From: Lachnospiraceae bacterium
GTDB lineage: Bacteria; Bacillota; Clostridia; Lachnospirales; Lachnospiraceae
NCBI GenBank assembly: GCA_024684215.1
Contig: JAIKXH010000161.1
Coordinates: 7,789 to 71,788 of the forward strand
DNA length: 64,000 nt
Reading direction: 5' to 3'
Shown: positions 1-64,000 of the stretch, piece after piece
Layout of the letters: each line of letters begins with the position of its first letter
How positions within the stretch are numbered: the stretch's first letter is position 1
The notes under the pieces: model-generated
Seen by the model: the letters and a program-made list of their open reading frames with translations, nothing else
What the model was told of the DNA's origin: nothing
The model's database searches: none
Made by a program: the position numbers and the translations under genes

Positions 1-55
1 TCACAGCTATTCGCCGTATATACAGCATCCTGCATGCGATGCGGTTATCCCTGCT

Positions 56-811
56 TTATATTACATAATAGGTACCGTCTTCGTCGGAAAATCTCTTAAC
101 CCCTACCCCGAAAACCTGCTCAATAATTCTTTTTTCTATAATTTCATCAGAGCTTCCTTTAAAGACAATCCGCCGATTATCCATAACCAAAATCTCATCT
201 GATATTTCGAGAGCGCGGGCTATATCATGCAGTACAAGAATCACAGTCTTACCTTCGTCACGCATTTTTCTGTACAAGTTAAGCATTTTCCTCTGCCCGG
301 GAATATCGAGATATGTAGTCGGCTCATCAGCCACCATATATTCACATTCCTGTGCAAGGGAAAGCGCGAAAAAACTCCTTTGCCTTGTTCCGCCTGACAA
401 TACCTCAACAGACATGTTCTCATATTTTTTTACATCTGCTAAATCCATAGCATGTTCAACTGCCCTTTTATCCTCTATGGTCATACTCCTTGCAAAACCC
501 AAATAAGGAAACCTTCCGTGAGAGACCAATAAAGCAGTTGAAATATCCGGTATCGTATTCCTTACCTGAGGGAGAAATGAAAGTGTCCTTCCTCTTTTTT
601 TAGGGCTGAAATTAAGGTAGTTTTCACCGTCTATATAAATATTTCCTTTTTCTACACGCGCGGATCCGTTTAGAGCGCTTAAAAGACTGGTTTTACCGCA
701 TCCGTTCGGACCTATGATCGAAGTGAGTTTTCCTTTCTGAAAGCTTACATTTATATCGGACAGAATTCTCTCCCCTCCGGCACTTATAGTTACATTTTCA
801 TACTTAAGCAT
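56..811 (-). CDS. ABC transporter ATP-binding protein, iron-chelate/corrinoid (FecE/BtuD-like) type
   Basis: 251-aa ORF with Walker A GPNGCGKTS, signature LSGGTRQR and Walker B MVADEPTTYLD. Its start overlaps the upstream FecCD permease stop by 8 nt. Confidence 0.9.
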   Translation of the reverse strand: MLKYENVTISAGGERILSDINVSFQKGKLTSIIGPNGCGKTSLLSALNGSARVEKGNIYIDGENYLNFSPKKRGRTLSFLPQVRNTIPDISTALLVSHGRFPYLGFARSMTIEDKRAVEHAMDLADVKKYENMSVEVLSGGTRQRSFFALSLAQECEYMVADEPTTYLDIPGQRKMLNLYRKMRDEGKTVILVLHDIARALEISDEILVMDNRRIVFKGSSDEIIEKRIIEQVFGVGVKRFSDEDGTYYVI

Positions 812-1835
812 GGATCCTGCGGCCCCCTTTCTTTCTAATCAAAAGGTAAATAAAGAAAGGACCTCCGATAAAGGACATGATAATACCCGTTGGCAACTCG
901 TATGGGGAAAACAATATACGGCTCAGCAAATCACACATGATCACAAAGCTGCCCCCTAAAAGCGCACTGCAAGGTATAAGGAATCTCGCATCGTTTCCGA
1001 AAAACCTCCTGCAAATATGCGGTACTATCAGTCCCGCAAAGCTTAAAAGCCCTGCATAGCTTACAACGCAGCCGGCAAGCACACTCGCTATAACAAGAAG
1101 AATGAACCTGACAGCGCTAACCCTCATTCCAAGAGATGTGGCAACTCCTTCTCCAAGACCCAGCATGTTTAAGTGCTTCGAAAAAAGTATTGCCAACATT
1201 AAACCAACGGTTATCCCGATTCCCGGGAGCCATACTGACCCAAAAGTCACTCCGCTTAAATTGCCCATCAGAAATGAATTTATATTTATAATAATATCGG
1301 TATTAAGCGTTTTAATCAGATTTATCCCGGCAGACAAAAAGCTTGAAACAGTAATACCTGCAAGAATGATAGTAACTCTCGATGTGTTTGAAAAATATGC
1401 CAGAGCAAAAATAAGTAAAGTTGCTATCAGCGCACCGGCAAAAGCAAATACAGGAATAGCCCAGGTCACTCCCGGAAGCATGAGCATAGAGAGCATTACG
1501 CAAAAACCTGCGCCGCTTCCAACACCGATTGTGTTTGGGCCTGCGAGCACATTGTTCATAACTCCCTGCAGCAACACCCCGGCCACCGATAGTCCGACTC
1601 CCGCAAGCAGTCCGCCAACAACTCTCGGCAATCTGATACTCCTAACAATAATAACTGTTTTTAACGGTAACGAATCAGATGCAAAGCGATCTCCCCCATA
1701 AATTATGGCTTTGAAAATCTCCTTTGGACTGATTCTCACACTTCCAAGTGATAAACATAAAACAAAACATATAAAAAGGAGTACAAATAGAGCAATTATT
1801 GTTACTGCCTTGTTTTTTAAGTGTATCTTGCTCAT
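804..1835 (-). CDS. FecCD-family ABC permease (iron-chelate/corrinoid/heme type)
   Basis: 343-aa polytopic ORF with FecCD/BtuC-like Gly-rich TM helices (RLPRVVGGLLAGVGLSVAGVLLQG). It lies between a BtuF-type SBP gene and the cognate ATPase gene. Confidence 0.9.
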   Translation of the reverse strand: MSKIHLKNKAVTIIALFVLLFICFVLCLSLGSVRISPKEIFKAIIYGGDRFASDSLPLKTVIIVRSIRLPRVVGGLLAGVGLSVAGVLLQGVMNNVLAGPNTIGVGSGAGFCVMLSMLMLPGVTWAIPVFAFAGALIATLLIFALAYFSNTSRVTIILAGITVSSFLSAGINLIKTLNTDIIININSFLMGNLSGVTFGSVWLPGIGITVGLMLAILFSKHLNMLGLGEGVATSLGMRVSAVRFILLVIASVLAGCVVSYAGLLSFAGLIVPHICRRFFGNDARFLIPCSALLGGSFVIMCDLLSRILFSPYELPTGIIMSFIGGPFFIYLLIRKKGGRRIHA

Positions 1836-1857
1836 CTGTACTCCTTTTTTAACATTG

Positions 1858-2466
1858 TTACATCGACTCTATGAGATCTTCCAGTTCACCGTCCGTCAGA
1901 CCTCTTCCGAGCCTCAGGCATTCATCACCCGCCTGCTTTAATACCTTATGACGTAAGGATTGATCTGTAATCTTTTCTTTAACATATCCCCTTATGCCGT
2001 TAAGATAATCCAAAATCTCTTCGATATTCTCAGGTATAATTCTTTCAAGTTCCTTACGCAGTTTAACAGCGACTTGCGGGCTGGCCCCGGAGCTGGTTAT
2101 GCCTGCCACCAGATCTCCTCTCCTTATAACCGATGGAAATATAAAATCACACAAATCCTTATTGTCCACAACGTTTATAGGTACTTTTTTCTTTCTGCAT
2201 ATTTCAAATATCTTTTCGTTCAGGGATCTGTTATCGGTTGCTGCAATGCAATAATCAGCCTCATTTGCATCCTTTGGAATAAACTCTCTTTTTATACATT
2301 TTATGGAGCTGTTATCACTTATTTCCGGAAGGATTTCTGGAGCGATCACACATAAATTCGCATCAAACTGTGACAGCACGTTAACCTTTTCAAGGGCTAT
2401 CCTGCCCCCTCCGATAATCACTCCTCTTTTCCCTTTTAATTCAAAACAAAATGGAAAGTATGCCAT
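1858..2466 (-). CDS. precorrin-2 dehydrogenase / sirohydrochlorin ferrochelatase (siroheme synthase N-domain, SirC/Met8-like)
   Basis: 202-aa ORF with the N-terminal Rossmann motif VIIGGGRIALEKV and the length typical of the CysG N-domain family. A siroheme-type reductase is encoded in the same operon. Confidence 0.8.
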   Translation of the reverse strand: MAYFPFCFELKGKRGVIIGGGRIALEKVNVLSQFDANLCVIAPEILPEISDNSSIKCIKREFIPKDANEADYCIAATDNRSLNEKIFEICRKKKVPINVVDNKDLCDFIFPSVIRRGDLVAGITSSGASPQVAVKLRKELERIIPENIEEILDYLNGIRGYVKEKITDQSLRHKVLKQAGDECLRLGRGLTDGELEDLIESM

Positions 2467-2469
2467 TGG

Positions 2470-3561
2470 TTATTCTCCGAAAATGTAATTGGCAAGTTTC
2501 TCATAGGCCTCACCCCAACGGGCATTGGGCTTGGAATTATACAATTCCTTTTCAATCTCAAAATATCTTCCGGACTTTACCGCAGTCAGTTCACTCCAAG
2601 CGGGATTACTGCTAAAAAGCTCCGCTACATTTGCCAAAGCAGCTTCCGTATCTTCACCCTGAGTGGTTACAAAAATGTAATCAGGATCTGCTGCCACTAT
2701 CGCTTCAAGACTTATGTCCTCAAGCAAACCCTCGTCACTGTCTGCTATATTTATAAGGCCAAGATCTGCAAGTATCTCGCCTCCAACGGTTCCTTTACTT
2801 CCCTTAGCTTTAACCGAGCTTGCTGCCGCCCTTATAAACAGAACTGTAGGTGCCTCTCCTTCAACTGCCTTTATCTCATCTATTTCCTTTTTTGCTCTTT
2901 GCCTTACCGCCTCTATAGAGTCAGCTACATCTTCTCCATACTTTTTATAACTATCACTGTTTCCGGTTATCTGTGTAAACGTCTCAAGTACTCCAAGATA
3001 ATCTTCAAACTTCGAAACCTCAAAATAAGCTGTGGTTATTCCGCTATTTTCAAATACATCCAAAAGTTCAACCTGAGAAGATGTTCCCGCGCTTGCTATA
3101 ATAAAATCAGGTTCGGCGTCAAAAAGCTTTTCCAGATCGGGCTCTAAAAAGCTTCCGACATTAACAACATCCTCGGAAAGGTTTAAATCAAATGATGTCC
3201 AGGCATCCTTTACGGTAGCCGATACCTCTCCGCCGGCCAATACCCATACATCGGCAAAGCTTCCGAGAAGTACCGCCACCCTCTTTGGTGAATCTACAGT
3301 TACTTCTCGCGAAAGAGCGTCTACAAAAGTCACAGGAGATGACGCTTCTGTTTCATAGTTTTCTGTTTCATCAGCGTCTTTTTCGTAGGCATCCATTTCG
3401 TATGCTTCTGTTTCATCAGCTTCATTTTCGTACGCATCTATCTCATAAGCTTGCGCTTGTGTACTTACCGGCTCGGGGTCCTTACTGTCATTTTTCGAGC
3501 ATCCGGCCAATGTAAATAACGTGGTTGCGATTAAAGTCAGTGTTAAAATCTTTTTTTTCAT
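2470..3561 (-). CDS. ABC substrate-binding lipoprotein, BtuF/FhuD (Peripla_BP_2) type, with acidic repeat linker
   Basis: 363-aa ORF with signal peptide plus lipobox TLAGCS. A Y/E/D/A-rich repeat linker is followed by a class III SBP-like body (KRVAVLLGSFADVWVLAGG). Confidence 0.85.
   Translation of the reverse strand: MKKKILTLTLIATTLFTLAGCSKNDSKDPEPVSTQAQAYEIDAYENEADETEAYEMDAYEKDADETENYETEASSPVTFVDALSREVTVDSPKRVAVLLGSFADVWVLAGGEVSATVKDAWTSFDLNLSEDVVNVGSFLEPDLEKLFDAEPDFIIASAGTSSQVELLDVFENSGITTAYFEVSKFEDYLGVLETFTQITGNSDSYKKYGEDVADSIEAVRQRAKKEIDEIKAVEGEAPTVLFIRAAASSVKAKGSKGTVGGEILADLGLINIADSDEGLLEDISLEAIVAADPDYIFVTTQGEDTEAALANVAELFSSNPAWSELTAVKSGRYFEIEKELYNSKPNARWGEAYEKLANYIFGE
3343..3450 (-). 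repeat. in-frame degenerate tandem repeat encoding an acidic (A/Y/E/D/T) linker
   Basis: The DNA motif ttctgtttcatcagc recurs three times. It encodes AYEIDAYENEADETEAYEMDAYEKDADETENYETEA directly after the lipobox of the SBP. Confidence 0.7.
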
Positions 3562-3569
3562 AATACTTT

Positions 3570-4016
3570 CTAAAAATAATATTCCTTAGCGATAATTCTT
3601 AAATCCTCCTTAGTCACTTCCCCTTTTTCAACATGAAAAGAGTTAAGAACAGGATTTTTTGCCATAAGCGAGAGAATCATATAACTCGCATTTTTGTCAA
3701 ATGAGAGCCTGATATCTTCCTGCGACGGCCTGGAAGGCGACTCAGGATGAGAATGCCAATTTCCAAGCAGCTTATAACCGTTGGTTCTCATGTCCTTTAC
3801 AGCCTCGAGCTGTTCTTTTGGGTCTAAAGTAAAATGATCGGTCGCGTGATCAGTATTTGTCAGATAATAAATCTTTTCAATCAATCTTCCGCCATCATCT
3901 TCGCTTCCCGCAATGAGGCCGCAGGCCTCTTCCGGCATATGCGACTTTGCATACTCCACCATTTCGTCATACAGGTGATAATCAATTCTGACAATTCCCA
4001 TCATATTTCCTTTCAA
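3570..4016 (-). CDS. JAMM/MPN+ (Mov34) zinc metalloprotease
   Basis: 148-aa ORF with the complete JAMM motif: EEACG, then HSHPESPSRPSQED (H-x-H-x7-S-x2-D). It lies 6 nt downstream of the E1 gene. Confidence 0.85.
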   Translation of the reverse strand: MKGNMMGIVRIDYHLYDEMVEYAKSHMPEEACGLIAGSEDDGGRLIEKIYYLTNTDHATDHFTLDPKEQLEAVKDMRTNGYKLLGNWHSHPESPSRPSQEDIRLSFDKNASYMILSLMAKNPVLNSFHVEKGEVTKEDLRIIAKEYYF

Positions 4017-4022
4017 AACAAC

Positions 4023-4847
4023 TTAATGTCCTCCCGGTTTAAATTCACATGCTGCCTGCTCATAATCGATAGGTTCTAATATGGTCGGATTGTCTCCGCA
4101 CACAGGACATGCATGAGTGTCAGCGGGGAGCTTAATCTTGTGGAACTCCATAGTAAGTGCATCATATGTCAGAAGATATCCTGTCAAAAGATCTCCGACT
4201 CCTATGATATACTTTACCGCCTCCATAGCCTGAAGACTTCCTATGACACCACCCATCGCTCCAATTACACCAGCCTGTTTGCAGGTGGGTACAGCATCCT
4301 TTGGCGGCGGGTTCTTAAATACGCATCGATAGCACGGGCCCTTACCGGGAACATAGGTCATGAGCTGACCTTTAAATCTTATGATCCCCGCGTGTGAAAA
4401 TGGCTTTTTCTCTATTACGCAGGCGTCATTTATCAAAAACTTCGCAGGAAAATTATCCGTTCCGTCTATTATAAAATCATAATCCCTGATAAGCTCTCGT
4501 ATGTTGCTTGAATCAACAAACATATGATACATTTTGACCTCAACATCGGGATTCATTGCATTCATAGTTTCTTTTGCCGACTCTACCTTGGGCTTGCCTA
4601 CATCTGCTGTGCCGTGGATTATCTGTCTTTGCAGGTTTGACAGATCAACCTCATCGGCATCAACAATGCCAATGGTTCCCACACCTGCAGCTGCAAGATA
4701 CATTGCTGCCGGAGCTCCAAGGCCGCCGGCTCCTATGATTAGCACCTTTGCGCTAAGAAGCTTTTTTTGTCCTTTTGCACCCACTTCCTTAAGTATGATA
4801 TGTCTTGAATAGCGTTCAAGCTGTTCATCTGAAAGAGCCATCAGCAT
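4023..4847 (-). CDS. MoeB/ThiF/HesA-family E1-like adenylyltransferase
   Basis: 274-aa ORF with RYSRHI, nucleotide loop IIGAGGLGAP, zinc cysteines CYRC and CPVCG, and a conserved Cys in PTCKQAG. There is no rhodanese domain. Its start overlaps the carrier gene stop (ATGCTGATG). Confidence 0.9.
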   Translation of the reverse strand: MLMALSDEQLERYSRHIILKEVGAKGQKKLLSAKVLIIGAGGLGAPAAMYLAAAGVGTIGIVDADEVDLSNLQRQIIHGTADVGKPKVESAKETMNAMNPDVEVKMYHMFVDSSNIRELIRDYDFIIDGTDNFPAKFLINDACVIEKKPFSHAGIIRFKGQLMTYVPGKGPCYRCVFKNPPPKDAVPTCKQAGVIGAMGGVIGSLQAMEAVKYIIGVGDLLTGYLLTYDALTMEFHKIKLPADTHACPVCGDNPTILEPIDYEQAACEFKPGGH

Positions 4848-5047
4848 CCACCTCCCATAAAGTAAAGGAACTCAACATTATCCCCTTCCTTTAAAATAGT
4901 CGAAGCCTTCTTTTCCGTTTCCACAAATTCCTCATTTATCGATACGGTTACATATTCCGGCATCTCTACATTCTCTATTTCTATAAGTTCGGGAAGCGTA
5001 AGTCCGTTCTTATATTCTTTCTTTTCTCCCGCTACAGTAATAGTCAT
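4841..5047 (-). CDS. ThiS/MoaD-like ubiquitin-fold sulfur carrier protein with capped C-terminus (..MGGGC)
   Basis: 68-aa ORF with size and pattern typical of ThiS (..EGDNVEFLYFMGGG). It carries one extra C-terminal Cys after the Gly-Gly. It is translationally coupled to the E1 gene. Confidence 0.8.
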   Translation of the reverse strand: MTITVAGEKKEYKNGLTLPELIEIENVEMPEYVTVSINEEFVETEKKASTILKEGDNVEFLYFMGGGC

Positions 5048-5062
5048 TGTTTACCTCCAAAA

Positions 5063-5308
5063 TTAATCGCCAATTTTTTTAACATACAGCGTATATGTTC
5101 CGTCTTCATTGTCTTTTAGTTTTAATATCTGATGTCCCTCATCCTTAATTGAACGAGGCACATTTTGAACCGGCTCACCGTCATTCATTCTTATTGCAAG
5201 AATCTGACCTTCTTCAAGCTCATCCAAAGTTACCTTGGCTTTAACAAATGTTAGCGGGCAAACCTTGTCCGTTATATCCACTTCCTCATCAAATGCTATA
5301 TCTGACAT
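5063..5308 (-). CDS. TusA/SirA-like sulfurtransferase
   Basis: 81-aa ORF with the N-terminal conserved cysteine context DKVCPLTFVKAK typical of the TusA/SirA fold. It lies 2 nt downstream of the sulfite-reductase-like gene. Confidence 0.8.
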   Translation of the reverse strand: MSDIAFDEEVDITDKVCPLTFVKAKVTLDELEEGQILAIRMNDGEPVQNVPRSIKDEGHQILKLKDNEDGTYTLYVKKIGD

Positions 5309-5310
5309 GT

Positions 5311-6195
5311 TTATACTCCTTCATATGCTTTCTGAATCTGTTTTCGGAATTCCTCTTCTCCGACCCTTTGCAAAGTATGCCTGAATCTCTCACCCGGCTT
5401 AGCATTTTTATCAAAGAAATCTATTGTAGCATCAGCCACTCTAAAGAGTGTCTCTTTGTCCTTAATGATCGGAACGATCTGTTCTCCTTTGTATATCTGG
5501 TTTCCAAACAGACCACCGAATGAGACAATATATCCCGGAGTGTAGTCCCAAGCGTCAACCGGACAACTCTTAACGCATCTGCCGCAGTTGTTGCACTTGG
5601 ATTTATCTATTACGACCTTTCCGTCCTCCATTTTAAGTGCGCCTTCTCGGCACGCCTTGATGCACACTCCGCATGATATGCAGGTTTCCGGTTTATAATC
5701 GATAATATAACCGCCCTTTACTCCAAGATCGTTCTCTTCGCTCTTTAAGCAATTGTTCATACATCCGGTGACGCCGAATTTAAATTTATGAGGAAGCTCT
5801 CTTCCAAAGTATCTCTCATCAAACTCTTTAGCCAGTTCATATGAATCTATACAACCGCTTGGACATATCGCACTTCCCTGGCATGCGGTTACCGTCCTGA
5901 CTCTGGGTCCGCATACTCCGGGTTTTACTCCGCCTTCCGCGAGCTTACCTCTAACTTCTTCTATATCGCTAAACTCGATAAAGGGGATTTCCACGCCCTG
6001 CCTTGAAGTCATATGTACGTATCCGTGACCATACTTTTCCGCAACCTCGGCGATAGTCTTTATATTCTCGGCGGTAAGGTTTCCCCCGACAACAGCAAGT
6101 CTCAGAGAAAAATACCCCTTTTGCTTTTGCCTCATAAACCCGCCTTTTTTAAGTGATGAATAATCGATTGCATCTGACATTTTTATTTCCTCCAT
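5311..6195 (-). CDS. compact siroheme-type sulfite/nitrite reductase-like protein with inserted 2x[4Fe-4S] ferredoxin
   Basis: 294-aa ORF with the siroheme-[4Fe-4S] cysteine pattern CQGSAIC (CX5C) and CMNNC (CX3C). It also has two ferredoxin motifs, CISCGVCIKAC and CNNCGRCVKSCP. Confidence 0.8.
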   Translation of the reverse strand: MEEIKMSDAIDYSSLKKGGFMRQKQKGYFSLRLAVVGGNLTAENIKTIAEVAEKYGHGYVHMTSRQGVEIPFIEFSDIEEVRGKLAEGGVKPGVCGPRVRTVTACQGSAICPSGCIDSYELAKEFDERYFGRELPHKFKFGVTGCMNNCLKSEENDLGVKGGYIIDYKPETCISCGVCIKACREGALKMEDGKVVIDKSKCNNCGRCVKSCPVDAWDYTPGYIVSFGGLFGNQIYKGEQIVPIIKDKETLFRVADATIDFFDKNAKPGERFRHTLQRVGEEEFRKQIQKAYEGV

Positions 6196-6292
6196 ACATA
6201 GTCTTCATATCTTATATCCGATTTATATTTGTTTTCTTCTTTTTACCGGACCATCTTTGTTTGATTTCTTAGATCTCACTTAATGTCTTTTT

Positions 6293-7534
6293 CTATGAAT
6301 CCTCACTAAGCTTTACAAATGCTCTGTCAAAGTCTGCAATCAAATCTTCTACGTCCTCGATCCCAACACTGATTCTTATAAGGTCATCAAAAACTCCTGC
6401 AGCTTCTTTTTGTTTATCTGTAGAGTGTAATGAAATAGTTGACGCGGGATGGATGACTAATGTCTTGGTATCTCCGACATTGGACAATCTGTAGGCAAGT
6501 TCAAGCAGATTTAAAAGTTTATACGCCTTTTCCTTGCTTCCGACCCGTAGCGTAACTATCGCTCCGTATCCGCCATTTAGGATCTTTTTTGCTGTGTCAT
6601 GCCACTTACTTGATTCAAGTCCCGGAAAATTTACAATAACCGAAGGATACTTGTCGTGAATATGTTTAGCCAAAGCGGCTGCGTTTGCACATTGGCGTTC
6701 CATGCGCAGCCCCATCGTTTCAAGTCCTATTTGATTTAAATAAGCTGTCTGCGGCGCCATACAGGCTCCCGCATTTCTCTGAAGGCCTGCTCTCAATCTG
6801 GCAATATACGCAAACGGGCCGAATTTAATGTAGTCTTTAAGCATCGGGTACTTTTCAGCTGTCCACTTAAACTTACCACCATCGGTTAGCACTCCTCCTA
6901 TGGCATTACTGCTGCCATTTATGTATTTTGAAGTGGAATTTATGACAATATCCGCTCCGTGATCTAAGACTCTGACCAGATATGGAGTAGCTATAGTATT
7001 GTCAATAAACAATGGCAACCCGTGGCTGTGTGCTATCGCAGCAAGGCTATCAATGTCCGTAACATCAAGGCAAGGATTACCGATAGTCTCGGCGTATATT
7101 AGCTTTGTCCTCTCGTTTATCGCATCCTCAATCTCTTTTTTGTTATTGTTCTGAACATATCTCGTCTTTATTCCAAAATTCTCAAGATCTCTGAAAAGAT
7201 CTATCGTCCCCCCGTACAAAGATGCACTAGATACTATCTCGTCGCCTGACATAAGTATATTTGTCAAAGCGTTAAAAATCGCTGCCATACCGGATGCGGT
7301 TGCTACCGACCCGATTCCGCCCTCTAACTTGTTTATCCTGTTTTCGAATACCGCGATCGTCGGATTTTGAACCCTGGTGTAACAATACCCCGGATTTTTT
7401 CCTGCAAATATCCCTTCAAGGTCCTCCGCACTTTCTTGAAAAAAAGCACTTGTCTGATAAATCGGAGTTAGGGTTGAACCATATTTTTCTCTCTTATCCA
7501 CTCCATCATGAAGAAGAGCTGTGTTAAACTTCAT
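6293..7534 (-). CDS. metY: O-acetylhomoserine sulfhydrylase-type PLP enzyme (Cys/Met metabolism family)
   Basis: 413-aa ORF with N-terminal FNTALLH..TPIYQTSAF and the PLP-lysine context DIVINSTSKYINGS. Length and motifs are typical of MetY/MetZ-type enzymes. Confidence 0.85.
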   Translation of the reverse strand: MKFNTALLHDGVDKREKYGSTLTPIYQTSAFFQESAEDLEGIFAGKNPGYCYTRVQNPTIAVFENRINKLEGGIGSVATASGMAAIFNALTNILMSGDEIVSSASLYGGTIDLFRDLENFGIKTRYVQNNNKKEIEDAINERTKLIYAETIGNPCLDVTDIDSLAAIAHSHGLPLFIDNTIATPYLVRVLDHGADIVINSTSKYINGSSNAIGGVLTDGGKFKWTAEKYPMLKDYIKFGPFAYIARLRAGLQRNAGACMAPQTAYLNQIGLETMGLRMERQCANAAALAKHIHDKYPSVIVNFPGLESSKWHDTAKKILNGGYGAIVTLRVGSKEKAYKLLNLLELAYRLSNVGDTKTLVIHPASTISLHSTDKQKEAAGVFDDLIRISVGIEDVEDLIADFDRAFVKLSEDS

Positions 7535-7545
7535 GCTTTTGCTCC

Positions 7546-8319
7546 TTATATTGCATATTCCATTATGCTGTGGTTAAATTTGTTAACGATAGCATTTCTG
7601 TAAAAAGCAAAATCTTCGCTGCTTCTCAACCTCGGTCTCGGAAGTTCAATCGTTATGGTCTCGTCTACTTCAGAGGGTCTCGGTTTCATAACTACAACCC
7701 TGTCTCCAAGAAAAATTGCTTCGTCAATATCATGAGTAACCATGATCATTGTCGTTTTCTCTTCTTCTCTGATCCTGTCGATCTCTGTCTGCATATTCAT
7801 TCTTGTCAATGCATCCAAAGCTCCGAGCGGTTCATCCAAAAGAAGTATTCTCGGGTGTCTCATAAGTGCTCGGGCAATTGAAACTCTCTGTGCCATTCCA
7901 CCCGAGAGCTGCCCTGGATACACTTTTTCAAAGTTTTCCAGATCAACTTTCTTTAGATATTCGGCTGCCAGATTATGGAGTTCCTTTTTTGTCCCTTCCA
8001 AACCAATGGTTAAGTTTTCCTCAACACTAAGCCATGGAAGCAGTCTGTGTTCCTGGAATATCACACCTCTGTCAAGTCCGGCTTTTTCCACTCTTTTACC
8101 ATCCAGTAAAATATCTCCGCCATACTCTTTTTCAAGCCCTGCTATAAGCCTTAACAATGTTGTCTTTCCACATCCGCTGGCGCCGATGATCGATATAAAC
8201 TCGCCCTCATTAACGTTAAGGCTCACGTTTCTTATTGCCTCAACATCCTTATCTTTAGTATGGAATACTTTTGATACATTTTTAATTTCCAAAATAGTGT
8301 TTTGACTCATACGAATCAC
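7546..8319 (-). CDS. ABC transporter ATP-binding protein, nitrate/sulfonate/taurine (NitT/TauT) family
   Basis: 257-aa ORF with Walker A GASGCGKTT, signature LSGGMAQR and Walker B LLLDEPLGALD. The overall pattern resembles SsuB/TauB. Confidence 0.9.
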   Translation of the reverse strand: MIRMSQNTILEIKNVSKVFHTKDKDVEAIRNVSLNVNEGEFISIIGASGCGKTTLLRLIAGLEKEYGGDILLDGKRVEKAGLDRGVIFQEHRLLPWLSVEENLTIGLEGTKKELHNLAAEYLKKVDLENFEKVYPGQLSGGMAQRVSIARALMRHPRILLLDEPLGALDALTRMNMQTEIDRIREEEKTTMIMVTHDIDEAIFLGDRVVVMKPRPSEVDETITIELPRPRLRSSEDFAFYRNAIVNKFNHSIMEYAI

Positions 8320-8331
8320 CCTTTAGTTTCG

Positions 8332-9186
8332 TTATTTGGCAGTTTTCTTTTTCCATCTCAAAGTGCTTTCCTCGATCTTTCGAAGTATCACGTCGATCAC
8401 AACACCAATAACACCGATTACTACCATTAATGCAATAAGCTTATCCGACCACAAAAACTCACGCGACTTCATAAGTGCATATCCTAACCCCGTAAGTCCT
8501 CCGAGCATCTCCGCTGCCACTACAGCCATCCATGCGTTTCCTGCTCCCAGTCTCAATCCTGTAAATATTGATGACACCGCTGAGGGAAGTACAACCTTCC
8601 TAAGAAAAACTGCCTTTTTCAGTTCCAGGACTTCCGCAAGTTCGAAATAATCGGCCTGAACACCTTTTATTCCCTGAAGCGTATTTAGATATATGGGAAT
8701 AAGAACGCCTCTTGCTATAATGATTTCTTTTGATACCTCTCCTATGCCAAACCAGAGGATGATTATGGGCATCCATGCATATAGCGGGATTTGTCTTATA
8801 ACATTTATTATCGGTGAAAAAACTCTTTCAGCTACTTTGTTCAGCCCGGAAAACATTCCGAGTATAAGGGCGATACCGGCTCCCCAAAGGTAACCGATAA
8901 GCACCCTTTTCCCGCTTAAAACAAGATCGGCTCCGAGTGATCCGTCCTTTACCATTTCTACAAATGCCTTTACGACCTTTACAGGTGATGGAAGTATCAC
9001 TTCAAGAAGTAATCCCGATCCGGCAAGTATCTGCCATAGTGCCAACAATATAATCGGAACCGCAATGGTATTGAGTAATGCTAAAAGCCTTGGGCCAAAT
9101 TTATTACTGCCTATATCACCGGAGAGCTTTTTCAAAAAAGAATTCCTTTCGTTCTCATTTCCGGTTAATGTCAATTCTCTTGCCAT
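8332..9186 (-). CDS. ABC permease, NitT/TauT (SsuC/TauC-like) family
   Basis: 284-aa ORF with a six-TM BPD_transp_1 layout and an EAA-like loop (FELAEVLELKKAVFLRKVVLP). Confidence 0.85.
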   Translation of the reverse strand: MARELTLTGNENERNSFLKKLSGDIGSNKFGPRLLALLNTIAVPIILLALWQILAGSGLLLEVILPSPVKVVKAFVEMVKDGSLGADLVLSGKRVLIGYLWGAGIALILGMFSGLNKVAERVFSPIINVIRQIPLYAWMPIIILWFGIGEVSKEIIIARGVLIPIYLNTLQGIKGVQADYFELAEVLELKKAVFLRKVVLPSAVSSIFTGLRLGAGNAWMAVVAAEMLGGLTGLGYALMKSREFLWSDKLIALMVVIGVIGVVIDVILRKIEESTLRWKKKTAK

Positions 9187-9212
9187 ACTTCACGTTCCTC
9201 TGCCAAAAAAGT

Positions 9213-10382
9213 TTATTCAAAGAAATTGCTGTTAAAGAATTCCTGCTTATCTACTCTTCCTTCCTCAGTAAACTCCTCGGTGTTCTCAATAAGCCAATTC
9301 TGATAGTTATCGGTATCGTCTATAAGCTGTGACAAAGGTGCAGAGGCAGAGTAGAAGGTCTCCTTACTTCTGTCGTTGTACCAGGCTGTGTTTACAGCGG
9401 GATCTCTTGTAATGGTCTCTATAATCTGTGAAGTCTCCTCCGGATTCTGGATTATATAAGCATTTACAAGCTGTCTAAGCTTTAATACTGCCTTTAAGAT
9501 GTTTACATGGCTGTTTGCAAATTCCGTTGAAGAGAACGTTACCGATGCTCCACCGTAATTTGTATAAACGCCGTTTTCCTTAGCGTTCGCAATCTCACGG
9601 AAATTACCGGATATGATCTCGTTGTTAATATTTGCAAAAGGATGTACAGATATTGCATCTACCTCTCCTGCATCGAGAGCGGTCTTAATATCGCTGTTTG
9701 ATACATTTGCATAAGTCCAATCGGTTCCTTCTACCCATCCAAGGTCAATTGTCTGTTCAATAAGTGCTACGTACTGGCATCCTGCCTTCCAGCTGGCTAT
9801 GGTCTTTCCTTTGAGATCTTCAAGCTTTTGGTAATCGGAGTCCTTTCTGACAAGGATTGTAACTATACCGGGTGAAGGATCCTCAGAAAGCTCTACTGCT
9901 GTTACATCGCCACCCTGTGCTTTATATAGAAGATATGGATAGAGCATACGATTTGTCAGATGAAGCTCGTCTCTTTCCATCAGCTGAACCTCATTTCCGA
10001 CTGTTCCTTCCACTATGGCTACCGATGTGTTATTATCTCCCAAAAGTTTATCGAACCATCCGTTTTTGTCGGATATATACACCCATCCTCCTGAGCCCAG
10101 CTTTAAAGTATCCAGTTTTTCAAATTCGTACTTTTCTTTAAGCTTTGGAATCGCCGCGGTTATAACTCCGAGTGTTACCTTGTCAGATGAAGTTACATTT
10201 CTTTCAATGAGTTCTGCCGCAAGCGCCTCTTCCTCCGAATTGGGTGCTATTACCTCACTTACGATATCTGACTGATTTTTATCTCCTGTTTTCGCAGCTG
10301 TTTTTGCACCGCAGCCGGTAAGTAAAAGTGCCGAAGCAAAGCCGATTGCTGCTATTCGTGTAATAATTTCTTTGTTTTTCAT
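9213..10382 (-). CDS. ABC substrate-binding lipoprotein (NMT1/SsuA-like fold)
   Basis: 389-aa ORF with signal peptide and lipobox LLLTGCGAK. It lies directly upstream of the NitT/TauT permease and ATPase genes. Confidence 0.75.
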   Translation of the reverse strand: MKNKEIITRIAAIGFASALLLTGCGAKTAAKTGDKNQSDIVSEVIAPNSEEEALAAELIERNVTSSDKVTLGVITAAIPKLKEKYEFEKLDTLKLGSGGWVYISDKNGWFDKLLGDNNTSVAIVEGTVGNEVQLMERDELHLTNRMLYPYLLYKAQGGDVTAVELSEDPSPGIVTILVRKDSDYQKLEDLKGKTIASWKAGCQYVALIEQTIDLGWVEGTDWTYANVSNSDIKTALDAGEVDAISVHPFANINNEIISGNFREIANAKENGVYTNYGGASVTFSSTEFANSHVNILKAVLKLRQLVNAYIIQNPEETSQIIETITRDPAVNTAWYNDRSKETFYSASAPLSQLIDDTDNYQNWLIENTEEFTEEGRVDKQEFFNSNFFE

Positions 10383-10403
10383 AATGCTACTCCTTGTTTG
10401 CTA

Positions 10404-11414
10404 TTATTCTTCCTCATCCAATTCCTTAAGAGCTCTCTCCAAAAAGCTCTTGTCAGCCCATTTGCTAACGTCTACTACGGAATCTGTAAAACCATGCTCA
10501 TACAAAAATGTTGCTCTGGTTTGCAAAGACTCCAAGCCTTCACTTGAAAAATTAGGTTCCAACTGCTTATAAAAATCTGCCGGATATGCTCTCCTGTACT
10601 GCTCTACGCTTCCGTGTGTCTGCTCGGCCAACAAAGCCTCCGCTTCATCCTTATTATCTTTAGCCCATCTTGCAGCTCTTATTACCGCCTTTAAATACTC
10701 AATTACAACCTGAGGTTCTTCTTCTGCAAGCTTTCTGCTTACCGTTAAGACGTTCGGCCACTCGTTGTTTACGGGATCAACACTTTTTTGATCCGCTACC
10801 AGGTTAATGAGTTTTCTGTACTTTCCGCTTTCCAGGACTATCTCCGATGCCGAAAGCTTTACAAATACCGCATCGACTCTGCCCTCATCCAGTGCCTCAA
10901 AATCAAGTCCGGGCTTAAATGTCCATTTTGCCGTTCCATCGGGGAAGTCCGGCTTTTCATCAACAATAAACTTCCATTCGACGTCATCCTTTTTTAATCC
11001 CGCATACTCCAAAGCCACTTCAAATCCTTCGATCGTTGCGGTTTTTTGATGATCTATAGTAGCGTTTATTCTGTCGGGAATTCCGATTCTCTTACCTTTT
11101 AGATCTGCCACCGTCTTTATGTCCGAATCGGCTCTGACAACAATTGCCTGCTGCCCGGGGATAAGATTTATTCCGATCAAAACAGGTTCTGCGCCTCTGG
11201 ACTTTGCCCAGATAGGAGGAGTGTTTCCGCCTTCACGGAACAATCTGTCATTCTCGTATGTGAAATGTTCCTTCCAATGTTCCTTTGAAAGAGTTTGAAG
11301 CCTTACCGGAGTGTATCCGATTTTTTTGAGTCCCTCACTAAGAAAACCATGATTAGCTGCAATATATGATGCATTTGCAACAGGGCAAATTGTATAATTG
11401 AATTCTTTAGCCAT
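10404..11414 (-). CDS. cytoplasmic (leaderless) NMT1/THI5/SsuA-like SBP-fold protein
   Basis: 336-aa ORF with an SBP-like sequence (LKGKRIGIP.., VDAVFV..) but no signal peptide or lipobox (starts MAKEFNYTICPVANAS). It is the first gene of the operon, with a strong RBS (AAAAGGAGGA) upstream. Confidence 0.7.
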   Translation of the reverse strand: MAKEFNYTICPVANASYIAANHGFLSEGLKKIGYTPVRLQTLSKEHWKEHFTYENDRLFREGGNTPPIWAKSRGAEPVLIGINLIPGQQAIVVRADSDIKTVADLKGKRIGIPDRINATIDHQKTATIEGFEVALEYAGLKKDDVEWKFIVDEKPDFPDGTAKWTFKPGLDFEALDEGRVDAVFVKLSASEIVLESGKYRKLINLVADQKSVDPVNNEWPNVLTVSRKLAEEEPQVVIEYLKAVIRAARWAKDNKDEAEALLAEQTHGSVEQYRRAYPADFYKQLEPNFSSEGLESLQTRATFLYEHGFTDSVVDVSKWADKSFLERALKELDEEE

Positions 11415-11656
11415 ATGCTTGTCCTCCTTTTTAGTCTGAATCTAATCACTACGCAATTGCTGTTTGATTTGCTTTTTTGAAGATTAACATGCTATAGGTA
11501 TATCCGTCTAATACCTTAAAACTATCATCCATTATAAGTATTGCTTATCGCCATTACTCTGAATTTGCTAAAATATTTATATATCAAAAGAGGTAAAGCA
11601 TGGAACTTATATTGTTTTGGCCCCTTTATAAGCGTGCCCGTAAGTTAATTAGGCGC

Positions 11657-11685
11657 TTGCCGTACTATTTATTTTTGTATATAAT
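11657..11685 (+). promoter_or_regulatory. putative sigma-A promoter for tadA (TTGCCG-17-TATAAT)
   Basis: -35 TTGCCG at 11657-11662, a 17-nt spacer and -10 TATAAT at 11680-11685, about 22 nt upstream of the tadA ATG. Confidence 0.45.
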
Positions 11686-11707
11686 CTTTTTTTAGGAAAG
11701 GTATACG

Positions 11708-12211
11708 ATGACTAAATTAACTATTGATGAAAAATACATGAAAATGGCTATTAAACAGGCCGAGAAAGCCCGCGAACTCGGCGAGGTGCCCATCGGTTGC
11801 GTAATCGTATACGATGGAAAGGTGATCGGAAGAGGATATAACAGAAGAAATACAGACAAAAATACCCTTGCTCATGCAGAGATTACCGCTATCAATAAAG
11901 CCAGCAAGAAAATCGGTGACTGGCGCCTGGAAGATTGCACCCTCTACGTTACGCTGGAGCCTTGTCAGATGTGCTCCGGTGCTATTGTCCAGGCCCGCAT
12001 TCCAAAAGTGGTGATAGGTTGCGACAATCCTAAAGCAGGATGTGCCGGTTCTATCCTAAACATTCTAAATCACCCTGCTTTCAATCATCAGGTTGAAACC
12101 GTCAAAGGTGTACTCGAAGCTGAATGCAGCAAAATGCTGAAAGATTTTTTTTCTGATTTGAGAAAGCGACTGAAAACCGAGCGAGAAGAAAATAAAAAGT
12201 CCGGGCGCTAA
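11708..12211 (+). CDS. tadA: tRNA adenosine(34) deaminase
   Basis: 167-aa ORF with the CDA zinc motifs HAEITAI and PCQMCSGA. Confidence 0.9.
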   Translation: MTKLTIDEKYMKMAIKQAEKARELGEVPIGCVIVYDGKVIGRGYNRRNTDKNTLAHAEITAINKASKKIGDWRLEDCTLYVTLEPCQMCSGAIVQARIPKVVIGCDNPKAGCAGSILNILNHPAFNHQVETVKGVLEAECSKMLKDFFSDLRKRLKTEREENKKSGR

Positions 12212-12278
12212 ATTAAAAGTGCCGGACGTAAAAATTAAAATGTTCGACATATAATTTAAAGTACCGGACGTAAAATAT
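12195..12278. repeat. four degenerate tandem 21-22-bp units (consensus AAAAGTnCCGGaCGTAAAAaTT)
   Basis: The units read aaaagtccgggcgctaaatt / aaaagtgccggacgtaaaaatt / aaaatgttcgacatataattt / aaagtaccggacgtaaaatat. The first unit spans the tadA stop codon. Confidence 0.6.
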
Positions 12279-12301
12279 AAGTGATGAGGGGTTATAAAAT
12301 T

Positions 12302-13231
12302 ATGAAAAAAAGAATTTTATCGGTAATGCTAATACTCGTAATCATGTGTACTATGATTGCCGGCTGTGGCAGGAACAAGGCATCAACCATGCGTATTCTT
12401 CGCTATGAAGGAATCGTAAGACTTCAGGATAGCGGAAAGTACAAAAAGATTAAAGAGGAAATGAGACTCAAAAGCGGTAATTTGCTCTCTACCTATGTTT
12501 ATTCAAGCGCATGCGTCGGTTTGGACGATGAAAAGATTGTGACAATGGATCAAAACAGTGAAGCAGTCTTTAAGCAATCCGGAAAGAAACTTGAGATGGA
12601 TATGACAAAGGGAAGTATGTTCTTTGAGGTAAAGAAGCCTCTCGAAGAGGATGAAGCCTTTGAGATCACTACATCAACCATGATTGTCGGAATCCGAGGT
12701 ACTTCGGGTTATATAGAGATATTAGAGGATGGCAGTGAGAAGCTTATTGTAACCGATGGTTCTGTTCACGTTATTTTAACCAACCCTGTTACCGGAGAGG
12801 TAAAAGAGACTGACGTTAGTGCCGGTCAGGAATTACAGGTATACAGATTCGACGACAGAGAGATCGACAGTATAGATTTCAATCTCGTAGACGTATATAA
12901 TGATATATTCCCCACACTTGCCAGAAACTACATTCTTGAAAATGATGAACTTAAGGAAAAGATATCAGCGGATATCGGTGAGGATAAGCTTGATGAGATC
13001 CTTTGGGATGAAGAAATCGGTTATGAGCCTTCACCGAAATCATACGGATCATATGCAAGCTTGCAGGACGTTGTAACAGCTTTAGAGCAGCTTGAGATGG
13101 TACTCAGAATATCATCGTTTGCGTTAAACAGAGATGCAGAAGGTCTTGAGACATATCTTGAATCCAAGAGCGTTCCCGGGGCCGAATATATAACTGATTT
13201 TGGTATGAGAATCCTAAATTCGATTAAGTAA
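12302..13231 (+). CDS. FecR-domain-like lipoprotein of unknown function
   Basis: The ORF is open from GTG 12281. ATG 12302 (MKKRILSVML..IAGCGRN, lipobox) with GAGGGG upstream is the more likely start. The central region resembles a FecR beta-sandwich (..FEVKKPLEEDEAFEITTSTMIVGIRGTSGYI). Confidence 0.6.
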   Translation: MKKRILSVMLILVIMCTMIAGCGRNKASTMRILRYEGIVRLQDSGKYKKIKEEMRLKSGNLLSTYVYSSACVGLDDEKIVTMDQNSEAVFKQSGKKLEMDMTKGSMFFEVKKPLEEDEAFEITTSTMIVGIRGTSGYIEILEDGSEKLIVTDGSVHVILTNPVTGEVKETDVSAGQELQVYRFDDREIDSIDFNLVDVYNDIFPTLARNYILENDELKEKISADIGEDKLDEILWDEEIGYEPSPKSYGSYASLQDVVTALEQLEMVLRISSFALNRDAEGLETYLESKSVPGAEYITDFGMRILNSIK

Positions 13232-13305
13232 TATCCTGATTTGATATTGCAAAGCATGTGAGTAAGATTACCTTACTGAAAATAATACTTATCAACAACA
13301 CGCAA

Positions 13306-13345
13306 AAATGGCATGGGACAATAAATGTTCCATGCCATTTCTAAT
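13306..13345. terminator. bidirectional intrinsic terminator between convergent genes
   Basis: 11-bp stem aaatggcatgg / ccatgccattt (13306-13316 and 13330-13340), flanked by an A-run upstream and T-rich sequence downstream. It lies between the convergent 13231(+) and 13366(-) gene ends. Confidence 0.6.
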
Positions 13346-13365
13346 AAACAATGTCTTTGAATTAA

Positions 13366-14022
13366 TTAGTTTCCAAATACCTTAAGGTAATCCTTCTGGA
13401 ACTTCTCGATACCCTGATCGGTAAGAGGATGCTTGGTCATCTGCTCGATTACAGAGTAAGGAATGGTTGCAATGTCAGCGCCTGCAAGTGCACAGTCGGT
13501 AACATGGATAGGATTACGGATGGAAGCTGCGATAATCTCGGTCTCATATCCGTAGATAGCGAAGATATCAGCAATCTGTCTGATAAGCTCGATTCCGGGA
13601 GTTGAGATATCATCAAGTCTGCCAAGGAAAGGAGATACATAAGTAGCTCCCGCGTTTGCAGCAAGGATAGCCTGGTTAGCGGAAAAGATAAGAGTAACAT
13701 TAGTCTTGATTCCTTCTGCTGAAAGAACCTTAACAGCCTTAAGTCCTTCAACGGTCATAGGGATCTTAACTACCATGTTCTTGTGAAGCTTTGCAATCTC
13801 GCGGCCTTCCTTGATCATGCCTTCAGCATCAACAGTAGTAGCCTTTACCTCACCTGAGATAGGTCCGTCTACGATAGAAGCGATTTCCTTGAGGATCTCT
13901 TCCTGGGGACGTCCACCTTCTTTAGCGATAAGAGAAGGGTTTGTGGTAACTCCACAGATAACGCCCATGTCATTAGCTTTCTTGATCTCTTCGATCTTTC
14001 CGGTGTCAACGAAAATTTTCAT
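13366..14022 (-). CDS. fructose-6-phosphate aldolase / short transaldolase (TalC/Fsa family)
   Basis: 218-aa ORF starting [23 protein letters not shown], with a catalytic-Lys context VVKIPMT. This is the typical short transaldolase family. Confidence 0.85.
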
Positions 14023-14121
14023 GATACATCTCCTTCATTAATTTCAATATTGCGCGATGATTCGCGTTTATTTTTCAAGTACATCTCTCATAATAACCAA
14101 ACAATATTGCTTAGTCAAATT

Positions 14122-15618
14122 TTATCTGTAGAACACCTCTCCGAGCATAAGGTCTTTCTTGAAGTCCTTGATATTGGTATTCTTGTCGATAAATACAGCC
14201 TCTATACCCATAGCTGCTGCCCAATCACCCATCTGCTCAGCGGTAACATCGTAAGAGAATGCTGTGTGGTGAGCTCCTCCGGCAAGAAGCCAAGCTTCTG
14301 TTCCGGTGTAGAAATCAGGCTGGGGTGTCCAGAAATTGATAGCGGTAGGAAGCTTAGGAAGAGGCTTTTCTACCTTCTTGCAATCTACATCCTGGATGAT
14401 AAGACGGAATCTGTTACCTAAATCGATAAGTGAAGTTGCAAGTCCGGGTCCAACCTTTGATTGGAATACAAGTCTTGCGGGATCCTCTCTGTCACCCATT
14501 GAGAGAGGCTGACACTTAATCTGAATAGGACCGTCAGCGATGGTAGGACAAATCTCAAGCATGTGTGCCTGGATAATTCCCTCCTTGCCCTTAACGAGAT
14601 TATAGGTATAGTCCTCAAGCATTGAAGTTCCCTTTGCGTCCTTCATTCCATAGCTCATGATCTTCATCAGACGAACCATGGCTGCAACTTTCCAGTCACC
14701 CTCTGCTCCGAAGCCGTAACCCTTTTCCATAAGTCTCTGGATAGCAAGTCCGGGAAGCTGCTTTAAAGCTCCGAGGTCACCAAAGTGAGTAACTATAGCC
14801 TGGTAATTTTTCTCCTTTAGGAATCTTTCAAATCCGAGTTCAATCTGAGCCTGTACCGCTACATGCTTTTTAAACTCCTCGGGGTCTCTTCCCTCAAGGC
14901 AGATGTCATACTTTTCGTAGTACTCGTCAACAAGAGCATTGGTATCTGATGCCGAAACCGCAGCAACTGCCTCTGCAATCTGGTTAACGGGATATGCGTC
15001 TACAGTCCAGCCGAACTTAAGCTGTGCTTCAACCTTATCACCTTCGGTTACAGCTACGTTTCTCATGTTGTCGGCAATACGCATAACACGGATCTTGCTT
15101 GATTCAACAACGCCTACTGCTGTACGCATCCATCCGGCAATTTTTTCCTGAACGGCTTTATCCTTCCAATAGCCTACAACGATCTTTCTCTCAATACGCA
15201 TTCTTGAAAGAATGTGTGCGTACTCTCTGTCTCCGTGAGCAGCCTGATTCTCATTCATGAAATCCATATCCATGGTCTCATAAGGAATCTCTTCATTGTA
15301 CTGAGTGTGAAGATGAAGAAGGGGCTTTCTGAACTCCTGAAGTCCGAAAATCCAGCTCTTTGCAGGTGAGAAGGTATGCATCCAAGTGATAACGCCGGCG
15401 CAGTCCTCGTCATTATTTGCCTCGTTAAAGGTCTTTCTAATCATATCAGCGGTCAAAAGAGTAGGCTTCCAAACCACCTCAAAAGGAAGCACTCCCGATG
15501 CATTAAGGCACTCCACGATTTCCTTTGAATGCTCTGCAACATGCGCAAGGCACTCGTCTCCGTAGAGATCCTGTGATCCGGTACAAAACCAGAACTGATA
15601 TTTCTTAACAGATAACAT
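14122..15618 (-). CDS. araA: L-arabinose isomerase
   Basis: 498-aa ORF with the N-terminus YQFWFCTGSQDLYGDE and overall AraA-like length and sequence. Confidence 0.95.
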   Translation of the reverse strand: MLSVKKYQFWFCTGSQDLYGDECLAHVAEHSKEIVECLNASGVLPFEVVWKPTLLTADMIRKTFNEANNDEDCAGVITWMHTFSPAKSWIFGLQEFRKPLLHLHTQYNEEIPYETMDMDFMNENQAAHGDREYAHILSRMRIERKIVVGYWKDKAVQEKIAGWMRTAVGVVESSKIRVMRIADNMRNVAVTEGDKVEAQLKFGWTVDAYPVNQIAEAVAAVSASDTNALVDEYYEKYDICLEGRDPEEFKKHVAVQAQIELGFERFLKEKNYQAIVTHFGDLGALKQLPGLAIQRLMEKGYGFGAEGDWKVAAMVRLMKIMSYGMKDAKGTSMLEDYTYNLVKGKEGIIQAHMLEICPTIADGPIQIKCQPLSMGDREDPARLVFQSKVGPGLATSLIDLGNRFRLIIQDVDCKKVEKPLPKLPTAINFWTPQPDFYTGTEAWLLAGGAHHTAFSYDVTAEQMGDWAAAMGIEAVFIDKNTNIKDFKKDLMLGEVFYR

Positions 15619-15703
15619 TTTATAATCCTCCTATTGTAAATACCTATTAAATCTTGTTATTTGTTTTTCACTTTTTGCTTAAAGATTATTTGCCCCGAAT
15701 CCT

Positions 15704-15781
15704 CATCTTGTAAATATGGCACTAATTCTTTACTTATAAATGTGACACTAATTCTTTTCTTATATATGTGCCACTAATTCT
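15704..15781. repeat. three tandem 26-bp direct repeats (consensus ttnCTTaTAaATgTGnCACTAATTCT)
   Basis: The units read catcttgtaaatatggcactaattct / ttacttataaatgtgacactaattct / tttcttatatatgtgccactaattct, with an exact 26-nt period. The third unit overlaps the stop and last codons of the kinase gene. The array lies ~85 nt upstream of the araA start. Confidence 0.85.
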
Positions 15782-17372
15782 CAATAGCCTTGCAGATTTC
15801 CTTCTGTGCGGGAATTGCCTTTACGTAAGTCTCGATATACTTATCAAATCCCTGTACATCTGCTGCGGCAGGATTCATTACGCTGCCCTTTTCGCCGTGG
15901 AATACTTTGTCAGAAAGGTATTTGTCCAGAGCCTCTCCGTCGCCCTTGTTTATCATGTAGGATGCAAGAAGAGCCATTCCCCAAGGTCCGCCCTCTCCGG
16001 CTGTCTCCATTACCGCTACGGGAGCGTTCATGGCTGCGGCAAGGATGCTCTGTCCTACGCCCTTAGTCTTGAACAATCCGCCGTGACCGTAGATGGTATC
16101 AACCTTTACCTTCTCTTCTTTGAAGAGGATGTCGCAGCCTATCTTTAAAGTTGCAAGAGATGCATAAAGATGGGTTCTGATAAAGTTTGCAAGGTTCATG
16201 TTTGCGTCAGATTTTCTGGCAAACATAGGTCTTCCTTCATCGGTTCCGATAACAGGCTCTCCTGAAAGAGTATTAAATGCAAGAAGTCCTCCGCAATCCT
16301 TCTCTCCCTTTAAAGCGTTGTTATAGAGCATACCGTAGATTGTATTGAGGCTTACATCCATTCCGAACATATCGGCAAACTCTTTGAAAAGTCCGACCCA
16401 TGCATTTAAGTCCGAAGTACAGTTGTTGCAATGAACCATTGCAACCGCAGGGCCTGCGGGAGTGGTTACAAGGTCAAGTTCCTCGTGAACTTTCTTTAAA
16501 TCCTCCTCAAGTACTACCATTGCAAATACGCTGGTGCCGGCTGAAACATTACCGGTTCTTACTGCTACGGAATTGGTAGCCACCATACCGGTTCCTGCAT
16601 CTCCCTCGGGAGGAGCGATAGGAACACCGGCCTTAAGATTACCTGATACATCAAGCTTTTTAGCACCTTCCTCGGTGAGCTTTCCGGCATTCTCGCCGGC
16701 AACAAGTACCTTGGGAAGTATCTCTCTGATGTTCCAGGGAAGATTTTTAACATTGTCAAGTGCTGCGAATTTATCAAGCATCTCGCTGTTGTAATCGCAC
16801 TTTGCGGAATCGATGGGGAACATACCGGAAGCCTCTCCGATACCCATAACCCTCTCACCTGTCATTTGCCAATGGATATATCCGGCAAGTGTGGTGAAAT
16901 AATCGATCTTATCGATATGTTCCTCACCGTTTAATATAGCCTGATAGAGGTGAGCAATGCTCCAGCGCTGAGGAATATTGAATCCGAGCAGATTGGTAAG
17001 CTCTTTTGCGGCCTGTCCGGTGATGGTATTTCTCCAGGTTCTGAAGGGTGTCAGAAGATTTCCCTCTTTGTCAAAGGGCATATATCCATGCATCATTCCG
17101 GAAAATCCGATTGCCGCAAGGTCTGTGATTTCGATGTCGTATCTTTCTTTTACATCTTTACGAAGATTTGAATAACAATCCTGTAATCCATTCCAGATAT
17201 CATCCAAGGAGTATGTCCACACTCCGTTTTCAAGGCGGTTTTGCCACTCGTGATCGCCGGTAGCGATAGGAGCATGATCCTCGCCTATGAGTACTCCCTT
17301 AATTCTGGTAGATCCAAACTCGATTCCGAGAACGGCTTTTCCGCTCTCAATGCATTCTTTTGCACTGTTCAT
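15774..17372 (-). CDS. FGGY-family pentulose kinase, probably L-ribulokinase
   Basis: 532-aa ORF with the FGGY N-terminal phosphate-1 motif ([14 protein letters not shown]) and a C-terminal GHGGLFK motif. It lies immediately upstream of araA. Confidence 0.75.
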
Positions 17373-17430
17373 TATGTTGCCTCCGTAAAAATTGAAACTT
17401 ATATTTCTTTAGTATTTAAATTAGTCTTTA

Positions 17431-18870
17431 TCAGACATATTTAACGGCCCAGTAACTTAAGTTGTCACTGACCCATGATATACAAATTGTAGCATTCCCC
17501 GCTTCGTCAGTCTGCTTAAATATTGCTGATGAATCCTCAGGAATCCTCATATTTAGCTCTTTAATATATCCGTCTTCAATCGTCACAGCCTTTGAATCAT
17601 GCACTTCTTTGGATATATCACTGCCGTGGCACACAAGGTTATATGTTCCTTTCGGCGCCTCTTTTAGAGAAAACTTATCATTAGTGCTGCTTATAACAAC
17701 CTCGTCATCGCTCTTTGCAAAAGCGGAAGGGACGAGCCATCCGTCCTTTGTTCTTGAAAGCCTGTGTGCTCTGGGTTCATGGCGCTCCGTATCATCATCA
17801 AATCTTTGATGATATACAACATACATTGCTCCGTCTTTATCGATAAATGCGCTATTGTGTCCGGGAGCTTTGTAACCAATGGATAAGCTGGGTAAATTGT
17901 AGTTTCCCATCATTTTCAATCCGTATTTGGAATGATCGGGCACTCTTCCGAAGGTTTTTCCGTTCATGTCGGTATATGGGCCTTTTGGTGATTTTGCTCT
18001 GAAAAGCCTTATCTGATAACCACCGTCTCTTGCAAGCCATCCGAAGGATACAAAGAGATAATAATATCCGCTCTCTCTGTCATATAAAATGTAAGGGCCT
18101 TCGATTGACTTGTGTCCTCCGCCTATCAGCCTTCGTCCGAAATACGGATCGACATGCTCTTTTTTATTCTCCTTAGGATGGATTAGACGTCCGGTCTTTT
18201 CATCGATTTCAAGTAAATATATTCCGCCGCTCCATGAACCGTATACCATCCAAAATCTTCCTTCCTCATCGTGGAAGGTGTTGGGATCTATGCAGTTGGG
18301 ATAAGCCAGATTATTATAGTTACCGTTCTTTTTAATGTATTTCGAGGGATCATATTTTTTACCCATGATCCTTTTTATATTGGTCTCTTTTACAGTGTTT
18401 TTTGTAAATCCGGAATCAAGAAGTCTCTCCTCAAATTTATAGGGCCCCTCAGGTTTATCCGATGTAGCCATACTTATACTGGACTTTATATATGAACCTG
18501 ATGAGCAGAGATACATGACATATTTTTTAAGATATGGATTATAGCTCACGTCAGGAGCCCACACATCATAGAACCTTTGGTTAAACCCTTTGCAATATCT
18601 AAAATGGTCACAGTCATCATCAAATAGATCAGAAAAGAGTTTTTCTCTTCCGGCAAACTCTCCCGATAGCTGTTTCCAAGTCTTTAAGTCATTACTGACA
18701 GCGCTTGTATAATGCGTTCCGAAAAGATAATATTTTCCTTTTTTTTCGGAAAAAATCATGGGGTCGTGAACTATTGCTCCGGCTACGAGGTTTCCTTTTT
18801 TTATATCTTTTTTCAACAATGCTTCTCCGTGTTTCTTGGTTTTAACTATTTTTTCAAATCGATCTTTCAT
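17431..18870 (-). CDS. GH43 glycoside hydrolase (intracellular arabinanase/arabinofuranosidase-like)
   Basis: 479-aa ORF without a signal peptide. It has the GH43 catalytic contexts IVHDPMIF, VWAPDVSY and KSIEGPYILY. Confidence 0.85.
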   Translation of the reverse strand: MKDRFEKIVKTKKHGEALLKKDIKKGNLVAGAIVHDPMIFSEKKGKYYLFGTHYTSAVSNDLKTWKQLSGEFAGREKLFSDLFDDDCDHFRYCKGFNQRFYDVWAPDVSYNPYLKKYVMYLCSSGSYIKSSISMATSDKPEGPYKFEERLLDSGFTKNTVKETNIKRIMGKKYDPSKYIKKNGNYNNLAYPNCIDPNTFHDEEGRFWMVYGSWSGGIYLLEIDEKTGRLIHPKENKKEHVDPYFGRRLIGGGHKSIEGPYILYDRESGYYYLFVSFGWLARDGGYQIRLFRAKSPKGPYTDMNGKTFGRVPDHSKYGLKMMGNYNLPSLSIGYKAPGHNSAFIDKDGAMYVVYHQRFDDDTERHEPRAHRLSRTKDGWLVPSAFAKSDDEVVISSTNDKFSLKEAPKGTYNLVCHGSDISKEVHDSKAVTIEDGYIKELNMRIPEDSSAIFKQTDEAGNATICISWVSDNLSYWAVKYV

Positions 18871-18910
18871 AAATATTTTCCATTATGTTTTTCAAATATT
18901 GAAAAATACA

Positions 18911-19156
18911 TCACCATTTTTTGTATGGACAGTGGGCTATTTTCGAAGCAGCTCTCAGCTCCACATAACAACCGCAGGCATCACAGGTTCCGGCATTAAG
19001 CTTCTCGCACTCCTTGCAGATTCCAAGGCGCCTCTCGTACTCCTCCGGTGCAGGCTGGTCTTCTGCTTTTATCGCACTTTTATACTTTTTTATCATTGCC
19101 TGATCCGCTTCTGCCATTTCTCGAAGCAGGCATTTTTTACAAAAATTTACTGCCAT
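18911..19156 (-). CDS. small cysteine-rich (zinc-ribbon-like) protein of unknown function
   Basis: 81-aa ORF with CKKC ... CKEC ... CDACGC ... HC spacing. It lies 19 nt downstream of the preceding ORF. Confidence 0.55.
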   Translation of the reverse strand: MAVNFCKKCLLREMAEADQAMIKKYKSAIKAEDQPAPEEYERRLGICKECEKLNAGTCDACGCYVELRAASKIAHCPYKKW

Positions 19157-19175
19157 GATTCCCCACCGTTTTTAC

Positions 19176-19661
19176 TTAATTATTATTTCCATTGTCCTTA
19201 AAAAGAAAACTTTCATTGGGGTCTCCCTCAAGCTGTTCTTTTCTTTTTGCTTCCTTGCGCTTTCTTTTTTCGTCGTTAAATCTGACATACTTTTTCGATT
19301 TGGCAACTATATAGATAATACCCACAACAACCGCAAAAATAATTGAGGCTATTATCATCTTGTCAAACTTCAAATGGACATAAGATAAAGCAACAAAACT
19401 AAATATCAGCAGCATAAGCATCAGCCAGCCGAAGGCTCCCGCAACCGTCACAAAAAACAGTATTATATCTCTAACGATATCTCCGGCGCCGAAAGGATTG
19501 TCATGATAATTTTCCGTCATCTTATCGGCGCTTACCTGCATTGAGCGGACGATATCCTGGGTTTCATCGGTATATAATTTTGATAAATCCTCGCTTTTAG
19601 TATCTTCGCTTTGCGTTTTCTCTCCGGAAATATTAACTTCTTCCTTAATCTTCTCGCTCAT
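19176..19661 (-). CDS. small membrane protein of unknown function (acidic N-terminus, basic C-terminus)
   Basis: 161-aa ORF with an acidic N-terminal ~70 aa, hydrophobic segments (IILFFVTVAGAFGWLMLMLLIFSFVAL; IIASIIFAVVVGIIYIV) and a KR-rich tail. Confidence 0.5.
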   Translation of the reverse strand: MSEKIKEEVNISGEKTQSEDTKSEDLSKLYTDETQDIVRSMQVSADKMTENYHDNPFGAGDIVRDIILFFVTVAGAFGWLMLMLLIFSFVALSYVHLKFDKMIIASIIFAVVVGIIYIVAKSKKYVRFNDEKRKRKEAKRKEQLEGDPNESFLFKDNGNNN

Positions 19662-19686
19662 AGTTTTCCCTCATAAACGCATTGTT

Positions 19687-21684
19687 CTATTCGAGAGGCT
19701 TGCTTCCCCAAAGTGTAACCTGACTGGTGTCGCCAAGCGCGGTAAATGTCATCTTACTGATGGAGGTTCCTTCAACGTTCATTAAAAGGGTTACACCCTC
19801 ATAGGTCACACCGTCTATTACAAGATTGATATAGGGAGTTCCCTCTTCCAGGGTCCATGTTCCTTCGTATGAACCTGTTATGGTTCCGTCCTCGTTTAAA
19901 ACTATTGAAACCGGTCTGTATGCCTGTAATGCAGCATAATCAATATTTAATTCATGCATGATCACATCGTAGCTTCCCGCAACTTCGGAAGTCGAATAAT
20001 CATCGGTTTTAAGGTTCTCTCCGCCTGTCTGATAAGGTGCTGCCACAAGCCATCCGTTTTTATTTAAGAAAAGCTGATGCACTTTTACATAGTGGGCTTC
20101 GCTTCCACCCGTAGTACGTGTGTGGAATACAATATATGCCTTTCCGTCATCATCCACAAATGCAGAGTTGTGGCCCTGTGCGACCTGTCCGACGGTCATG
20201 CTTTTCCACTTGTATCCGCCGAAAAGTCTGACACCTATCGGCAAGTTATAGTTTTGAACCCATGTATCGAAGTAAGGAGTGTTTCCAAGTTCATCGACAT
20301 AATCACCGTCCGGTTTAGTGCTTCTAAACACTCTTACATTGTAGCCGCCTCTGGCCTCAAGTCCTCCATAGCTCATAAAAAGCCAATAGAAATCGCCTAT
20401 CTTTTGTATATACGATGCTTCTCCGGATACGTATGCACCGCCGGCTATCTTTTTACCAAAGTAAGGATCTGAGTGAATTGTGTCACCGTATGTGACCGAC
20501 TTATCTCTAAAGCCGGTTTCCTCATCCATTGCAAGTATGAAGATTCCGCCGCTCCATGATCCGTATGTCATCCAGAGATTTCCGTCATCGTCATAAAATA
20601 CACAGGCATCTATATTGTTGGGGTAATAATCTCCCCATTTTTTACCCTTATTATATCGCTCGGGATACTCTGTCTCACCGGTAACTTCCGCCACATCGGT
20701 TTCATCGTAGAATTCGTCACTGTGAAATCCGGACCTGACAACCATACCTTCGTATGTCCAATCCCCTTCGAGCGAATCCGCGGTCAAAAGTACGATTGAT
20801 GAATACCAGTTTTCGCCGTCCACAGACAGATACATGCACCATTTTCCCATTGCCTCATTGTAAATGACATCGGGAGCCCACATATATCCGTCGACTTTAT
20901 AATCGCTGCTTCCGTGAGCAGACCACGCTGCAGGCTCAGCCAAAATCTCTGCATAGTCGGTAGTCAGATTGTTTGAAAAACTCTGCCAATTTTGAAGATC
21001 GTATGATTTAGCCCATGATCTGTGTGAGCCAAAGATGTAATAACATTTATTGCCTTCTTTATCTTCTCCCACTACAATCGAAGGATCGTGACAAGCTACG
21101 GTTTTGTAATCAACCTTATCCTCCGCAGATATCTCTATTTTTTTACCGAACATAACGATATCTACAATATATCTTACAGTGGACTCGGTATCCCCAACCT
21201 TAACTTTTACATAGGGCCTTAAAGTCAAAGTATCGACATCACCGGTAAGAGCTACCTTACTTGGTGCTTCAGGCTTTATTGGATTATCCGATCCCGTAAC
21301 TATTACGCCGTTATATACCGCTTCGTTTCCGGCCTCTATTACGCCCTTAAACTTGGGTCCTTCGCTTTCGCTAAGAGAATCATCATTTGTTGAGGTGACA
21401 CTGACCATGCTTATGGTATATCCGGTCCTATCGTTTTTTACACTCAGAGTATAATTAATATCCTCTCCGGGAGCGTATTCTTTTTTATCGGTTGAGAGCG
21501 TAACGGTGATATCTTTATCCGACAGCTCGCAGATTTCTCCGAAATATCCATCGGTTACTTCTTCTTCGCCGCCGTTATTTGCATTATTATCCCTTACACC
21601 CGAGCACGAGGCAAGTCCAAAAGCCATACAGGCGGCAATAGATACTGATATAAATTTTTTTAATAAAGATTTACCAAAAGTCAT
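19687..21684 (-). CDS. extracellular GH43 lipoprotein (endo-arabinanase-like) with N- and C-terminal accessory beta-domains
   Basis: 665-aa ORF with lipobox GLASCSG. GH43 contexts are CHDPSIVV, MWAPDVIY and GEASYIQK. Extra ~170-aa N-terminal and ~110-aa C-terminal domains are present. Confidence 0.85.
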   Translation of the reverse strand: MTFGKSLLKKFISVSIAACMAFGLASCSGVRDNNANNGGEEEVTDGYFGEICELSDKDITVTLSTDKKEYAPGEDINYTLSVKNDRTGYTISMVSVTSTNDDSLSESEGPKFKGVIEAGNEAVYNGVIVTGSDNPIKPEAPSKVALTGDVDTLTLRPYVKVKVGDTESTVRYIVDIVMFGKKIEISAEDKVDYKTVACHDPSIVVGEDKEGNKCYYIFGSHRSWAKSYDLQNWQSFSNNLTTDYAEILAEPAAWSAHGSSDYKVDGYMWAPDVIYNEAMGKWCMYLSVDGENWYSSIVLLTADSLEGDWTYEGMVVRSGFHSDEFYDETDVAEVTGETEYPERYNKGKKWGDYYPNNIDACVFYDDDGNLWMTYGSWSGGIFILAMDEETGFRDKSVTYGDTIHSDPYFGKKIAGGAYVSGEASYIQKIGDFYWLFMSYGGLEARGGYNVRVFRSTKPDGDYVDELGNTPYFDTWVQNYNLPIGVRLFGGYKWKSMTVGQVAQGHNSAFVDDDGKAYIVFHTRTTGGSEAHYVKVHQLFLNKNGWLVAAPYQTGGENLKTDDYSTSEVAGSYDVIMHELNIDYAALQAYRPVSIVLNEDGTITGSYEGTWTLEEGTPYINLVIDGVTYEGVTLLMNVEGTSISKMTFTALGDTSQVTLWGSKPLE

Positions 21685-21761
21685 AACGCACTTCCCGATT
21701 TAATAAAGACAGGCTTTATTTACTGGTTTTATTCCGTATAAATCACCTGTCTTTTAAGGTT

Positions 21762-22808
21762 TTATATCCTGTTTTTGTAATCAAATACAGGGCATCCGTT
21801 CCGGTCCCACTTTACTTCCATAAGCATTGTGTGACGGTTTGGATCGTACAGCGGGTCACCCACGATTTCAAGATAAGTTCTCGCATGATATACGCAAACA
21901 TCTCTTCCGTCTTCCGTTACGGTAAATGAGTTGTGTCCCGGACCGTAAAATCCCATTTCTCTGTCAGAGCGAAGAACAGGTTTTTTCTCTTTTTTCCATG
22001 CTCTGGGATCCAAAAGGTCATCGTTCTCCGAAATGGAAAGCATTCCCATGCAATAGCATTCGCCTGTTGCGCTGGCGGAATATGTAAGGAAAATCTTTCC
22101 GTCGTGATGTATAGCAGCAGGACCTTCATTTACCCATATATCCACCCTCTCCCAGTCATAATCGGGAGTGGTCAAAAGTACTTGTGCTGTTGCAAGCTTT
22201 GTAGGGCTCTCCATACGTGCAATATACAGATTTGAAATCTGAATTCCCACGCTTACCTTTTCAGCCCATACATAATAGTACTCGCCCTTATTTTCAAAAA
22301 TGGTAGCATCAAGTGAAAATGCCTCAAAGGAATAAATATCATCATCGCTGCGATTAATCATCCCTTTTTCAACCCACTCATCCTTCATGGGATCGGGACC
22401 TTGGCATTCAAGAATATAAGGACGAAGTCTCCAAATATCTTCTTCTCTTGAAGCTGCAAAATATATATACCATTTACCCCAAAGGAAGTGAAGCTCGGGA
22501 GCCCAAATATGTCTGCTCATATCTCCGGAAGCATGCTTGGTCCAAATGGTTTTTTCCTCTGCATCCTTAAGACCTTTAAGGCTGTCAGAACATCTTAGTA
22601 CAATTTTATCATATGCCGGTACAGAAGCGGTAAAATAGTATTTGCCGTCTTTGGCTCTGGTTATATAAGGATCAGCTCTCTGCTCAATAAAAGGCTTATT
22701 ATACTCTGTCAATTTTCCGTTTCTTGGTCTTTCGTCCATATCGTAAATCTCCGTTTCTACGAATTTTCTTTTGTATCCCCAATACTCAGAAAACCCCATA
22801 CTTTGCAC
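21762..22808 (-). CDS. GH43 glycoside hydrolase (exo-alpha-L-arabinofuranosidase-like, intracellular)
   Basis: 348-aa ORF with QRADPYITR, IWAPELHF and NEGPAAIH. There is no signal peptide, and the exact start is uncertain. Confidence 0.8.
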   Translation of the reverse strand: MQSMGFSEYWGYKRKFVETEIYDMDERPRNGKLTEYNKPFIEQRADPYITRAKDGKYYFTASVPAYDKIVLRCSDSLKGLKDAEEKTIWTKHASGDMSRHIWAPELHFLWGKWYIYFAASREEDIWRLRPYILECQGPDPMKDEWVEKGMINRSDDDIYSFEAFSLDATIFENKGEYYYVWAEKVSVGIQISNLYIARMESPTKLATAQVLLTTPDYDWERVDIWVNEGPAAIHHDGKIFLTYSASATGECYCMGMLSISENDDLLDPRAWKKEKKPVLRSDREMGFYGPGHNSFTVTEDGRDVCVYHARTYLEIVGDPLYDPNRHTMLMEVKWDRNGCPVFDYKNRI

Positions 22809-22861
22809 CGGTTTATCTTTGTGAGTTCAAGCCCCGCTATCGATGCAAAGTATGGACCTTT

Positions 22862-22906
22862 CTTTTAAAGAAAAGCCCCGGGATGCATAGCATCCGCACC
22901 CCGGGA
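22862..22906 (-). terminator. GC-rich stem-loop followed by a U-tract (probable terminator or attenuator after the LamG lipoprotein gene)
   Basis: The minus strand reads cccggggtgcGGATGCtatGCATCCcggggcttttctttaaaag. The inner 6-bp stem is perfect, the outer CCCG/CGGG pairing has a bulge, and a T-rich run follows. Confidence 0.45.
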
Positions 22907-22964
22907 CCAATCATTTTAATTAAATGTAACCCTAAAAGTTACTTATGCCCATTTTGTAATTAAA

Positions 22965-24995
22965 TTACTCTACTGAAAGAAGCTCTACATAGCTTGCTTC
23001 GTTGGTGAAGAAGAAGTACATCTCTGAATCAGCAGCCATGTTGCCGTTCTTAAGAACATAGCTCTCCGTTAATGAATCACCGGTCTTCTTGCTGGTGTAA
23101 GTCATATCAAGAGTTACTTCTCCGCCGTTTCTGGTAGCTACGATTTCAACATCAGCAGCCTTCATGATATTTCTGAAGTTGTTATCGCCGATGTACTTTG
23201 TTCCGATGTTGTAGCAATCAGGTGCTGCATTAGCGTCACCTTCGGGAGCGCCCCAGCCCCATCCGTCTGCACGAACTACTGCGTACTCCATGTACTCTCC
23301 GGGGAACTGATCGGCAGGTGCTGAGTGAGCTACGGTTTCCTTGTTGGTAAGTACCATTACGAAGTTGTGGTAATCTTCCTTACCGGTGCTGTAGTTGTTG
23401 AGCTTGATGGTCTTGGTCTCGCCATCCTTAATTGCGTATGCATCAGTCCAGTCTGACCAGAAGCCACAGGTAAGATCGATGTTTCCGATAGCGCTTAATG
23501 CGTTCTCGTCTACAGCAATAGGATCGTTGATCTCAAGGATTTCGATGTAGCAATGCTCACCGAGAATAGTTACATAGAGGTCATCTGCATCTGTAAGAGC
23601 AGTCTGCTTTACAGTGTAGGTCATAAGGTTAGACTCACCATTGTAGTCTACGTTGTCAGCTACGACGTTGATAGCACTTCCGTTTCTGGTAATCTTAAGA
23701 GTTACGGTTGCGTCTACCATTACGCTCTGCTGCCATACGGGCCAGTTGCCCCAAGAGTGAGTAGACTCGAAGTAGTCTGCTGCATTCTCTGAATCAGGAT
23801 TGATATCTCCGATCCATGCCCACTCATCAGCTCTTACTACTACATACTCAGTGTTTCCTTCTACAGTGTTAGGATCTACATGAGCCTCGTGAGGCTGATT
23901 GGTGAAGTCAAGAACATAGTTCTCATAAGCGTTTCCGCCTGCTGAGTAGTTCTTTAATACGATAGTCTTGGTCTCGCCGTCCTTAAGAGGAATAGCTGAT
24001 GACCAGTCTGACCAGAATGCCATTGAAAGATCGTCAGTACCAACAGTCTCAAGTGCTGCTTCGTTCTTTACAATCTCAACAACTCTCTCGGGAGCCTCAA
24101 ACTTAGCTGTGGTGTCTCCTGCCTCAAAGAGTGCTTTAGCCTCTGCTGCAGTGAGTACACGGTCATATACATATACTTCGTCGAATACGCCCTTGAAAGG
24201 AGTATCCCAATAGTTTACGCCGAGAAGGAAGTCAAAGTTGTCTGAAGGAGTCATGGTTCCGGTTACAACCTGTACAGGTCTGTCTCCGTCGCTGCTGGTT
24301 CCGATAACTTCCTCACCGTTTAAGTAAAGGTGAGCGATAATCATAGATCCGTCTGCAGATACTTCGCTGGGATCAACAGTCATGGTAATGTTTAACCACT
24401 CACCGGTACGGTTGTCAATCCAATCGGGATACCAATACATACGATCTCCTCCGGTTGCCTGATCATAAGACCAAACAATAGGGAAGGTTGTCTTTGTAGT
24501 ATCATCGGGGTTAAAAGGCTCCCAGGTAAAGTTTACCCAGTGCTCTTTGCCGGTAGCATCACCGTGTACATCAGGACCATACTGAAGAGTAGGCATATGC
24601 TGTGCGTTTCTTGAAGAGTACATCCAGTATGAAACTGAATAAGTATCTCCTACACCGTTTACATCAAGCTTAGCGCCTGCTGTACCGTCAAGGTAAAGTC
24701 CCTGACCCTTAGCACCGGTAACATATACGGGATCTTTGCCGGTAAGCTCGATAGTAGCACCGTCACCCTTTGTTGCCATGTGTACGCCTTCTTCGCCGCC
24801 GTCAAGTGAGAAATAATACTTGTAATCGGTAGGGATTTCGGCAGTTTCTGCTGCAGGCTCTTCTGTTGCCGCAGGTTCTTCTACTGCAGGCTCTGCTGTG
24901 GGCTCTGCAGGGGTCTCTTCTTTAGCACATCCGGCAAGAACTGCAGCTGCCATTACGCCTGTAAGAAGAAGACTTAAAAACTTCTTTTTCATCAT
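22965..24995 (-). CDS. surface lipoprotein: P/E/A/T linker + LamG-like jelly-roll + two tandem ~180-aa repeat domains
   Basis: 676-aa ORF with lipobox LAGCAKE. The LamG-like region runs YFSLDGG..LYLDG..YSVSYWMY..VFDEVYVYDRVLTAAEAKALF. Two paralogous modules share FWSDW..KDGETKTI..NY..EY.VVRAD.W.W. Confidence 0.7.
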   Translation of the reverse strand: MMKKKFLSLLLTGVMAAAVLAGCAKEETPAEPTAEPAVEEPAATEEPAAETAEIPTDYKYYFSLDGGEEGVHMATKGDGATIELTGKDPVYVTGAKGQGLYLDGTAGAKLDVNGVGDTYSVSYWMYSSRNAQHMPTLQYGPDVHGDATGKEHWVNFTWEPFNPDDTTKTTFPIVWSYDQATGGDRMYWYPDWIDNRTGEWLNITMTVDPSEVSADGSMIIAHLYLNGEEVIGTSSDGDRPVQVVTGTMTPSDNFDFLLGVNYWDTPFKGVFDEVYVYDRVLTAAEAKALFEAGDTTAKFEAPERVVEIVKNEAALETVGTDDLSMAFWSDWSSAIPLKDGETKTIVLKNYSAGGNAYENYVLDFTNQPHEAHVDPNTVEGNTEYVVVRADEWAWIGDINPDSENAADYFESTHSWGNWPVWQQSVMVDATVTLKITRNGSAINVVADNVDYNGESNLMTYTVKQTALTDADDLYVTILGEHCYIEILEINDPIAVDENALSAIGNIDLTCGFWSDWTDAYAIKDGETKTIKLNNYSTGKEDYHNFVMVLTNKETVAHSAPADQFPGEYMEYAVVRADGWGWGAPEGDANAAPDCYNIGTKYIGDNNFRNIMKAADVEIVATRNGGEVTLDMTYTSKKTGDSLTESYVLKNGNMAADSEMYFFFTNEASYVELLSVE

Positions 24996-25032
24996 TTTTC
25001 CTCCTGTGAAAATTAATGTGCGTTCATATTCT

Positions 25033-25059
25033 TCCGGGCCTTAGTAGGGTAGGCCCGGA
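25033..25059 (-). other. intra-operon stem-loop downstream of the SBP gene (no U-tract)
   Basis: Perfect 9-bp stem tccgggcct / aggcccgga with a 9-nt loop, 15 nt after the SBP stop. The sequence that follows on the minus strand is not T-rich. Confidence 0.4.
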
Positions 25060-25073
25060 TAAATATCATGTTT

Positions 25074-26597
25074 TTACTTTCCGAATGAATCTACTGTTGC
25101 CTGATAGGTTGCGAGCTCTTCATCAGAGAGTACATCGTATCCTGAAGGTCCAAAGTAAGAAATCATTGCCTCAGCATGGTAGTAGTTAGCCTGCTCACTT
25201 GCCTCAGCTGCATAGTCAGCGGGATGTGCTGTACCTGCATCTACGAGATCGTGAATACCGATCTTGTTGAAGTACTGATCGCAGAAGTTCCAATATCCGG
25301 CGATGTTATACCAGCCGTAAGGAACAGGTCTTGTGATAGATGCGAAATAATCATCCCAGTACATCTTGTGCTCCTCATCCTGAGGGAACATAGCCTTGTA
25401 TCTCTCCCATACACCTTCATCGGTGGTCATGGGAACAGGCATGTTAGCATGCTTAAGAGCGGTGCCTGAAGCGTTTGTGATGCTCTCATCCTCGTAAATA
25501 TCAAGACGAGCGTTCCATCCTTCAGTTCCGATACCCATCCACTTAAGAAGGAGATATGCCTCGTAAGGATGCTCGGTGCTGGATGAAATACCACCCATGT
25601 ACATGTTTGCAATGATGTTGTGTTCCTTCTCATCTACAACATTAGGAGTTACATAGGGAACGATATCAAGTCCGTACTGCTCCTGATAACCATCGGTTCC
25701 CCAAAGGTTCATGTATGACCAGAATCCTTCTGAGAAGATAGCTACATGTCCGGTAGCACCAAACCATGTTCCCCAGTCGCCGGACCAGTCTTCCATAGCC
25801 TGAGTATCCTGCTGAGGAGCTACATATCCGTTTACTTTAAGGTTACCGAACTCTTCCTCACCGATTGCCCAATATCTAAGGTCGAAGTCGGTTCCGTCAA
25901 ATCCGAACTCACCCTTGATTGCACGCTCTGCGGTAGCGCAGGCAGCGATTCCGTAAAGTGAGTCAAGACGGTTGTAGTATCCAAGTCCGTAGTACTTCAT
26001 TCCGGTACGATCATCAACGGTTGCGTCCTTGATGAGCTGAATCATCTCATCCCATGTCCAGTCGGTTCTGGGCATCTCAAGGTTTAACTTGTTGATTACG
26101 TTACGGTCGATGAAAATTGCACTGGGCTGATACCATACAGGCATTGCATACCAGTGATCTGTATCGAACTTACCGATACCGTAGTTCTTGATTGAGTAGA
26201 GCATCTGATCCATATCGGGATCGTTCTCTACGTACTCAGTGATGTCTGCCCAATACATATTTGCAAGAGCGGTGTCTGAGTCTGTAGCACAGAATGCATC
26301 AGGGAAATTTCCTGCTGCTGCAGCTGCTGAAAGGTCGGTTGACATATCAGTGATCTGCTTGGTCTCTACCGTGATGTTGGGGTACTTTTTCATGAAAGCT
26401 TCCGCCAAAAGATTCATGGTAGTCTCATCCTCATAGTGCCAATATGTAAGGGTGATGTTGTCGGTAGTTACACCGTTCTCATCAACTCCACCGGTGGATC
26501 CGCCGGCGCTTCCGCCGTTACCACCGCTACAGCCTACAAGAAGGGTAGCTGCCATAGCCACTGAAAGAAGAGTAGCTACAATTTTGTTCTTTTTCAT
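25074..26597 (-). CDS. extracellular sugar-binding lipoprotein (large family-1 SBP, LplA/LipO-like size class)
   Basis: 507-aa ORF with lipobox LLVGCSGG and a Gly/Ser linker. The SBP_bac_1-like body is rich in Trp and Tyr. Confidence 0.85.
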   Translation of the reverse strand: MKKNKIVATLLSVAMAATLLVGCSGGNGGSAGGSTGGVDENGVTTDNITLTYWHYEDETTMNLLAEAFMKKYPNITVETKQITDMSTDLSAAAAAGNFPDAFCATDSDTALANMYWADITEYVENDPDMDQMLYSIKNYGIGKFDTDHWYAMPVWYQPSAIFIDRNVINKLNLEMPRTDWTWDEMIQLIKDATVDDRTGMKYYGLGYYNRLDSLYGIAACATAERAIKGEFGFDGTDFDLRYWAIGEEEFGNLKVNGYVAPQQDTQAMEDWSGDWGTWFGATGHVAIFSEGFWSYMNLWGTDGYQEQYGLDIVPYVTPNVVDEKEHNIIANMYMGGISSSTEHPYEAYLLLKWMGIGTEGWNARLDIYEDESITNASGTALKHANMPVPMTTDEGVWERYKAMFPQDEEHKMYWDDYFASITRPVPYGWYNIAGYWNFCDQYFNKIGIHDLVDAGTAHPADYAAEASEQANYYHAEAMISYFGPSGYDVLSDEELATYQATVDSFGK

Positions 26598-26706
26598 AAT
26601 ATCCTCCTTTATTTATGAAAAATAGTTTTTATGTTATACGCCCCTCCCCCCTACCTTCCGAGGGGAGATGCGATATATACACAGTTTCCAAAAAAGACGA
26701 AAATCT

Positions 26707-27714
26707 TTATTCACCGGTGATTCCGGCTCTGTCGATACTTTCAACGAATTGCTTCTGGAGTATCAGATACATTACCAGCAAAGGCAAAATACTTATAGTC
26801 GTCGCCGCCATTCTCACCGATTCATTTAAGCTTGTTGCGGTATCACCAACGGTTGCTCTGTTCTCAAAGGATGTATCGAAGTTTTTAAGCTGTACAACCA
26901 GGTTGGTCCATACACTCTTTGCAGATAATCCCTGTACGTAAAGTTCTGTCAAATATGACTCATTCCAGTACCATACAAATGAGAACAGAACTACGGTAAC
27001 GATAGCCGGTATAGCTGAAGGAACCGCTATTCTGAAGAAGGTCTTGAAATGGCCGGCTCCGTCGATTGCCGCAGCCTCAGTCAGTACCTTAGGTATCTGC
27101 TTGAAGAACTGATAGAAAATCAGTATGAATATCGGTGCGTTTAATCCGTTACCGAATATTGCCGGTATTATAAAGGTGAACAAAGTGCCGAGGATCTTCA
27201 TATTGTTGTAAAGCACATAGGTCGGTATCATAGTTACCTGACTTGGCAGGATATATGAGAATATAAGAAGTCCCATCATTATCTTTTTGCCCTTAAAGTC
27301 ATATCTTGCAAATCCGTAACCAACCATCATGCAGATAACTATATTTATGAGTGTGGGGAGACCTGCTATAGCTATTCCTTTTAGGAAACTCATAACAAAG
27401 TCCATTGATTTTCCCGCATCAATATAGTTTTGAATATAAAAGCTTCCGGGCAACCACTTTACCGAAGTATCAAGGAGGTCATCCCTGCTCATAAAGCTTG
27501 TGCTTACCATATAAAGCATGGGGTAAAGATAAACAAATCCGATACAGATGAGCAGTGCATATATCACTATCATCTTTCCGACGCCTTGTTTTTCTCTGGT
27601 ACCAAAGATGAAACGGTGGAGCTTTTCTTTGGTGAAAACTTTTTTAATAGTCGCCACGGCCGTCGTAGGTCTTGTAGCGGTGGCTGCGTCTTGCGCGCTG
27701 GAGTTTCCTCTCAT
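26707..27714 (-). CDS. carbohydrate ABC permease (MalG/LplC-like)
   Basis: 335-aa ORF with EAA loop LTEAAAIDGAGHFKTFFRIAVP. The start is ambiguous: ATG 27714 overlaps the upstream gene by 71 nt, and the next ATG is at 27573. Confidence 0.8.
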   Translation of the reverse strand: MRGNSSAQDAATATRPTTAVATIKKVFTKEKLHRFIFGTREKQGVGKMIVIYALLICIGFVYLYPMLYMVSTSFMSRDDLLDTSVKWLPGSFYIQNYIDAGKSMDFVMSFLKGIAIAGLPTLINIVICMMVGYGFARYDFKGKKIMMGLLIFSYILPSQVTMIPTYVLYNNMKILGTLFTFIIPAIFGNGLNAPIFILIFYQFFKQIPKVLTEAAAIDGAGHFKTFFRIAVPSAIPAIVTVVLFSFVWYWNESYLTELYVQGLSAKSVWTNLVVQLKNFDTSFENRATVGDTATSLNESVRMAATTISILPLLVMYLILQKQFVESIDRAGITGE

Positions 27715-28738
27715 TTCTTATGCTCCTCCTTTCTATCTTCTTTGATAATCTCTCTTCTCTCTTAAGCATTCTCTTTCTCTTGGCAACCATTCTGTCATAG
27801 ACATCGTGCTTGTTTCCGAGTATTAAGAAGAAGAGTAAAACAATCAGTGTAACTACTATCGAGTACATCCAGGCCATTGCGGATGCATATCCGTAACCCT
27901 TCTCCTTTGTACCTGAGAACATTGCGCTTTTAATCATATTGATAAGTTCGTTTTGTTCGTTGCTCGATAGGAATATTACTGTGTAAACAGCATTTAAAAG
28001 TATGAAGTTTTTTATTGTAGGAAGTGTGATCTTCCAGAAGCATTCCCAACCGGAACCACCGTCGATCTTTGCCGCTTCGTAAAGCGATGGGTCAACCTTT
28101 TGCAGTGCCGAGAGGAATATAAGGATCTGCACTCCGGAATACCAGAGAACCATGATCATATTTCCGAAAAGTTCACCGATGGATGTCGCCATCTTTGTCG
28201 GTAGGAAGCTGTCGAGCGCATTTATTACCGCCTGAGTGTTCATGGCGGGGATTGTCGATGCTCCCTCGCTCACAAGCATGTTCATAACCGGTCCGCTTAC
28301 GATGATTACGGGCAAGAAGAAGATTAGTCTGAAAAATCCTTTCATCTTGATCTTTCCGTTAAGCATCATAGCAATCATAAGCGCGAATACTACGATTATC
28401 GGAACCTCTACTATCGTCTGCCAGATATAGGTTACCAGCTGTTGTGGAAACTCAGGGTTTTCCAGCCAGATCTGTGTGAAGTTACCGGTTCCTACAAAGT
28501 TGAACTTTGTTCCCAAAGGAGTAATCCTGATGTTGTACCACATGTAGTAAAAGGACTGTCCTAACGGAATCAGAACAAATATCAGTGTTCCGATGATCCA
28601 GGGAAGAACAAAGAAGTAACCCATTCTGGCTTCACGGGCTTCGAGCTTTCCTCGTTTTACCTTAACCCTCTTTTGCTTCTTATCCTCTTTTGTGGGAACC
28701 GAGTTATTAAATTTTTCCTGATTTAAATTTTCGCTCAT
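27644..28738 (-). CDS. carbohydrate ABC permease (MalF/LplB-like) with ~50-aa highly basic C-terminal tail
   Basis: 364-aa ORF with EAA loop YEAAKIDGGSGWECFWKITLP and tail KRKRMLKREERLSKKIERRSIRNERKLQRARRSHRYK. Its ATG overlaps the upstream stop by 1 nt (TAATG). Confidence 0.85.
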   Translation of the reverse strand: MSENLNQEKFNNSVPTKEDKKQKRVKVKRGKLEAREARMGYFFVLPWIIGTLIFVLIPLGQSFYYMWYNIRITPLGTKFNFVGTGNFTQIWLENPEFPQQLVTYIWQTIVEVPIIVVFALMIAMMLNGKIKMKGFFRLIFFLPVIIVSGPVMNMLVSEGASTIPAMNTQAVINALDSFLPTKMATSIGELFGNMIMVLWYSGVQILIFLSALQKVDPSLYEAAKIDGGSGWECFWKITLPTIKNFILLNAVYTVIFLSSNEQNELINMIKSAMFSGTKEKGYGYASAMAWMYSIVVTLIVLLFFLILGNKHDVYDRMVAKRKRMLKREERLSKKIERRSIRNERKLQRARRSHRYKTYDGRGDY

Positions 28739-30945
28739 TACCCATCTACCTCATAGGACATCGCACCAATGGTTATTCCATCTACGACCTGTTCTTTGGA
28801 GCTGTAGTTTACATATACCTTAACGCCGTTTGAATAAGTAACCTTTGTCACTCCGCAATCCAAAATCTCATGATTTTCTATATTTGCGGTGCCAAGCTTT
28901 TCGTTTAGCGCCTTTAACTCTTCGTTATACTTCTTGATCGTTTCTTTATAAGAAGAATATTCCGAGCTGTAAATATCACTTGAGTTTGTATAAATAAGTT
29001 CTGAGGAACTTTCCTTTGTAATGTAGAAGGAAGGATAAGATCCGCTCTCTATCATCTTTAGGAAGAATTCCTGCTTGTTGGCCTCAAAGTTAACATACTG
29101 TGCATATACCGGAATGCTTCCCTTTAATACCATGCTCAAGAAAGGTACGCTCTCATCTTCGAAGATATATGAAGATGTGTATAACGGCATATCGAGGAAT
29201 GCATTCGTATCAGCCCAGAGATATGCAAAAGGCTGTTCCATAACAAGATTCGTCTTATTCTTTATGGTATTTGCTGTGCTTAAGTATGATTCCTGTGTGT
29301 CAAACCTTGTGTAATTTGAGCCACTGTAGTTATAAGAGAAAAGAGTGTTTGTAATTCCCGCAAGTGCCAGGTTATTTACATTCTTTGATGTATAACTCTT
29401 TACAAATCTCGAAAGGAGCACGTCGGTTCTTGTAGGTGTGATGTAAAGGAAGTTTTCATATACATCCATGTATGTTTTTAGTTCAAATTTTCTCTTATTG
29501 ATCTTTTTAACCACGTTGAAAGTTGCATTCTTTTCATCGGGGTTTATAAGTAATGCGTTGTTGTATAAGTAGAAATCAATTCCTTTGCTTTCGGCATCGT
29601 TTATAAGGCTTGTAAGTCTGGCTTTTCCCCCTATCTTAGGCTCTACACTATAGTAGCTTATGGGCAGGTTATACAGGCCGCCTTTCTGCCATCCCTTGTA
29701 AACTGTGAAAATATCGGTCACATTTTCGGCTGCAAGCTCATCGTATATTTCATAGATATCATCTATGGTTGTCATCACAACCGCTGTGGTTCCAAGAACC
29801 CAGCTTTCTCTCTCTGTTCCAAGGAAATCAATTCTTGTGTTGTATGACGTATCCGCTGCTTTTAAAAGTCCGCCGGCCAACAGGTAGTTTCTGTATGCCT
29901 TGGCCATTCCGGAGTAACTTGCTTCTTCACCTGAGAGGAACAAATATCTTACTCTTAAGTCAGAGTGGCTTCGCTCAGATTCAAAAATGTGAAGCGAACC
30001 GGCAGTTGAATTGTTACTTGTGGGCTGAGTATATGCTTTTCTAAGTAAAAACTTTGCATATGCTCTGTTGTAATCTACCGATACTCCGTTGGGAATACAC
30101 TCTATTGAAGCTCTCGCTTCTCCGTCTTCGACAACTGCGAGATAAGCGATTTCATCATCCGTATGTGCTATTCCGAATATCGGTGCTATAACCTGCTCAG
30201 ATTCGGAAATCGTATTGTATCTGTCCTTTAAAAGAGTAGTTACATCGGATTCATCAAATCCTACATCGGTTCCGTATATAAATCCGGAAAATCCGCTCTT
30301 AAATCTTCCCTCTTTATCATTCAGATGAATAAGCGCTCCGTTTCCGTCAGGAACCAGGATGTATCCTTCTTTTTCATCGAGATATGAGTTTCCCATGTAG
30401 GGATAAAGGGCTATAGTTCCTATGTAGTAGCTCTCACCGTCTTCTACAATGCTTTCATCCGGAATATTCGCCACAAGGCCGTCATCGGTAAGTATAACCT
30501 CTAAGGTCATTCCGAATTTGTATTTTGTCCAGTAGAGCTTTGCTACAAAGCCTTTATCACTGTATGTGATATCCTTTTTTACATCATCGTTTATAAGATC
30601 GGCCTGCTGGGTATCATCGTTTCCGTTTATCATCGTGATAACGATAGCAGACTTCATTGCCCCAATCCAGCTGGCGTTATTTTTTCCATCGTCATAGCTG
30701 ATGGCCGAATCCATATAAGCTCCGGTATCCTTATCCTCTACTACAAGGGAGAGATCCTCTTCCTTCATGTAGAGACGGTACTTGGTGCTCTCTGCTACAA
30801 AAGCGTGCCCGTCGATTTCCGTAGCAGCTTCCGCAGCAGAGGCGATTCCAAGACCAAAGGGGAGGGTTGTGTTCGGCACCGCACTTACCACCAGCGCGGA
30901 TACCAGGAGAGATGTTATTATTTTAGCTATTTTTTTATGAGCCAA
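28738..30945 (-). CDS. large N-terminally anchored/secreted protein of unknown function (possibly DUF5696-like)
   Basis: 735-aa ORF with an N-terminal hydrophobic signal/anchor (IITSLLVSALVVSAV). I recognised no catalytic motif by eye. It overlaps both neighbouring genes (11 nt and 1 nt). Confidence 0.6.
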   Translation of the reverse strand: MAHKKIAKIITSLLVSALVVSAVPNTTLPFGLGIASAAEAATEIDGHAFVAESTKYRLYMKEEDLSLVVEDKDTGAYMDSAISYDDGKNNASWIGAMKSAIVITMINGNDDTQQADLINDDVKKDITYSDKGFVAKLYWTKYKFGMTLEVILTDDGLVANIPDESIVEDGESYYIGTIALYPYMGNSYLDEKEGYILVPDGNGALIHLNDKEGRFKSGFSGFIYGTDVGFDESDVTTLLKDRYNTISESEQVIAPIFGIAHTDDEIAYLAVVEDGEARASIECIPNGVSVDYNRAYAKFLLRKAYTQPTSNNSTAGSLHIFESERSHSDLRVRYLFLSGEEASYSGMAKAYRNYLLAGGLLKAADTSYNTRIDFLGTERESWVLGTTAVVMTTIDDIYEIYDELAAENVTDIFTVYKGWQKGGLYNLPISYYSVEPKIGGKARLTSLINDAESKGIDFYLYNNALLINPDEKNATFNVVKKINKRKFELKTYMDVYENFLYITPTRTDVLLSRFVKSYTSKNVNNLALAGITNTLFSYNYSGSNYTRFDTQESYLSTANTIKNKTNLVMEQPFAYLWADTNAFLDMPLYTSSYIFEDESVPFLSMVLKGSIPVYAQYVNFEANKQEFFLKMIESGSYPSFYITKESSSELIYTNSSDIYSSEYSSYKETIKKYNEELKALNEKLGTANIENHEILDCGVTKVTYSNGVKVYVNYSSKEQVVDGITIGAMSYEVDG

Positions 30946-32989
30946 TTCTATACACCACCTCTCCGATTATCGACTGCAGGAAGTCAAATACCTGCGACCA
31001 AAGTACATAAATAATAAATATAAGCAGCGCTACTATCAGGATCGTAAATATTGTAAGAAGAATTATCTTTACAGTTTCAAGAGCCGAATAGTTGTTGATT
31101 TCCTGAATACCAATAAATACAAGAACCGCTATCCATACCCACATGCAGATCGTTCCAAACTGTACGAAGAAGATTTCGTTGTTGGAAACAACATGTGAAA
31201 GAATGAAAATTATCGGTGTAAGTATCAGGTACGGTGAAAATGAATAAATAAGTGTGCAATAAATATCCTTAAATCTTCCTTCACCGTCGTTGATCGTACA
31301 CATCAGGTAGTTGCACGATACAACCGCAATCAGCGCTATAAGTATCATTCCTATATCGGACAGCACATCGAACTGTCCTTCTCTGACGGTCTTTGTAAGG
31401 AAACCGCAGAAATATTTGTTTATGATGTAAAATACTATTCCGACTACAAGAATAATGTTTGCGGATAATACCGAAACTCTTCCTTCGCGCTTAATTCCGT
31501 AGCTTCCGTCTATAGGATGTCTCATAAAGTAGAACATGTATCTTAACTGCTTTATAAGTTTTACTTCTCCTATCTTTGCAAAAAATGCCTTGGGCTTGTC
31601 CAGAATATGTTTCTTTTTATTTAAAACCTTTATAACTGTAACCGCGATAACTATAACGATTATCACTATCGCTATCCAGGTAAGATTTTTCTTGAGCCAT
31701 ACATTTCTTATTTCCCAGAACGCATCGGAATAACCTTCACTGTCTTTTGCAATTCTGGCATAGCTGAGGGCTCCCTCGTAGTCGCCTTCTTTATAAAGTG
31801 CCTTTCCCATTGCCATGTTGGCATATGTGAAGAGGTTGTTCATCTCAAGTACTTTTCCGAAGGGAACTTTACTTTCTTCGTAGCGTCCCTTTGAGAAAAG
31901 GAAGAGTGCGCTGTGAAGATATGATGTAAACTCTGTAGGCTCAAATACCTGGATCTGGGCCATCTCGGAATCCAGTAAATAAATCTTGTCATCAAGACCT
32001 ATCTGAATTGCTTCGACCTTTGTCGAAAGTCCGATTCTTTGTTTTCCGTCATCGCTTCCGCCAAACATGAAGAGCAGGTCGCCTTCGTTGTTGTACTCGT
32101 AAATAAATCCTGTCTGAGTTGCAACAAATACGTTATCATGGTTTCCTGCCGCCACCGCTGCCGGGATATCGGGGAAATCGGTGGTCTCTATCATATTTAC
32201 TCCGGCAATATTGAGTCTTTTTAAGGTATCAAGAGCCTCACCTCTTGTTATGGTATAGATGACACCTTTCTCATCTATAGCCATATTGTCGGGAGTTGAA
32301 GGGATATTTGACTGCATCTTTGCACGCTGTGCATCTGTGAGAACCGCTCTCCAGATAACCGTCCAAAGGTTTGCCTTTGTGGCATTGGTACCGAAGTATC
32401 CAAGGAATGTACCGTCTTCAACAGGGCTTATCTGTACTATACCGTTTGTGTTGGACTCGCAGATTGCATATATGGTTCCGGATTTGTTAACCACAACCTT
32501 TAAAGGCAGGAAATCCTGGGTTTCGCCATACATGGCTTCCGTGGGCTTGGTATATGTATCGATAAGGTTTCCGTCTTTATCAAATACGAAAATCGCACTC
32601 GCATCTCTGTCGGCAACATATGTTGTTAAATCCCTTGTAACATATATACCTCTGGGGCCTACAAGAGTTCCCTCGCCGAATGTTCTTACAAGTTCACCGG
32701 CCATATCAGATACAACAACTCTCTTGTTACCGCTGTCCAATATATAAATGAATTCGTCATTCACTATGGTAAAGTCGGTAGGTGTGAGAAGCGTTTCATC
32801 TCCGATTTTTGTAATTGTCTCGTACGGAAGGTATGCTGTTTGAGTTTCCGTAACAGATCCATATCCATCAACCGTATATGTTTTGTAGGGGGCATCCGCA
32901 AACGCCGTTGCATTGCTGCCTGCAAAAACGACTCCCGCAATCACAATCGGCAGTATGGATTTGATTATTTTTTTAATCCTGTTTTTCAC
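30935..32989 (-). CDS. NHL-repeat beta-propeller + TPR-like + Yip1-like multi-pass membrane fusion protein
   Basis: 684-aa ORF with a signal peptide (..FAGSNATAFA). NHL-like blades include YILDSGNKRVVVSD, YVADRDASAIFVFDKDGN and IYLLDSEMAQIQVFE. A TPR-like segment (ALYKEGDYEGALSYARIA) is followed by a TM helix and about five more TM segments. Confidence 0.65.
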   Translation of the reverse strand: MKNRIKKIIKSILPIVIAGVVFAGSNATAFADAPYKTYTVDGYGSVTETQTAYLPYETITKIGDETLLTPTDFTIVNDEFIYILDSGNKRVVVSDMAGELVRTFGEGTLVGPRGIYVTRDLTTYVADRDASAIFVFDKDGNLIDTYTKPTEAMYGETQDFLPLKVVVNKSGTIYAICESNTNGIVQISPVEDGTFLGYFGTNATKANLWTVIWRAVLTDAQRAKMQSNIPSTPDNMAIDEKGVIYTITRGEALDTLKRLNIAGVNMIETTDFPDIPAAVAAGNHDNVFVATQTGFIYEYNNEGDLLFMFGGSDDGKQRIGLSTKVEAIQIGLDDKIYLLDSEMAQIQVFEPTEFTSYLHSALFLFSKGRYEESKVPFGKVLEMNNLFTYANMAMGKALYKEGDYEGALSYARIAKDSEGYSDAFWEIRNVWLKKNLTWIAIVIIVIVIAVTVIKVLNKKKHILDKPKAFFAKIGEVKLIKQLRYMFYFMRHPIDGSYGIKREGRVSVLSANIILVVGIVFYIINKYFCGFLTKTVREGQFDVLSDIGMILIALIAVVSCNYLMCTINDGEGRFKDIYCTLIYSFSPYLILTPIIFILSHVVSNNEIFFVQFGTICMWVWIAVLVFIGIQEINNYSALETVKIILLTIFTILIVALLIFIIYVLWSQVFDFLQSIIGEVVYRIGS

Positions 32990-33008
32990 TTTGCTACCTC
33001 TTTAATGA

Positions 33009-33884
33009 TTACTTGATACCGGAATGTGCCATGGTGTTCATGACGTTCTTTTGCAGTATGCAGAACAAAATCAGGTTGGGCAGGAACATAATAAGCGATG
33101 CAGCTGCTGCAATTCCTTGACCTGCGACAGTGTTGGTGGTTGTCGTTGAAGTAAGTGTGTTCATGTAAAATGCAAGTGCTTTTATCGAGTCATCGTTTAC
33201 GTAGTAATTGGATGTCTCCAAATTGTTCCAAACCTGCTGGAACACCAGAATTGCCGCAGTGGCAATCGCAGGTTTGATCAGCGGTAATATAACCTTTAAA
33301 TAAATCTGCCATTCCTTCGCTCCGTCCATGTACGCCGCTTCAATAAGTGAATCGGGTACCTGGTCGACAAACTGTTTAATAAGGAACAGTCCTACGGGAA
33401 GCGCAATAAGAGGAAGAATTTCCGCCCAGTATGTATCAATCATTCCGAGCTTATTAACAACCAGGTATCTGGGAATCATAACCGCAACGGATACGAACAT
33501 AAGCGCTATCTGGTTAATCTGCATCATTATCTTTGCGCCCTTAAATTTGATCTTTGAAAGAGCGTATGCAGCCATGGTCGAGAATAGAAGCGATCCGAAC
33601 ACAACCGCTATTGTAACGAAGATACTGTTGAAAAAGTACTTCGATAGAGGAATGCTTCCTGTTCTTGAAGCTTTGATCAGCTTTACGAAGTTATCGAGTG
33701 TCGGGTGAACCGTGATAAACTTCGGAGGGAAAGCGAAAAGCTCTTCCATAGGTTTAAATGCGTGGAAGATTATGAATATAATCGGCAGTCCGCAAAGAAG
33801 TACCATAGGAAGTACGAGCAGGTATATCTTTATCTGACCTTTTTCAAACTTGTCAGGGTTCATTCTGTGTCCCTTATATGCCAT
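33009..33884 (-). CDS. carbohydrate ABC permease (MalG-like)
   Basis: 291-aa ORF with six TM segments and EAA loop IEAAYMDGAKEWQIYLKVILP. Confidence 0.9.
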   Translation of the reverse strand: MAYKGHRMNPDKFEKGQIKIYLLVLPMVLLCGLPIIFIIFHAFKPMEELFAFPPKFITVHPTLDNFVKLIKASRTGSIPLSKYFFNSIFVTIAVVFGSLLFSTMAAYALSKIKFKGAKIMMQINQIALMFVSVAVMIPRYLVVNKLGMIDTYWAEILPLIALPVGLFLIKQFVDQVPDSLIEAAYMDGAKEWQIYLKVILPLIKPAIATAAILVFQQVWNNLETSNYYVNDDSIKALAFYMNTLTSTTTTNTVAGQGIAAAASLIMFLPNLILFCILQKNVMNTMAHSGIK

Positions 33885-33900
33885 TTCGTTACCTCCTTTC

Positions 33901-34806
33901 TCAATCCTTCTCGCCGAACAGCTTGGTTGATACCGAGCTGAATATCTGTACTATCAACAAAAGTATTACGGATACGGCTGCTGCATATCCCATCTCATAT
34001 CGGATAAATCCATAGTCCTCAATATGGTTTACAATGAGCTGTGCGGAATAACCCGGAGTAGGGTTTCCGGCAAGCATTGTAGCTATCGTACCGTTTTGGA
34101 AAGCTCCTACAATCTGCATAACCGCTGCGAAGAGCATCTGCGGCTTCATGCTGGGAATCGTTACATAAATCATTTCCTGGAACCTGTTCTTTACTCCGTC
34201 GATTGCTGCCGCTTCGTAGAGCGATTCGTCTACGTTTAACAGTCCGGCAAGTATTGAAAGGAATCCTACACCCATGCTGCTCCACAATCCGATGATGATA
34301 ACTATAGGAAGGAGGAACTGTGCATTATTAAGCCAGATGATCGGTTCGTTTATAAGTCCGATATCCATCAGCCAGCTGTTTAAGTATCCTGTCTGGTCTC
34401 CGGTGAAAAGTATCTTCCAAAGAACGCTCATCGCTACACCGGTTGTCATACTCGGCGAATAAAGAATGAGCGCGAATATGGTTCTCGGTACCTTAGGGAG
34501 GTTTGCAAGTCCAAACGCCAGGAGGAACGCCAGTACGTAACCTCCTACTCCGACTATAAGTGCATATTTGATGGTGTTCGGTAATACAAATTTCATAAAC
34601 ACATCATCGCTTGTAATAAGGTTGATATAGTTTAGAAATCCTACAAACTTCGGAAACTGAATTGCGTTGAAGTTTGTAAAGGACAGTATTACTGCCATCA
34701 CAACCGGCGCCAGTATAAATACTACGAAAAGCGCTGCATAGGGGAATACAAATATGTATCCGGCCTTGTTGTTATGCGATCTTTTTCCTACAGTTGATTT
34801 TGCCAT
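33901..34806 (-). CDS. carbohydrate ABC permease (MalF-like)
   Basis: 301-aa ORF with EAA loop [22 protein letters not shown]. Confidence 0.9.
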
Positions 34807-34817
34807 AGCTCTAACCC

Positions 34818-37799
34818 TTATTTACTCATTATCCTTCGAACCGTTTCTACATTAGGTGCAACATAAGGTTCGATTACATTTCCATCCGAATCCGTAAAGC
34901 CGAACTCAATGAGTTTTCTTTCGGTCTCACGACTTACGGTTTTAACCACTTCATCGATTCTGGATCTGATGCTGTCTCCGTTTACAACAACATCGTTATA
35001 TGCGTTTGAAAGTTCACGCTCCATCATGTAGCTTCCGGGAAGTCTGGGTGCCTCTAAGATATATGAGGACTGCTCCATGATGATGTTCTTATCCGATGTG
35101 GGATAAGGAAGCATTCCGAATGCTTCAATATTTGCGGTAGGCCAGATATACTCATCTCCGTAGAGGATCTGAAGTCTCTGTCCGAATTCAGCCTGCACCT
35201 CAGCTCTTGACCACCACTCGAGGAAGTCCCATGCTTTTTGTTCTCTTTCGGGTGTGGAATTAAACATCACCGAGCTTTCGGCACCGCCTGCCATGTATCT
35301 GTATATTTCTCCGGTCTCAGGGTCTTCAACTCCGGGTACCAACGTTATCGCCCATGAGTTTGCAATCTCGGGAGCCGCATTGAGAATGAGGTTGTAAGAG
35401 TTGAAGTCTGCAATTCCTATCGGCAAATCTCCGTTTCTGAAGTGCTGATAGAAGTTAGGTACATCAACAGGCAAATCATATAAGGTAAATAACTCTGTGA
35501 GCTGTGTAAAGCCTTCTACGGTTTCCTCACTGTCAACATTTATATCCATTGCAGTCTCGCCGTAAAGGCTTCCGCCGTTCTGGAAAATAAGAGGTGTGGT
35601 TCCGTGGAAGTTTCTCATTGCCGACATAGGTGCTGTCGGATAATACACGTTTAAGCCTCTCATCTGTAAGTCGGGGAGCATTGCGATGAGCTCATCCATT
35701 GTAGTGGGAGGCTCAAGTCCCAACTTGTTTAAAATATCTGTACGATAGAACATTACGTAGAAGTTCATGGTTTCGGGAAGTGAGTAGAATCCTTCTCCGA
35801 CTACGGAAGGAACCAAAAGACCATCCGAATACCTTCCGAATACTTCTTTGTAATTATCAAACTGAGTCATATCAACGAGAGCACCACGAATTGCAAGGTC
35901 ATAAGGAATTGAGTAGTTTATTCCTGTTGCAATATCGGGAGTGTCTCCTGATGCATTTGAAAGGATAAGTTTCTGTGCATCAGTCATGAGGCAAAGGTCT
36001 ACTTCAATTCCGGTTTCGGGAGTGAAGTCCTCATCGATCATCTTCTGCATGATCTCTACATATGTTCTCGGTCTGTTAACCCAAACCTGAATATGTTCCT
36101 CATTTGCATTGCTTGACGAATATGACTGTCCAAAGAATGAATTAAAGAATCTTGCTATGGACATTCCTGCGGCCTTAAACACATTTAATCCCCTGGGAAG
36201 TTTTGCGCCTTCCTGATAGATATAAATTCTGTCTATCGCGATGTCGTTATCGTTTATCAGGTCTACGAAGTTTGCTATCTGTGTGTTTACCGAGTTTGTA
36301 CTTGTTGAGAGTTCTCCTACTCTGTATACAAGCTCGTTGGGGTCTTCCGCCAGATCCTCAAGCTGTCTTGCTGCTATAAGTAAGTATGAGAAAGCAGCTA
36401 CTTTATCCGCGTCGTCGGTGTCTACATACTCTGTAGCCTTTTCAGCAAGTGCATATAACTCTTCGGTCCAGCCTTCAAGTCTTTCCTTTATGTCGGGAAT
36501 ATATCTTACGAGTCTTAAATCTCTGTATTTATCTGTGTTTGTTCCGGCAACCTTTGTAACTTCAAGTGAAAGGTCGCTTACACCGCTCATGATTTCATCT
36601 ACTTTTTCAAGAGCATAGCGTAAATTCTCTGCGCTGATAGTAAGTGAAACAGTGTGGGTACCGGGCTCTAAATATACGCTTAATTTATCGCCGTTCTCAT
36701 CCTCTAAAGTTCTGGTTTTAAAATTATTGTTTGCCTGCATTGGATAAGAATAAAATGCAGTGTTCGGGATTTCTCCGTCTACTTTCCAATCTATAAATAC
36801 CGGGAAGTCATTTTTCTCTGACTGGCGGTAGTTCATTCCTATGTAATAAAAACCTGCTTTTTCTACGTCAAACTGATATGTGACTGTCTGGCCGGCTTCA
36901 TTAAACGAATCCTCATCAGTGATATTAAGCACTGTCACCTTCGTGTTTAAAGGATTGATCTTTGATGAATATTCTCCGGTGGCATGAATTGAAGAGTCAT
37001 TTCTATAGTAGAAATCCTCCGCTTCAATTGTGATCAGTTCGCTTCCTTCTGCTTTTTCGGAGCCGGTATAATCAGCAATCTTTTTAGGTGCTTCAAGAGT
37101 AATATTTCCTATAAGCACCGTTCCTTCCTGAACAACAAACTCAAGCTCATGGGCACCCGCCTCAAGCTCTATGCCAAGGGGCTGTGAATAACGATAGCTG
37201 GAATCCATCGCATTCTTGTACTCCCATCTGATAAGATTATCGGGAAGTGCTACTATCTCATTTCCGTAGCGGTCTGTGTCAAGATTTTTTGAAATCCACG
37301 TGGTCTCAAAAACCATGCTTCGCGCTTCGTAAAAAGGATATTCGCCATCAATCATTATTCCAATCTCAACGGGAAGGATTGATGCATCATACGAAAGATA
37401 GTCAAGTCCCATCCAATATACAGCTGTCTCCGGGATATCAATCGTGACCTTGAAAGTATCTCCCGCTTTAACGGATGCAACCTTTGTTGAACCTTCATAA
37501 TCATAAGTATCATCTGTCAAAACGGAATCATCCGTTACGCAGTCAGCTATCACATAGCTTATCTGATCCTTTGAGTATTCCGGCGCTGTGTATCCGGCGC
37601 TGACACAAGTATAATTGGAGGTAAGTCTGTCTCCGATAGCATCTGTATCGAGAGATATAGCGAGGTTGTCGTTTACCTCTGCAGTTTCCTCGCCGACAGT
37701 ATCGGCAAAAGATGCCGAGCTGTTTGCCGAAACGCTTCCAATTACCATTGCTGTTGATATTAAGATTGATACTGATTTTTTAATCCTGTTGCGAAACAT
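34818..37799 (-). CDS. giant secreted solute-binding protein: two CBM-like beta-sandwich domains + helical linker + family-1 SBP domain, no lipobox
   Basis: 993-aa ORF with a Sec signal (..[12 protein letters not shown]) but no Cys until about residue 65. It has CBM6/35-like segments ([27 protein letters not shown]). The C-terminal ~450 aa is SBP-like (PDIATG..; WAITLVPG). Confidence 0.75.
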
Positions 37800-37820
37800 A
37801 AGTGGATCTCCCTTACGTTT

Positions 37821-37852
37821 CGGGCTCAGCTCATCACTGAGCCCGCTTTTTA
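37821..37852 (+). terminator. stem-loop whose U-tract is on the plus (antisense) strand, between two minus-strand genes
   Basis: Perfect 9-bp stem cgggctcag / ctgagcccg with a 7-nt loop, followed by ctttttaatttgctttttt on the plus strand. On the minus strand the hairpin is followed by aaacgtaagg, with no U-tract. Confidence 0.5.
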
Positions 37853-37862
37853 ATTTGCTTTT

Positions 37863-39365
37863 TTATACGGTTACTTCGAGATGAAGAACGCTGCTTGCAG
37901 GAATCTTGAACTTAATCTTTCCATCCTTGAAGCTTACGTCTTCGAATTTGTTTACCTTAACGGTATTGGGCTTTGCAAAAGTATTGTGAGAATGGATCTC
38001 ACCGCCTACTATCTCGCCCTTAACGCTCTTTATCTTTGTGTCTGCAATCTCACCATCGATTGAATATGCCTTCTTAATAGAAAGATTGGTAACGGTGATG
38101 TGAATCTTTCCGTCCTTTCCGATTGAAACAGATTCGGTAAGGTTGGGAACCATGTTCTGGTCCTCAAGTCCGATTTCCTCGGTTTCAATGAAGCTATCGA
38201 TAAGTTCTGCATCCTGATGGTGTTTGTACATATTGAATACATGATAGGTAGGAGTCTTAATCATCTTATCTCCGTCTGTCAGTATCACTGCCTGAAGTAC
38301 GTTAACCATCTGAGCGATATTTGCCATTCTGACTCTGTCGCAATGCTTATTGAAGATATTAAGGTTAATACCTGCAACAAGTGCATCGCGGATTGTGTTC
38401 TGCTGATAGAGGAATCCGGGGTTGGTGCCGGGCTCGCAATCGAACCAGGTTCCCCACTCATCTACGATAAGTCCGACTTTACCCTGCTTATCATACTTGT
38501 CAAGGATTGCTGCGTGATGATTGATGAGGTCTTCCATGTAAAGAGTTTTCTTTAATGTCTGATACCACATCTTGTCATCAAACTCGGTGGCACTTCCCTT
38601 GTTCTCCCATCCGCCCGGATGAGTATAATAATGAAGGCTTATACCGTCCATAAATCCGTGGAGGAATTCGGGTGCTGCAAAGCAGGTCTTAAGCACTCCT
38701 TCCATCCAGTTGTAATCATCTACGTTAGGTCCGCAGGCGATTTTGAAAATAGGAGCATCGGGCTTATAGTTTCTAACATAAGTCTGATATCTGCGGTAAA
38801 GGTTTCCGTAGTATTCGGGGGTCATGTTACCGCCGCATCCCCAGTTCTCATTTCCGACTCCAAAGAAATCTACTTTCCAGGAATCTTTGCTTCCGTTCTT
38901 TTTTCTAAGGTCTGCCATGGGTGATACGCCTTCAAAGGTCATATACTCAACCCATTCGCTCATCTCCTGAACAGTTCCGCTTCCTACATTACCGTTAACG
39001 TAGGTTTTGCATCCAAGCTGCTTAGCCAGCTCCATGAATTCGTGTGTACCGAAGCTGTTGTCCTCTACGACTCCGCCCCAGTGAGTGTTTATCATCTTTT
39101 TACGATTCTTCTTTGGGCCGATACCGTCTTTCCAATGATATTCATCTGCGAAGCATCCGCCGGGCCAGCGAAGTACCGGTATCTTAATTTCTTTAAGTGC
39201 CTTAACGACATCTTTTCTCATTCCGTTCACATTAGGAATCTTTGAATCCTCGCCAACATATATACCTTCGTAAATACATCTTCCGAGATGTTCTGAAAAG
39301 TGTCCCTGGATTTCAGGATTGATATGTCCTTTCTTGTTTTTAGGATTAATGTAGAATTTAGTCAT
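37863..39365 (-). CDS. abfA: GH51 alpha-L-arabinofuranosidase (intracellular)
   Basis: 500-aa ORF with acid/base context [12 protein letters not shown] and nucleophile context [10 protein letters not shown]. There is no signal peptide. Confidence 0.9.
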
Positions 39366-39438
39366 CCTCTTCCTCTTTCCCCTTTCGGTTTCTTTTGTAA
39401 TCTCTTCTTCATTTTCCTTATTGATTTATTAAAAAATA

Positions 39439-39453
39439 AGTGAATAGTTCACT
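39439..39453. promoter_or_regulatory. palindrome AGTGAA-N3-TTCACT (candidate operator)
   Basis: Perfect 6-bp arms (agtgaa tag ttcact), about 75 nt upstream of the abfA start in the divergent control region. Confidence 0.5.
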
Positions 39454-39538
39454 ATTTTGTTTAACTTTTAACAAAAAGTAGATTATAATTCATTTTTTGA
39501 TTGATTTTTTATACTTTTGTGTGGACTATTTTGCTTGT

Positions 39539-39558
39539 ATTTCACTTTCGAGTGAAAT
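39539..39558. promoter_or_regulatory. palindrome ATTTCACT-N4-AGTGAAAT (candidate operator)
   Basis: Perfect 8-bp arms (atttcact ttcg agtgaaat). It shares the AGTGAA half-site with the 39439 palindrome and with a lone AGTGAAAT at 39631-39638. Confidence 0.5.
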
Positions 39559-39687
39559 GGTTTCTTTTTTGATGAAACTTATCTATACTTTACTAACTTT
39601 CTTAATTCTTCGCAACTCCTTAATCGTTTAAGTGAAATAGAAAATAATTATCAATATTTGTGCATTTTGACCAATACTAATTCTGTA

Positions 39688-39716
39688 TTGACATCTAATT
39701 TTACGCATTATATAAT
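39688..39716 (+). promoter_or_regulatory. consensus sigma-A promoter for the ArsR-family regulator (TTGACA-17-TATAAT)
   Basis: TTGACA at 39688-39693, an exact 17-nt spacer and TATAAT at 39711-39716. Confidence 0.65.
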
Positions 39717-39744
39717 GCTAATTAAGCGCATAGTTTAACATTTA

Positions 39745-40743
39745 ATGTTTCGCTTAAGTATTGAATTATGTGTTTGTATAGCATATTTAACTAAAGAGTA
39801 TAAGAAAAGGGGAAAAGGCGTGCTTTACTTTAATTCATTAAGCGAAGCAGAAGAAGTCTTTAAGGCATTGAGCGCTCCCATGCGTCTTCGCATTATGGAA
39901 CTTATCAGCGAAAACGACAATATGAGTATGAATGACCTTGCCGAGACTTTGGAGCTTACAAACAGTGCGATCTCTATGCATGTTAGCAAGCTTGAGAGCG
40001 CCGGGCTGGTTGCAATTCAAACCACCTCCGGAAAGCGCGGCATCATGAAGGTTGTAAGGCCCAGGCATGAACGTCTTATAGTAGACATGAACAGTGCCGG
40101 TGGCAAATCAGCAAGAAATTGCTACAGCGATGATATTTCAATCGGTCATTACACAAATGTTGAGGTTCATCCCACCTGCGGATTATCTACCTCCGGCAAT
40201 CTTATAGGAGACCTGGACAATCCTAAGGTTTTCTCTTATCCCGAAAGATTCAAAGCCGATATTTTATGGATCGGACACGGATTCGTTACTTATAACTTTC
40301 CTAACCGTTTAAAACCCGGTCAGCGGCTTACTGAAATACAGGTCTCTTTTGAAATCTGTTCCGAATGCCCTGAATTCAATGATGATTATCCCAGCGATAT
40401 CTATTTTGACATAAATTCACACCCCCTTGGAAAATGGATAAGCCCCGGCGATTTTGGAAACAGAAGGGGAATGCTGGTTCCCAACTGGTGGCCCGATATG
40501 CTTAATCAGTATGGGTTGTTAAAAACCCTCATTATAAATAATGCCGGCACTTTTATGGATGGAACCCATAAGCTTTCCTCCACAACGATTGCCGACCTTG
40601 GTATTGATTACAACAGTAATATAGACTTCACTTTCTCCGTACCCGAGGACACCGCAAACTGCGGCGGCCTTACATTATTCGGAGAGACATTCGGAGATTA
40701 CAGCCAAAACATCCAGGTAAAGCTTTATTACGAAGAAGCATAA
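39745..40743 (+). CDS. ArsR-family winged-helix regulator with ~230-aa C-terminal domain of unknown function
   Basis: The ORF has the HTH LSAPMRLRIMELISENDNMSMNDLAETLELTNSAISMHVSKLESAGLV. The likely real start is GTG 39820, preceded by AAAAGGGGAAAAGG, because the first 25 codons are hydrophobic junk-like. Confidence 0.75.
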   Translation: MFRLSIELCVCIAYLTKEYKKRGKGVLYFNSLSEAEEVFKALSAPMRLRIMELISENDNMSMNDLAETLELTNSAISMHVSKLESAGLVAIQTTSGKRGIMKVVRPRHERLIVDMNSAGGKSARNCYSDDISIGHYTNVEVHPTCGLSTSGNLIGDLDNPKVFSYPERFKADILWIGHGFVTYNFPNRLKPGQRLTEIQVSFEICSECPEFNDDYPSDIYFDINSHPLGKWISPGDFGNRRGMLVPNWWPDMLNQYGLLKTLIINNAGTFMDGTHKLSSTTIADLGIDYNSNIDFTFSVPEDTANCGGLTLFGETFGDYSQNIQVKLYYEEA

Positions 40744-40820
40744 CAGTAATGTTCAATCTATATAATATATGGGACTCAGATAATTCTTTCTCTCTCCTTT
40801 ATACATTTTATATGTAAAGA

Positions 40821-40856
40821 AAAGGCATGACCTATTGGTCATGCCTTTCCTTTTTA
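40821..40856. terminator. bidirectional intrinsic terminator between regulator and MCP genes
   Basis: Perfect 12-bp stem aaaggcatgacc / ggtcatgccttt with a 4-nt loop, followed by cctttttat on the plus strand and T-rich sequence on the minus strand. Confidence 0.7.
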
Positions 40857-40909
40857 TATATACACTTCTCTAATTGTTATATAAGGTAACAATACCTAAC
40901 CCACTTTAA

Positions 40910-42625
40910 TTAAAGCACAAACTTACTAACCTCTTCTGTAAGTTCCTTGCTAAGCTGTCCAAGAACCCCTGTTTCTTCCTGGCAAGCCTGTACCGCTCCG
41001 GAGAGAGTCTGCATAGAAGCACTTGTCTCTTCGGTAGATGCCGCATTCTCTTCCGAAATCGCTGCAAGTTGCTCTACCACACCGCTGATGATATTCTTCT
41101 GTTTCTCAAGATCTGTCATCTGAACAGTAATATCACTGGATGCATTTGAAACTTCCTCAACACACTGACGAAGTGAATCGAAGGAATCGATAGTAGTCTG
41201 AAGCTCTTCCATCTGACGATTGGAATCTGCGGTAACCTCCTGCATCTTTCCAACACTCTTGTTAGAATTCTCAATAAGCTCTTCAACGATATTATTGATT
41301 TCATTTGCACTGGCTGCAGAATCATCAGCAAGCTTTCTGATTTCTTCAGCAACGACTGCGAATCCGCGTCCTGCCTCTCCTGCTCTTGCTGCCTCGATTG
41401 AAGCATTGAGTGAAAGCAGGTTGGTCTGGCTCGCAATATCCTGTATAAGGGTAACAGCTTCCTGAATCTTGGTCGCTGACGCATTTGTATTGTTTGTCTG
41501 CTCTGATACGATTGCAATATTTTCTGAAGTCTGCTCATTGATGGACTTAAGTCCGTTAAGAGTAGAGCTTGCCTTATTGGAGAGATCGGTCATCTGCTTA
41601 ACCGTATTTTCAAGCATCTCTACATTGTGAACATTCTGCTCGATAACGGTACCGATGTTTCCAACCTGTTCTCCGGCTGCTGTGGTCTCCTGAGCTTGAG
41701 AGGTACTTCCCTCCGCAATCTCTTCTACTGCAATATTTACATTTGATACGTTCTCTGAAATCTCCTGGAACTTCTCGATGAAATCATTATTTGCGTTTGC
41801 AAGTTCATCACTGTTCCCAGAGATACGTCCAACAATGTCAACAAGTTCATGTCTGAGGTTGCTGACCGCTCTGGCGATAACACCCATCTCATCCTTACGC
41901 TTCTTGATACCGGTAGTTCCCTCATTTCTGGTAAGGTTAAGCTGTGCAAGCTTATCGATAACTCCGGTGAGAATTGTAAGGGGCTTAATAAGGAATGTAA
42001 TGAATACAATGCTGATAGCCATAACTATGACAAATACCACACCTACTACAATAAATGTCATTGTGGTAATTCTCTTCGACTCTGCCATAACCTCATCCTT
42101 ATCAGCAGTTACAATAAGAATATAACTGTTGTTGGGTCCAACATGGTATGAAGCCATTTTGTAAGCGCCCTTAAATAAATATTCAATTGAATCGCACTGT
42201 CCGGATAAATCCTTGCCGGCCTGGATATCACTTACCAGTCCTTTAACCATTACGTTCTCTACAGGATTTCCGACTTTGTCGGCCGTAGGATGGTAAAGCA
42301 TTGTTCCGTCTGCACTAACCATGTATGCATAGCTGGTACTGAAGTTGGAAATCTTTACTCCGGAAAGAAGTCCGTTAAGCAAATCATAATCAGCTAATGA
42401 CTCCGCTCCCCTTGCCTGGTAAACATCATCCATAAGGGTACCGTAAGCCACTGACATATCAAGCAAATACTCTGAGTTTACTTCCTGGATATCCTTTTTA
42501 AATGTCGGAAGCATCATAGCTACAATAACACTTGATGTGAAGATAGCGCTTATAGCAACCATGATAATTATTTTAAATTTCATCGATGCAAAGAATCCGA
42601 CTTTGTTGTTAACATTGTTTTCCAT
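40910..42625 (-). CDS. methyl-accepting chemotaxis protein (Cache-like sensor, HAMP, MA domain)
   Basis: 571-aa ORF with an N-terminal TM, a periplasmic Cache-like region, a second TM and the conserved signalling hairpin [34 protein letters not shown]. Confidence 0.9.
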
Positions 42626-42851
42626 AAATTCACACTCCTGTTAATAAATTTCTGAAATGTAATTCGTCGAAAAAACTAACGATGCAGTACTCACATTTAC
42701 AGATTAAACAATATAGATATTTTAGCATAATTTTATTGTTTTGGACTAATAATTCCCCCTTGTTTGGTGTATAATAATTATTGTAATTTTTGTTAAAAAT
42801 AACGAAAATTAGGAAAAATATATGCAATTTATTATTAAGGAGGACTAATAC

Positions 42852-43373
42852 ATGTCACAAAATCCCGTTGTCACCTTCACTATGAAGAACGGCGATACAT
42901 TTAAAGCAGAGCTTTATCCCGAAATCGCCCCCAATACCGTTAACAATTTTCTCAGTTTGGTAAATAAGGGCTTTTATAACGGTCTCATTTTTCACAGAGT
43001 TATCAGAGGATTTATGATCCAGGGCGGAGATCCCGAGGGGACCGGAGCGGGTGGCCCCGGATATTCAATAAAAGGTGAATTCAAAATTAACGGATTCGAA
43101 AATGATTTAAAACATTCCGAGGGTGTTCTTTCAATGGCACGCACCATGTTCCCCGATTCCGCAGGAAGCCAGTTTTTTGTTATGCACAAGAACTCTCCTC
43201 ATCTTGACGGACAGTACGCAGCTTTTGGAAAAGTTATAGAGGGAATGGATGTTGTAAACGCTATAGCTGAGACTCCCACAGACTTTTCAGACAGACCTTT
43301 AGAGGATCAGATTATGGAAACCGTTACCGCAGAAACATTTGGAGTAACCTATCCTGAACCCGAAAAATGTTAA
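42852..43373 (+). CDS. cyclophilin-type peptidyl-prolyl cis-trans isomerase
   Basis: 173-aa ORF with [15 protein letters not shown] and SAGSQFFV. A strong RBS (AAGGAGGA) lies upstream. Confidence 0.9.
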
Positions 43374-43399
43374 CTCAACATTTTGTGGTTATATAACAA

Positions 43400-43447
43400 C
43401 GCCCCTCAAAATCTTGTAAAATCAAGCTTTTGAGGGGCGCTTTGTTC
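43400..43447 (+). terminator. intrinsic terminator of the cyclophilin gene
   Basis: 12-bp stem cgcccctcaaaa / ttttgaggggcg, extended by an inner cttg/caag pairing, then ctttgttc. Confidence 0.75.
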
Positions 43448-43641
43448 ATAATTCATTCATAATTGTTTTAAATTATGTTTACCTAAAAATCATTTTTTCG
43501 AAACTATTGACATTTATACTGTATTTAACAAGTGAGAAACATTTAGACGCTTAAGACAAGTTTAACACTTTTTCATAATATATGCCGGGAAACAAACGTT
43601 TCCCGGCATCCTCCCTTTTATGAGATAAATAATCACCGATT

Positions 43642-43680
43642 AAAAAAAATCCGACCGTATCAACACGGTCGGATTTTTTG
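43642..43680 (-). terminator. intrinsic (bidirectional) terminator of fba
   Basis: 10-bp stem atccgaccgt / acggtcggat with a 6-nt loop, flanked by A8 and T6 runs, 12 nt after the fba stop. Confidence 0.8.
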
Positions 43681-43691
43681 ATTGAATTTGA

Positions 43692-44558
43692 TTATTCTGC
43701 TTTTCCAACAGATCCGAAAAGTTCCATCTTCTCCTTAACGGTATCGTGAATAGCCTGAGTTCCGGGAGCAAGAAGCTTACGAGGGTCAAATCCCTTTCCT
43801 TCAAGATCCTTTCCTTCCTCAACATACTTTCTGGTTGCTGCTGCAAATGAAAGCTGGCACTCAGTGTTAACGTTGATCTTTGAAACACCAAGGTCAATAG
43901 CCTTCTTGATCATATCAGCAGGGATACCGGTTCCGCCGTGAAGAACAAGAGGAAGCTCTCCGGTAAGTTTCTGAATAGCATCAAGAGTATCAAATGAAAG
44001 ACCCTGCCAGTTTGCGGGATACTTTCCGTGAATATTACCGATACCTGCTGCAAGGAAATCAACTCCGAGATCAGCGATCATCTTACACTCGTTGGGATCT
44101 GCGCACTCGCCCATTCCGATAACGCCATCTTCCTCTCCACCGATTGAACCAACCTCAGCTTCAATTGAAAGACCCTTTCTGTGAGCCGCCTTTACAAGCT
44201 CGGTAGTCTTCTGTACGTTCTCATCAATCGAATAGTGAGAACCGTCGAACATAATTGATGAAAATCCTGCTTCAATGCACTTATAGCAGTGCTCATAAGT
44301 ACCATGATCAAGGTGAAGAGCTACGGGAACGTCAATGTCAAGATCCTTTAAAAGACCATTAACCATTCCAACTACAACGTCGTAACCACCCATATACTTG
44401 CCGGCTCCTTCAGAAACACCGAGAATAACAGGGCTTCTGAGTTCCTTTGCTGTAAGGAGAATGGACTTGGTCCACTCGAGGTTGTTGATGTTGAACTGGC
44501 CTACTGCATAATGACCGGCTTTTGCTTTTTTGAGCATGTCTGTAGCTGATACTAACAT
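43692..44558 (-). CDS. fba: class II fructose-1,6-bisphosphate aldolase
   Basis: 288-aa ORF with VALHLDHG, LVLHGGTGIP and an overall FbaA-like sequence. Confidence 0.9.
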   Translation of the reverse strand: MLVSATDMLKKAKAGHYAVGQFNINNLEWTKSILLTAKELRSPVILGVSEGAGKYMGGYDVVVGMVNGLLKDLDIDVPVALHLDHGTYEHCYKCIEAGFSSIMFDGSHYSIDENVQKTTELVKAAHRKGLSIEAEVGSIGGEEDGVIGMGECADPNECKMIADLGVDFLAAGIGNIHGKYPANWQGLSFDTLDAIQKLTGELPLVLHGGTGIPADMIKKAIDLGVSKINVNTECQLSFAAATRKYVEEGKDLEGKGFDPRKLLAPGTQAIHDTVKEKMELFGSVGKAE

Positions 44559-44642
44559 TTTTTATACCTCCGCTTTTAAACATTTAAGTCCGCATAATGC
44601 GGATACAGTTTCAAATATGTGAAAATTATAACACACCTTTTT

Positions 44643-45554
44643 TTATTGGTAAATAACCTTAATATCAATAGCTTTAGGTAATGTCTTTATGTGTACTTTT
44701 TTGTGAGAACCTCCATCCTCGCCGTCAAGTGCCCAGCTCACAGGCTCATCGCTTTCTATGATAATATCATTTGTCCTAAAGCTGTACATAAGGTCATTGT
44801 CAAAATTTCTCTCAAGAAGAGAAACCAGTATCGTATTTAACTCGGGCGGAGTCTGAGGGTCTTTAATAAGAGTTACCTCAAATTCGCCGTCATCAAGTTC
44901 GACTCCGGGTCCCATGATTCCCTGAAATCCGCCGACCTGCTTGGAATTGGAAATCATGCCGTAAATAAACACGTCTTCTATGGTGTTTCCGTTAGCAGTG
45001 ACCTTAAGCTTATGCGCATGGGCATTTAAGAGTGCTTTTCCTCCGCTCAAAATATATGCGGTATGCCCCAAGGCGTTCTTGATCTGCTGATCTGTTGAAT
45101 ATGAAATTTCGCTGAAAAGACCAAAAGCGGCCACGTAGATAAAGTTCGTATCATTAAAGCTTCCCGCGTCGCAGGAAAAATCTTTACCCTTAACTATTAT
45201 CTCCGCAGCCTTTAACATATCTGACGGGATTGCCAAGCTGGCCGCAAAATCATTGGTGGAGCCGGCGGGAATGTATCCCAAAGGTGTCCTGTGGTCGCTG
45301 GAAAGCATACCGTTAACCACCTCATCAAGCGTTCCGTCTCCTCCGCTGCACACAACGACATCATATATATCAGAACGATTTTTAACAATCTCTGCCGCAT
45401 CGCCGTGCTTTTGTGTCGGCACTATGGTAATCTCATAACCGTTCGCTGTAAAAATATCCAAAATATCGGCAAGCTTATTTCTGATCATAGCTTTTCCGGC
45501 TTTCGGATTATACACGAACAGCATTTTTTTATTCTTTTTCATACTTGTACCCAA
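44643..45554 (-). CDS. diacylglycerol/lipid kinase family protein (DagK/YegS-like)
   Basis: 303-aa ORF with the catalytic-domain motif VVCSGGDGTLDEVVNG. The likely start is at MKKNKKMLFVYNP. Confidence 0.85.
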   Translation of the reverse strand: MGTSMKKNKKMLFVYNPKAGKAMIRNKLADILDIFTANGYEITIVPTQKHGDAAEIVKNRSDIYDVVVCSGGDGTLDEVVNGMLSSDHRTPLGYIPAGSTNDFAASLAIPSDMLKAAEIIVKGKDFSCDAGSFNDTNFIYVAAFGLFSEISYSTDQQIKNALGHTAYILSGGKALLNAHAHKLKVTANGNTIEDVFIYGMISNSKQVGGFQGIMGPGVELDDGEFEVTLIKDPQTPPELNTILVSLLERNFDNDLMYSFRTNDIIIESDEPVSWALDGEDGGSHKKVHIKTLPKAIDIKVIYQ

Positions 45555-45591
45555 ACTTCCGATAGTACCCCGCCCTCATAAACGGTTACTG

Positions 45592-45870
45592 TTATTTCTC
45601 CCCTGAAAGAAATTTGCAAACTCCGTCAAGAGCTGCGTCTTCATCCTCACCCTCTGCAGAAATAACAACTTCATCGCCCCCGGCCATTCCAAGGCTCATC
45701 ATCCCCATAATGCTCTTGGCATTTACCTTCTTTGTGCCGATCTCAAGATAAATCTTGCTCTCGAACTTTCCGGCCTCCTGAACAAGAAGCGCAATAGGTC
45801 TGGCCTCCTGACCGTTTTCCATGTTTACCTTAATCTTGCTTGTCTTCATAACCAATAAACATCCTTTCAT
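45592..45870 (-). CDS. HPr-family protein lacking the PTS histidine (Crh-like)
   Basis: 92-aa ORF (the start may be the internal MKTSKIKV). The Ser46 region KVNAKSIMGMMSLG is conserved, but the His15 context reads NGQEARP, with Glu in place of His. Confidence 0.8.
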   Translation of the reverse strand: MKGCLLVMKTSKIKVNMENGQEARPIALLVQEAGKFESKIYLEIGTKKVNAKSIMGMMSLGMAGGDEVVISAEGEDEDAALDGVCKFLSGEK

Positions 45871-45898
45871 AATCCCGCTAATGCGGATCTCCTCACGA

Positions 45899-46777
45899 CT
45901 ATGGCAAAAAGCCCCCTCTGAGCTTTTCAGCCATTTCTCCCAATCTCCTCAATCTATGATTCACTCCCGATTTGCCCACGGGAGGATCCAGATGCTCACC
46001 CAACTCTCCAAGAGCCGCCTCCGGAAACTCCAATCTGACGGAGGCCATTTCGGCTAAACTCGCAGGTAGCTTGTCGAGACCGTAGTGGTCTCTGATATAA
46101 ATAATATCCTCTATCTGTCTCGAAGATGCATTAACTGTTTTGCGAATATTTGACATCTCACAGTTAACACGCCTGTTAACGGTATTGTTTACTTCTTTAT
46201 ATATTCGGGCATTTTCCATCTCCATCAGCGAGCCCGGCGCCTCTATAACGCTCAAAAGCTCTACAATGGATTCGCCCTCTTTCAAATACACGACATAGCT
46301 CTTTCGGCGAGTCGTAATTTTTGTACTGATGCCAAAGCCTTTTATAACGGCTTGAATTTGCTTTGCTTTCTCATTGGTTGAACAAATAAATTCAAGATGG
46401 TAAGTCTTAGCCGGATCATTAACTGAGCCGGAGCCCAAAAATGCTCCGCGAAGAAAGCTCCTCTGACAACAGGAATTCTTTATTATAAGAGGATCCACTA
46501 TTTTTTCAGGATCTCCCATTTTTGTAAGAAATTCCATAAATGAAGGATTTTTTTCGTTAATTTCCCCAACTATATTAAATGTTTTTTTCAATAAAGTAAA
46601 GCCTTTTCTGACTACCTGATCACCTTGCGTAGCAAATCCGATGTGCACATTTCCGTCCGCATCAGTACCGATTTGCCCGCACGAATGAAACAATCCCGCC
46701 AGTTCAGCCATCTGACAGTGCCTTGCAGGAGGCATCTTTCTAAGCAATTCTTCCTTTACATCTCCCGAAAAGGACAT
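45899..46777 (-). CDS. whiA: DNA-binding protein WhiA
   Basis: 292-aa ORF starting MSFSGDVKEEL, with LAGLIDADG-like repeats (FLRGAFLGSGSV) and a C-terminal HTH (KSGVNHRLRRL). Confidence 0.9.
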   Translation of the reverse strand: MSFSGDVKEELLRKMPPARHCQMAELAGLFHSCGQIGTDADGNVHIGFATQGDQVVRKGFTLLKKTFNIVGEINEKNPSFMEFLTKMGDPEKIVDPLIIKNSCCQRSFLRGAFLGSGSVNDPAKTYHLEFICSTNEKAKQIQAVIKGFGISTKITTRRKSYVVYLKEGESIVELLSVIEAPGSLMEMENARIYKEVNNTVNRRVNCEMSNIRKTVNASSRQIEDIIYIRDHYGLDKLPASLAEMASVRLEFPEAALGELGEHLDPPVGKSGVNHRLRRLGEMAEKLRGGFLP

Positions 46778-46790
46778 ATTTCATCACCTG

Positions 46791-47657
46791 TTATTTTCCG
46801 GCTACGGCAACATCCCTATGATACAGTTTTAAACCACATCCACCCTGCGCCTCAAGTCTGTCATAAAGCTGCTGTGCCAATGTAACACTTCTGTGTTTTC
46901 CTCCGGTGCAGCCTACGGCTACAACAAGAGAATACTTTCCTTCCTTAATATAGTTTGGAATAAGAAATGTCAAAAGATCCACTATCTTATCGACAAATTC
47001 CCCCGCTTCCTGAAACTGCATAACATAATCCCTTACTTCTTTATCAAGTCCGGTCTTAGTTTTCAGTTCATCTATATAAAAAGGATTAGGTAAAAATCTG
47101 ACATCAAAAACAAGGTCCGCATCAACCGGAATTCCATGCTTAAATCCAAAGCTCATTATTGATACCATCAAATTATTATACGCTTTGTCTTTTACAAAAA
47201 TCTCATCAAGCTGTGCCTTTAATTCTCTGGTGAGAAGATTGGTGGTATCAATTACATAAGTAGCCTGAGATTTGATCTTTTCAAGCATCTTAATCTCTTT
47301 TTTGACACCGTCCTCAACCCTTCCTTCGGGTGAAAGCGGATGCATACGTCTGGTCTCTTTGTATCTTTTTATAAGAGTTTTCTCCGAGGCATCCAGATAG
47401 AGAATATCTGCATTGATATTCATTTCCTTTAATCTCTCGATTACCCTCGGCAAATCCATAAATGACTGACCGCTTCTGACATCAAGTCCCAAAGCCACCT
47501 TTGTAAGTTCACCACCGGGCTGTGTAATAAGCTCGGCAAATTTCTCCAAAAGTGAAACAGGCATATTGTCAACGCAATAAAAGCCCATATCTTCAAGCAT
47601 TTTAAGCGTGGTACTCTTACCGCCGCCACTCATTCCGGTAACTACTACAAATCTCAT
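46791..47657 (-). CDS. rapZ: RapZ/YvcJ-family P-loop nucleotide-binding protein
   Basis: 288-aa ORF with P-loop VVTGMSGGGKST and the C-terminal motif GCTGGKHRSV. Confidence 0.9.
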   Translation of the reverse strand: MRFVVVTGMSGGGKSTTLKMLEDMGFYCVDNMPVSLLEKFAELITQPGGELTKVALGLDVRSGQSFMDLPRVIERLKEMNINADILYLDASEKTLIKRYKETRRMHPLSPEGRVEDGVKKEIKMLEKIKSQATYVIDTTNLLTRELKAQLDEIFVKDKAYNNLMVSIMSFGFKHGIPVDADLVFDVRFLPNPFYIDELKTKTGLDKEVRDYVMQFQEAGEFVDKIVDLLTFLIPNYIKEGKYSLVVAVGCTGGKHRSVTLAQQLYDRLEAQGGCGLKLYHRDVAVAGK

Positions 47658-48562
47658 CGCACTATCTCGATTTCCGGCTCGAGTCTGATACCCGATACCT
47701 CAAACACCCTTTTTTGCACTTCCTCTATCAGAGTGACCACATCCTTTGAAGTGGCCCCACCCGCATTAACCACAAATCCGCAATGCTTTTCGGAAACCCC
47801 GGCTCCTCCTACGGTAAATCCCGAAAGTCCCGCTTCCATAATTAGTTTACCGGCAAAATTTCCTTCCGGTCTTTTGAATGTACTTCCGGCACTCGGCATA
47901 TCCAATGGTTGTTTCTCCCGACGCCTTTTGTTGAAATCGTCCATCTTTGCCTTGATTTCTTCCTGCTTACCGGGCTTTAACTCAAAGATGACCTCAAGTA
48001 CCACGTAATCCGAATGTCTGAACACGCTGCTCCTGTATCCGAGCTTTAATTCATCCCCTTCAAGAACGACCGTCTCACCCGAGGGCGATAAAGCTTTTAC
48101 AGCCTTTGTAACAAACTTCATCTCTCCGTCGTAGGCCCCTGCGTTCATAACTATCCCGCCGCCTACGGTTCCGGGTATTCCCGAAGCAAATTCCAGACCG
48201 GTAAGAGAATTTTTATATGCCGCTCCGGCTACAGAAACCAAAATGGCTCCGGCCTTTGCACGAATAATATTTCCCTCAACAACCACATCCGAAAAGTTTT
48301 TCCCTATATGAAGGACCACTCCGTTAAATCCTTCATCAGAAAACAAAGTATTGCTTCCGTTACCTAATATAAAATAGGGAATCTTTTCCTTTTTGAGAAA
48401 TCCTGACACCTCTGTCAGTTCTCTTTCACTGCCTATATCTACAAGGCATTTTGCAGGTCCTCCGATCTTAAAGGTGGTATACCTGCTTAGGGGTTCCGAA
48501 AGCTTAACACTCTCAGGCGAAGTATATTCGATTATTCTATCTATTACTTCTTTGCTGATCAT
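47654..48562 (-). CDS. murB: UDP-N-acetylenolpyruvoylglucosamine reductase
   Basis: 302-aa ORF with FAD-binding PCMH-type N-terminal features (TFKIGGPA) and the C-terminal MurB motif (GSTFKRP..AGKLIE). Confidence 0.9.
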   Translation of the reverse strand: MISKEVIDRIIEYTSPESVKLSEPLSRYTTFKIGGPAKCLVDIGSERELTEVSGFLKKEKIPYFILGNGSNTLFSDEGFNGVVLHIGKNFSDVVVEGNIIRAKAGAILVSVAGAAYKNSLTGLEFASGIPGTVGGGIVMNAGAYDGEMKFVTKAVKALSPSGETVVLEGDELKLGYRSSVFRHSDYVVLEVIFELKPGKQEEIKAKMDDFNKRRREKQPLDMPSAGSTFKRPEGNFAGKLIMEAGLSGFTVGGAGVSEKHCGFVVNAGGATSKDVVTLIEEVQKRVFEVSGIRLEPEIEIVR

Positions 48563-48570
48563 AGACCGCC

Positions 48571-49512
48571 TCAGTTGTTTATTATCATACCTGCCGCCCC
48601 GACAATACCGGCATCATTACCAAGCTCTGCCATAGCAAATTTGGCTCCTCTGCATGGAGGGAATGCATACTTTAAAAAGCTGGGCTCGATATATTTTATA
48701 AGAATATCTCCCGCTTTGGATACACCGCCGCCGATAACAAATACTTGGGGATTAACCACATTTGCCACCGCAGCAAGCCCTTTTCCGCAATAATATCCGA
48801 ATTTTTCAGCCACTTCTATAGCAAGCTTATCTCCCGCTTTAACGGCATCAAATACTGTTTTAGCTGAAACCTCGCCATCTCTTAATACGCTGGGCATATC
48901 ATCCCCCGCAAGTCTTCTCTTTGCAAGTCTGACAATTCCTGTTGCGGACGCATACTGTTCAAGGCATCCGTGGCCTCCACAACCGCATGTATCCGGCTCA
49001 TCGTCCTCCAAATGAATGTGTCCGATCTCTCCTCCTGCACCTGTTGCGCCGGCAAGAATTTTTCCGTTTACAATGATTCCGCCGCCGACACCGGTTCCAA
49101 GGGTAACTGCAACCATGTCACTGTGACCTCTTCCGCCGCCCTGCCACATTTCGCCGAATGCAGCTACATTTGCATCGTTTGCTGCCTTTACGGTAATGCC
49201 TCCGAGCTCTTTTTCAAAAGCCTCTCTTAAGTTAAAAGGCTCCCATCCGAGGTTAACCGCACCGCCGCACATAAATCCGTTTTCATCAACAGCTCCGGGA
49301 GCTCCTACTCCGAGTCCTAATACGTCACTCATTGATATTCCATGCTCGGAAAGCTTGGATTTTACACTGTTTGATACATCTGTAATGATCTGTTTTCCGG
49401 CATTTGTCTTTACAGTGGGAATCTCCCATTTATCCAAAATTTTAGAATTTTCTTCAAATATTCCTATTTTAACGGTAGTTCCGCCTATATCTACACCAAC
49501 CGCGTACTTCAT
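48571..49512 (-). CDS. glcK: ROK-family glucokinase
   Basis: 313-aa ORF with VDIGGTTVK and the ROK zinc motif GHIHL..CGCGGHGCLEQYAS. Confidence 0.85.
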   Translation of the reverse strand: MKYAVGVDIGGTTVKIGIFEENSKILDKWEIPTVKTNAGKQIITDVSNSVKSKLSEHGISMSDVLGLGVGAPGAVDENGFMCGGAVNLGWEPFNLREAFEKELGGITVKAANDANVAAFGEMWQGGGRGHSDMVAVTLGTGVGGGIIVNGKILAGATGAGGEIGHIHLEDDEPDTCGCGGHGCLEQYASATGIVRLAKRRLAGDDMPSVLRDGEVSAKTVFDAVKAGDKLAIEVAEKFGYYCGKGLAAVANVVNPQVFVIGGGVSKAGDILIKYIEPSFLKYAFPPCRGAKFAMAELGNDAGIVGAAGMIINN

Positions 49513-50459
49513 TGCTCCTCTTCCTCCTCTTCACCGCGCTTTGCAAGATTTTCCTGAAATCTCTTATATAATTCCTCAGCGGCATTATAACCCATTTTCT
49601 TCTGTCTGAAGTTAACTGCCGCAGATTCACAAATAACTGCAAGGTTACGTCCGGGTCTGATCGGAATATTGTGGCTTGCCACCTTTACACCGAGATATTC
49701 TGTATAATTATCCTCAAGTCCCAGTCTGTCGTAATCCTTATCCTTGTCCCAGTCCTCGAGATGAATTACAAGGTCTATCTGCTGGTCATCCTTAACGCTG
49801 GACGCACCGTAGAGAGCTTTAACATCCACTATTCCGATACCTCTGAGTTCAATAAGGTGCTTGGTAATATCGGGAGCGGTTCCCATCAATATATCATCAC
49901 TGATTTTTCTAAGTTCAACAGCGTCATCCGAAACAAGTCTGTGACCACGCTTTATAAGTTCAAGCGCCGCCTCGGATTTACCGATTCCGCTCTCACCGGT
50001 AATAAGAACTCCCTGGCCGTATACATCGATAAGCACTCCGTGCACAGTCATCATGGGAGCAAGCTGTTCATTAAGCCATCTGATGATTTCAGCCGTAAAT
50101 GCACTTGTAGCCTCACTGGTAATGAAAACAGGACGACCCTTTTCTCTCGCCACTTCAAGGAATATATCATTCGGCTTTAAATTTCTGCAAAAAACTATTG
50201 CGGGTATAGGATATTCCATTAGCTTTTCAAATGCTTCCCTCTGCTTTTCCGGAGTGAGTGCATTTTCCATATATGAATACTCTACGTAACCGATTATCTG
50301 AATACGTGCAGCGTCAAAGTACTCATAGTATCCTGCGATCTGAAGCGCAGGTCTGTTAATGTCAGGTTCGTGAATCCTGAATTTTTCAATATCAATCTCG
50401 GGAGTGAGATTTTCAAGCTTCATTTTTTCAACTACTTTTGTAAGTTTTACAGTCGCCAT
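49509..50459 (-). CDS. hprK: HPr kinase/phosphorylase
   Basis: 316-aa ORF with P-loop GESGIGKSE and LIKRGHRLVSDD. Confidence 0.95.
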   Translation of the reverse strand: MATVKLTKVVEKMKLENLTPEIDIEKFRIHEPDINRPALQIAGYYEYFDAARIQIIGYVEYSYMENALTPEKQREAFEKLMEYPIPAIVFCRNLKPNDIFLEVAREKGRPVFITSEATSAFTAEIIRWLNEQLAPMMTVHGVLIDVYGQGVLITGESGIGKSEAALELIKRGHRLVSDDAVELRKISDDILMGTAPDITKHLIELRGIGIVDVKALYGASSVKDDQQIDLVIHLEDWDKDKDYDRLGLEDNYTEYLGVKVASHNIPIRPGRNLAVICESAAVNFRQKKMGYNAAEELYKRFQENLAKRGEEEEEEQ

Positions 50460-50551
50460 TTTTATACCCCATACCTTTCATCAGTATCTTTTTAATTTTA
50501 TCATATTATCTATGCAAAATCATTACTTTGAAGCTAAATGAATACTTTAGA

Positions 50552-52417
50552 TTATTGTCTGTTTTTAAAAAACTCAACCACCGCTTCGGCAGATGCTTCG
50601 TTAAACTCGGGAATTTTCTTTATATCTTCGCTGCTTGCCTTTGCTATGTCCGAAAGATTTGAAAAATACCTCATAAGAGCTTTTCTTCTTGCGGGTCCGA
50701 CGCCCGGGATATCATCAAGTATTGATTTTACCTGGGTTTTGCTCCTTAGAGATTTATGATACTCAATAGCAAATCTGTGAGCCTCGTCCTGTATCCTGGT
50801 AACTAACTTAAAACCTTCCGAGTGAATATCTATCGGCAGTTCCACATTGTTAAAATAGATACCTCTTGTTCTGTGGTAATCATCCTTCACCATACCGGCC
50901 ACAGGCACGTTAAGTCCCAATTCGCTTAAAACCTCAAGCGCTATATTAACCTGCCCCCTTCCTCCGTCCATAAGAAGTAAGTCCGGGAATTTGGAAAAGC
51001 TTCCGTACTCCGCGCCAAGATTATTTTTTGACAGTTCGGCATTTTCCTCCATTCCGTGGGTAAAACGCCTGGTAAGAGCCTCTCGCATACAAGCATAGTC
51101 GTCCGGACCGGCTACTGTTTTTATCCTAAACTTTCTGTAATCGCTCTTTTTGGGTTTACCTTTCTCAAATACAACCATGGAAGCTACATTTTCAAATCCG
51201 TTGGTGTTTGATATATCAAAGGCTTCCATTCTGTCCGCATTTGAAAGTCCCAAAAGTTCTTTTATCTCCTTGACCGCCCCTATGGTTCTTCCCTCTTCGC
51301 GTTTTAGCTTTTCGCGGTCCTGTGTTAATATTATCTCCGCATTATGCGCAGCCAGCTCCACAAGTTTTTCTTTGCTTCCGGCCTTTGGAACCTTTATATA
51401 TACCCTTGCTCCTCTGCGCTCGGTGAGCCACTTTTCTATCAGTTCCGAATCCTCGATTTCATATTGGAGCATAAGCTCTTTCGGAAGAAAGGGTGTGCCC
51501 GCGTAAAACTGCTTTACAAACTCCTGTAAAATACCGGCCTCAGAGTCTTCCGACACATGCGTCATATAATAATGTTCTCTTCCGATAAGCTTTCCGTCCC
51601 TAACAAAAAAGACCTGAACCACAACGTCTTCTTTGTCTTTATGCATAGCGATAACATCCTTATCATCGCCCTCATTGTCTGTTATCTTTTGCTTTTGTGC
51701 TACCGATTTTACGCTGGCATGTAAATCTCTGTATCTGGCGGCATCCTCAAATTTAAGTTCTTCTGCCGCCTTCGCCATTTTTTCTTCCAGATCTTTTAAT
51801 ACGGGCTTATAATTACCGTTCAAAAATTCTAAGGCTCCCGCCACCTGACCTGCATATTCTTCTTTTGAAACATATCCCTGACAAGGCGCTGTGCACTGCC
51901 CTATATGATAATTAAGGCACGGCCTCTCTAAGCCGATATCTCTGGGCAAAGTTCTGTTACAGGTTCTAAGCATATATATTTTGTTTAAAAGCTCGATAGT
52001 ATCTTTTACCGCTCCCGCAGAACTGTATGGGCCAAAATATTTTGACTTATCCTTTTTCATTGTCCTCGAGAACATAACACGGGGAAAATCCTCACCCAGC
52101 GTAACCTTTATGTATGGATATGTCTTATCGTCTTTTAGAAGCGTATTGTACTTGGGAGAATGCTCTTTTATAAGATTGTTCTCCAGCACAAGCGCCTCTA
52201 ATTCAGAGTCGGTTACTATATATTCAAAATGATCTATCAGTGCAATCATTTGATCGATCGCAGGACCCCGCCCCACATTTTTTCTGAAATATGACCGAAC
52301 TCTGTTGTGAAGATTGACGGCTTTTCCCACGTAAAGAACGCCTCCGGCTGCGTCTCTCATAATATAAACGCCGGGGCTGTTCGGAAGTTTTTTTAATTCC
52401 TCCTGAATATCGAACAT
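50552..52417 (-). CDS. uvrC: excinuclease ABC subunit C
   Basis: 621-aa ORF with the GIY-YIG N-terminus ([14 protein letters not shown]), a UVR domain and a C-terminal HhH2 ([13 protein letters not shown]). Confidence 0.95.
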
Positions 52418-52419
52418 GG

Positions 52420-52459
52420 GTCTATCCTTTCCGCCTCTTGTCTATCCTTTCCGTCTCTT
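52420..52459. repeat. tandem 20-bp duplication covering the uvrC ribosome-binding region
   Basis: gtctatcctttccgcctctt / gtctatcctttccgtctctt (one mismatch), starting 3 nt upstream of the uvrC ATG. On the minus strand each copy contains GGAAAGGA. Confidence 0.85.
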
Positions 52460-52462
52460 TAT

Positions 52463-52491
52463 TTGACAGAATTTTTCAAATACAATATAAT
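52463..52491 (+). promoter_or_regulatory. consensus sigma-A promoter for trmB (TTGACA-17-TATAAT)
   Basis: TTGACA at 52463-52468, a 17-nt spacer and TATAAT at 52486-52491. The RBS AAGGAG at 52521-52526 precedes ATG 52533. Confidence 0.65.
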
Positions 52492-52532
52492 GCGTTTTGC
52501 TGTTTTGTTTCTTTAATTTTAAGGAGTATATT

Positions 52533-53183
52533 ATGCGCTTACGCAATATCACGGGCTGCCAGGAAATGATAGCTGACAGCAAATACGTTGTTAACGAAGA
52601 CGAGCTCTTTTCCATGGCCGGCAAATGGCATGAATTTTTCGGAAACGATGCTCCGATCAGAATCGAAATAGGGATGGGAAAAGGCAGGTTTATAAACGAT
52701 CTTGCCACTCTTAATCCCAATATCAATTACATCGGTATCGAAAAGTACTCTGCGGTCCTTCTCCGTGCTGTCCAAAAAATGGAAAACGAAGAAAAGCCCA
52801 ATCTGGTTTTTGTCCGCATGGATGCAGAGGATATAGAAAAAGTCTTCGCAAAGGGAGAGGTCGATAGGATCTATCTCAATTTCTCCGATCCCTGGCCAAA
52901 GGACAGGCATGCCAAAAGGCGTCTTCCCTCAAGACAATTTCTTGCCCGCTACGATAAGATTTTAAAAGATGATGGTCTTATCGAATTTAAAACCGACAAC
53001 CGCGAACTGTTTGATTTTGCGGTAGAAGAGCTTCCTGAAGCCGGATGGACTGCGGATTACATCACTTACGACCTTCATAACGACGAAAAACTTATGGAAG
53101 GAAATGTGATGACTGAGTACGAGGAAAAGTTCTCCTCAATGGGAAATCCTATCTATAAATACTGCATCAAAAGATCCAAATAA
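52533..53183 (+). CDS. trmB: tRNA (guanine46-N7)-methyltransferase
   Basis: The ORF is open from 52497, but ATG 52533 has the RBS. Motifs are IEIGMGKGRF and LNFSDPWPKDRHAKRR. Confidence 0.9.
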   Translation: MRLRNITGCQEMIADSKYVVNEDELFSMAGKWHEFFGNDAPIRIEIGMGKGRFINDLATLNPNINYIGIEKYSAVLLRAVQKMENEEKPNLVFVRMDAEDIEKVFAKGEVDRIYLNFSDPWPKDRHAKRRLPSRQFLARYDKILKDDGLIEFKTDNRELFDFAVEELPEAGWTADYITYDLHNDEKLMEGNVMTEYEEKFSSMGNPIYKYCIKRSK

Positions 53184-53239
53184 ATATCCGTATGTTATTT
53201 CATACGCCTCGAGCCTGTTAACCAATGGTGCTCGGGGCT

Positions 53240-54847
53240 TTATTTGAATCTATGTATCCTTGTCTTTTTGGGAGTCATGCTTTTTGTAACTCTTCTGCGC
53301 CCCGTACTTCTTCTTTTTCTCTCTGCTTTAAATTCAGCTTTATGTCTTTTTGCTTCCTCATGTATTCCGACATGACGAACTTTATTCTTTCTCTTTCTTC
53401 TCTCTCTTCTCCAGTTTGCACGCCAGTTTGGATGAAGTTTGCGGTATCTTACTATTGCTCTTATAAGCAAAAACAATAGTGTCCCGCCACCCCCGAATAT
53501 GAGAACATACCTGGCTATCTTTACAATATTGATAAAGATAACTCTCTGCTCCTTGGGTATGACAATCTCTTCTTTTTCAGCACTGACCGATGCAGGCATT
53601 TCGTCGAATTTATATGTGACATTATCATTAGAATCCGCGAAATCAACCGACGCCGTTCCAAGATATCTTCCGTGATACGAATATGTTATGATAGCTGCCT
53701 CTGTATCACTGTCCGTTTCATAAGATATCTCTGACTCTATATCCGAGAAAGGTACTGTTTTCGGCAGAATAATATAATCATTTTTATTGAGTGCCAAAAT
53801 AGGCTCCGAGTTTCCGAATACATCTACACCGGTATAGTACGACCCCTTTGTGCTTATGTTGTAGCGTGTTTCTGTTTCGGAGATATTTACTTTATCAAAA
53901 TTTGAAAAACCGTAATCAAAAAGTGAAATAGTATCTAAATACTGATATGAATCCACATCGTTCATAACAACGCAAATAAGTCTCATTCCATCCTTCTCTG
54001 CGCCGCTCACAAGGCAGTACCCTGCATCTTCGGTATGCCCTGTTTTTCCGCCTATGAAATACTCATACTCATATTTTTTACCTTTTACCATCTGGTTGGT
54101 AGTGTTCTCGATTATTTCATCCTTTTGTTTTGCCGAAGGATAAATATGGAGCCTTGGCATGACGGAAATATTCCTGAGAGTTTCATTTTCCAAAAAAGCT
54201 CTTCCGATAAGGGCCAAATCATATGCACTCGTGTAATGATTTTCATCGGGCAATCCGTTTGGATTTACAAAATTAGATTCTACGCATCCAAGCTCTGCAG
54301 CCTTTTCATTCATCATTTTTGAAAAGGTTTCTCTGTCGCCTCCGACATGCTCGGCAAGAGCAAATGAACACTCATTTGCACTTCTTATGAGAATAGCCTG
54401 CAAGCACTCATAAACCGTGAGTTCCTCACCGGGGTCTATCGCGACATGGTTTGAATTTCTCGGAGTGTCAAATACTGCATCATAAGAGAAACTCACCACT
54501 TCGGATTGTTCACAGTTTTCGGCAGCTATAAGACAGGTCAGCATCTTCGTGGTAGATGCGGGATACTCCTTAAGGTGTATATTTTTTTCGTAAAGAATCA
54601 TTCCTGTACCCGCGTCCATAACTATAGCTGCCTCTGCCGAAACCTCAGGCCCCTGAGGCCAGTTTCGGGTTTCATTTGAAGCCACGGTCATAGCTTTATG
54701 CAAAGCCATCTTATCTTCATCACTATCCGCATAAGACAAAAGGGGACAGATTTCTGCCCCTGTAAAAACAGCTATAATAAGAGTTATTGCGGCTCTTATT
54801 ATCTGTAATTGTAATTTATTTTTTTTCTCTCTAAATCTCTTACTCAA
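53240..54847 (-). CDS. D-alanyl-D-alanine carboxypeptidase (S11, PBP5/DacB-like) with C-terminal TM and long basic tail
   Basis: 535-aa ORF with SxxK (PASTTKMLT), SxN (IRSANE) and KTG (GGKTGHT). A C-terminal TM is followed by a ~70-aa K/R-rich tail. Confidence 0.85.
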   Translation of the reverse strand: MSKRFREKKNKLQLQIIRAAITLIIAVFTGAEICPLLSYADSDEDKMALHKAMTVASNETRNWPQGPEVSAEAAIVMDAGTGMILYEKNIHLKEYPASTTKMLTCLIAAENCEQSEVVSFSYDAVFDTPRNSNHVAIDPGEELTVYECLQAILIRSANECSFALAEHVGGDRETFSKMMNEKAAELGCVESNFVNPNGLPDENHYTSAYDLALIGRAFLENETLRNISVMPRLHIYPSAKQKDEIIENTTNQMVKGKKYEYEYFIGGKTGHTEDAGYCLVSGAEKDGMRLICVVMNDVDSYQYLDTISLFDYGFSNFDKVNISETETRYNISTKGSYYTGVDVFGNSEPILALNKNDYIILPKTVPFSDIESEISYETDSDTEAAIITYSYHGRYLGTASVDFADSNDNVTYKFDEMPASVSAEKEEIVIPKEQRVIFINIVKIARYVLIFGGGGTLLFLLIRAIVRYRKLHPNWRANWRRERRKRKNKVRHVGIHEEAKRHKAEFKAERKRRSTGRRRVTKSMTPKKTRIHRFK

Positions 54848-55550
54848 ACTTAAACCACTTTTTTATATTCTTGCCGACAAATTCTATAACAGGTCCCAGT
54901 GTAAGTGCCATTAAGATCGTTGCAATGTACCACTTGCTTCCGAATGCAAAAGCTATAAGGATAAGTATCACATCATAAATAATCCTGACAACCTTTATGG
55001 GAAGCTTCTTTATCTTTGACTGTACCATAAAAGGAATAGCGTCGCACGGGGAAACTCCGAGTCCGGAAAGCATATACAAGGCTGCAAAGAATACAAAAGC
55101 AGCCAATGCAACTATAAGTACGATTATTCGTATATACAGATAATCATTTGAAAAATGCGGCGTTACTTTAGAAATGCCATCGGTAGTTTCAGGATATTCA
55201 AATATCTTGGCCGGTAATATCTTTATCCAAAGCCATGTAAAAAAGTCACATAAATATCCGATAAAAACCATGTTTGCAACTGTACCGAAGCCTATATTGT
55301 CCGCCCCTAAAAGTATCACGGTTATGAGCAGTACAATATTCAGAATCAATTGCCAGGTTCCCAGAGAGAGACCAATCTTTGAGCTTATCGCCAGGTTCAT
55401 ATTGGTGAAAGTATCCGTTCCCCAATCGACCAGCCTAAGCCAGGAAAGAGTAAATCCCATCATAAAAACACCAAGGAGCATGGGCGGAAGCTGCCTTTTG
55501 AGATTCTTCCCTTTGTAAAAGCCCAAAATAAGCGACTTTATCTTATTCAT
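54840..55550 (-). CDS. polytopic membrane protein of unknown function (YczE/YitT-like)
   Basis: 236-aa ORF with about 6 hydrophobic segments. Its stop overlaps the carboxypeptidase start by 8 nt. Confidence 0.55.
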   Translation of the reverse strand: MNKIKSLILGFYKGKNLKRQLPPMLLGVFMMGFTLSWLRLVDWGTDTFTNMNLAISSKIGLSLGTWQLILNIVLLITVILLGADNIGFGTVANMVFIGYLCDFFTWLWIKILPAKIFEYPETTDGISKVTPHFSNDYLYIRIIVLIVALAAFVFFAALYMLSGLGVSPCDAIPFMVQSKIKKLPIKVVRIIYDVILILIAFAFGSKWYIATILMALTLGPVIEFVGKNIKKWFKFE

Positions 55551-55641
55551 TTTATTAATTCCTATCTACTTGTTATGATTTCCCCGGCCCTGTACAAAGC
55601 ACAATACACGGGCTGTCAAAAGACAACCCGTGTCATAATAA

Positions 55642-57843
55642 TTACATTTCAGAATTTGAAAATCTGCCTAAATTTTTCCCGTCGTCGGGTGAAGGCGGTG
55701 CCTGCCATCTGTCTTCGGAATTCTCTGTATCATCCTTTCCAAAGATTACTTTTTCTTCAGGCTCTTCACTGTCACCATCGGTTACCTCGGGCTCATCCGC
55801 TTTGGTTTCACCATTAGATTCATCATCTTTAGCCTTTTCTTCTTCGGGATCGGGCAGCCCCTTCTCCGCGCGGAATATCTTCATGAATTCCTTGCCTGTG
55901 ATGGTTTCTTTTTCAATGAGGAAAGCCGCAATCTTATCCATGATATCGATGTTTTCTCTTAGCATCGAAAGAGCCTTTTCATAGCTCTCTTTGAGAACGT
56001 TTGAAATCTCTTCATCGATAAGTGCCGCTGTCTGATCTGAACAGTTAAGCTCGATGCGTCCGTCTAAGTATCTGCTCTCGACCGAAGCAAGCGCCATAAG
56101 ACCAAACTTCTTGCTCATTCCGTATCTGGTGATCATATCGCGAACCAAATCGGTTGCCTTTTCTATATCATTGGCAGCACCGGTGGTTACTGAGTCAAAC
56201 ATAATCTCCTCGGCGGCACGTCCTCCGAGAAGGCTTACTATTCTGTCCTTTAATTCAGCTTCACTGTTAAGATACTTTTCTTCCTCGGGAACATTCATAA
56301 CATAGCCGAGTGCTCCCATGGTTCTGGGAACTATAGTGATCTTTTGTACAGGGTCTGAATTTTTCTGGAGAGCACTGATGAGCGCGTGACCCACCTCATG
56401 GTAGGAGACGATCTTTCTCTCTTCGGGGCTCATTATGCGGTCTTTCTTTTCCTTGCCGACAAGAACCTGCTCAACAGCGGCAAAAAGATCCTGCTGATTA
56501 ACGTATTCTCTTTTTTCCTTAACAGCATTAATTGCAGCCTCGTTAATCATGTTTGCAAGGTCGGAACCAACCGCACCGCTTGTTGCAAGCGCAATGGCAT
56601 CAAGGTCAACCGATTCATCCATCTTGACGTCTTTAGAATGAACTTTTAAGATTTCGACTCTTCCCTTTAAATCGGGCTTGTCAACGATTATACGTCTGTC
56701 AAAACGTCCCGGACGAAGAAGTGCCTTGTCAAGTATCTCCGGTCTGTTGGTAGCTCCAAGGATCAAAATACCCTTTGAAGAATCGAAACCGTCCATCTCA
56801 GAAAGCAACTGGTTTAAAGTCTGCTCTCTTTCCTCGTTTCCGCCGCCATACTTAGAGTCACGGCTTCGTCCGATGGCATCAATCTCGTCGATAAATATAA
56901 TACAGGGAGCGTTTTTATTTGCTTCCTTGAAAAGGTCTCTTACACGTGAGGCTCCGACACCGACATAAAGTTCAATGAAATCCGAACCTGTAAGTGAAAA
57001 GAAAGGTACATGTGCTTCGCCGGCAACAGCTTTTGCAAGAAGAGTTTTACCCGTTCCGGGAGGGCCTACAAGCAGTGCTCCCTTGGGTAATCTCGCGCCG
57101 ATCTTCGTGTACTTGGAAGGATCGTGCAAGAAGTCTACAACCTCGACAAGTGATTCCTTTGCCTCATCTTCGCCGGCCACGTCAGCGAATGTAACTCCTG
57201 TCTCTTTTTGAACATAAACCTTTGCATTGCTCTTTCCAACGCCCAAAGGCCCGCCGGAGCCGCCCATTCTGCGCATAAAGAACATTGCTATAAGCCAGAG
57301 AAGAGCCACGGGAAGTATCACACCGACAAGAATCTCGGTAAATATTCCGGAGCTGTTGCTTACGACTCTCTTACCGACTACGTTATGCTCTACAAGTCTT
57401 GGTACAAGCATTTCAAAAGTATCCATGACATATGTCTGATACTTTAACTCATTCTCAAGCTGATAGGAATACTGAAGCTGTGCAAGGCCCGATTTCTCAG
57501 TCATTTCCTTTACGGTATCTTCATCGATAACAGCCTCTTTCTTTAAGGTAACTGTCATAAGCGCCTTTTCGGCGTTAAGCTCTATCGATTCTACCTTGTC
57601 ATTTTCAAGATCCTTTAAAAACTCGGTATATTCCTTTTCCTCGTATGTTCTGTCTCCGCTGAAAAACATATTGTAAATCAGAAATCCGAAAGCAACGAGA
57701 ATAAGTATAAATATGATAAACATCCAACCGCCGGGACGACCTTGCTGGTTATTCTTACCACCGCCGCGATTATTTCCGTTTCCGGGTCCGCCGTTACCTG
57801 ATCCACCGGGTCCGTTTTCGTACTCGTTTAAATTATTATCCAT
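55642..57843 (-). CDS. ftsH: ATP-dependent zinc metalloprotease FtsH
   Basis: 733-aa ORF with Walker A GPPGTGKT, an SRH region and the zinc motif HEVGHA. It has a Gly/Asn-rich N-terminus and an acidic C-terminal extension. Confidence 0.95.
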   Translation of the reverse strand: MDNNLNEYENGPGGSGNGGPGNGNNRGGGKNNQQGRPGGWMFIIFILILVAFGFLIYNMFFSGDRTYEEKEYTEFLKDLENDKVESIELNAEKALMTVTLKKEAVIDEDTVKEMTEKSGLAQLQYSYQLENELKYQTYVMDTFEMLVPRLVEHNVVGKRVVSNSSGIFTEILVGVILPVALLWLIAMFFMRRMGGSGGPLGVGKSNAKVYVQKETGVTFADVAGEDEAKESLVEVVDFLHDPSKYTKIGARLPKGALLVGPPGTGKTLLAKAVAGEAHVPFFSLTGSDFIELYVGVGASRVRDLFKEANKNAPCIIFIDEIDAIGRSRDSKYGGGNEEREQTLNQLLSEMDGFDSSKGILILGATNRPEILDKALLRPGRFDRRIIVDKPDLKGRVEILKVHSKDVKMDESVDLDAIALATSGAVGSDLANMINEAAINAVKEKREYVNQQDLFAAVEQVLVGKEKKDRIMSPEERKIVSYHEVGHALISALQKNSDPVQKITIVPRTMGALGYVMNVPEEEKYLNSEAELKDRIVSLLGGRAAEEIMFDSVTTGAANDIEKATDLVRDMITRYGMSKKFGLMALASVESRYLDGRIELNCSDQTAALIDEEISNVLKESYEKALSMLRENIDIMDKIAAFLIEKETITGKEFMKIFRAEKGLPDPEEEKAKDDESNGETKADEPEVTDGDSEEPEEKVIFGKDDTENSEDRWQAPPSPDDGKNLGRFSNSEM

Positions 57844-58004
57844 TTAAGTTCCTCTGCCAGAATATTTTAAAAACCGTGGTACTTATCCTTGTAAGCACCT
57901 GTATCATTAATTATATTTACAGAAAAATTATTAGGCAATACTTATTTTATGAAAAAACAATGAAATCTCTGGGTCTTTTTAATAAAATTCCCCGTTTCTC
58001 CACT

Positions 58005-60554
58005 TTATTCACCGGTAGCTGTTTCTGCTCCTTCGGTTCCCTCGGCGCCTTGCGTATTTTCAGTGGTCTCGGCTCCTTCCGCATTTTCAGCGGCTGCAGC
58101 TGCCTCTTCGGCCTTTTTCTGTGCTGCTGCAGCAGCTTCAGCGGCTTCCTTTGCCGCCTGATTATCATAGTCAGATTTGTAAAGATTTTCTCTTTCTGTT
58201 TCGGCGTTAATCTCCTCTTCCGTCATAAATCCGCTGTTCTGCCATACATAAAACCAATAGTTATTTTTTAGCATCTGAAGAGACGCCGAATATTCACTCT
58301 CCGTATAATCAAGCATAGCATCGAGGTAAGTTTTTTTCCTGTCATCGGAAAATCCGTTCATCGCGTCAGACCAAATCGCTTTTCCGCTTCTTTTATCATA
58401 TTTAACGTACTCTGTGATAAAGCTTCCGTTGTATAATCTTGCTCTGTGGACGCCGTTTGAAAAAACATCCGTACCCATAAGGAGCCTTGAATCGTATTCA
58501 ATGTTAAACAAATTAAGTACCGTCGGAAGAATATCCACATTACAGCAATACTCATCGCTGACGATTGGCTCATCCAAACCTGCATTATATATAATGCAGG
58601 TAGAATGATATTGCTCAAATGTCGAATCCATCGGTTCGCCGCCGTTTAACTCGGTCCTTGCCGAATCAGGCAAGAAATAGGGGAAATGGTCTCCAATCAA
58701 GACTATGACCGTGTTGTCAAGTTTTCCCGCATCTTCCAAACGTGAAAGCAGATACTCCATTCCGAGCTCTAATTCATATTCACCACAGAAATATCCCAAA
58801 ATTGCATTGTCCGAATATTTCTCTCCTGCAAGTTCTTTAACTTTCTCGATATTTTTCTTATACATGCTGTTGCTTGCGCCGTATGGTCCGTGACCGGAGA
58901 ATGTCATGTAATATGCATGAAAGCAATCGTCGTTTATATAGTCGTCAACAGACTGCTCAAAGAGCTCCAGATCCGACGCCGGCCAGCTGGAGGTAAATTC
59001 CATGCCCTCGCCCATAAATTTGATATTCTCATATCCCAAATTGGGCCATGAATGGTCTCTCCAATAATAATTTCCGTAATAATTGTGATAAGCATATGCC
59101 TTATCACCCTTTTCATTAAAGAAATCTCCTAGGCCAAAAGGCATAAACTTACTTGCGGATTGTGCAAATGAGCCCGCTACCGTTCCGCTGTCGGCTATTC
59201 TCGATACATCCGGCCAATAGCTCGTCGTAAATGCATACTCACCATTGGTTGTCGTATTGGGGAAACTGTTATAGAAATTGTTGAGCACAATTCCGTTTGT
59301 GGACATTTTATAGAGGGTTGGTGTAATATCCGGGTCAATTCCGTAATTGGAAAAAGCCTCTCCGCAAATGTATATCAGATTGTACCCTTCAAACAAACCG
59401 GTTTGTTCGTTTGTCTTTGTCGGTTTCTTTGATCCGAAATAACTGCATAAATCAATTATGGCCTGGTCGGCAGTACCCGATGCAAGTGCCTCAAAATCAA
59501 TATTTTCATTTATATGAGGTTCGGGTACAAACCTCTCCTTGTAATCCATAACTATTGTTGCGGGTTTTTCTTCTTTTGCCTGCTCATCTTCGAGGTTAAG
59601 CGCATCTTCATTAACCGCAGCAAGAGCTATCTCGTCAGACTTTCCTATTCCAAAATAGTACGAACCGGTCTCAACAACGGATGTGGCCAGAGTACCGATT
59701 CTCTCGGCAGTAGTATCGGTGTCCGACATAGCATCGCTCAAAACATAATATGCTGAGCCTCTGTCTGTTCCTAAGATTCTGAGAGAATATGTCGCTCCAA
59801 TCCACAATAGTACAGCAGCTATCATCATAACCAGATGCAGTCTTCTTGAGTAGCCTCTTCCCCACAGGACATTTTTGTCTTTTCCCTTTACAAGCTTTGT
59901 AAAAGACAAAACGGCTGATGCAATTACTGGGATTAAAATTATAATGAGCATCCATAGCGACTCAATTACAACATCTTTTAATGCCCATCCGAAATTACCG
60001 ACGGCCTCGGTTCCCATCCCGAGCATACTTACGGAAATGAGCGAACCAAATATACGGTAATAAATCAGCTGAATTGAATAAAACAAAGCAGGAATCAAAG
60101 TAAGTACAATACTTGCGATTTTATTAATAATAGTGCGCTTTTTATGGACTCCGCAAAAAGCCGTAAAAAGCATCGCTTCCGCAGGAACAAAGAAAAACAT
60201 TCCCACATTTGTAACTCCTATACCATGGGAAATCTGAAGCCTCATAAAGACTTCCCAAAAGATAAAACTCACAAAGAAAAATCCGAAATAAAGCGCAAAG
60301 TTCTTTATTCCCAGATCATATTTTTCATCATCCTCAGGCTCTTCTTCAAGGATAACTATATCCTCTTCCTCTATTCCCTCGGATTCATAGGCGATATCGT
60401 CCATGATTTCTTCGGTGATTTCTTCAGTAACCTCAGTGTTTGCAACGACCTGAGTTTCTCTGATCTGAGTTCCTGCAGCTTTATTATTTCCGCTTTTAGC
60501 GTATTTATATTTTCTTTTTTTGTTTTTGTATTTTTTTCCCATAGTAAAACCCAC
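58005..60554 (-). CDS. LTA synthase/sulfatase-family membrane enzyme with extended termini
   Basis: 849-aa ORF with a basic/acidic N-terminal extension, about 5 TM segments, an extracellular sulfatase-like domain and an Ala/Glu-rich tail. The ORF opens at GTG 60554, and ATG 60542 (MGKKYKNKK) is an equally plausible start. Confidence 0.8.
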   Translation of the reverse strand: MGFTMGKKYKNKKRKYKYAKSGNNKAAGTQIRETQVVANTEVTEEITEEIMDDIAYESEGIEEEDIVILEEEPEDDEKYDLGIKNFALYFGFFFVSFIFWEVFMRLQISHGIGVTNVGMFFFVPAEAMLFTAFCGVHKKRTIINKIASIVLTLIPALFYSIQLIYYRIFGSLISVSMLGMGTEAVGNFGWALKDVVIESLWMLIIILIPVIASAVLSFTKLVKGKDKNVLWGRGYSRRLHLVMMIAAVLLWIGATYSLRILGTDRGSAYYVLSDAMSDTDTTAERIGTLATSVVETGSYYFGIGKSDEIALAAVNEDALNLEDEQAKEEKPATIVMDYKERFVPEPHINENIDFEALASGTADQAIIDLCSYFGSKKPTKTNEQTGLFEGYNLIYICGEAFSNYGIDPDITPTLYKMSTNGIVLNNFYNSFPNTTTNGEYAFTTSYWPDVSRIADSGTVAGSFAQSASKFMPFGLGDFFNEKGDKAYAYHNYYGNYYWRDHSWPNLGYENIKFMGEGMEFTSSWPASDLELFEQSVDDYINDDCFHAYYMTFSGHGPYGASNSMYKKNIEKVKELAGEKYSDNAILGYFCGEYELELGMEYLLSRLEDAGKLDNTVIVLIGDHFPYFLPDSARTELNGGEPMDSTFEQYHSTCIIYNAGLDEPIVSDEYCCNVDILPTVLNLFNIEYDSRLLMGTDVFSNGVHRARLYNGSFITEYVKYDKRSGKAIWSDAMNGFSDDRKKTYLDAMLDYTESEYSASLQMLKNNYWFYVWQNSGFMTEEEINAETERENLYKSDYDNQAAKEAAEAAAAAQKKAEEAAAAAENAEGAETTENTQGAEGTEGAETATGE

Positions 60555-60666
60555 AAAACGCTGTCAACTACATTCTTCAAAATGTTAATTATACAGTATT
60601 TTGTGGGTTTTTTCATTGAGTAATATTACTAAATAATTCGCTGTAACCGGCCTTTTTTTGCTTTGG

Positions 60667-61254
60667 TTATAAGTAATACCCATTATTTTTAATTATTTGT
60701 GCGGCTTTTTGTGGGACAAATTCGCCTATATCCTCTCCGTTTTGCGTCTTAATTCTTATATCCGTGGAGGAAATATCTATATCCGGAAATTCCATAATAT
60801 GTATTATCCCGCCAAATCTCTCCTGCAGACCATCCGCGATTTTACGCATAACTTTACACTCGATACCGTCTCTTGATGCTGCAATTATTTCACAATTTGC
60901 AAGAATTCTTTCAGGATTACGCCAATTGTGGAAATTTTCAAGGCAATCATACCCTAAAATGAAGTAAAATCTGTCATTTTTGAATGTTTTGTTTAAATAT
61001 TCAAAAGTGTCGCAAGAATAAGTAGGTTTCTCCCCGTCTGCCTCAAGCAATGAAATTTCAAACTCATCGCCCAATGCAGCCTCAAGAATTTTTACACGGT
61101 CTGAAAACGGGAGCATTTCATGCTTTAGATAAGGATTCCCTGCAGGCATAAACACCACCTTGTCAAGCCCAAAGCATTCCTTTGCACATCTTGCCAGCAT
61201 TATATGTCCGTTGTGTACAGGATTAAATGATCCGCCCAATACGCCTATTTTCAT
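60667..61254 (-). CDS. nadD: nicotinate-nucleotide adenylyltransferase
   Basis: 195-aa ORF with GGSFNPVHNGH (the HxGH motif) and a C-terminal SSTDIR. Confidence 0.9.
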   Translation of the reverse strand: MKIGVLGGSFNPVHNGHIMLARCAKECFGLDKVVFMPAGNPYLKHEMLPFSDRVKILEAALGDEFEISLLEADGEKPTYSCDTFEYLNKTFKNDRFYFILGYDCLENFHNWRNPERILANCEIIAASRDGIECKVMRKIADGLQERFGGIIHIMEFPDIDISSTDIRIKTQNGEDIGEFVPQKAAQIIKNNGYYL

Positions 61255-61267
61255 GCCCTACCGCCGT

Positions 61268-62293
61268 TTACTTTTTTCTTTCAAACTCCTTGGCCTTTTT
61301 TTCCGCTTCCTTGCGCTTTCTGCGAAGTTCTTCAGCCCTTGCGGACTTTTCCTGGAGTCTTATAAGGCCATCGTTTTCAATAGGTTTAACTATTTTAATC
61401 ACGCAAACCGTATCATCATCATATTTATGTATGCGAATACGGTTTTTGATAAGTCCGTGCACATCACATACACCTGCTGCCATAAATTGCTTGCCGTTGG
61501 GCGAGAACCATCCGATACGTTTTTTTATCGGCTTTCCGCATTTAGTGCAGACAATTGACATGACACTTTTGTCAGTAAGTGCGCTCTCCCTGTTTTTAAA
61601 CACGTGAGTGATTTGCTTTGAATAGGTTCCAAAGTCAATAAACACTTCATCTTCTTTGGTTTTAGGCGGGAAGGTAACATCAAAAGAAACAAACTTTAAT
61701 ACCTCAGGATGTTCCTTTGCAATTTTGGTCATTATCTTGGCCGTGTAGTATGCGTCGCCAAAGGCTCTGTGAAAAGGTATGTCTTTCTCAATCCCCAATG
61801 CATCAACAGCTCTTTCAAGGCTGATCCTGTTATGAGGATCTTTGTCAAAAGATAATGCATACAGCTTCTGTACATCAATATATCTGACAGGTCCGTCATT
61901 TAGAAGTTCTTTTCCAAAAAACTTAAGATTTCTCTGAAGCTCCGTAATATCCGACGGGCCCCAAGTGCACATAAGTGCGTCTTCTCCACACCACTCTTTG
62001 AATTTATCCGAGATAGTTGTAAATTTTCCGCCTCTTGAAAGCTCATCCATCTGTATATGGATTATCTTGCTGGTAATATGATACAGCCTGGGATAGACAA
62101 TAGGCTTTATGAGTTCGGAAAACTCGCTTACCATCTCATATTCTTCATTCAGTTTTATAGCGCCTATTTCTATTATCTCAAAGGGAAGCTTAGCTACCTC
62201 CGGCTCTCTGCCGGTACTGCTCTGATTCCATTCAAGATCCAGTACAATCAAACCCATATAGTCTCCTAAAGCTCTCCCCGCCTCACGACACAT
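61268..62293 (-). CDS. DEDDh 3'-5' exonuclease-domain protein (KapD-like) with C-terminal Cys-containing domain and K/E-rich tail
   Basis: 341-aa ORF with Exo I VLDLEWN and a later H-x4-D context (FHRAFGDAYY). The C-terminal region contains CTKCGK and CDVHG. Confidence 0.75.
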   Translation of the reverse strand: MCREAGRALGDYMGLIVLDLEWNQSSTGREPEVAKLPFEIIEIGAIKLNEEYEMVSEFSELIKPIVYPRLYHITSKIIHIQMDELSRGGKFTTISDKFKEWCGEDALMCTWGPSDITELQRNLKFFGKELLNDGPVRYIDVQKLYALSFDKDPHNRISLERAVDALGIEKDIPFHRAFGDAYYTAKIMTKIAKEHPEVLKFVSFDVTFPPKTKEDEVFIDFGTYSKQITHVFKNRESALTDKSVMSIVCTKCGKPIKKRIGWFSPNGKQFMAAGVCDVHGLIKNRIRIHKYDDDTVCVIKIVKPIENDGLIRLQEKSARAEELRRKRKEAEKKAKEFERKK

Positions 62294-62317
62294 ATCATTC
62301 TAATATTATCGAAACTA

Positions 62318-63751
62318 TTAATATGCCTTGCCCCAATAGATCATCTTCTTTGCAGGCTTTCCGCAGCATACGCAGGTATCCCCGAGATTTTCCTGTGCAA
62401 AAGGAGCGCAGCGGCTGGTAACAGCAAGCTTTTCTTTGATGGTATCTTCACACGCTCTGTCACCGCACCACATAGCCTTTACAAATCCGGTAGTCTCAGA
62501 GAAGATCTTTTCCATCTCTTCCATATTGTGAGCCACGTATGTGTGAGCATCTCTGTGCTTTCTTGCGCGCTCTAACATGTCATTCTGGATGGTCTCTAAA
62601 AGCTCGGGAACCTTTGTATTAATATCTGAAATTGCAATTTCAATCTTTTCTCTGGTATCTCTGCGGACAAGTACGCACTTACCTTCCTCGATATCGCGAG
62701 GTCCGATTTCAATACGGATGGGATATCCTCTCATCTCTGCCTCGGCAAACTTAAATCCGGGGGTCTTGTCGGTATCATCAACCTTGACGCGGCAGATTCC
62801 CTTAAGTCCTTCAGCTATCTCGTTAGCCTTATCGAGAACTCCCTCTTTCTTTTGCTGAATAGGGATCACGCAAACCTGGATGGGCGCAACCTTCGGAGGC
62901 ATAACAAGACCCTCGTTGTCACCGTGAGTCATGATGATTGCTCCGATAAGTCTGGTTGTCATACCCCATGAAGTCTGATGAACATATTTTAATGTATTGT
63001 CCTTATCGGCAAACTGAATGCCAAAAGCTTTTGCGAATCCGTCACCGAAATTGTGGCTTGTTCCGGACTGAAGAGCTTTTCCGTCGTGCATAAGTGCCTC
63101 GATGGTATATGTAGCTACCGCACCCGCAAATTTTTCTTTATCAGTCTTTTGTCCCCTTACAACAGGAATGGCAAGAACCTGCTCGCAGAAATCAGCATAG
63201 ATATTGAGCATCTGGATGGTTCTCTCCTGTGCTTCCTCGGCTGTAGCGTGAGCGGTATGACCTTCCTGCCAGAGGAATTCTCTTGAACGAAGGAAAGGTC
63301 TTGTCTCTTTTTCCCAGCGCACCACAGAGCACCATTGGTTATATACCTTGGGAAGGTCTCTGTATGAGTGAATATCATTTTTATAAAAATCACAGAAAAG
63401 AGTTTCGGAAGTTGGGCGCACGCACATACGCTCGGAGAGAGGTTCCAGTCCTCCATGTGTAACCCATGCAACCTCAGGCGCAAATCCCTCTACATGATCC
63501 TTCTCCTTTTGAAGAAGTGACTCGGGAATGAACATAGGAAGGTATACATTCTGTACACCTGTCTCTTTAAAGCGCTCATCAAGCTGCTTTTGGATAAGTT
63601 CCCAAATTGCATATCCTGCAGGCTTAATAACCATGCATCCTTTAACAGATGTATAATCAATAAGTTCTGCTTTTTTCACTATGTCAGTGTACCACTGTGC
63701 AAAGTCCACATCCATTGATGTGATTTCTTCAACCATTTTCTTGTCTGCCAT
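62318..63751 (-). CDS. proS: proline--tRNA ligase (archaeal/eukaryote-like short form)
   Basis: 477-aa ORF with a class II core, no bacterial INS editing insertion and the C-terminal zinc-binding domain ending [18 protein letters not shown]. Confidence 0.95.
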
Positions 63752-63792
63752 TTCTATTCTCCTATATACTTTGGACCGCGACTAACCATCGC

Positions 63793-64000
63793 TTATTCCA
63801 TTATTATATTAAATACTTCGTCCGTACTTGATACTATTCTTTTTGCGCCTTTTTGGACCAGAAACTCTCTGCTTCTAAATCCCCAGTCCACAAGTATTTC
63901 ATCAAGTCCACTGTTCCTGGCTGTCATTATATCAACATCGGAGTCACCGATATAAACCGCTTCATCCTCTGAAAATCCCAAGCCGTCAAGAACTTTTTTA
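63793..64000 (-). CDS. HAD-superfamily hydrolase (phosphoglycolate phosphatase-like), 3' part only
   Basis: The reading frame stays open to the window edge (..KKVLDGLGFSEDEAVYIGDSDVDIMTARNSG..), with HAD motif IV GDSxxD. The N-terminus lies outside the window. Confidence 0.6.
   Translation of the reverse strand, partial: KKVLDGLGFSEDEAVYIGDSDVDIMTARNSGLDEILVDWGFRSREFLVQKGAKRIVSSTDEVFNIIME

What the first reader, a model, noticed from the sequence alone, without database searches (positions are those of the whole stretch)
3570..7534. Ubiquitin-fold carrier + E1 + JAMM protease wired to TusA, a compact siroheme sulfite reductase and MetY: a protein-thiocarboxylate homocysteine pathway in a Clostridia-like genome
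Six consecutive minus-strand genes are separated by -7 to 97 nt. They are a MetY-type PLP enzyme (6293-7534) and a 294-aa siroheme-type reductase module with CX5C..CX3C plus an inserted 2x[4Fe-4S] ferredoxin (5311-6195). Next come a TusA-like protein (5063-5308) and a 68-aa ThiS/MoaD-fold protein (4841-5047). Last are a MoeB/ThiF E1 with GAGGLG and CYRC/CPVC (4023-4847) and a JAMM protease with a complete E..HxH-x7-S-x2-D motif (3570-4016). No thiG/thiH/thiE or moaA/moaE genes are nearby, so the Ubl/E1 pair is not a thiamine or molybdopterin module. The combination follows the logic of the Wolinella succinogenes HcyS/HcyF/HcyD/MetY system and the Mycobacterium tuberculosis CysO/MoeZ/Mec+/CysM system. 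That logic runs sulfite to sulfide, then carrier-COSH, then a carrier-homocysteine adduct, then JAMM release. I am not aware of this pathway having been characterised in Clostridia. The TusA and mini sulfite-reductase additions are not part of the textbook versions. Automated annotation would scatter these genes over thiamine, Moco and hypothetical labels.
Basis: partly seen in the sequence, partly recalled or inferred. Interest (0 to 1): 0.8.

Follow-up and report, generated by a model that had tools for sequence, protein, structure and literature searches.

The report
Carrier-protein homocysteine synthesis operon, Lachnospiraceae
This is a real, well-conserved operon in a rumen or gut Lachnospiraceae bacterium that most likely makes the methionine precursor homocysteine by passing reduced sulfur through a small ubiquitin-like carrier protein, a pathway already known from Wolinella and predicted for Clostridia in 2006, here apparently fed by an uncharacterised sulfite-releasing enzyme.

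Summary
All six genes, their spacing and their motifs are exactly as described.

New support:
- In 74 relatives the carrier ends in invariant GGG plus a variable 1-11-residue cap.
- Cluster-linked MetYs lack a ~10-residue loop. The carrier-dependent Wolinella MetY also lacks it, whereas sulfide-using MetYs have it.
- In 55 loci with enough flanking sequence, E1, ThiS and TusA co-occur in 53, MetY in 47 and Sir in 42. No thiamine or Moco genes appear.

The novelty claim is overstated. Iyer, Burroughs and Aravind (2006) described this neighbourhood, with SirA/TusA and sulfite reductase, in low-GC Gram-positive bacteria. The Wolinella pathway uses Sir-derived sulfide.

The distinctive part lies outside the given coordinates. 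The six genes sit in a 14-gene same-strand run. It begins with a cytoplasmic DszB-like putative desulfinase and an SsuABC-type importer, which replace the sulfate-activation genes found in relatives. It ends with a siroheme chelatase gene inside an iron/haem-type ABC importer.

Verdict: a new member of a known kind. No step has been tested biochemically.

The parts
10404..11414 (-). Cytoplasmic DszB-like protein (336 aa, no signal peptide). It is a putative C-S hydrolase (desulfinase) that releases sulfite, and is the first gene of the run.
   Evidence: Best PDB sequence hit is DszB 2de2, E 2.6e-22. The AF2 model (pLDDT 92.3) best matches DszB 2de3/2de2 by Foldseek (E 1e-24, TM 0.77-0.80), ahead of SsuA. 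C10, H50 and R60 are invariant in 24 family members; C10 aligns with catalytic C27 of DszB, and H50 and R60 lie in segments aligned with DszB's HFTY and R-x-GG-xx-PP, which I identify with His60/Arg70 from my own knowledge.
9213..10382 (-). Lipoprotein substrate-binding protein of an SsuA/NMT1-type ABC importer.
   Evidence: Pfam NMT1 1e-10 and NCBIfam SsuA_fam 2e-24, below cut-off. N-terminal lipoprotein-like signal sequence with Cys. Weak PDB hit to SsuA 2x26.
8332..9186 (-). ABC importer permease (SsuC/TauC-like).
   Evidence: BPD_transp_1 2e-25; NCBIfam SaoP 1e-55 and SsuC 1e-48, both below cut-off.
7546..8319 (-). ABC importer ATPase (SsuB/TauB-like).
   Evidence: ABC_tran 2e-35; NCBIfam SaoA 3e-76, SsuB 2e-63 and TauB 1.5e-62, all below cut-off.
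6293..7534 (-). MetY-type O-acetylhomoserine sulfhydrylase, short-loop subtype. PLP lysine is K203.
   Evidence: Cys_Met_Meta_PP 1e-114. TIGR01326 scores 452 bits against a cut-off of 495. PDB hits: 7kb0 374 bits, W. succinogenes 3ri6 286 bits. It lacks the ~10-aa EPDPSYHGVS loop, as does 3ri6.
5311..6195 (-). Small siroheme-[4Fe-4S] sulfite reductase with an inserted 2x[4Fe-4S] ferredoxin domain (free-standing Fsr-C / group III Dsr-LP type).
   Evidence: Pfam NIR_SIR_ferr, NIR_SIR and Fer4. It aligns from residue 16 to 289 with residues 340-613 of the 620-aa Fsr chain 7np8, E 2e-39, using that chain's numbering for the MjFsr residues named in PMC10229431. R100, K137 and K139 align with sulfite-binding R423, K460 and K462, and C149 with the bridging C472. 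All are at least 97% conserved in 45 orthologues.
5063..5308 (-). TusA/SirA-type sulfur-relay protein, with a conserved C17-P18 motif.
   Evidence: Pfam TusA 3e-20. C17 and P18 are at least 97% conserved. TusA is present in 53 of 55 related loci.
4841..5047 (-). ThiS/MoaD-fold sulfur carrier (68 aa). It has an invariant ...EFLYFMGGG plus a one-residue cap (Cys68).
   Evidence: Pfam ThiS 2e-11; TIGR01683 59 bits against a cut-off of 37. PDB 2k5p/3cwi, E 4e-11, has the same FLYFMGGG end. Caps vary (C, Q, R, F, QR, SYGING and others) in 74 orthologues.
4023..4847 (-). E1-like adenylyltransferase (MoeB/ThiF family) with no rhodanese domain. The start codon overlaps the carrier's last codons.
   Evidence: ThiF 3e-88. 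MoeB 1jw9, E 2e-59. The GxGGxG motif, the zinc cysteines C172, C175, C247 and C250, the loop cysteine C189 and the tail cysteine C267 are conserved. The overlap is seen.
3570..4001 (-). JAMM/MPN+ metalloprotease (143 aa from the ATG at 4001; the mechanical ORF extends to 4016).
   Evidence: Prok-JAB 5e-23. PDB 2kks, E 2e-38. E25, H83, H85, S93 and D96 are conserved. It is 100% identical to a 143-aa public protein.
2470..3561 (-). Lipoprotein substrate-binding protein of an iron/haem/corrinoid-type (FecB/IsdE-like) ABC importer.
   Evidence: NCBIfam IsdE 4e-20, below cut-off. It lies 8 nt downstream of JAMM. It co-occurs with the cluster in L001, L002, L006, L008, L020 and L053.
1858..2466 (-). 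CysG N-terminal-type precorrin-2 dehydrogenase / sirohydrochlorin ferrochelatase (last steps of siroheme synthesis).
   Evidence: TIGR01470 scores 126 bits against a cut-off of 62. Relatives carry HemB, HemL, HemC, CobA/HemD and CysG_N around the cluster.
804..1835 (-). FecCD/BtuC-type permease.
   Evidence: NCBIfam BtuC and FecD about 1e-55, below cut-off.
56..811 (-). FecE-type ABC ATPase.
   Evidence: NCBIfam FecE 4e-65, below cut-off.

Best explanation
This is an assimilatory sulfur operon that makes homocysteine through a protein thiocarboxylate. The proposed steps follow.

(1) An SsuABC-type importer brings in an organosulfur compound. The cytoplasmic DszB-like hydrolase releases sulfite from it. 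This is inferred, and the substrate is unknown.

(2) The small siroheme sulfite reductase reduces sulfite to sulfide. Electrons enter through its inserted 2x[4Fe-4S] domain, probably from ferredoxin, and the adjacent CysG_N gene supplies siroheme. This is inferred from conserved ligands and substrate-binding residues.

(3) The JAMM protease trims the variable C-terminal cap (Cys68 here) from the 68-aa carrier and exposes the glycine end. This is inferred from cap variability and the HcyS-Ala precedent.

(4) The rhodanese-less E1 adenylates the carrier's C-terminal glycine. This is inferred from homology.

(5) Sulfide converts the adenylate to carrier-COSH, either directly or handed on as a persulfide by TusA. 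The role of TusA is the least certain step.

(6) The short-loop MetY adds carrier-COSH to O-acetylhomoserine.

(7) JAMM hydrolyses the carrier-homocysteine adduct, which frees homocysteine and recycles the carrier.

None of these steps has been shown biochemically for this organism.
For: - All six domain assignments pass curated cut-offs.
- The closest solved structures fit the scheme. The carrier and JAMM match structural-genomics proteins of unassigned function (2k5p/3cwi and 2kks). Sir matches the C-terminal half of Fsr.
- Neighbourhood conservation in 55 loci with enough flanking sequence: E1 53, ThiS 53, TusA 53, MetY 47, Sir 42. Sulfate-activation, APS-reductase-like, thioredoxin, thioredoxin reductase, Rrf2 and siroheme genes recur nearby. 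No thiamine or Moco family appears among the 40 commonest gene clusters.
A protease is therefore needed before adenylation.
- Cluster-linked MetYs and the carrier-dependent W. succinogenes MetY (3ri6; its carrier dependence is stated in PMC8191291) share a ~10-residue loop deletion. That loop is present in T. maritima MetY, 8sf5, 4kam and FUB7. L056 and L069 carry a long-loop and a short-loop MetY side by side.
- Sir keeps all four siroheme-cluster cysteines, all eight ferredoxin cysteines and the sulfite-binding Arg and Lys residues.
- The same neighbourhood class was defined by Iyer et al. 2006.
- For the DszB-like step. It sits next to Sir and the carrier genes in three different gene orders (window and L002, L018, L082).
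Against: - There is no experimental evidence for any step in this lineage.
- Overall, the MetY is more similar to sulfide-using OAHS (374 bits) than to W. succinogenes MetY (286 bits). It scores just below the TIGR01326 cut-off.
- I could not retrieve the W. succinogenes HcyS, HcyF, HcyD or Sir sequences, so I made no direct comparison for those four.
- No homoserine O-acetyltransferase gene, methionine synthase gene, S-box or T-box lies nearby.
- Eight of the 55 loci lack an adjacent MetY and 13 lack Sir. L082 has Sir, TusA, E1, ThiS and JAB without MetY. The carrier may therefore serve other acceptors.
- Why a bacterium from a sulfide-rich habitat would need a carrier is unexplained.
- The role of TusA is a guess.
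- The first sulfite-binding Arg of Sir (R32) aligns one residue out of register with Fsr R355.
Confidence: 0.75

Rival explanations
1. The carrier, E1, JAMM and TusA form a general sulfide-capture or sulfur-relay system. Its thiocarboxylate feeds acceptors other than MetY, such as cysteine synthesis, thiolated cofactors or tRNA. MetY in the operon simply uses free sulfide made by Sir.
For: - Some loci have the carrier set without MetY (8 of 55), or with CysK (9 of 55).
- L082 has no MetY.
- Some relatives carry a cysteine desulfurase, a rhodanese-PP-loop ATPase and a rhodanese-TusA-DsrE fusion nearby.
- Overall, MetY is closest to sulfide-using enzymes.
Against: - MetY is adjacent in 47 of 55 loci.
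- It carries the loop deletion shared with the only MetY known to use a carrier. Where two MetYs sit side by side, the short-loop copy is the one adjacent to TusA and JAMM.
- A JAMM protease is needed to release an amino-acid adduct, as in the HcyD and Mec+ precedents.
Confidence: 0.15
2. This is an ordinary ThiS/ThiF (thiamine thiazole) or MoaD/MoeB (molybdopterin) sulfur-carrier pair that happens to lie next to sulfur-assimilation genes.
For: NCBIfam scores the carrier above the ThiS equivalog cut-off (59.2 against 37.45). It scores the E1 above the MoeB subfamily cut-off (298.9 against 266) and the ThiF cut-off (276 against 275.25).
Against: - No ThiG, ThiH, ThiE, MoaA or MoaE gene was found among the window ORFs scanned (at least 180 aa across 64 kb; at least 50 aa in bases 1-14000). 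None appears among the 40 commonest gene families in the 80 related loci.
- Canonical ThiS and MoaD end in GG with no cap and need no JAMM protease.
- A JAMM gene is present in all loci by construction, and TusA is present in 53 of 55.
Confidence: 0.03
3. This is a ubiquitin-like protein-tagging system (SAMP- or TtuB-type), in which the carrier is conjugated to lysines and JAMM acts as the de-conjugase.
For: JAMM has a sub-threshold match to the haloarchaeal desampylase model (E 2e-19, 70 bits against a cut-off of 130). The E1 matches the UbaA model (342 bits against a cut-off of 450).
Against: - Both scores are well below their cut-offs.
- The neighbourhood consists entirely of sulfur-assimilation genes.
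- No E2-like or target-specifying genes are present.
Confidence: 0.02
4. This rival concerns the upstream gene only. The DszB-like protein is not an enzyme. It is a cytoplasmic ligand-binding regulator of the ABC importer, like the NrtA-like C-terminal domain of NrtC/CmpC. Sulfite would then enter as such or come from elsewhere.
For: - The fold is that of a substrate-binding protein.
- Foldseek also finds the CmpC and NrtC regulatory domains at lower rank.
- The gene always sits inside an SsuABC-type operon.
Against: - The residues I identify with the DszB catalytic Cys/His/Arg are invariant across the family at 31-83% identity to the window protein.
- DszB, not a binding protein, is the best match by both sequence and structure.
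Confidence: 0.35

Closest known systems
Wolinella succinogenes HcyS / HcyF / HcyD / MetY / Sir protein-thiocarboxylate methionine pathway (Krishnamoorthy & Begley 2011; Tran et al. 2011, PDB 3RI6). This is the Iyer-Burroughs-Aravind 2006 neighbourhood class 4e.
   Same: - It has the same parts list: a capped ThiS-fold carrier, an E1 without rhodanese, a JAMM protease that both matures the carrier and releases the product, MetY, a sulfite reductase and SirA/TusA.
- The MetY shares the short loop with 3RI6.
- Relatives of the window also carry sulfate-activation genes.
   Different: - The window has no sulfate-activation genes within 64 kb. It has an SsuABC-type importer plus a DszB-like protein instead.
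- Overall, MetY is closer to canonical OAHS than to 3RI6.
- The cap is Cys here. It is Ala in HcyS, which I state from my own knowledge of that paper.
- The W. succinogenes carrier, E1, JAMM and Sir sequences could not be compared here.
Mycobacterium tuberculosis CysO / MoeZ / Mec+ / CysM cysteine pathway.
   Same: The logic is the same: carrier thiocarboxylate, then a PLP enzyme, then a carrier-amino-acid adduct, then release by JAMM. JGI annotators name one JAMM homologue '[CysO sulfur-carrier protein]-S-L-cysteine hydrolase'.
   Different: - The PLP enzyme here belongs to the gamma-family (Cys_Met_Meta_PP, MetY), not the CysM/CysK fold.
- The E1 has no rhodanese domain, and a separate TusA is present instead.
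- The product is homocysteine, not cysteine.
Streptomyces MetO / MetM / Mec / MoeZ thiocarboxylate route from O-phosphohomoserine (Hasebe et al. 2024, as summarised in the GapMind 2026 preprint).
   Same: It also makes homocysteine from a carrier thiocarboxylate, and a Mec-type JAMM hydrolase is involved.
   Different: MetM is a threonine-synthase homologue that uses O-phosphohomoserine. The enzyme here is MetY-type.
Fsr (F420-dependent sulfite reductase), C-terminal half, and group III Dsr-like proteins (Susanti & Mukhopadhyay 2012; Jespersen et al. 2023, PDB 7NP8/7NPA).
   Same: The alignment is end-to-end. It includes the siroheme-[4Fe-4S] cysteines, the inserted two-cluster ferredoxin domain and the sulfite-binding Arg and Lys residues.
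   Different: The protein is free-standing, with no F420H2-oxidase half. It is bacterial, and its electron donor is unknown. It scores far below the AsrC equivalog cut-off (159 against 324), and no AsrA or AsrB gene was found among the window ORFs scanned.
DszB, 2'-hydroxybiphenyl-2-sulfinate desulfinase of Rhodococcus (PDB 2DE2/2DE3).
   Same: DszB is the best match by sequence and by predicted structure. The Cys/His/Arg positions are conserved, the protein is cytoplasmic and the fold is binding-protein-like.
   Different: - Identity is only 26-27%.
- No dszA or dszC monooxygenase gene is nearby.
- The host is an anaerobe.
- The gene is embedded in an ABC importer operon.
- The substrate is unknown and is unlikely to be hydroxybiphenyl sulfinate.

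Membership tests
HcyS-type protein-thiocarboxylate homocysteine pathway (Iyer 2006 class 4e) | ThiS/MoaD-fold carrier whose Gly-Gly end is masked by a removable C-terminal extension | tested here: met
   Pfam ThiS 2e-11. An invariant GGG followed by 1-11 variable residues in 74 orthologues.
HcyS-type protein-thiocarboxylate homocysteine pathway (Iyer 2006 class 4e) | E1-like adenylyltransferase lacking a rhodanese domain, with a separate SirA/TusA protein in the neighbourhood | tested here: met
   The 274-aa E1 has a ThiF domain only. TusA is adjacent here, and in 53 of 55 loci. The criterion is taken from PMC1779556.
HcyS-type protein-thiocarboxylate homocysteine pathway (Iyer 2006 class 4e) | JAMM/MPN+ metalloprotease with an intact E..HxH..S..D site | tested here: met
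   Prok-JAB 5e-23. E25, H83, H85, S93 and D96 are conserved.
HcyS-type protein-thiocarboxylate homocysteine pathway (Iyer 2006 class 4e) | MetY-type O-acetylhomoserine sulfhydrylase in the cluster that resembles the carrier-dependent enzyme | tested here: met
   MetY is adjacent in 47 of 55 loci. It shares the loop deletion with W. succinogenes 3RI6. Its overall score is nevertheless higher against sulfide-using OAHS.
HcyS-type protein-thiocarboxylate homocysteine pathway (Iyer 2006 class 4e) | Siroheme sulfite reductase in the cluster | tested here: met
   Sir is present in 42 of 55 loci.
HcyS-type protein-thiocarboxylate homocysteine pathway (Iyer 2006 class 4e) | Sulfate transport and activation genes (ATP sulfurylase, APS kinase, APS/PAPS reductase) in the cluster | tested here: not met
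   None is found in the 64 kb window. They are present in 13-15 of 55 related loci. The window has a DszB-like protein plus an SsuABC-like importer instead.
HcyS-type protein-thiocarboxylate homocysteine pathway (Iyer 2006 class 4e) | Biochemistry: carrier-COSH formation, a MetY-made carrier-homocysteine adduct and its cleavage by JAMM | not testable with these tools
   This needs purified proteins and mass spectrometry.
CysO/CysM/Mec+/MoeZ cysteine pathway | CysM/CysK-fold (PALP) cysteine synthase, and an E1 fused to rhodanese | tested here: not met
   The PLP enzyme is Cys_Met_Meta_PP. The MoeZ equivalog scores 316 bits against a cut-off of 647, and the matched E1 region lacks the rhodanese part.
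Thiamine ThiS/ThiF or Moco MoaD/MoeB pair | Co-location with ThiG/ThiH/ThiE or MoaA/MoaE, and an uncapped GG end | tested here: not met
   No such genes were found among the window ORFs scanned or among the 40 commonest gene families of the related loci. The carrier is capped. The sequence models alone do pass their cut-offs.
Group III Dsr-like protein / Fsr-C type sulfite reductase | Coupled siroheme-[4Fe-4S] motif, peripheral plus additional [4Fe-4S] clusters, and four sulfite-binding Arg/Lys residues | tested here: met
   C105, C111, C145 and C149; two CxxCxxCxxxC motifs; R100, K137 and K139 aligned to MjFsr R423, K460 and K462. R32 is one residue out of register with R355 but is conserved.
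AsrC (anaerobic sulfite reductase subunit C) | Score above the TIGR02912 cut-off, and AsrA/AsrB partner genes | tested here: not met
   It scores 159 bits against a cut-off of 324. No AsrA or AsrB gene appears in the run.
DszB desulfinase family | Catalytic Cys27 with His60 and Arg70 in a binding-protein-like fold, in a cytoplasmic protein | tested here: met
   C10, H50 and R60 are invariant. C10 is aligned to DszB C27. Foldseek's top hit is DszB, TM 0.8. No signal peptide is present. The His60/Arg70 numbering is from my own knowledge.
DszB desulfinase family | Release of sulfite from a sulfinate substrate, and membership of a dszABC operon | not testable with these tools
   The activity is untested. 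No dszA or dszC-like monooxygenase genes are nearby in the window or in L081-L086.

The most novel reading that the evidence does not exclude
The run encodes an oxygen-independent route from an imported organosulfur compound to methionine in a strict anaerobe. A previously uncharacterised family of cytoplasmic DszB-like, cofactor-free C-S hydrolases sits inside SsuABC-type importer operons of gut and rumen Firmicutes, Synergistetes and spirochaetes. In this reading it releases sulfite. The sulfite is reduced by a free-standing Fsr-C-type sulfite reductase and passed through TusA to a ubiquitin-like carrier without ever becoming free sulfide.
Probability: 0.3. Interest if true: 0.65.

Novelty: new member of a known kind. 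Interest (0 to 1): 0.42.

Why it matters
According to Price et al. 2018, the protein-thiocarboxylate route to homocysteine was absent from KEGG and MetaCyc in 2017. Its genes are still named ThiS, MoeB and 'M67 peptidase' by automated annotation.

This work shows the route is common in Lachnospiraceae and other rumen and gut Clostridia. The search returned more than 5000 JAMM homologue clusters and conserved synteny in most of the 80 sampled genomes. Methionine prototrophy and sulfur flow in these communities are therefore probably mis-predicted.

Three sequence signatures could let annotators recognise the pathway: the GGG-plus-cap carrier end, the short-loop MetY, and a rhodanese-less E1 paired with TusA.

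The DszB-like importer module is a testable lead to an anaerobic source of sulfite from organosulfur compounds.

Tried and rejected
- Rfam at gathering thresholds on the whole window, and at E<=1 on bases 3000-12300, found nothing. No S-box, T-box or other riboswitch explains regulation.
- The promoter and terminator scan was no better than shuffled sequence.
- The two key W. succinogenes papers were not held (Krishnamoorthy & Begley 2011; Tran et al. 2011). What I say about HcyS-Ala and Sir-derived bisulfide rests on my own knowledge of the abstract. Indirect support comes from PMC8191291 and PMC5764234.
- The first attempt to scan genomes with a 34-sequence JAMM alignment failed because no stretch was conserved enough. 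A 10-sequence alignment worked.
- The single genome scan returned only Clostridia-like relatives. No W. succinogenes, Geobacter or Desulfitobacterium locus could be fetched for direct comparison.
- A literature search for DszB homologues in anaerobes returned nothing relevant. This shows only that nothing was found in the held library.
- I rejected AsrC as the identity of Sir because the score is below cut-off and AsrA and AsrB are absent.
- I rejected a defence-system reading (Cap2/Cap3, 6A-MBL) because the scores are far below cut-off and the context is sulfur metabolism.
- I rejected the idea that the terminal Cys68 of the carrier is functional, because it is replaced by Q, R, F or longer tails in relatives.

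Full report
**What is there**

| Gene | Coordinates | Gap to next gene (nt) |
|---|---|---|
| MetY | 6293-7534 | 97 |
| Sir-like | 5311-6195 | 2 |
| TusA | 5063-5308 | 15 |
| ThiS-fold carrier | 4841-5047 | -7 |
| E1 | 4023-4847 | 6 |
| JAMM | 3570-4016 | |

Pfam assigns Cys_Met_Meta_PP; NIR_SIR_ferr + NIR_SIR with two Fer4 motifs; TusA; ThiS; ThiF; and Prok-JAB. All pass the curated cut-offs. The JAMM protein is 100% identical to a 143-aa public protein from a Lachnospiraceae MAG. The real start is therefore probably the ATG at 4001.

**Wider anatomy**

The six genes are the middle of a 14-gene same-strand run, from 11414 down to 56, with gaps of -8 to 97 nt. The run has no Rfam hit and no convincing internal terminator.

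- Upstream lie a 336-aa SsuA/NMT1-family protein with no signal peptide (10404-11414), a lipoprotein substrate-binding protein, a permease and an ATPase of the SsuABC/TauABC type.
- Downstream lie a FecB/IsdE-like binding protein, a CysG N-terminal-type precorrin-2 dehydrogenase/ferrochelatase, a FecCD permease and an ATPase.
- The rest of the window encodes arabinan/xylan utilisation and housekeeping genes. It contains no thiamine, Moco or methionine genes.

**Closest solved structures**

- Sir-like: residues 16-289 align with residues 340-613 of the F420-dependent sulfite reductase Fsr (7np8, E 2e-39). Using the residues named for MjFsr by Jespersen et al. 2023, R423, K460 and K462 correspond to R100, K137 and K139. 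The bridging C472 corresponds to C149. R355 corresponds to the conserved R32, one position out of register. In the classification of Susanti & Mukhopadhyay 2012, the protein is therefore a free-standing group III Dsr-like protein. That paper already noted such proteins in Clostridium, Desulfitobacterium and Geobacter.
- JAMM: the best match is 2kks, an uncharacterised structural-genomics protein (E 2e-38).
- Carrier: the best match is 2k5p/3cwi, labelled ThiS, which ends in the same FLYFMGGG.
- E1: it matches MoeB 1jw9 and has no rhodanese domain.

**Conservation of the neighbourhood**

A genome scan with a JAMM alignment gave 80 loci. Almost all come from Lachnospiraceae and other rumen or gut Clostridia, including Pseudobutyrivibrio, Agathobacter, Acetitomaculum, Roseburia, Anaerobutyricum, Eubacterium, Ruminococcus and Selenomonas. 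I mapped the window proteins onto them. In the 55 loci with enough flanking sequence, the counts were:

| Gene | Loci (of 55) |
|---|---|
| E1 | 53 |
| ThiS | 53 |
| TusA | 53 |
| MetY | 47 |
| Sir | 42 |
| Thioredoxin, between TusA and ThiS | 35 |

The usual gene order is MetY-Sir-TusA-(Trx)-ThiS-E1-JAMM. An alternative order is MetY-ThiS-E1-JAMM-Sir-TusA.

Clustering all ORFs of the loci and annotating the commonest families gave the following recurrent neighbours: thioredoxin reductase, CysD, CysN, an APS-reductase-like flavoprotein with its ferredoxin subunit, an Rrf2 regulator, CysK, the siroheme genes HemB/L/C, CobA-HemD and CysG_N, a cysteine desulfurase with an SrpI-type encapsulin, and arylsulfotransferase. 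No thiamine or Moco family appears. The context is sulfur assimilation throughout.

**Two new pieces of evidence for the carrier mechanism**

First, in 74 orthologous carriers the sequence is invariant up to ...EFLYFMGGG. It then carries a tail that varies in residue and in length: C 28 times, Q 13, R 13, plus F, QR, RV, AR, AWH, SYGING, SATLHQYRSID and others. A carrier that must be adenylated on a terminal glycine cannot work with such a cap, so a protease is needed. This is the HcyS-Ala/HcyD logic. In the window, the GGG codons also form a Shine-Dalgarno-like GGAGGTGG for the E1 gene, and the Cys68 codon overlaps the E1 ATG. This helps explain why the cap is unconstrained.

Second, the window MetY and every cluster-linked MetY examined lack a ~10-residue loop (EPDPSYHGVS in T. 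maritima MetY). That loop is present in sulfide-using enzymes (7kb0, 8sf5, 4kam, FUB7). The W. succinogenes MetY 3ri6 also lacks it, and PMC8191291 describes that enzyme as unusual because it uses a carrier thiocarboxylate. L056 and L069 carry a long-loop and a short-loop MetY side by side, and the short-loop copy is the one next to TusA and JAMM.

**What is already known**

Iyer, Burroughs and Aravind 2006 (PMC1779556) defined this neighbourhood type in Table 1, row 4e. [quoted passage not shown] They found it in Geobacter and Wolinella, and in low-GC Gram-positive genomes (Amet, Bcer, Chyd, Csac, Cthe, Dhaf). They state that the E1 always lacks rhodanese and that SirA is always present. The W. 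succinogenes pathway was reconstituted in 2011 and is cited as established by Price et al. 2018. By my own knowledge of its abstract, it uses Sir-derived bisulfide and a C-terminal Ala cap removed by HcyD.

The claim that TusA and the sulfite reductase are additions to the textbook version is not correct. 'Uncharacterised in Clostridia' holds only for biochemistry.

**What is different here**

The window has no CysD, CysN, APS reductase, thioredoxin, thioredoxin reductase, CysK or Rrf2 homologue anywhere in 64 kb. Instead, the run begins with the signal-less SsuA-family protein. The evidence that this protein is DszB-like:

- Its best PDB match is DszB, the 2'-hydroxybiphenyl-2-sulfinate desulfinase (E 2.6e-22).
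- The segment around the catalytic Cys is conserved: DszB Y-S-N-C27-P-V-P-N-A against window Y-T-I-C10-P-V-A-N-A. The C27S mutant entry 2de3 confirms the position.
- In 24 family members at 31-83% identity to the window protein, C10, H50, R60, G62, G63, P66 and P67 are invariant.
- An AlphaFold model (pLDDT 92.3) matches DszB best (E 1e-24, TM 0.77-0.80), ahead of the SsuA binding proteins (E 5e-18).

The family is small, with 98 clusters in 5.8 billion proteins. It comes mainly from anaerobes. It always sits in an operon with its own lipoprotein binding protein, permease and ATPase. It lies next to Sir, TusA and the carrier genes in three different arrangements: the window and L002, L018, and L082/L083. 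I read it as a candidate oxygen-independent source of sulfite. This is an inference, the substrate is unknown, and a regulatory role cannot be excluded.

**Most likely mechanism, and what is uncertain**

The proposed sequence is: import; sulfite release by the DszB-like protein; six-electron reduction by the siroheme enzyme; cap removal by JAMM; adenylation by E1; thiocarboxylate formation; MetY-catalysed addition to O-acetylhomoserine; and JAMM release of homocysteine. All steps are inferred from homology, conserved residues and context. The role of TusA, as a persulfide relay standing in for the missing rhodanese domain, is the weakest link. So is the role of the thioredoxin found in relatives.

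Evidence against the model:

- MetY is overall closer to sulfide-using enzymes.
- Some relatives lack MetY or Sir.
- No methionine-responsive RNA element or other met genes are nearby.

I put the core explanation at about 0.75.

**Verdict**

This is a genuine, strongly conserved and correctly interpreted system, but of a kind already described. It is a new member, with a locally distinctive sulfur-input module. It is interesting mainly as an annotation gap in gut and rumen Clostridia, and for the DszB-like lead.

Noticed in passing
window 10404-11414 (-): A cytoplasmic 'SsuA-family' protein is really DszB-like: it has the Cys/His/Arg triad, DszB is its best match by sequence and by predicted structure, and it lacks a signal peptide. 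It belongs to a small uncharacterised family from anaerobes that always sits inside SsuABC-type importer operons, often as two paralogues.
   Followed up: yes
window 56-3561 (-); also L001, L002, L006, L008, L020, L053, L082/L083: A siroheme chelatase gene (CysG_N here, CbiK/CbiX in L082) is embedded in or placed beside a FecB/FecCD/FecE-type (iron, haem or corrinoid) ABC importer, directly next to the Sir and carrier cluster. The window has no HemB, HemL, HemC or CobA/HemD homologue. The importer may therefore supply iron or a tetrapyrrole precursor for siroheme.
   Followed up: partly
L004 6627-6944 and 34 other loci: Most relatives have a thioredoxin gene between TusA and ThiS, and 17 also have a thioredoxin reductase. 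In L004 the active site reads C-I-A-C, not the classical C-G-P-C. The window lacks this gene entirely.
   Followed up: partly
L073 2536-3504, L066 1492-3042 and similar loci: An SrpI-like type 2A encapsulin shell protein (Pfam 7e-96) lies next to the carrier cluster in 6 loci. A class-V cysteine desulfurase with a ~135-residue N-terminal extension does so in about 11 loci.
   Followed up: partly
window 4023-4100 (-), E1 residues 251-274: The E1 has a ~24-residue tail beyond the second zinc CxxC. In it, P254, I256, D261-Y262-E263 and C267 are at least 97% conserved in 69 orthologues. The conserved tail cysteine could be a sulfur-accepting site that compensates for the missing rhodanese domain.
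   Followed up: no
window 4838-4862 (-): The carrier's three glycine codons (GGA GGT GGA) form a Shine-Dalgarno-like sequence for the E1 gene, and the cap codon TGC overlaps the E1 ATG. This indicates translational coupling and may be one reason the cap residue drifts.
   Followed up: yes
L056 and L069, 4959-7700: Two MetY paralogues lie side by side. One is a canonical long-loop copy (436 aa). The other is a short-loop copy next to TusA and JAMM. In these two loci no ThiS or E1 was detected beside JAMM.
   Followed up: partly
L003, L005, L010, L021, L039, L053, L074, L078: Contigs labelled Bacteroidaceae, Parabacteroides, Bacteroides, Thermoguttaceae or Fibrobacter carry clusters about 60-78% identical to the Lachnospiraceae one. 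L039 ('Thermoguttaceae') has the same layout as Roseburia amylophila L046. Likely explanations are mis-binned or mislabelled assemblies, or possibly horizontal transfer.
   Followed up: no
L082 13004-18377: In one lineage the Sir-TusA-E1-ThiS-JAB genes are interleaved with two response regulators and a histidine kinase and lack MetY. This suggests two-component control and possibly another acceptor for the carrier.
   Followed up: no
window 14122-39365 (-): A large arabinan/xylan utilisation block contains AraA, an FGGY kinase, three GH43 enzymes, an alpha-L-arabinofuranosidase, sugar ABC transporters, a 993-aa protein with a substrate-binding-protein domain and a DUF5696 protein. It is consistent with a plant-fibre-degrading rumen or gut host and is unrelated to the finding.
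   Followed up: partly

Follow-up and report, generated by a model that had tools for sequence, protein, structure and literature searches.

The small open reading frame on the minus strand at 4841..5047 of the window – the whole 64,000-nucleotide stretch of Lachnospiraceae DNA analysed here – very probably encodes the pro-form of an HcyS-type sulfur carrier that serves a protein-thiocarboxylate homocysteine pathway and bears a variable, removable cap. The cassette around this Cys-capped carrier is a known and widespread homocysteine-making operon type that encodes its own predicted trimming protease. The cap residue, Cys68, is probably a tolerated, removable P1′ residue and not a chemically required one, and the capped tail is one state of an always-present, fast-evolving tail in the HcyS-type subfamily.

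The carrier, an E1 without rhodanese domain, a JAMM protease, a TusA-like protein, a sulfite reductase and a MetY-like enzyme adjoin one another on one strand, with further genes upstream and downstream:

1858..2466, minus strand: NAD_binding_7 protein, downstream of the cassette; PF13241, 101.8 bits
3570..4016, minus strand: JAMM/MPN+ metalloprotease (Prok-JAB), about 143–148 aa; PF14464, 81.6 bits
4023..4841, minus strand: E1-like adenylyltransferase of the ThiF/MoeB family, without rhodanese, 272 aa from the ATG at 4841..4839; PF00899, 295 bits
4841..5047, minus strand: ThiS-family sulfur carrier, probably HcyS-type, 68 aa, ATG start; PF02597 and TIGR01683
4851..4855, minus strand: GGAGG, putative Shine–Dalgarno sequence for the E1, inside the carrier's Gly65–Gly66 codons (ATG GGA GGT GGA)
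5063..5308, minus strand: TusA/SirA-like sulfurtransferase, 81 aa, with the CP motif cysteine; PF01206, 72.3 bits
5311..6195, minus strand: small siroheme-type sulfite reductase with an inserted 2x[4Fe-4S] ferredoxin, 294 aa; NIR_SIR, NIR_SIR_ferr and Fer4
6293..7534, minus strand: divergent MetY-like O-acetylhomoserine sulfhydrylase, 413 aa; Cys_Met_Meta_PP and TIGR01326
7546..11414, minus strand: ABC ATPase, permease and two NMT1/SsuA-like binding proteins, upstream of the cassette

The original prediction that the carrier frame ends in Gly–Gly–Gly–Cys is borne out: the C-terminus reads EFLYFMGGGC, with the cap codon at 4846..4844 and a TGA stop at 4843..4841. PF02597 matches at 44.8 bits (cut-off 22.5), aligning residues 5–67 with positions 3–76 of its 76, and TIGR01683 at 59.2 bits (cut-off 37.45); both profiles end at the last glycine, residue 67, so that exactly one residue lies past the profile end, and G66–G67 occupy the final two positions of PF02597 as the Gly–Gly motif. 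Among the 120 closest database homologues (82–100% identical), 107 end in FMGGGC and 11 in FMGGGQ. The mature end of Bacillus subtilis ThiS is likewise GGG.

In the E1, Cys170/173/245/248 (a CxxC pair of pairs) and Cys187 are invariant. The JAMM protein, whose start is uncertain (TTG at 4016 or ATG at 4004/4001), matches PDB 2KKS with E = 1.9e-38; its E...HxH...S..D motif is intact (EEACG and HSHPESPSRPSQED), and the E, H-S-H, S and D are invariant across 39 orthologues. The nearest NCBIfam model for the sulfite reductase is sulfite_red_C, under whose cut-off it falls. The MetY-like enzyme – presumed to be a thiocarboxylate-using homocysteine synthase – is the third TIGR01326 paralogue of the genome and the only one below the cut-off (452 bits against 495). 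The ABC genes presumably import sulfur compounds, and the NAD_binding_7 protein, with the fold of the siroheme synthase N-terminal domain (SirC/Met8), probably supplies siroheme to the sulfite reductase. In an Rfam scan of 1..20000, nothing reached gathering score, riboswitches included.

The carrier is the only ThiS-family gene found in the genome, which is 92% complete. Elsewhere, the genome encodes a homoserine O-acyltransferase, two canonical MetY enzymes and three CysK enzymes, the last on other contigs. CysM-type (PALP) synthase and rhodanese-fused MoeZ partners are absent from the cluster, which has a MetY-type enzyme and a rhodanese-less E1 instead; as its PLP enzyme is of MetY type, the expected product is homocysteine and not cysteine.

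The same gene order recurs in 80 species-level loci, our set of relatives, drawn from at least 588 matching species genomes. Near the carrier, TusA is found in 67 of 72 loci, MetY in 57 and the sulfite reductase in 55, and a JAMM gene directly follows the E1 in 70; of the two without it, one (L017) is a truncated cassette followed by an opposite-strand PfkB gene, and the other (L057) has MetY after the E1 and then the contig end. This near-constant adjacency, the intact catalytic motif and the lack of a JAMM gene beside uncapped relatives agree with the earlier proposal that the neighbouring JAMM is the processing enzyme, and we predict for it both cap removal and product release. The operon type was described by Iyer et al. 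2006 (Table 1, row 4e; PMC1779556), who list Geobacter metallireducens, Wolinella succinogenes and several Clostridia; the row's neighbours – SirA/TusA, sulfite reductase and O-acetylhomoserine sulfhydrylase – are all present around the carrier in the window.

Homology, gene context and published systems together suggest, for every step, how such a cassette might work. The JAMM protease would cut the Gly67–Cys68 peptide bond to expose ...MGGG-COOH, and the rhodanese-less E1 would adenylate Gly67. Sulfide from the small sulfite reductase, possibly passed on by TusA, would turn the adenylate into a thiocarboxylate, which the MetY-like enzyme would add to O-acylhomoserine; an S-to-N acyl shift would follow, and the JAMM, acting a second time, would hydrolyse the carrier–Gly–homocysteine, letting homocysteine out and recycling the carrier. 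Structure prediction gives a slight hint of a JAMM–carrier complex: the pair scores 0.38 (best control 0.03), with at least 85% of contacts agreeing between runs and a partner pLDDT of at least 82. Of 80 solved complexes, 58 reach the mark used, as do 2 of 110 mismatched pairs, yet those that do so with a score of 0.60 or less are only 7 of the 80 and both mismatches; moreover, as related JAMM–Ubl complexes have already been solved, the predictor may have passed the pair by recalling them.

The carrier and E1 genes meet at the minus-strand junction GGA TGC TGA TGG, which holds two ATG codons in the E1 frame, at 4847..4845 and 4841..4839. It had been proposed that the carrier stop and the E1 start overlap and that translation is coupled; the coupled layout stands, but the E1 start does not lie where the longest frame would place it. 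The E1 N-terminus of 77 relatives, M-A-[FLM]-T-[ND]-E-Q-x-E-RYS, corresponds to the second ATG here (MALSDEQLERYSRH), so the overlap is 1 nt (TGATG) and not the 8 nt of the longest open reading frame. The first ATG, which arises only when the last Gly codon GGA meets a TGY cap codon, was rejected as the E1 start, since the conserved N-terminus begins at the second. The GGAGG lies 9 nt upstream of the ATG at 4841, with the cap codon and the stop supplying the spacing. It is found within the Gly codons at 60 of the 61 coupled loci (E1 ATG 2–8 nt past the last Gly codon) and at 8 of the 19 with a spacer and Shine–Dalgarno sequence of their own (Fisher p = 8e-8, for loci that are not phylogenetically independent). 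A 1-nt overlap of E1 ATG and carrier stop is seen at 47 of 81 loci, the window included. This arrangement supports the view that the two genes are built for coupled translation. With a ribosome-binding sequence written in conserved Gly codons and some tails doubling as an out-of-frame E1 start, gene overlap would here shape a protein terminus.

Behind the invariant EFLYFMGGG, the tail is constant in presence and fluid in sequence. At least one residue follows the GGG at 80 of 80 related loci, and 83 of the 85 cluster representatives carry a tail; the two uncapped ones have no E1 or JAMM among their neighbours. The usual single-residue caps are Cys (23 loci), Gln (13) and Arg (10), Cys being the commonest at 23 of 49 single caps, and AR, SL and longer tails also occur. 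On a 77-row tree, the first cap residue changes at least 35 times, a rate equal to that of the most variable carrier columns, with at least 13 gains or losses of Cys. Cys alternates with Gln and Arg between near-identical proteins in both Fibrobacter and Pseudobutyrivibrio. In one Fibrobacter pair (L037 and L048), the caps are Cys and Gln and all three codon positions differ; a local hot spot or recombination patch was considered and rejected, since over 1.4 kb the two loci share only about 88% DNA identity and differ at many synonymous sites, and ordinary divergence accounts for the cap difference. Cysteine after the glycines, expected to be conserved if the original prediction held, is therefore common but not required, alternating with Gln, Arg, Ala-x, Ser-x and longer tails. 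The converse expectation – random or missing residues, as from an artefact – fits in that the residues vary and fails in that the tail is always there, which speaks against an artefact.

Only tentatively do we hold the conjecture that selection maintains the tail as an obligatory pro-peptide throughout the HcyS-type subfamily; no carrier could then be activated without the recycling protease, and the allowed P1′ set would report a homocysteine-shaped S1′ pocket of the JAMM enzyme. No loss of the tail is seen in at least 35 sequence turnovers, though a single base change would turn most cap codons into a stop; for the lack of nonsense losses, a crude estimate gives P ~0.013, the argument for selection on cap presence being itself crude and the loci related by descent. 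The P1′ residues seen are C, Q, R, K, M, A and S, with D, P, V, L and H missing from short tails; branched residues occur once each, and Gly once, in a longer tail. If the conjecture is true, protease-dependent activation would be a checkpoint against charging carriers that cannot be recycled, and the natural cap variants would form a ready-made specificity library.

Other explanations of the cap can be weighed against the same data. It might have no function at the protein level and be a by-product of gene packing that sets the distance between Shine–Dalgarno sequence and ATG, tolerated because a product-releasing JAMM is present. This reading, which we consider unlikely, accounts for the one-residue cap at 42 of the 47 loci with a 1-nt overlap, for the placement of GGAGG within Gly codons and for nine loci whose tails of 3–6 residues (such as SHGFNR, SYGIDE and CHGIDR) arise simply where the carrier frame reads on into E1 coding sequence; at a given codon, mutation also favours stop loss over stop gain. 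It does not explain why tails of 1–10 residues persist at every one of the 19 loci that have a separate spacer and a Shine–Dalgarno sequence to themselves, nor why uncapped carriers number 0 of 80 although the cap codons (TGC/TGT, CAG/CAA, CGA, AGA, AAG) are one base from stops, when a stop at the cap codon would alter neither the Shine–Dalgarno sequence nor the ATG. Less probable again is that the terminal Cys was specifically selected as a mimic of a carrier–Cys or carrier–Hcy adduct, with Cys as the favoured cap. The Cys share among caps, both at the related loci and in the closest homologues, is far above that usual in proteins, Cys is gained or lost repeatedly on the tree, the nearly always unbranched single caps (C, Q, R, K, F, M, A) would fit a homocysteine-shaped pocket, and carrier–GG–Cys is chemically identical to the Mec+ substrate. 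However, the Fibrobacter and Pseudobutyrivibrio swaps with Gln and Arg, together with the alternation with other residues and tails, make a Cys-specific adaptation unlikely; a free α-carboxylate at P1′ is not needed, given how common tails of 2–10 residues (AR, SL, AF, SHGFNR and others) are; and since C, R and Q codons lie one base apart (TGC–CGC, CGA–CAA), drift among permitted residues accounts for the pattern. The expected product, moreover, is homocysteine. The built-in product mimic of the original prediction is thus improbable, Cys not being conserved.

Still less credible is a retained, chemically active Cys – for example, a persulfide swinging arm – on a carrier that works without a Gly thiocarboxylate. 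A flexible GGG–Cys tail beside a TusA-type persulfide protein is chemically conceivable, but Gln, Arg, Phe or Lys takes the place of the Cys in close orthologues from the same operon, E1 adenylation requires a free Gly carboxylate (as established for ThiS, MoaD and CysO), and the JAMM gene co-occurs at nearly every locus. At the very bottom of the scale stands an ordinary thiamin ThiS whose extra codon would be down to an error of annotation or sequencing. The database name ‘sulfur carrier protein ThiS’ and the TIGR01683 score above cut-off point that way; against it, no full-length ThiG was found in the 92%-complete genome – only two short partial matches, covering 42 and 97 of 247 profile positions at 23.2 and 18.3 bits – the carrier has no thi genes nearby, and the operon is one of sulfur assimilation with MetY. 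A thiamin-pathway ThiS was rejected for want of a full-length ThiG in that genome, and a sequencing artefact because more than 100 independent homologous sequences share the C-terminus and because one study holds two further samples whose contigs, one of them possibly the window's own source, match 4630..5242 without differences. The reading that we prefer therefore remains a pro-form carrier with a variable, removable cap.

The closest counterpart is found in W. succinogenes, where a single protease, HcyD, is said to mature the carrier and release homocysteine, a dual use of JAMM reportedly already known from that organism. The HcyS-Ala/HcyD/HcyF/Sir/MetY methionine pathway was reportedly established biochemically by Krishnamoorthy & Begley 2011 (JACS 133:379). 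Its existence is confirmed (PMC8191291, PMC5764234), and its MetY uses a carrier-protein thiocarboxylate (PMC8191291). Both systems have a ThiS-like carrier with a post-Gly residue (predicted to be removable here), a separate rhodanese-less E1, and JAMM, sulfite reductase and MetY in the cluster, and both belong to operon class row 4e. They differ in the cap (Cys here, Ala there), in the small, 294-aa sulfite reductase here and in the host, here a rumen or gut Lachnospiraceae; the window also has sulfonate-type ABC uptake genes, whereas row 4e operons have sulfate-activation genes (PMC1779556). The MetY-like enzyme is no closer to the W. succinogenes MetY structure 3RI6 (286 bits) than to other MetY enzymes (374 bits against Thermotoga maritima MetY). 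W. succinogenes HcyS is not among the Ala-capped cluster representatives, which come from Sutterella or metagenomes, and the link to it is indirect, through the G. metallireducens protein 2K5P, both organisms being listed in row 4e. That protein, annotated ‘ThiS’ (PDB 2K5P/3CWI), ends in EFLYFMGGGK and matches the subfamily profile with E = 2e-24, which makes it a Lys-capped member of the carrier subfamily with a solved structure. Both 2K5P and 2KKS are structural-genomics entries, named thiamine-biosynthesis protein and uncharacterized protein, respectively.

In Mycobacterium tuberculosis, the JAMM enzyme Mec+ hydrolyses CysO–Cys, a carrier–Gly–Gly–Cys amide, and the bond it attacks is the one that the encoded cap presents here. 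CysO itself is encoded uncapped; its system makes cysteine via CysM, with a rhodanese E1 (MoeZR) and another carrier subfamily. As far as described in the GapMind 2026 account (PMC13759103) of Hasebe et al. 2024, the Streptomyces MetO/Mec/MoeZ/MetM route likewise leads from carrier thiocarboxylate to homocysteine, its JAMM – a ‘[MetO]-L-cysteine hydrolase’ – being needed for maturation of the MetO terminus; by the same account, it relies on a threonine-synthase-like MetM, O-phosphohomoserine and a rhodanese MoeZ E1, as opposed to the MetY-type enzyme, rhodanese-less E1 and TusA found here. Capped carriers that need a JAMM protease are also known as QbsE (GG-CF, with QbsD), PtmS3 (GG-C), PtmS2 (GG-MV, with PtmS1) and CxnE (GG plus 10 aa, with CxnF). 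In these, as predicted here, post-GG residues are cut by a clustered JAMM before adenylation, although they come from other carrier subfamilies and serve the formation of siderophore or antibiotic thioacids, for the most part together with MoeZ-type E1s. Caps with Cys, as the single residue of PtmS3 or at P1′ in the GG-CF of QbsE, are thus already published (PMC6006322, PMC5925218), as is the ‘[MetO]-L-cysteine hydrolase’. Eukaryotic ubiquitin, SUMO and NEDD8 precursors share the β-grasp fold and the removal of post-Gly–Gly residues by a dedicated protease ahead of E1, but they modify proteins and are matured, in most cases, by cysteine proteases, in contrast to a metabolic sulfur carrier and a predicted metalloprotease.

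None of these findings overturns current understanding. Their weight lies in a carrier subfamily that is encoded by at least 588 species genomes, mostly of rumen and gut anaerobes, and goes by the label ‘ThiS, thiamine biosynthesis’ in databases, the PDB (2K5P) included, while in the 80 loci examined the carrier usually lies within a thiocarboxylate-dependent homocysteine cassette. An always-present tail, its fast turnover and the co-occurrence of JAMM provide a genomic rule that separates capped carriers from those of ThiS, MoaD and TtuB type, and the caps offer enzymology a natural panel of P1′ variants. The right annotation alters the reconstruction of methionine and sulfur metabolism for gut and rumen communities.

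The carrier is a 68-aa minus-strand ORF (4841..5047) with the C-terminus EFLYFMGGGC, followed by TGA. Its matches to Pfam ThiS (44.8 bits) and to NCBIfam TIGR01683 (59.2 bits) both reach the profile end at residue 67, so exactly one residue – Cys68 – is encoded past the mature Gly–Gly end, in keeping with the original observation of a terminal Cys after GGG. The triple-Gly mature end has a precedent in Bacillus subtilis ThiS (1TYG chain B), which ends FVGGG in the same alignment columns. A sequence artefact was rejected: among the 120 closest database homologues, 107 end in FMGGGC and 11 in FMGGGQ, and 4630..5242 is matched without difference by contigs of two further samples (from the same study, one possibly the source of the window).

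The carrier is one of ten minus-strand genes running from 11414 down to 3570:

Minus strand: two NMT1/SsuA-like binding proteins, a permease and an ABC ATPase, the first genes of the run
10404..11414, minus strand: within this group, the first gene of the operon, with an NMT1/SsuA-like binding-protein fold
Minus strand: Cys_Met_Meta_PP enzyme of the MetY type, 413 aa
Minus strand: NIR_SIR sulfite-reductase module with two 4Fe-4S motifs, 294 aa
Minus strand: TusA, 81 aa, between the sulfite-reductase module and the carrier
4841..5047, minus strand: the carrier
Minus strand: ThiF/MoeB E1 without a rhodanese domain, after the carrier
Minus strand: Prok-JAB (JAMM) protease, last of the ten

Further downstream lies a NAD_binding_7 protein with the fold of the siroheme synthase N-terminal domain. 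In the 293-nt leader upstream of the first gene (11415..11707, minus strand), no Rfam family reached the gathering score, SAM and T-box elements included.

In the window's genome (92% complete), the carrier is the only ThiS-family gene above the cut-off and no full-length ThiG was found; a thiamin-gene identity, despite the database names, was therefore rejected. Elsewhere this genome encodes a homoserine O-acyltransferase, three CysK and two canonical MetY enzymes, the MetY-like gene of the cluster being a third, divergent paralogue that scores below the TIGR01326 cut-off. One canonical MetY (628 bits) directly adjoins a CysK (454 bits; G000:C164:8344-10547), so the organism also has ordinary free-sulfide routes, to which the carrier cassette adds another.

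A whole-library HMMER search yielded 698 cluster representatives, and those having the motif share a near-fixed EFLYFMGGG end; 83 of 85 short-tailed representatives carry 1–8 residues after GGG, beginning with A (22), Q (17), C (13), S (12), R (8), M (3) or N (3). A one-genome-per-species scan found FLY[FY]MGGG carriers in at least 588 genomes, and 80 loci were kept, from Lachnospiraceae, Oscillospiraceae, Treponema, Fibrobacter, Kiritimatiellae, Collinsella and Ruminobacter, mostly rumen or gut MAGs. The recurrent gene order in these is MetY, sulfite reductase, TusA, (thioredoxin), carrier, E1, JAMM, with TusA near the carrier in 67 of the 72 loci extending far enough.

Many related cassettes have a gap of ~340 nt between TusA and carrier, filled in both loci inspected (L010:5640-5957, plus strand; L017:5516-5959) by a thioredoxin gene (PF00085, CxxC), which may serve to reduce TusA or E1 persulfides in organisms that have it; the window's cassette has no thioredoxin, and 15 nt separate the TusA end from the carrier. 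A few kb upstream of one rhodanese-less cassette (L038:1278-3175, plus strand) stand a second JAMM gene and a 485-aa E1–rhodanese fusion (MoeZ-like), and thus two carrier-activating systems side by side; L064, L066, L070, L079, L083 and L085 are arranged similarly. Cassettes labelled Parabacteroides, Bacteroidaceae or Bacteroides (L010, L011, L014, L012, L083) share 82–90% identity with those of Lachnospiraceae and fall within them on the tree; contamination during MAG binning is the probable cause, recent transfer the alternative.

A tail is present on 80 of 80 carriers examined. Single-residue tails are C (23), Q (13), R (10), F (2) and K (1), two-residue tails are AR, SL, MC, AF, AY, AS, ER, QR, SR, SI, CR and CC, and the longest have ten residues. 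Both uncapped cluster representatives occur in contexts other than the homocysteine cassette, so that, in this sample, the tail goes with JAMM. One (…FMGGG, from a Wujia sp. MAG) is followed directly by the gene for a 279-aa PP-loop ATPase (ATP_bind_3), and the two (L089:5001-6046, plus strand) resemble a TtuB/TtuA-type pair for tRNA thiolation more than a homocysteine cassette; the second representative has neither E1 nor JAMM among its neighbours. A single base change turns any of the common cap codons (TGC/TGT, CAG/CAA, CGA, AGA, AAG) into a stop, which would spare both the Shine–Dalgarno (SD) sequence and the ATG of the E1. No uncapped form was seen among the 80 loci, where, on a crude estimate, 4.4 nonsense events would be expected beside 35 accepted changes (P(0) ~0.013); this absence is suggestive, though not decisive, that tail presence matters.

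The identity of the capping residue is another matter. On a 77-row tree of carrier plus E1, at least 36 cap-class and at least 35 first-residue changes are needed, state C changing at least 13 times; the first cap residue keeps pace with the most variable columns of the carrier, while the nine residues before it are invariant, eight of them being fixed by the retrieval pattern. Near-identical proteins in Fibrobacter and in Pseudobutyrivibrio differ by a C, Q or R cap, and since the underlying DNA is 77–88% identical with many synonymous changes, ordinary divergence of a codon under weak constraint accounts for these differences. Single steps connect the three (TGC–CGC, the synonymous CGC–CGA, CGA–CAA). 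Cys occurs at the cap far above its usual share among residues. Judged from these sequences, it is frequent yet dispensable, which argues against thiol-dependent chemistry; the residue after the glycines is not conserved as Cys among relatives, and the special weight placed on it exceeded what the evidence allows.

The E1 N-terminus reads M-A-[FLM]-T-[ND]-E-Q-x-E-R-Y-S in 77 relatives, placing the window's start at ATG 4841..4839 (MALSDEQLERYS), whose A doubles as the final base of the carrier TGA; the exact ATG had been misassigned, and the upstream ATG at 4847 is present only where TGY comes after GGA. The 81 junctions (80 related loci and the window) divide as follows:

47 loci: 1-nt overlap (TAATG or TGATG)
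5 loci: stop and start abutting
9 loci: E1 ATG within the carrier tail
19 loci: spacer of at least 15 nt, own SD
1 locus: E1 start not found

In the nine ATG-in-tail loci, the tails SHGFNR, SYGIDE, CHGIDR, SVGIN and SHGIY arise where the carrier frame reads through the E1 start out of frame. The M-G-G-G codons (ATG GGA GGN GGN) contain GGAGG in 60 of 61 close-packed versus 8 of 19 spacer loci (Fisher p = 8e-8, uncorrected for phylogeny), the latter mostly using GGC; a one-codon cap gives 9-nt SD-to-ATG spacing. Overlap and motif together make the proposed coupled translation of carrier and E1 well supported at the sequence level, with the SD written in the carrier's conserved glycines. However, tails are kept in 19 of 19 spacer loci, so the cap cannot be put down to gene packing alone.

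That the JAMM protein would be the carrier-processing enzyme, as originally interpreted, agrees with its position directly after E1 in 70 of the 72 loci extending far enough and with its motif (EEACG and HSHPESPSRPSQED), whose E, H-S-H, S and D do not vary among 39 orthologues; among solved structures, 2KKS is the closest to this protein (E = 1.9e-38). The E1 has invariant cysteines at 170/173/245/248 and 187. The predicted JAMM–carrier complex (score 0.38, best control 0.03; at least 85% of contacts agreeing between runs; partner pLDDT at least 82) weakly favours this pairing, but may reflect likeness only, related JAMM–Ubl complexes being already solved. Of 80 solved complexes, 58 reached the score mark, as did 2 of 110 mismatched pairs; those that did so at 0.60 or under comprise only 7 of the 80, and both mismatches.

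Krishnamoorthy and Begley reportedly reconstituted the Wolinella succinogenes system in 2011; there, the terminal Ala of HcyS is said to be removed by HcyD, which later hydrolyses HcyS–homocysteine. W. succinogenes MetY uses the carrier thiocarboxylate (PMC8191291), and row 4e of Table 1 in Iyer et al. 2006 (PMC1779556) lists this operon type in Geobacter metallireducens, W. succinogenes and several Clostridia. The G. metallireducens carrier (2K5P, 3CWI) ends EFLYFMGGGK, i.e. with a Lys cap; given the operon context, the names of these structures (‘thiamine-biosynthesis protein ThiS’) and of 2KKS (‘uncharacterized protein’) look outdated. A Cys at the first position past GG is published for QbsE (GG-CF), and a single Cys cap for PtmS3, in a paper noting that capped carriers typically need a JAMM protease. 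CysO-Cys is hydrolysed by Mec+, and in the Streptomyces homocysteine route a "[MetO]-L-cysteine hydrolase" matures MetO (GapMind 2026); the idea of one protease for carrier maturation and product release is already in the literature.

What seems to go beyond the published accounts consulted is that the tail is always present in this subfamily yet turns over fast, that it is tied to JAMM, and that the SD lies in Gly codons, some tails being an out-of-frame E1 start. These additions are modest; their main use lies in annotation, the subfamily being currently named ThiS, and in the enzymology of JAMM specificity.

Follow-up and report, generated by a model that had tools for sequence, protein, structure and literature searches.

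Arabino-oligosaccharides are imported in Bacillus and Geobacillus by the ABC systems AraNPQ and AbnEFJ, each a single importer with its ATPase supplied in trans, whose lipoprotein solute-binding protein (SBP) and two CUT1 permeases are encoded beside GH43, GH51 and ara genes. In the Bacteroidetes, Sus-like systems combine surface capture, processing and oligosaccharide import in one locus. Among the gpPULs described for Roseburia and Eubacterium rectale are arabinan and arabinoxylan loci with GH43 and GH51 enzymes (Sheridan et al. 2016, PMC5320581), and in Bacillus the Yip1 protein YknW is an assembly factor of the ABC transporter YknWXYZ (PMC4887032). Here we describe a cassette of transport and surface genes in a 64,000-nt stretch (the window) of contig JAIKXH010000161.1 from a Lachnospiraceae bacterium (GCA_024684215.1). 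An earlier note on this DNA knew of no experimental study of these genes, and our literature search likewise found no mention of DUF5696 or of the cassette.

Gene content and conservation of the cassette

The five minus-strand ORFs flagged in the earlier note, from the giant SBP to the DUF5696 protein, sit exactly where it had placed them (Table 1), with the gaps it gave of 11, 16 and 19 nt and then an 11-nt overlap, where the TTG start of the 735-aa gene overlaps the stop of the preceding gene. The coupling it reported at the next junction (GGGTAATGAGC) is also present in the sequence, the DUF5696 stop and the start of permease F2 having one base in common (TAATG), while the longest ORF of permease G2 shares 71 nt with the F2 tail. 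The module is, however, larger than the five genes proposed: the conserved unit comprises 7–8 genes, the five flagged ones plus the downstream permease pair, in the order giant SBP, F1, G1, NHL/TPR-Yip1, DUF5696, F2, G2, usually accompanied by a lipoprotein SBP of ~500 aa (507 aa here).

Table 1 Features of the cassette and its flanks, in window coordinates
Feature	Position	Strand	Evidence
Giant solute-binding protein, 993 aa (SBPbig)	34818..37799	-	Pfam SBP_bac_8/1
ABC importer permease F1, MalF/UgpA-like, 301 aa	33901..34806	-	BPD_transp_1
ABC importer permease G1, MalG/UgpE-like, 291 aa	33009..33884	-	BPD_transp_1
NHL + TPR + Yip1 protein, 684 aa	30935..32989	-	Pfam NHL, Yip1; PDB TPR matches
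DUF5696 protein, 735 aa, TTG start	28738..30945	-	PF18952
ABC importer permease F2, 364 aa	27644..28738	-	BPD_transp_1, junction sequence
ABC importer permease G2, 335 aa as longest ORF	26707..27714	-	BPD_transp_1 E 1.8e-18
Conventional lipoprotein sugar SBP, 507 aa	25074..26597	-	SBP_bac_8
Lipoprotein with Laminin_G_3, 676 aa	22965..24995	-	Laminin_G_3
Terminator-like hairpin, strong	22874..22908	-	14-bp stem, 9 G-C pairs, T-rich tail
GH43, cytoplasmic	21762-22808	-	conserved downstream in genome loci
GH43 lipoprotein with GH43_C	19687-21684	-	conserved downstream in genome loci
GH51 alpha-L-arabinofuranosidase, without signal peptide	37863..39365	-	Alpha-L-AF_C
ArsR/MarR-type winged-helix regulator, 332 aa	39745..40743	+	HTH_5/HTH_24

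The cassette is widespread in the Firmicutes, and the recurrence in Paenibacillus and Clostridia given in the earlier note was borne out. Loci from 80 Lachnospiraceae-type species carry, in this order, GH51, SBPbig, F1, G1, NHL-Yip1, DUF5696, F2, G2, SBP, LamG and GH43 genes, and the core order is kept in Paenibacillus cellulosilyticus (DUF5696 24% identical) and on Butyrivibrio fibrisolvens pNP243 (28%). In a metagenome sample of 80 diverse loci, with adjacency scored in subsets (n=63 and n=45), the cassette genes all lie on one strand; 63/63 loci have a permease F+G pair immediately downstream of DUF5696, 61/63 have the Yip1 gene immediately upstream of it (as do all genome loci of sufficient length), and 41/45 have the SBPbig trio upstream. 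Of all its neighbours, DUF5696 keeps this second permease pair most constantly. Where the Yip1, DUF5696 and F2 genes meet, start/stop overlaps or gaps of <=4 nt are seen repeatedly in independently annotated loci, and gene order stays near-invariant even at ~25% identity and over a GC range of 31-62%. Between the seven cassette parts, identity matrices are correlated (Spearman 0.63-0.91), as expected if the cassette is inherited as a unit. Synteny had been named as the check on a chance association; the same order in >150 loci from distant hosts lies far beyond chance, and chance juxtaposition or an annotation artefact is ruled out.

The arabinose-glycan context put forward in the earlier note holds for this lineage, where the window and the loci of 80 related species combine GH51, several GH43, araA and an FGGY kinase, and the neighbouring genes here (GH51, GH43s, araA) tie the cassette to the use of arabinan or arabinoxylan. 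It does not extend to the cassette at large. About a fifth of flanking ORFs (n=112) are GHs of varied families, with AraC and LacI regulators alongside, and cassettes elsewhere neighbour GH144-like, GH3, GH10, GH32, GH35 or GH16 genes, or no CAZyme genes. In Paenibacillus, the plasmid-borne copy has flavin oxidoreductase genes rather than CAZyme genes on its flanks. The Butyrivibrio copy adjoins a histidine kinase and response regulator, and paralogous cassettes (~46% identity) are isolated apart from a neighbouring GH43 gene and, in one, a regulator. With flanking GHs that vary in this way, the cassette is a portable core and is not arabinan-specific.

Several flanking genes are specific to the lineage. 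The GH51 gene (ArfA-like in NCBIfam, below the equivalog cut-off) adjoins the cassette immediately upstream, as in most genome loci, and is its lineage-specific partner, while the two GH43 genes (19687..22808) are lineage-specific arabinan/arabinoxylan enzymes. The 676-aa Laminin_G_3 lipoprotein (lipobox LAGC; two internal repeats with '...FWSDW...KDGETKTI...' blocks) occurs in 1-2 copies in genome loci at 26-84% identity and is a candidate lineage-specific surface glycan binder. Its gene is the last ahead of the terminator-like hairpin, which likely marks the 3' end of the transcription unit. The ArsR/MarR-type gene, transcribed divergently from the cassette, is present in 52 genome loci (63-87% identity), nearly always upstream on the opposite strand, and a version at 43% identity adjoins a paralogous cassette; it is a candidate locus regulator.

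Domain content of the encoded proteins

All four cassette permeases have EAA motifs in their translations (YEAAAIDG in F1, IEAAYMDG in G1, YEAAKIDG in F2 and TEAAAIDG in G2). F1 is weakly similar to UgpA/GlcT and G1 is similar to UgpE/MalG, while F2 has a K/R-rich C-terminal tail. Pairs 1 and 2 form separate groups, with identities of 0.49/0.36 within groups versus 0.22 between them and the nearest neighbour always belonging to the same class (100%); the two pairs are anciently distinct. The pair 1 permeases are unusually conserved (~0.5 identity) across loci with differing flanking GHs, which sits awkwardly with a pair 1 substrate that changes from locus to locus. No ATPase gene was found in the cassette within the window; in Paenibacillus, a UgpC ATPase gene lies directly upstream of it. 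The 507-aa SBP (lipobox LLVGC) is the presumed partner of pair 2: its orthologue comes after G2 in all genome loci of sufficient length, and in 31/80 metagenome loci an SBP of ~500 aa is found next to the cassette.

The giant SBP, Yip1 protein and DUF5696 protein (993 + 684 + 735 = 2,412 aa) all have signal-peptide-like N-termini, in agreement with the export signals claimed for them, and the families recognised earlier (DUF5696, Yip1, NHL, TPR and a CBM-bearing SBP) are confirmed by Pfam, PDB, Foldseek and profile matches. The statement that all three lack an assigned function needs amending for the DUF5696 protein, which has a recognisable GH129-like fold, but without the GH129 nucleophile.

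In the giant SBP, the SBP_bac_8/1 match, a family-1 sugar SBP domain, is confined to residues 583-874 of 993 (Pfam), and the PDB sequence matches are sugar SBPs. AF2 modelling reached medium confidence (pLDDT ~70), and the model of residues 30-585 contains two beta-sandwiches and a helical bundle, matching tandem CBM51, CBM22, CBM6 and CBM35 modules in Foldseek. Similarly, a diverse N-terminal profile matches the CBM35 of CITase (E 5.6e-11) as well as coiled coils, and Pfam CBM_35 and CBM_6 occur in 10/40 and 3/40 homologues, respectively. The N-terminal side is two CBM6/35-like modules plus a helical/coiled-coil segment. The signal is of the SPase-I type, lacking a lipobox Cys, and a lipobox is rare among orthologues (1/50 and 5/47 in two samples), in contrast to the small SBP homologues, where it occurs in 59/69 and 25/31.

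The 684-aa protein carries Pfam NHL and Yip1 domains (Yip1 46.9 bits versus a cut-off of 28.6), with PDB matches to NHL propellers at residues 63-203 and to TPR at 362-435. Hydropathy places a signal peptide at 5-23, an ectodomain extending to 437 and a TM segment at 438-456, which a K/R-rich loop (457-504) separates from the five TMs of the Yip1 domain (505-660); we propose that the protein is a membrane scaffold.

The 735-aa protein is a full-length DUF5696 member (E 1.2e-175, Pfam) with an N-terminal signal/anchor. Its AF2 model (pTM 0.78, the most conserved loops being of low confidence) has a GH129/GH101-like arrangement of beta-sandwich, (beta/alpha)8 barrel and beta-sandwich. The best Foldseek matches were GH129 5opq/8rzk (E 3e-28, TM 0.62/0.68; range 0.62-0.70), with further matches to NagBb (E 3e-21) and then GH101, GH97, GH36 and GH31. 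A diverse family profile also matches GH129 chains (E 5e-7 to 7e-6), the best match being collinear. Model and profile together point to DUF5696 as a remote GH129 homologue; no similarity to GH129 was found at the pairwise or Pfam level (0/55 members match any GH Pfam at E<=1).

The position of the ZgGH129 nucleophile D486 is Asn533 here, in an alignment that lies at the edge of the HMMER domain and may be a few residues off, and is Asn in 38/49 orthologues; family-wide it is N16, S14, Y6, A4 and D3 of 55. Nor is an acid conserved at the residue that directly follows predicted beta4, and no acid/base residue could be mapped. With Asp so rare at the nucleophile position and no acid/base residue assigned, DUF5696 may not be an enzyme. 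Carboxylates conserved across the family are E168 (96%), D200 (100% D/E), D/E373, D/E378, one at 598 or 599, and D/E633. The residues conserved in the family follow the predicted strands of the barrel or lie on two loops of the N-domain, and conservation is strongest in N-domain loops (GYxFxPDGxGALI, YG.D.G, Y.QPT).

Proposed working and alternatives

We lean, with somewhat better than even confidence, towards the cassette being the part that is conserved at the core of a Gram-positive locus for glycan use, in which two separate CUT1-type importers would be co-transcribed with two extracytoplasmic accessory proteins. What we observe is which genes and domains are present, their export signals, a near-obligate synteny across distant Firmicutes, two permease pairs of ancient separation and flanking enzymes that vary; we infer beyond this that the products form a physical complex, which substrate they handle and any catalytic role of DUF5696. 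The CBM modules of the giant SBP would capture polymer or long oligosaccharide at the surface, and DUF5696 would bind the captured chain and probably trim it. Importer 1 (F1/G1) would be served by the non-lipidated 993-aa SBP and importer 2 (F2/G2) by the ordinary lipoprotein SBP, together taking up two different product classes, with both powered by an MsmK/UgpC-type ATPase encoded elsewhere. The Yip1 protein would keep the non-lipidated SBP and DUF5696 beside the permeases via its TM domain and TPR/NHL ectodomain. In this lineage, cytoplasmic GH51/GH43, then araA and a kinase, would complete breakdown to L-arabinose metabolism.

It is possible, though we rate it only tentatively, that the transport role is as described and DUF5696 is a non-catalytic pseudo-glycosidase, acting as a glycan-binding or hand-over adaptor or a structural lid, with all cleavage left to the variable flanking GHs. 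The residues aligned with D486 and following beta4 fit this, as do the lack of GH Pfam matches in 55 members and the many GH families that accompany the cassette, which fit a substrate-agnostic accessory role. However, several carboxylates are conserved and the conserved residues cluster after barrel strands in an active-site-like manner, and the alignment near D486 may be shifted. Moreover, in GH97 the retaining members are unlike the inverting ones at the beta4 position, so a missing Asp does not prove DUF5696 inactive.

An operon of independent parts (a secreted enzyme, two ordinary importers and a membrane protein whose role is unrelated to theirs), held together only by co-regulation and selection for co-transfer, seems unlikely to us. 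Among the gpPULs described in PMC5320581, operons commonly hold several transporters and enzymes, yet here the order itself, beyond mere gene presence, is near-invariant, and start/stop overlaps recur at the Yip1/DUF5696/F2 junctions. In addition, neither the giant SBP nor DUF5696 is usually lipid-anchored, so both would need a tether, and for another ABC transporter a Yip1 protein is already known to act in assembly. We consider it very improbable that the giant SBP and NHL/TPR-Yip1 protein mainly form a transceptor that reports glycan to a regulator, with bulk uptake by importer 2 only. PknD-type kinases, in which NHL propellers act as extracellular sensors, are among the matches of the 684-aa protein, two-component genes adjoin the Butyrivibrio copy, and pair 1 is conserved above expectation for a substrate-specific importer. 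Against this, no cassette protein has a signalling output domain (kinase, GGDEF or HTH), regulators vary among loci (ArsR-type, AraC, LacI, two-component), and the EAA coupling motifs of F1 and G1 are intact.

Relation to described systems

Its two importers and accessory proteins set the cassette apart from AraNPQ and AbnEFJ, which are not known to have a giant CBM-SBP, Yip1 protein or DUF5696. DUF5696 has its three-domain architecture in common with GH129 (the NagBb alpha-N-acetylgalactosaminidase and the ZgGH129 3,6-anhydro-D-galactosidase) and, more distantly, GH101, but differs in having Asn/Ser/Tyr/Ala at the nucleophile position and in the permease and Yip1 genes that adjoin it. YknWXYZ of Bacillus resembles the cassette in that a Yip1 membrane protein is encoded with an ABC transporter and needed for its assembly (PMC4887032). 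However, YknYZ belongs to the MacB-type exporters and has a membrane-fusion protein, whereas the cassette encodes type I sugar importers, and YknW lacks the large ectodomain (~400 aa, NHL + TPR) of the cassette protein.

Sus-like systems have a similar one-locus logic, but the cassette has no SusC/SusD pair, operates without an outer membrane, relies on ABC importers and has no homologous components. The idea of a Gram-positive Sus analogue already falls within the published gpPUL concept (PMC5320581), where GHs, ABC sugar transporters and a regulator are likewise co-located in Lachnospiraceae. The loci there are characterised by their GH/CE, transporter and regulator content, and a fixed giant-SBP/Yip1/DUF5696/dual-permease core does not feature in the descriptions considered here (PMC5320581). 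Compared with gpPULs, the cassette is a specific, portable and invariant sub-unit that is reused with different GH sets.

Organisation and extent of the cassette

The five minus-strand ORFs between 28738 and 37799, which the earlier note had described as a surface module, were recovered with exactly the coordinates it reported, as was its spacing, with gaps of 11, 16 and 19 nt and then an 11-nt overlap, and the TTG start of the DUF5696 gene was read directly over the TAA of the preceding gene. The stop/start overlap that it had placed at the end of the module is also present, the junction reading GGGTAATGAGC, such that the stop of the 735-aa gene and the ATG of permease F2 share one base. Pfam upheld its domain calls, including the DUF5696 assignment. 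The five genes and their order thus stood, but the real unit is larger and runs on into a second permease pair and a 507-aa solute-binding protein (SBP).

Coordinates of the cassette genes and neighbouring features
Feature	Coordinates	Strand	Basis or position
Giant SBP, 993 aa	34818-37799	-	ORF listing
Permease F1, 301 aa	33901-34806	-	ORF listing, BPD_transp_1
Permease G1, 291 aa	33009-33884	-	ORF listing, BPD_transp_1
NHL/TPR-Yip1 protein, 684 aa	30935-32989	-	ORF listing, Pfam NHL and Yip1
DUF5696 protein, 735 aa, TTG start	28738-30945	-	ORF listing, Pfam DUF5696
Second permease pair, F2 and G2	27644-28738, 26707-27714	-	same strand, downstream of DUF5696
Overlap of F2 tail coding region with G2 ORF, 71 nt	27644-27714	-	
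Lipoprotein SBP, 507 aa	25074-26597	-	downstream of G2
Laminin_G_3 lipoprotein, 676 aa	22965-24995	-	downstream of 507-aa SBP
Strong terminator-like hairpin	22908-22874	-	3' of Laminin_G_3 lipoprotein gene
161-aa protein	19176-19661	-	25 nt past GH43 lipoprotein gene
Intergenic hairpin	37821-37845		between GH51 and giant SBP genes
ArsR/MarR-type regulator	39745-40743	+	upstream, divergent to cassette
571-aa ORF	40910-42625	-	adjoins regulator
FecCD/Peripla_BP_2 ABC system	804-3561	-	unrelated, iron-siderophore type
NMT1/sulfonate-type ABC system	7546-11414	-	unrelated, adjoins Cys/Met PLP enzyme gene
ABC_tran gene	7546-8319		part of NMT1-type system

Upstream of the giant SBP gene, at a distance of 63 nt, is a gene for a GH51 arabinofuranosidase. 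Three GH43 genes and araA, together with genes for an FGGY kinase and a transaldolase, are found beyond the downstream end of the cassette. The ArsR/MarR-type protein is probably the regulator of the locus, with orthologues in 52 of the 80 related loci, nearly always upstream and divergently oriented, and a homologue at 43% identity adjoining a paralogous cassette (L085). It combines a winged helix with an unassigned C-terminal domain of ~230 aa, probably for ligand binding. The adjoining 571-aa ORF, which by eye resembles a methyl-accepting chemotaxis protein, has no homologue in the related loci and is therefore probably outside the system.

Several smaller features were also observed. The intergenic hairpin, a perfect G+C-rich stem of 9 bp, was rejected as an operon terminator, its T-run being on the plus strand; a part in RNA processing or stability is conceivable, as is termination of read-through on the plus strand. 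Permease F2 ends in a K/R-rich cytoplasmic tail of ~55 aa (…KRKRMLKREERLSKKIERRSIRNERKLQRARRSHRYK…), the coding region of which overlaps the longest G2 ORF by 71 nt, and a similar overlap of 47 nt was seen at one other locus (L084). The Laminin_G_3 lipoprotein, a candidate surface glycan-binding protein, carries two internal repeats after its domain ('...FWSDW...KDGETKTI.LKNYS...', seen twice) and varies more than any other conserved neighbour across the 80 related loci (26-84% identity, often in two copies). The 161-aa protein has a hydrophobic core, charged termini and no Pfam match.

Conservation of gene order and genomic context

DUF5696 relatives are encoded in at least 334 GTDB species, as counted by scanning one genome per species with two narrow motifs. 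In the 80 best loci, in which DUF5696 is 53-79% identical and which are all of Lachnospiraceae type, tblastn with twelve window proteins recovered a single order wherever the contig was long enough: GH51, giant SBP, F1, G1, NHL-Yip1, DUF5696, F2, G2, SBP, LamG, GH43 and GH43. In addition, two paralogous cassettes with ~46% identity occur as free-standing sets of eight genes, each with an adjoining GH43 gene and one with a regulator.

More distant copies were found by tblastn against plasmid records in Paenibacillus cellulosilyticus (24% identity) and on pNP243 of Butyrivibrio fibrisolvens (28%), and both share the core in independent RefSeq annotation: an 'extracellular solute-binding protein' of ~980 aa comes first, with two permeases after it, and a YIP1 family protein and DUF5696 precede another two permeases. 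The Paenibacillus copy has 4-nt overlaps at its junctions and a ugpC ATPase gene directly upstream. In the Butyrivibrio copy the Yip1 protein is encoded in two parts, as an NHL gene and a YIP1 gene, and a two-component system, two further SBPs and a GH43 gene are close by. At the Paenibacillus plasmid locus (L081, 16189-25412) the genes after the cassette encode two extra SBPs, an NADPH-dependent oxidoreductase and four flavin oxidoreductases of the LLM class but no CAZymes, an odd setting for a glycan importer. Plasmid searches with the Paenibacillus DUF5696 protein returned no additional copies, those with its Yip1 protein gave NHL propellers that were for the most part unrelated, plus a Brevibacillus match lacking annotation, and the taxa obtained by looking up sequence clusters were few apart from Lachnospiraceae and Paenibacillus.

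A metagenome scan seeded with a 10-sequence alignment led by the Paenibacillus protein yielded a further 80 loci (25-66% identity, GC 31-62%), in the six-frame ORFs of which the components were located with HMMs from five annotated cassettes. Counting only loci with enough flanking sequence, the Yip1 gene was directly upstream of DUF5696 in 61 of 63, the exceptions being one frameshifted DUF5696 and one locus in which only the NHL part was detected, and an F-type plus G-type permease pair was directly downstream in 63/63. The giant SBP with its F and G permeases was upstream in 41 of 45 loci, downstream in one and absent from three, and the cassette genes shared one strand throughout. As the permease HMMs would also pick up unrelated CUT1 permeases, the results establish adjacency and the separation of the pairs rather than exclusivity. 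The two permease classes are distinct, the nearest neighbour being of the same class for 115/115 F-type and 115/115 G-type permeases, with mean identities of 0.49/0.36 within classes versus 0.22 between them. Moreover, when pairwise identities are compared between the seven components over 32 complete loci, their matrices correlate throughout (Spearman 0.63-0.91). Taken with the class separation of the permeases, this correlation suggests that the cassette behaves as a unit that has long been inherited together. The order of the genes is near-obligate, translational coupling recurs at the Yip1/DUF5696/F2 junctions, and chance juxtaposition of the genes was rejected.

The NHL/TPR ectodomain (with a TM helix) and the Yip1 domain are encoded by separate adjacent genes in L082 (9189-11284), L108, L112, L117, L124, L125, L127, L132, L136, L137, L141, L148, L153 and L157, a minority of cassettes overall, indicating that the two halves are able to work as separate polypeptides. 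A variant DUF5696 subfamily of ~950-1,080 aa, with an N-terminal insertion of 200-300 aa, occurs in L103, L154 and L155, and also in L106, L126, L158 and L160; the first three have no giant-SBP trio within 10 kb upstream, and all three metagenome loci without the trio encode ~960-aa DUF5696 variants. An extra CBM substituting for the giant SBP was considered for these long variants and discarded, no Pfam domain being found in the insertion. At L152 and L161 the trio is placed after the second permease pair.

The genes around the window cassette, which also surround those of its 80 relatives (GH51, GH43, araA and the kinase), point to an arabinose-rich polymer, arabinan or arabinoxylan, as the likely substrate here. 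Across the metagenome loci, however, Pfam analysis of 112 ORFs beside the cassettes recovered varied families, comprising extra SBPs (10), PF10091 'Glycoamylase' (7), AraC (6) and LacI (4-5) regulators, GH3 (3), ABC_tran (3), and GH10, GH32, GH35, GH51 and GH16 (2 each). It follows that the cassette is a portable core used with different enzyme sets, and the arabinose-glycan context in the earlier note holds for the window and its relatives but not for the cassette as such. Permease pair 1 (~0.5 identity) is much more conserved than DUF5696 (0.27) across the metagenome loci, which fits the portable-core picture poorly.

Importers, binding proteins and the DUF5696 family

The cassette encodes the membrane and binding components of two complete type I (CUT1) sugar importers, along with two accessory proteins that are exported. 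All four permeases matched PF00528 (BPD_transp_1) above the cut-off and all four translations contain EAA-x-x-DG coupling motifs, while Pfam identified SBP_bac_8/1 in both the 993-aa and 507-aa proteins, confined in the former to residues 583-874, and the solved structures closest to the cassette SBPs are sugar SBPs. No sugar-type ABC ATPase was found within or beside the cassette or among the Pfam-scanned ORFs, a subset of the window in which the sole ABC_tran gene belongs to the NMT1-type system. ABC ATPases acting in trans are common in Firmicutes.

The N-terminal region of the giant SBP (residues 30-585) was modelled by AF2 (pLDDT 69.5) as two beta-sandwiches and a long helical bundle, for which Foldseek returned tandem CBM51, CBM22, CBM6 and CBM35 modules. 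Similarly, a profile from 40 diverse giant-SBP N-terminal regions matched the CBM35 of cycloisomaltooligosaccharide glucanotransferase (CITase; E 5.6e-11), with weak further matches to CBM35 and CBM6 and coiled coils at positions ~376-448, and Pfam CBM_35 and CBM_6 were detected in 10/40 and 3/40 of these homologous regions, respectively. The 'CBM-SBP' label in the earlier note is reasonable by these matches, though the window protein is itself below threshold (CBM_35 16.7 bits versus a cut-off of 28). A lipobox was rare in the giant SBP (1/50 and 5/47) and usual in the small SBP (59/69 and 25/31), as it was in LamG and the large GH43; N-terminus picking for these counts was crude, yet the contrast is large. 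The 684-aa protein has the hydropathy profile of a signal peptide, an ectodomain of ~400 aa, a TM segment at 438-456 and five Yip1 TM segments at 505-660, the latter preceded by a K/R-rich loop (13 K+R in 48 residues), with TPR matches at residues 362-435 and Yip1 (PF04893) at residues 489-657 (46.9 bits versus a cut-off of 28.6). NCBIfam gave no name for any of the three signature proteins (giant SBP, NHL/TPR-Yip1 and DUF5696).

The window DUF5696 protein, an identical copy of which is on record from a Lachnospiraceae metagenome-assembled genome, matches PF18952 over nearly the full profile (586 bits, cut-off 25.6, E 1.2e-175; residues 124-731 against 2-612 of 612). The family comprises 4,829 clusters at 50% identity (E<=1e-3), and of the full-length members listed in the 150 best-scoring representatives, nearly all are 700-870 aa long. 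N-termini in the family resemble signal peptides or signal anchors. In the AF2 model of the window protein (pTM 0.78, pLDDT 70) a (beta/alpha)8 barrel is set between an N-terminal and a C-terminal beta-sandwich, the three-domain arrangement with a central barrel of GH129. The top 11 PDB matches by Foldseek were all GH129 (E 3e-28 to 1e-19), led by ZgGH129 (E 3e-28, TM 0.62/0.68) and NagBb, with GH101, GH97, GH36 and GH31 following. Single-sequence and shallow-profile searches of PDB sequences gave no match, and a Pfam scan of 55 diverse members (E<=1) gave no GH family and no second family, but a profile of these 55 matched ZgGH129 (E 5e-7, in four collinear segments) and NagBb (E 3.5e-6). With a fold match and a diverse-profile match, and no pairwise, shallow-profile or Pfam link, DUF5696 is predicted to be a remote homologue of GH129 rather than a member of it.

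The position mutated in the D486N entry of ZgGH129 (8rzk), which we take to be the catalytic nucleophile, aligns with Asn533 of the window protein, at the edge of the HMMER domain. This column contains N38/D4/S4 in 49 orthologues and N16/S14/Y6/A4/D3 in the 55 diverse members, and being rarely Asp, it indicates that the GH129 nucleophile is not conserved; no counterpart of the GH129 Glu acid/base was mapped in DUF5696. Other acids are conserved across the family, including E168 (96%), D200 (100% D/E), D/E373, D/E378, D/E633 and one at 598 or 599 just ahead of an invariant VPF, as are N619 (invariant) and the loop motifs GYxFxPDGxGALI, YG.D.G and Y.QPT. By position, most of the conserved residues either come just past a predicted barrel strand or belong to two loops of the N domain for which the AF2 model is poor. 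With placement on the catalytic face read from secondary-structure positions only, this pattern suggests that a functional pocket lies at the usual face of the barrel.

A proposed surface machine and its relation to known systems

The general function of the cassette, carbohydrate uptake, is unsurprising, and the mechanism offered here is a conjecture. The CBM modules would catch a polymer or long oligosaccharide, while the Yip1 protein, through its TM domain and TPR/NHL ectodomain, would hold DUF5696 and the giant SBP, which lacks an anchor, close to the permeases. The chain might then be trimmed or handed over by DUF5696, and the two importers, both presumably driven by an ATPase encoded in trans, may take up different product classes. 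It is possible, though on balance doubtful, that the seven core proteins form one surface machine of this kind, a new class of multi-component glycan importer of single-membrane bacteria in which a Yip1 scaffold docks both ABC importers, a CBM-bearing SBP without a lipid anchor and a catalytically divergent, GH129-derived ectoprotein that cleaves or feeds the captured chain.

This proposal has three main rivals. DUF5696 may be a pseudo-enzyme; the placement of its conserved residues does not discriminate an altered catalytic mechanism from a binding-only role. Alternatively, the parts may act independently with no complex, or the giant SBP and the Yip1 protein may serve sensing. A role in export or EPS assembly was rejected, since BPD_transp_1 permeases with SBPs are importers.

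Among the major fermenters of fibre in gut and rumen are Lachnospiraceae such as Roseburia, Agathobacter and Butyrivibrio, and their capture and import of polymers without an outer membrane is far less understood than the Sus paradigm of Bacteroidetes. The cassette is very common, widespread and sharply defined, with an almost invariant architecture, and to our knowledge the functions of its three signature proteins have not been studied. Defining it would provide a role for a large DUF family now linked to GH129, possibly a new GH family or a related pseudo-GH class, as well as a genomic marker for one class of Gram-positive glycan-uptake loci. If the surface-machine reading is true, the cassette would be the monoderm equivalent of the SusCD 'utilisome', reused as a plug-in core with many substrates. 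Cultured carriers (P. cellulosilyticus KACC 14175 and B. fibrisolvens D1) make the locus directly testable.

In the literature searched, DUF5696 was not mentioned, this invariant core was not found described, and the only bacterial Yip1 precedent was YknW, which modulates assembly of the YknXYZ ABC exporter (PMC4887032); defining the cassette would add a second functional context for such proteins. The gpPULs of Roseburia and E. rectale are tabulated by GHs/CEs, transport system and regulation, the criterion being, in paraphrase, the co-location of one or more polysaccharide-degrading enzymes, a carbohydrate transporter and a transcriptional regulator (PMC5320581). The window locus fits this description, having GH51, three GH43 genes and a pair of ABC importers alongside a divergent regulator of ArsR type. 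The proposal in the earlier note of a Gram-positive analogue of Sus is therefore not new as a concept, the gpPUL idea having been published (PMC5320581). In contrast to Sus-like PULs, adjacent SusC (TonB-dependent transporter) and SusD are absent among the locus proteins scanned, and the host belongs to the Lachnospiraceae. We rate the cassette as an ABC-based glycan utilisation locus with a conserved and previously uncharacterised accessory architecture.
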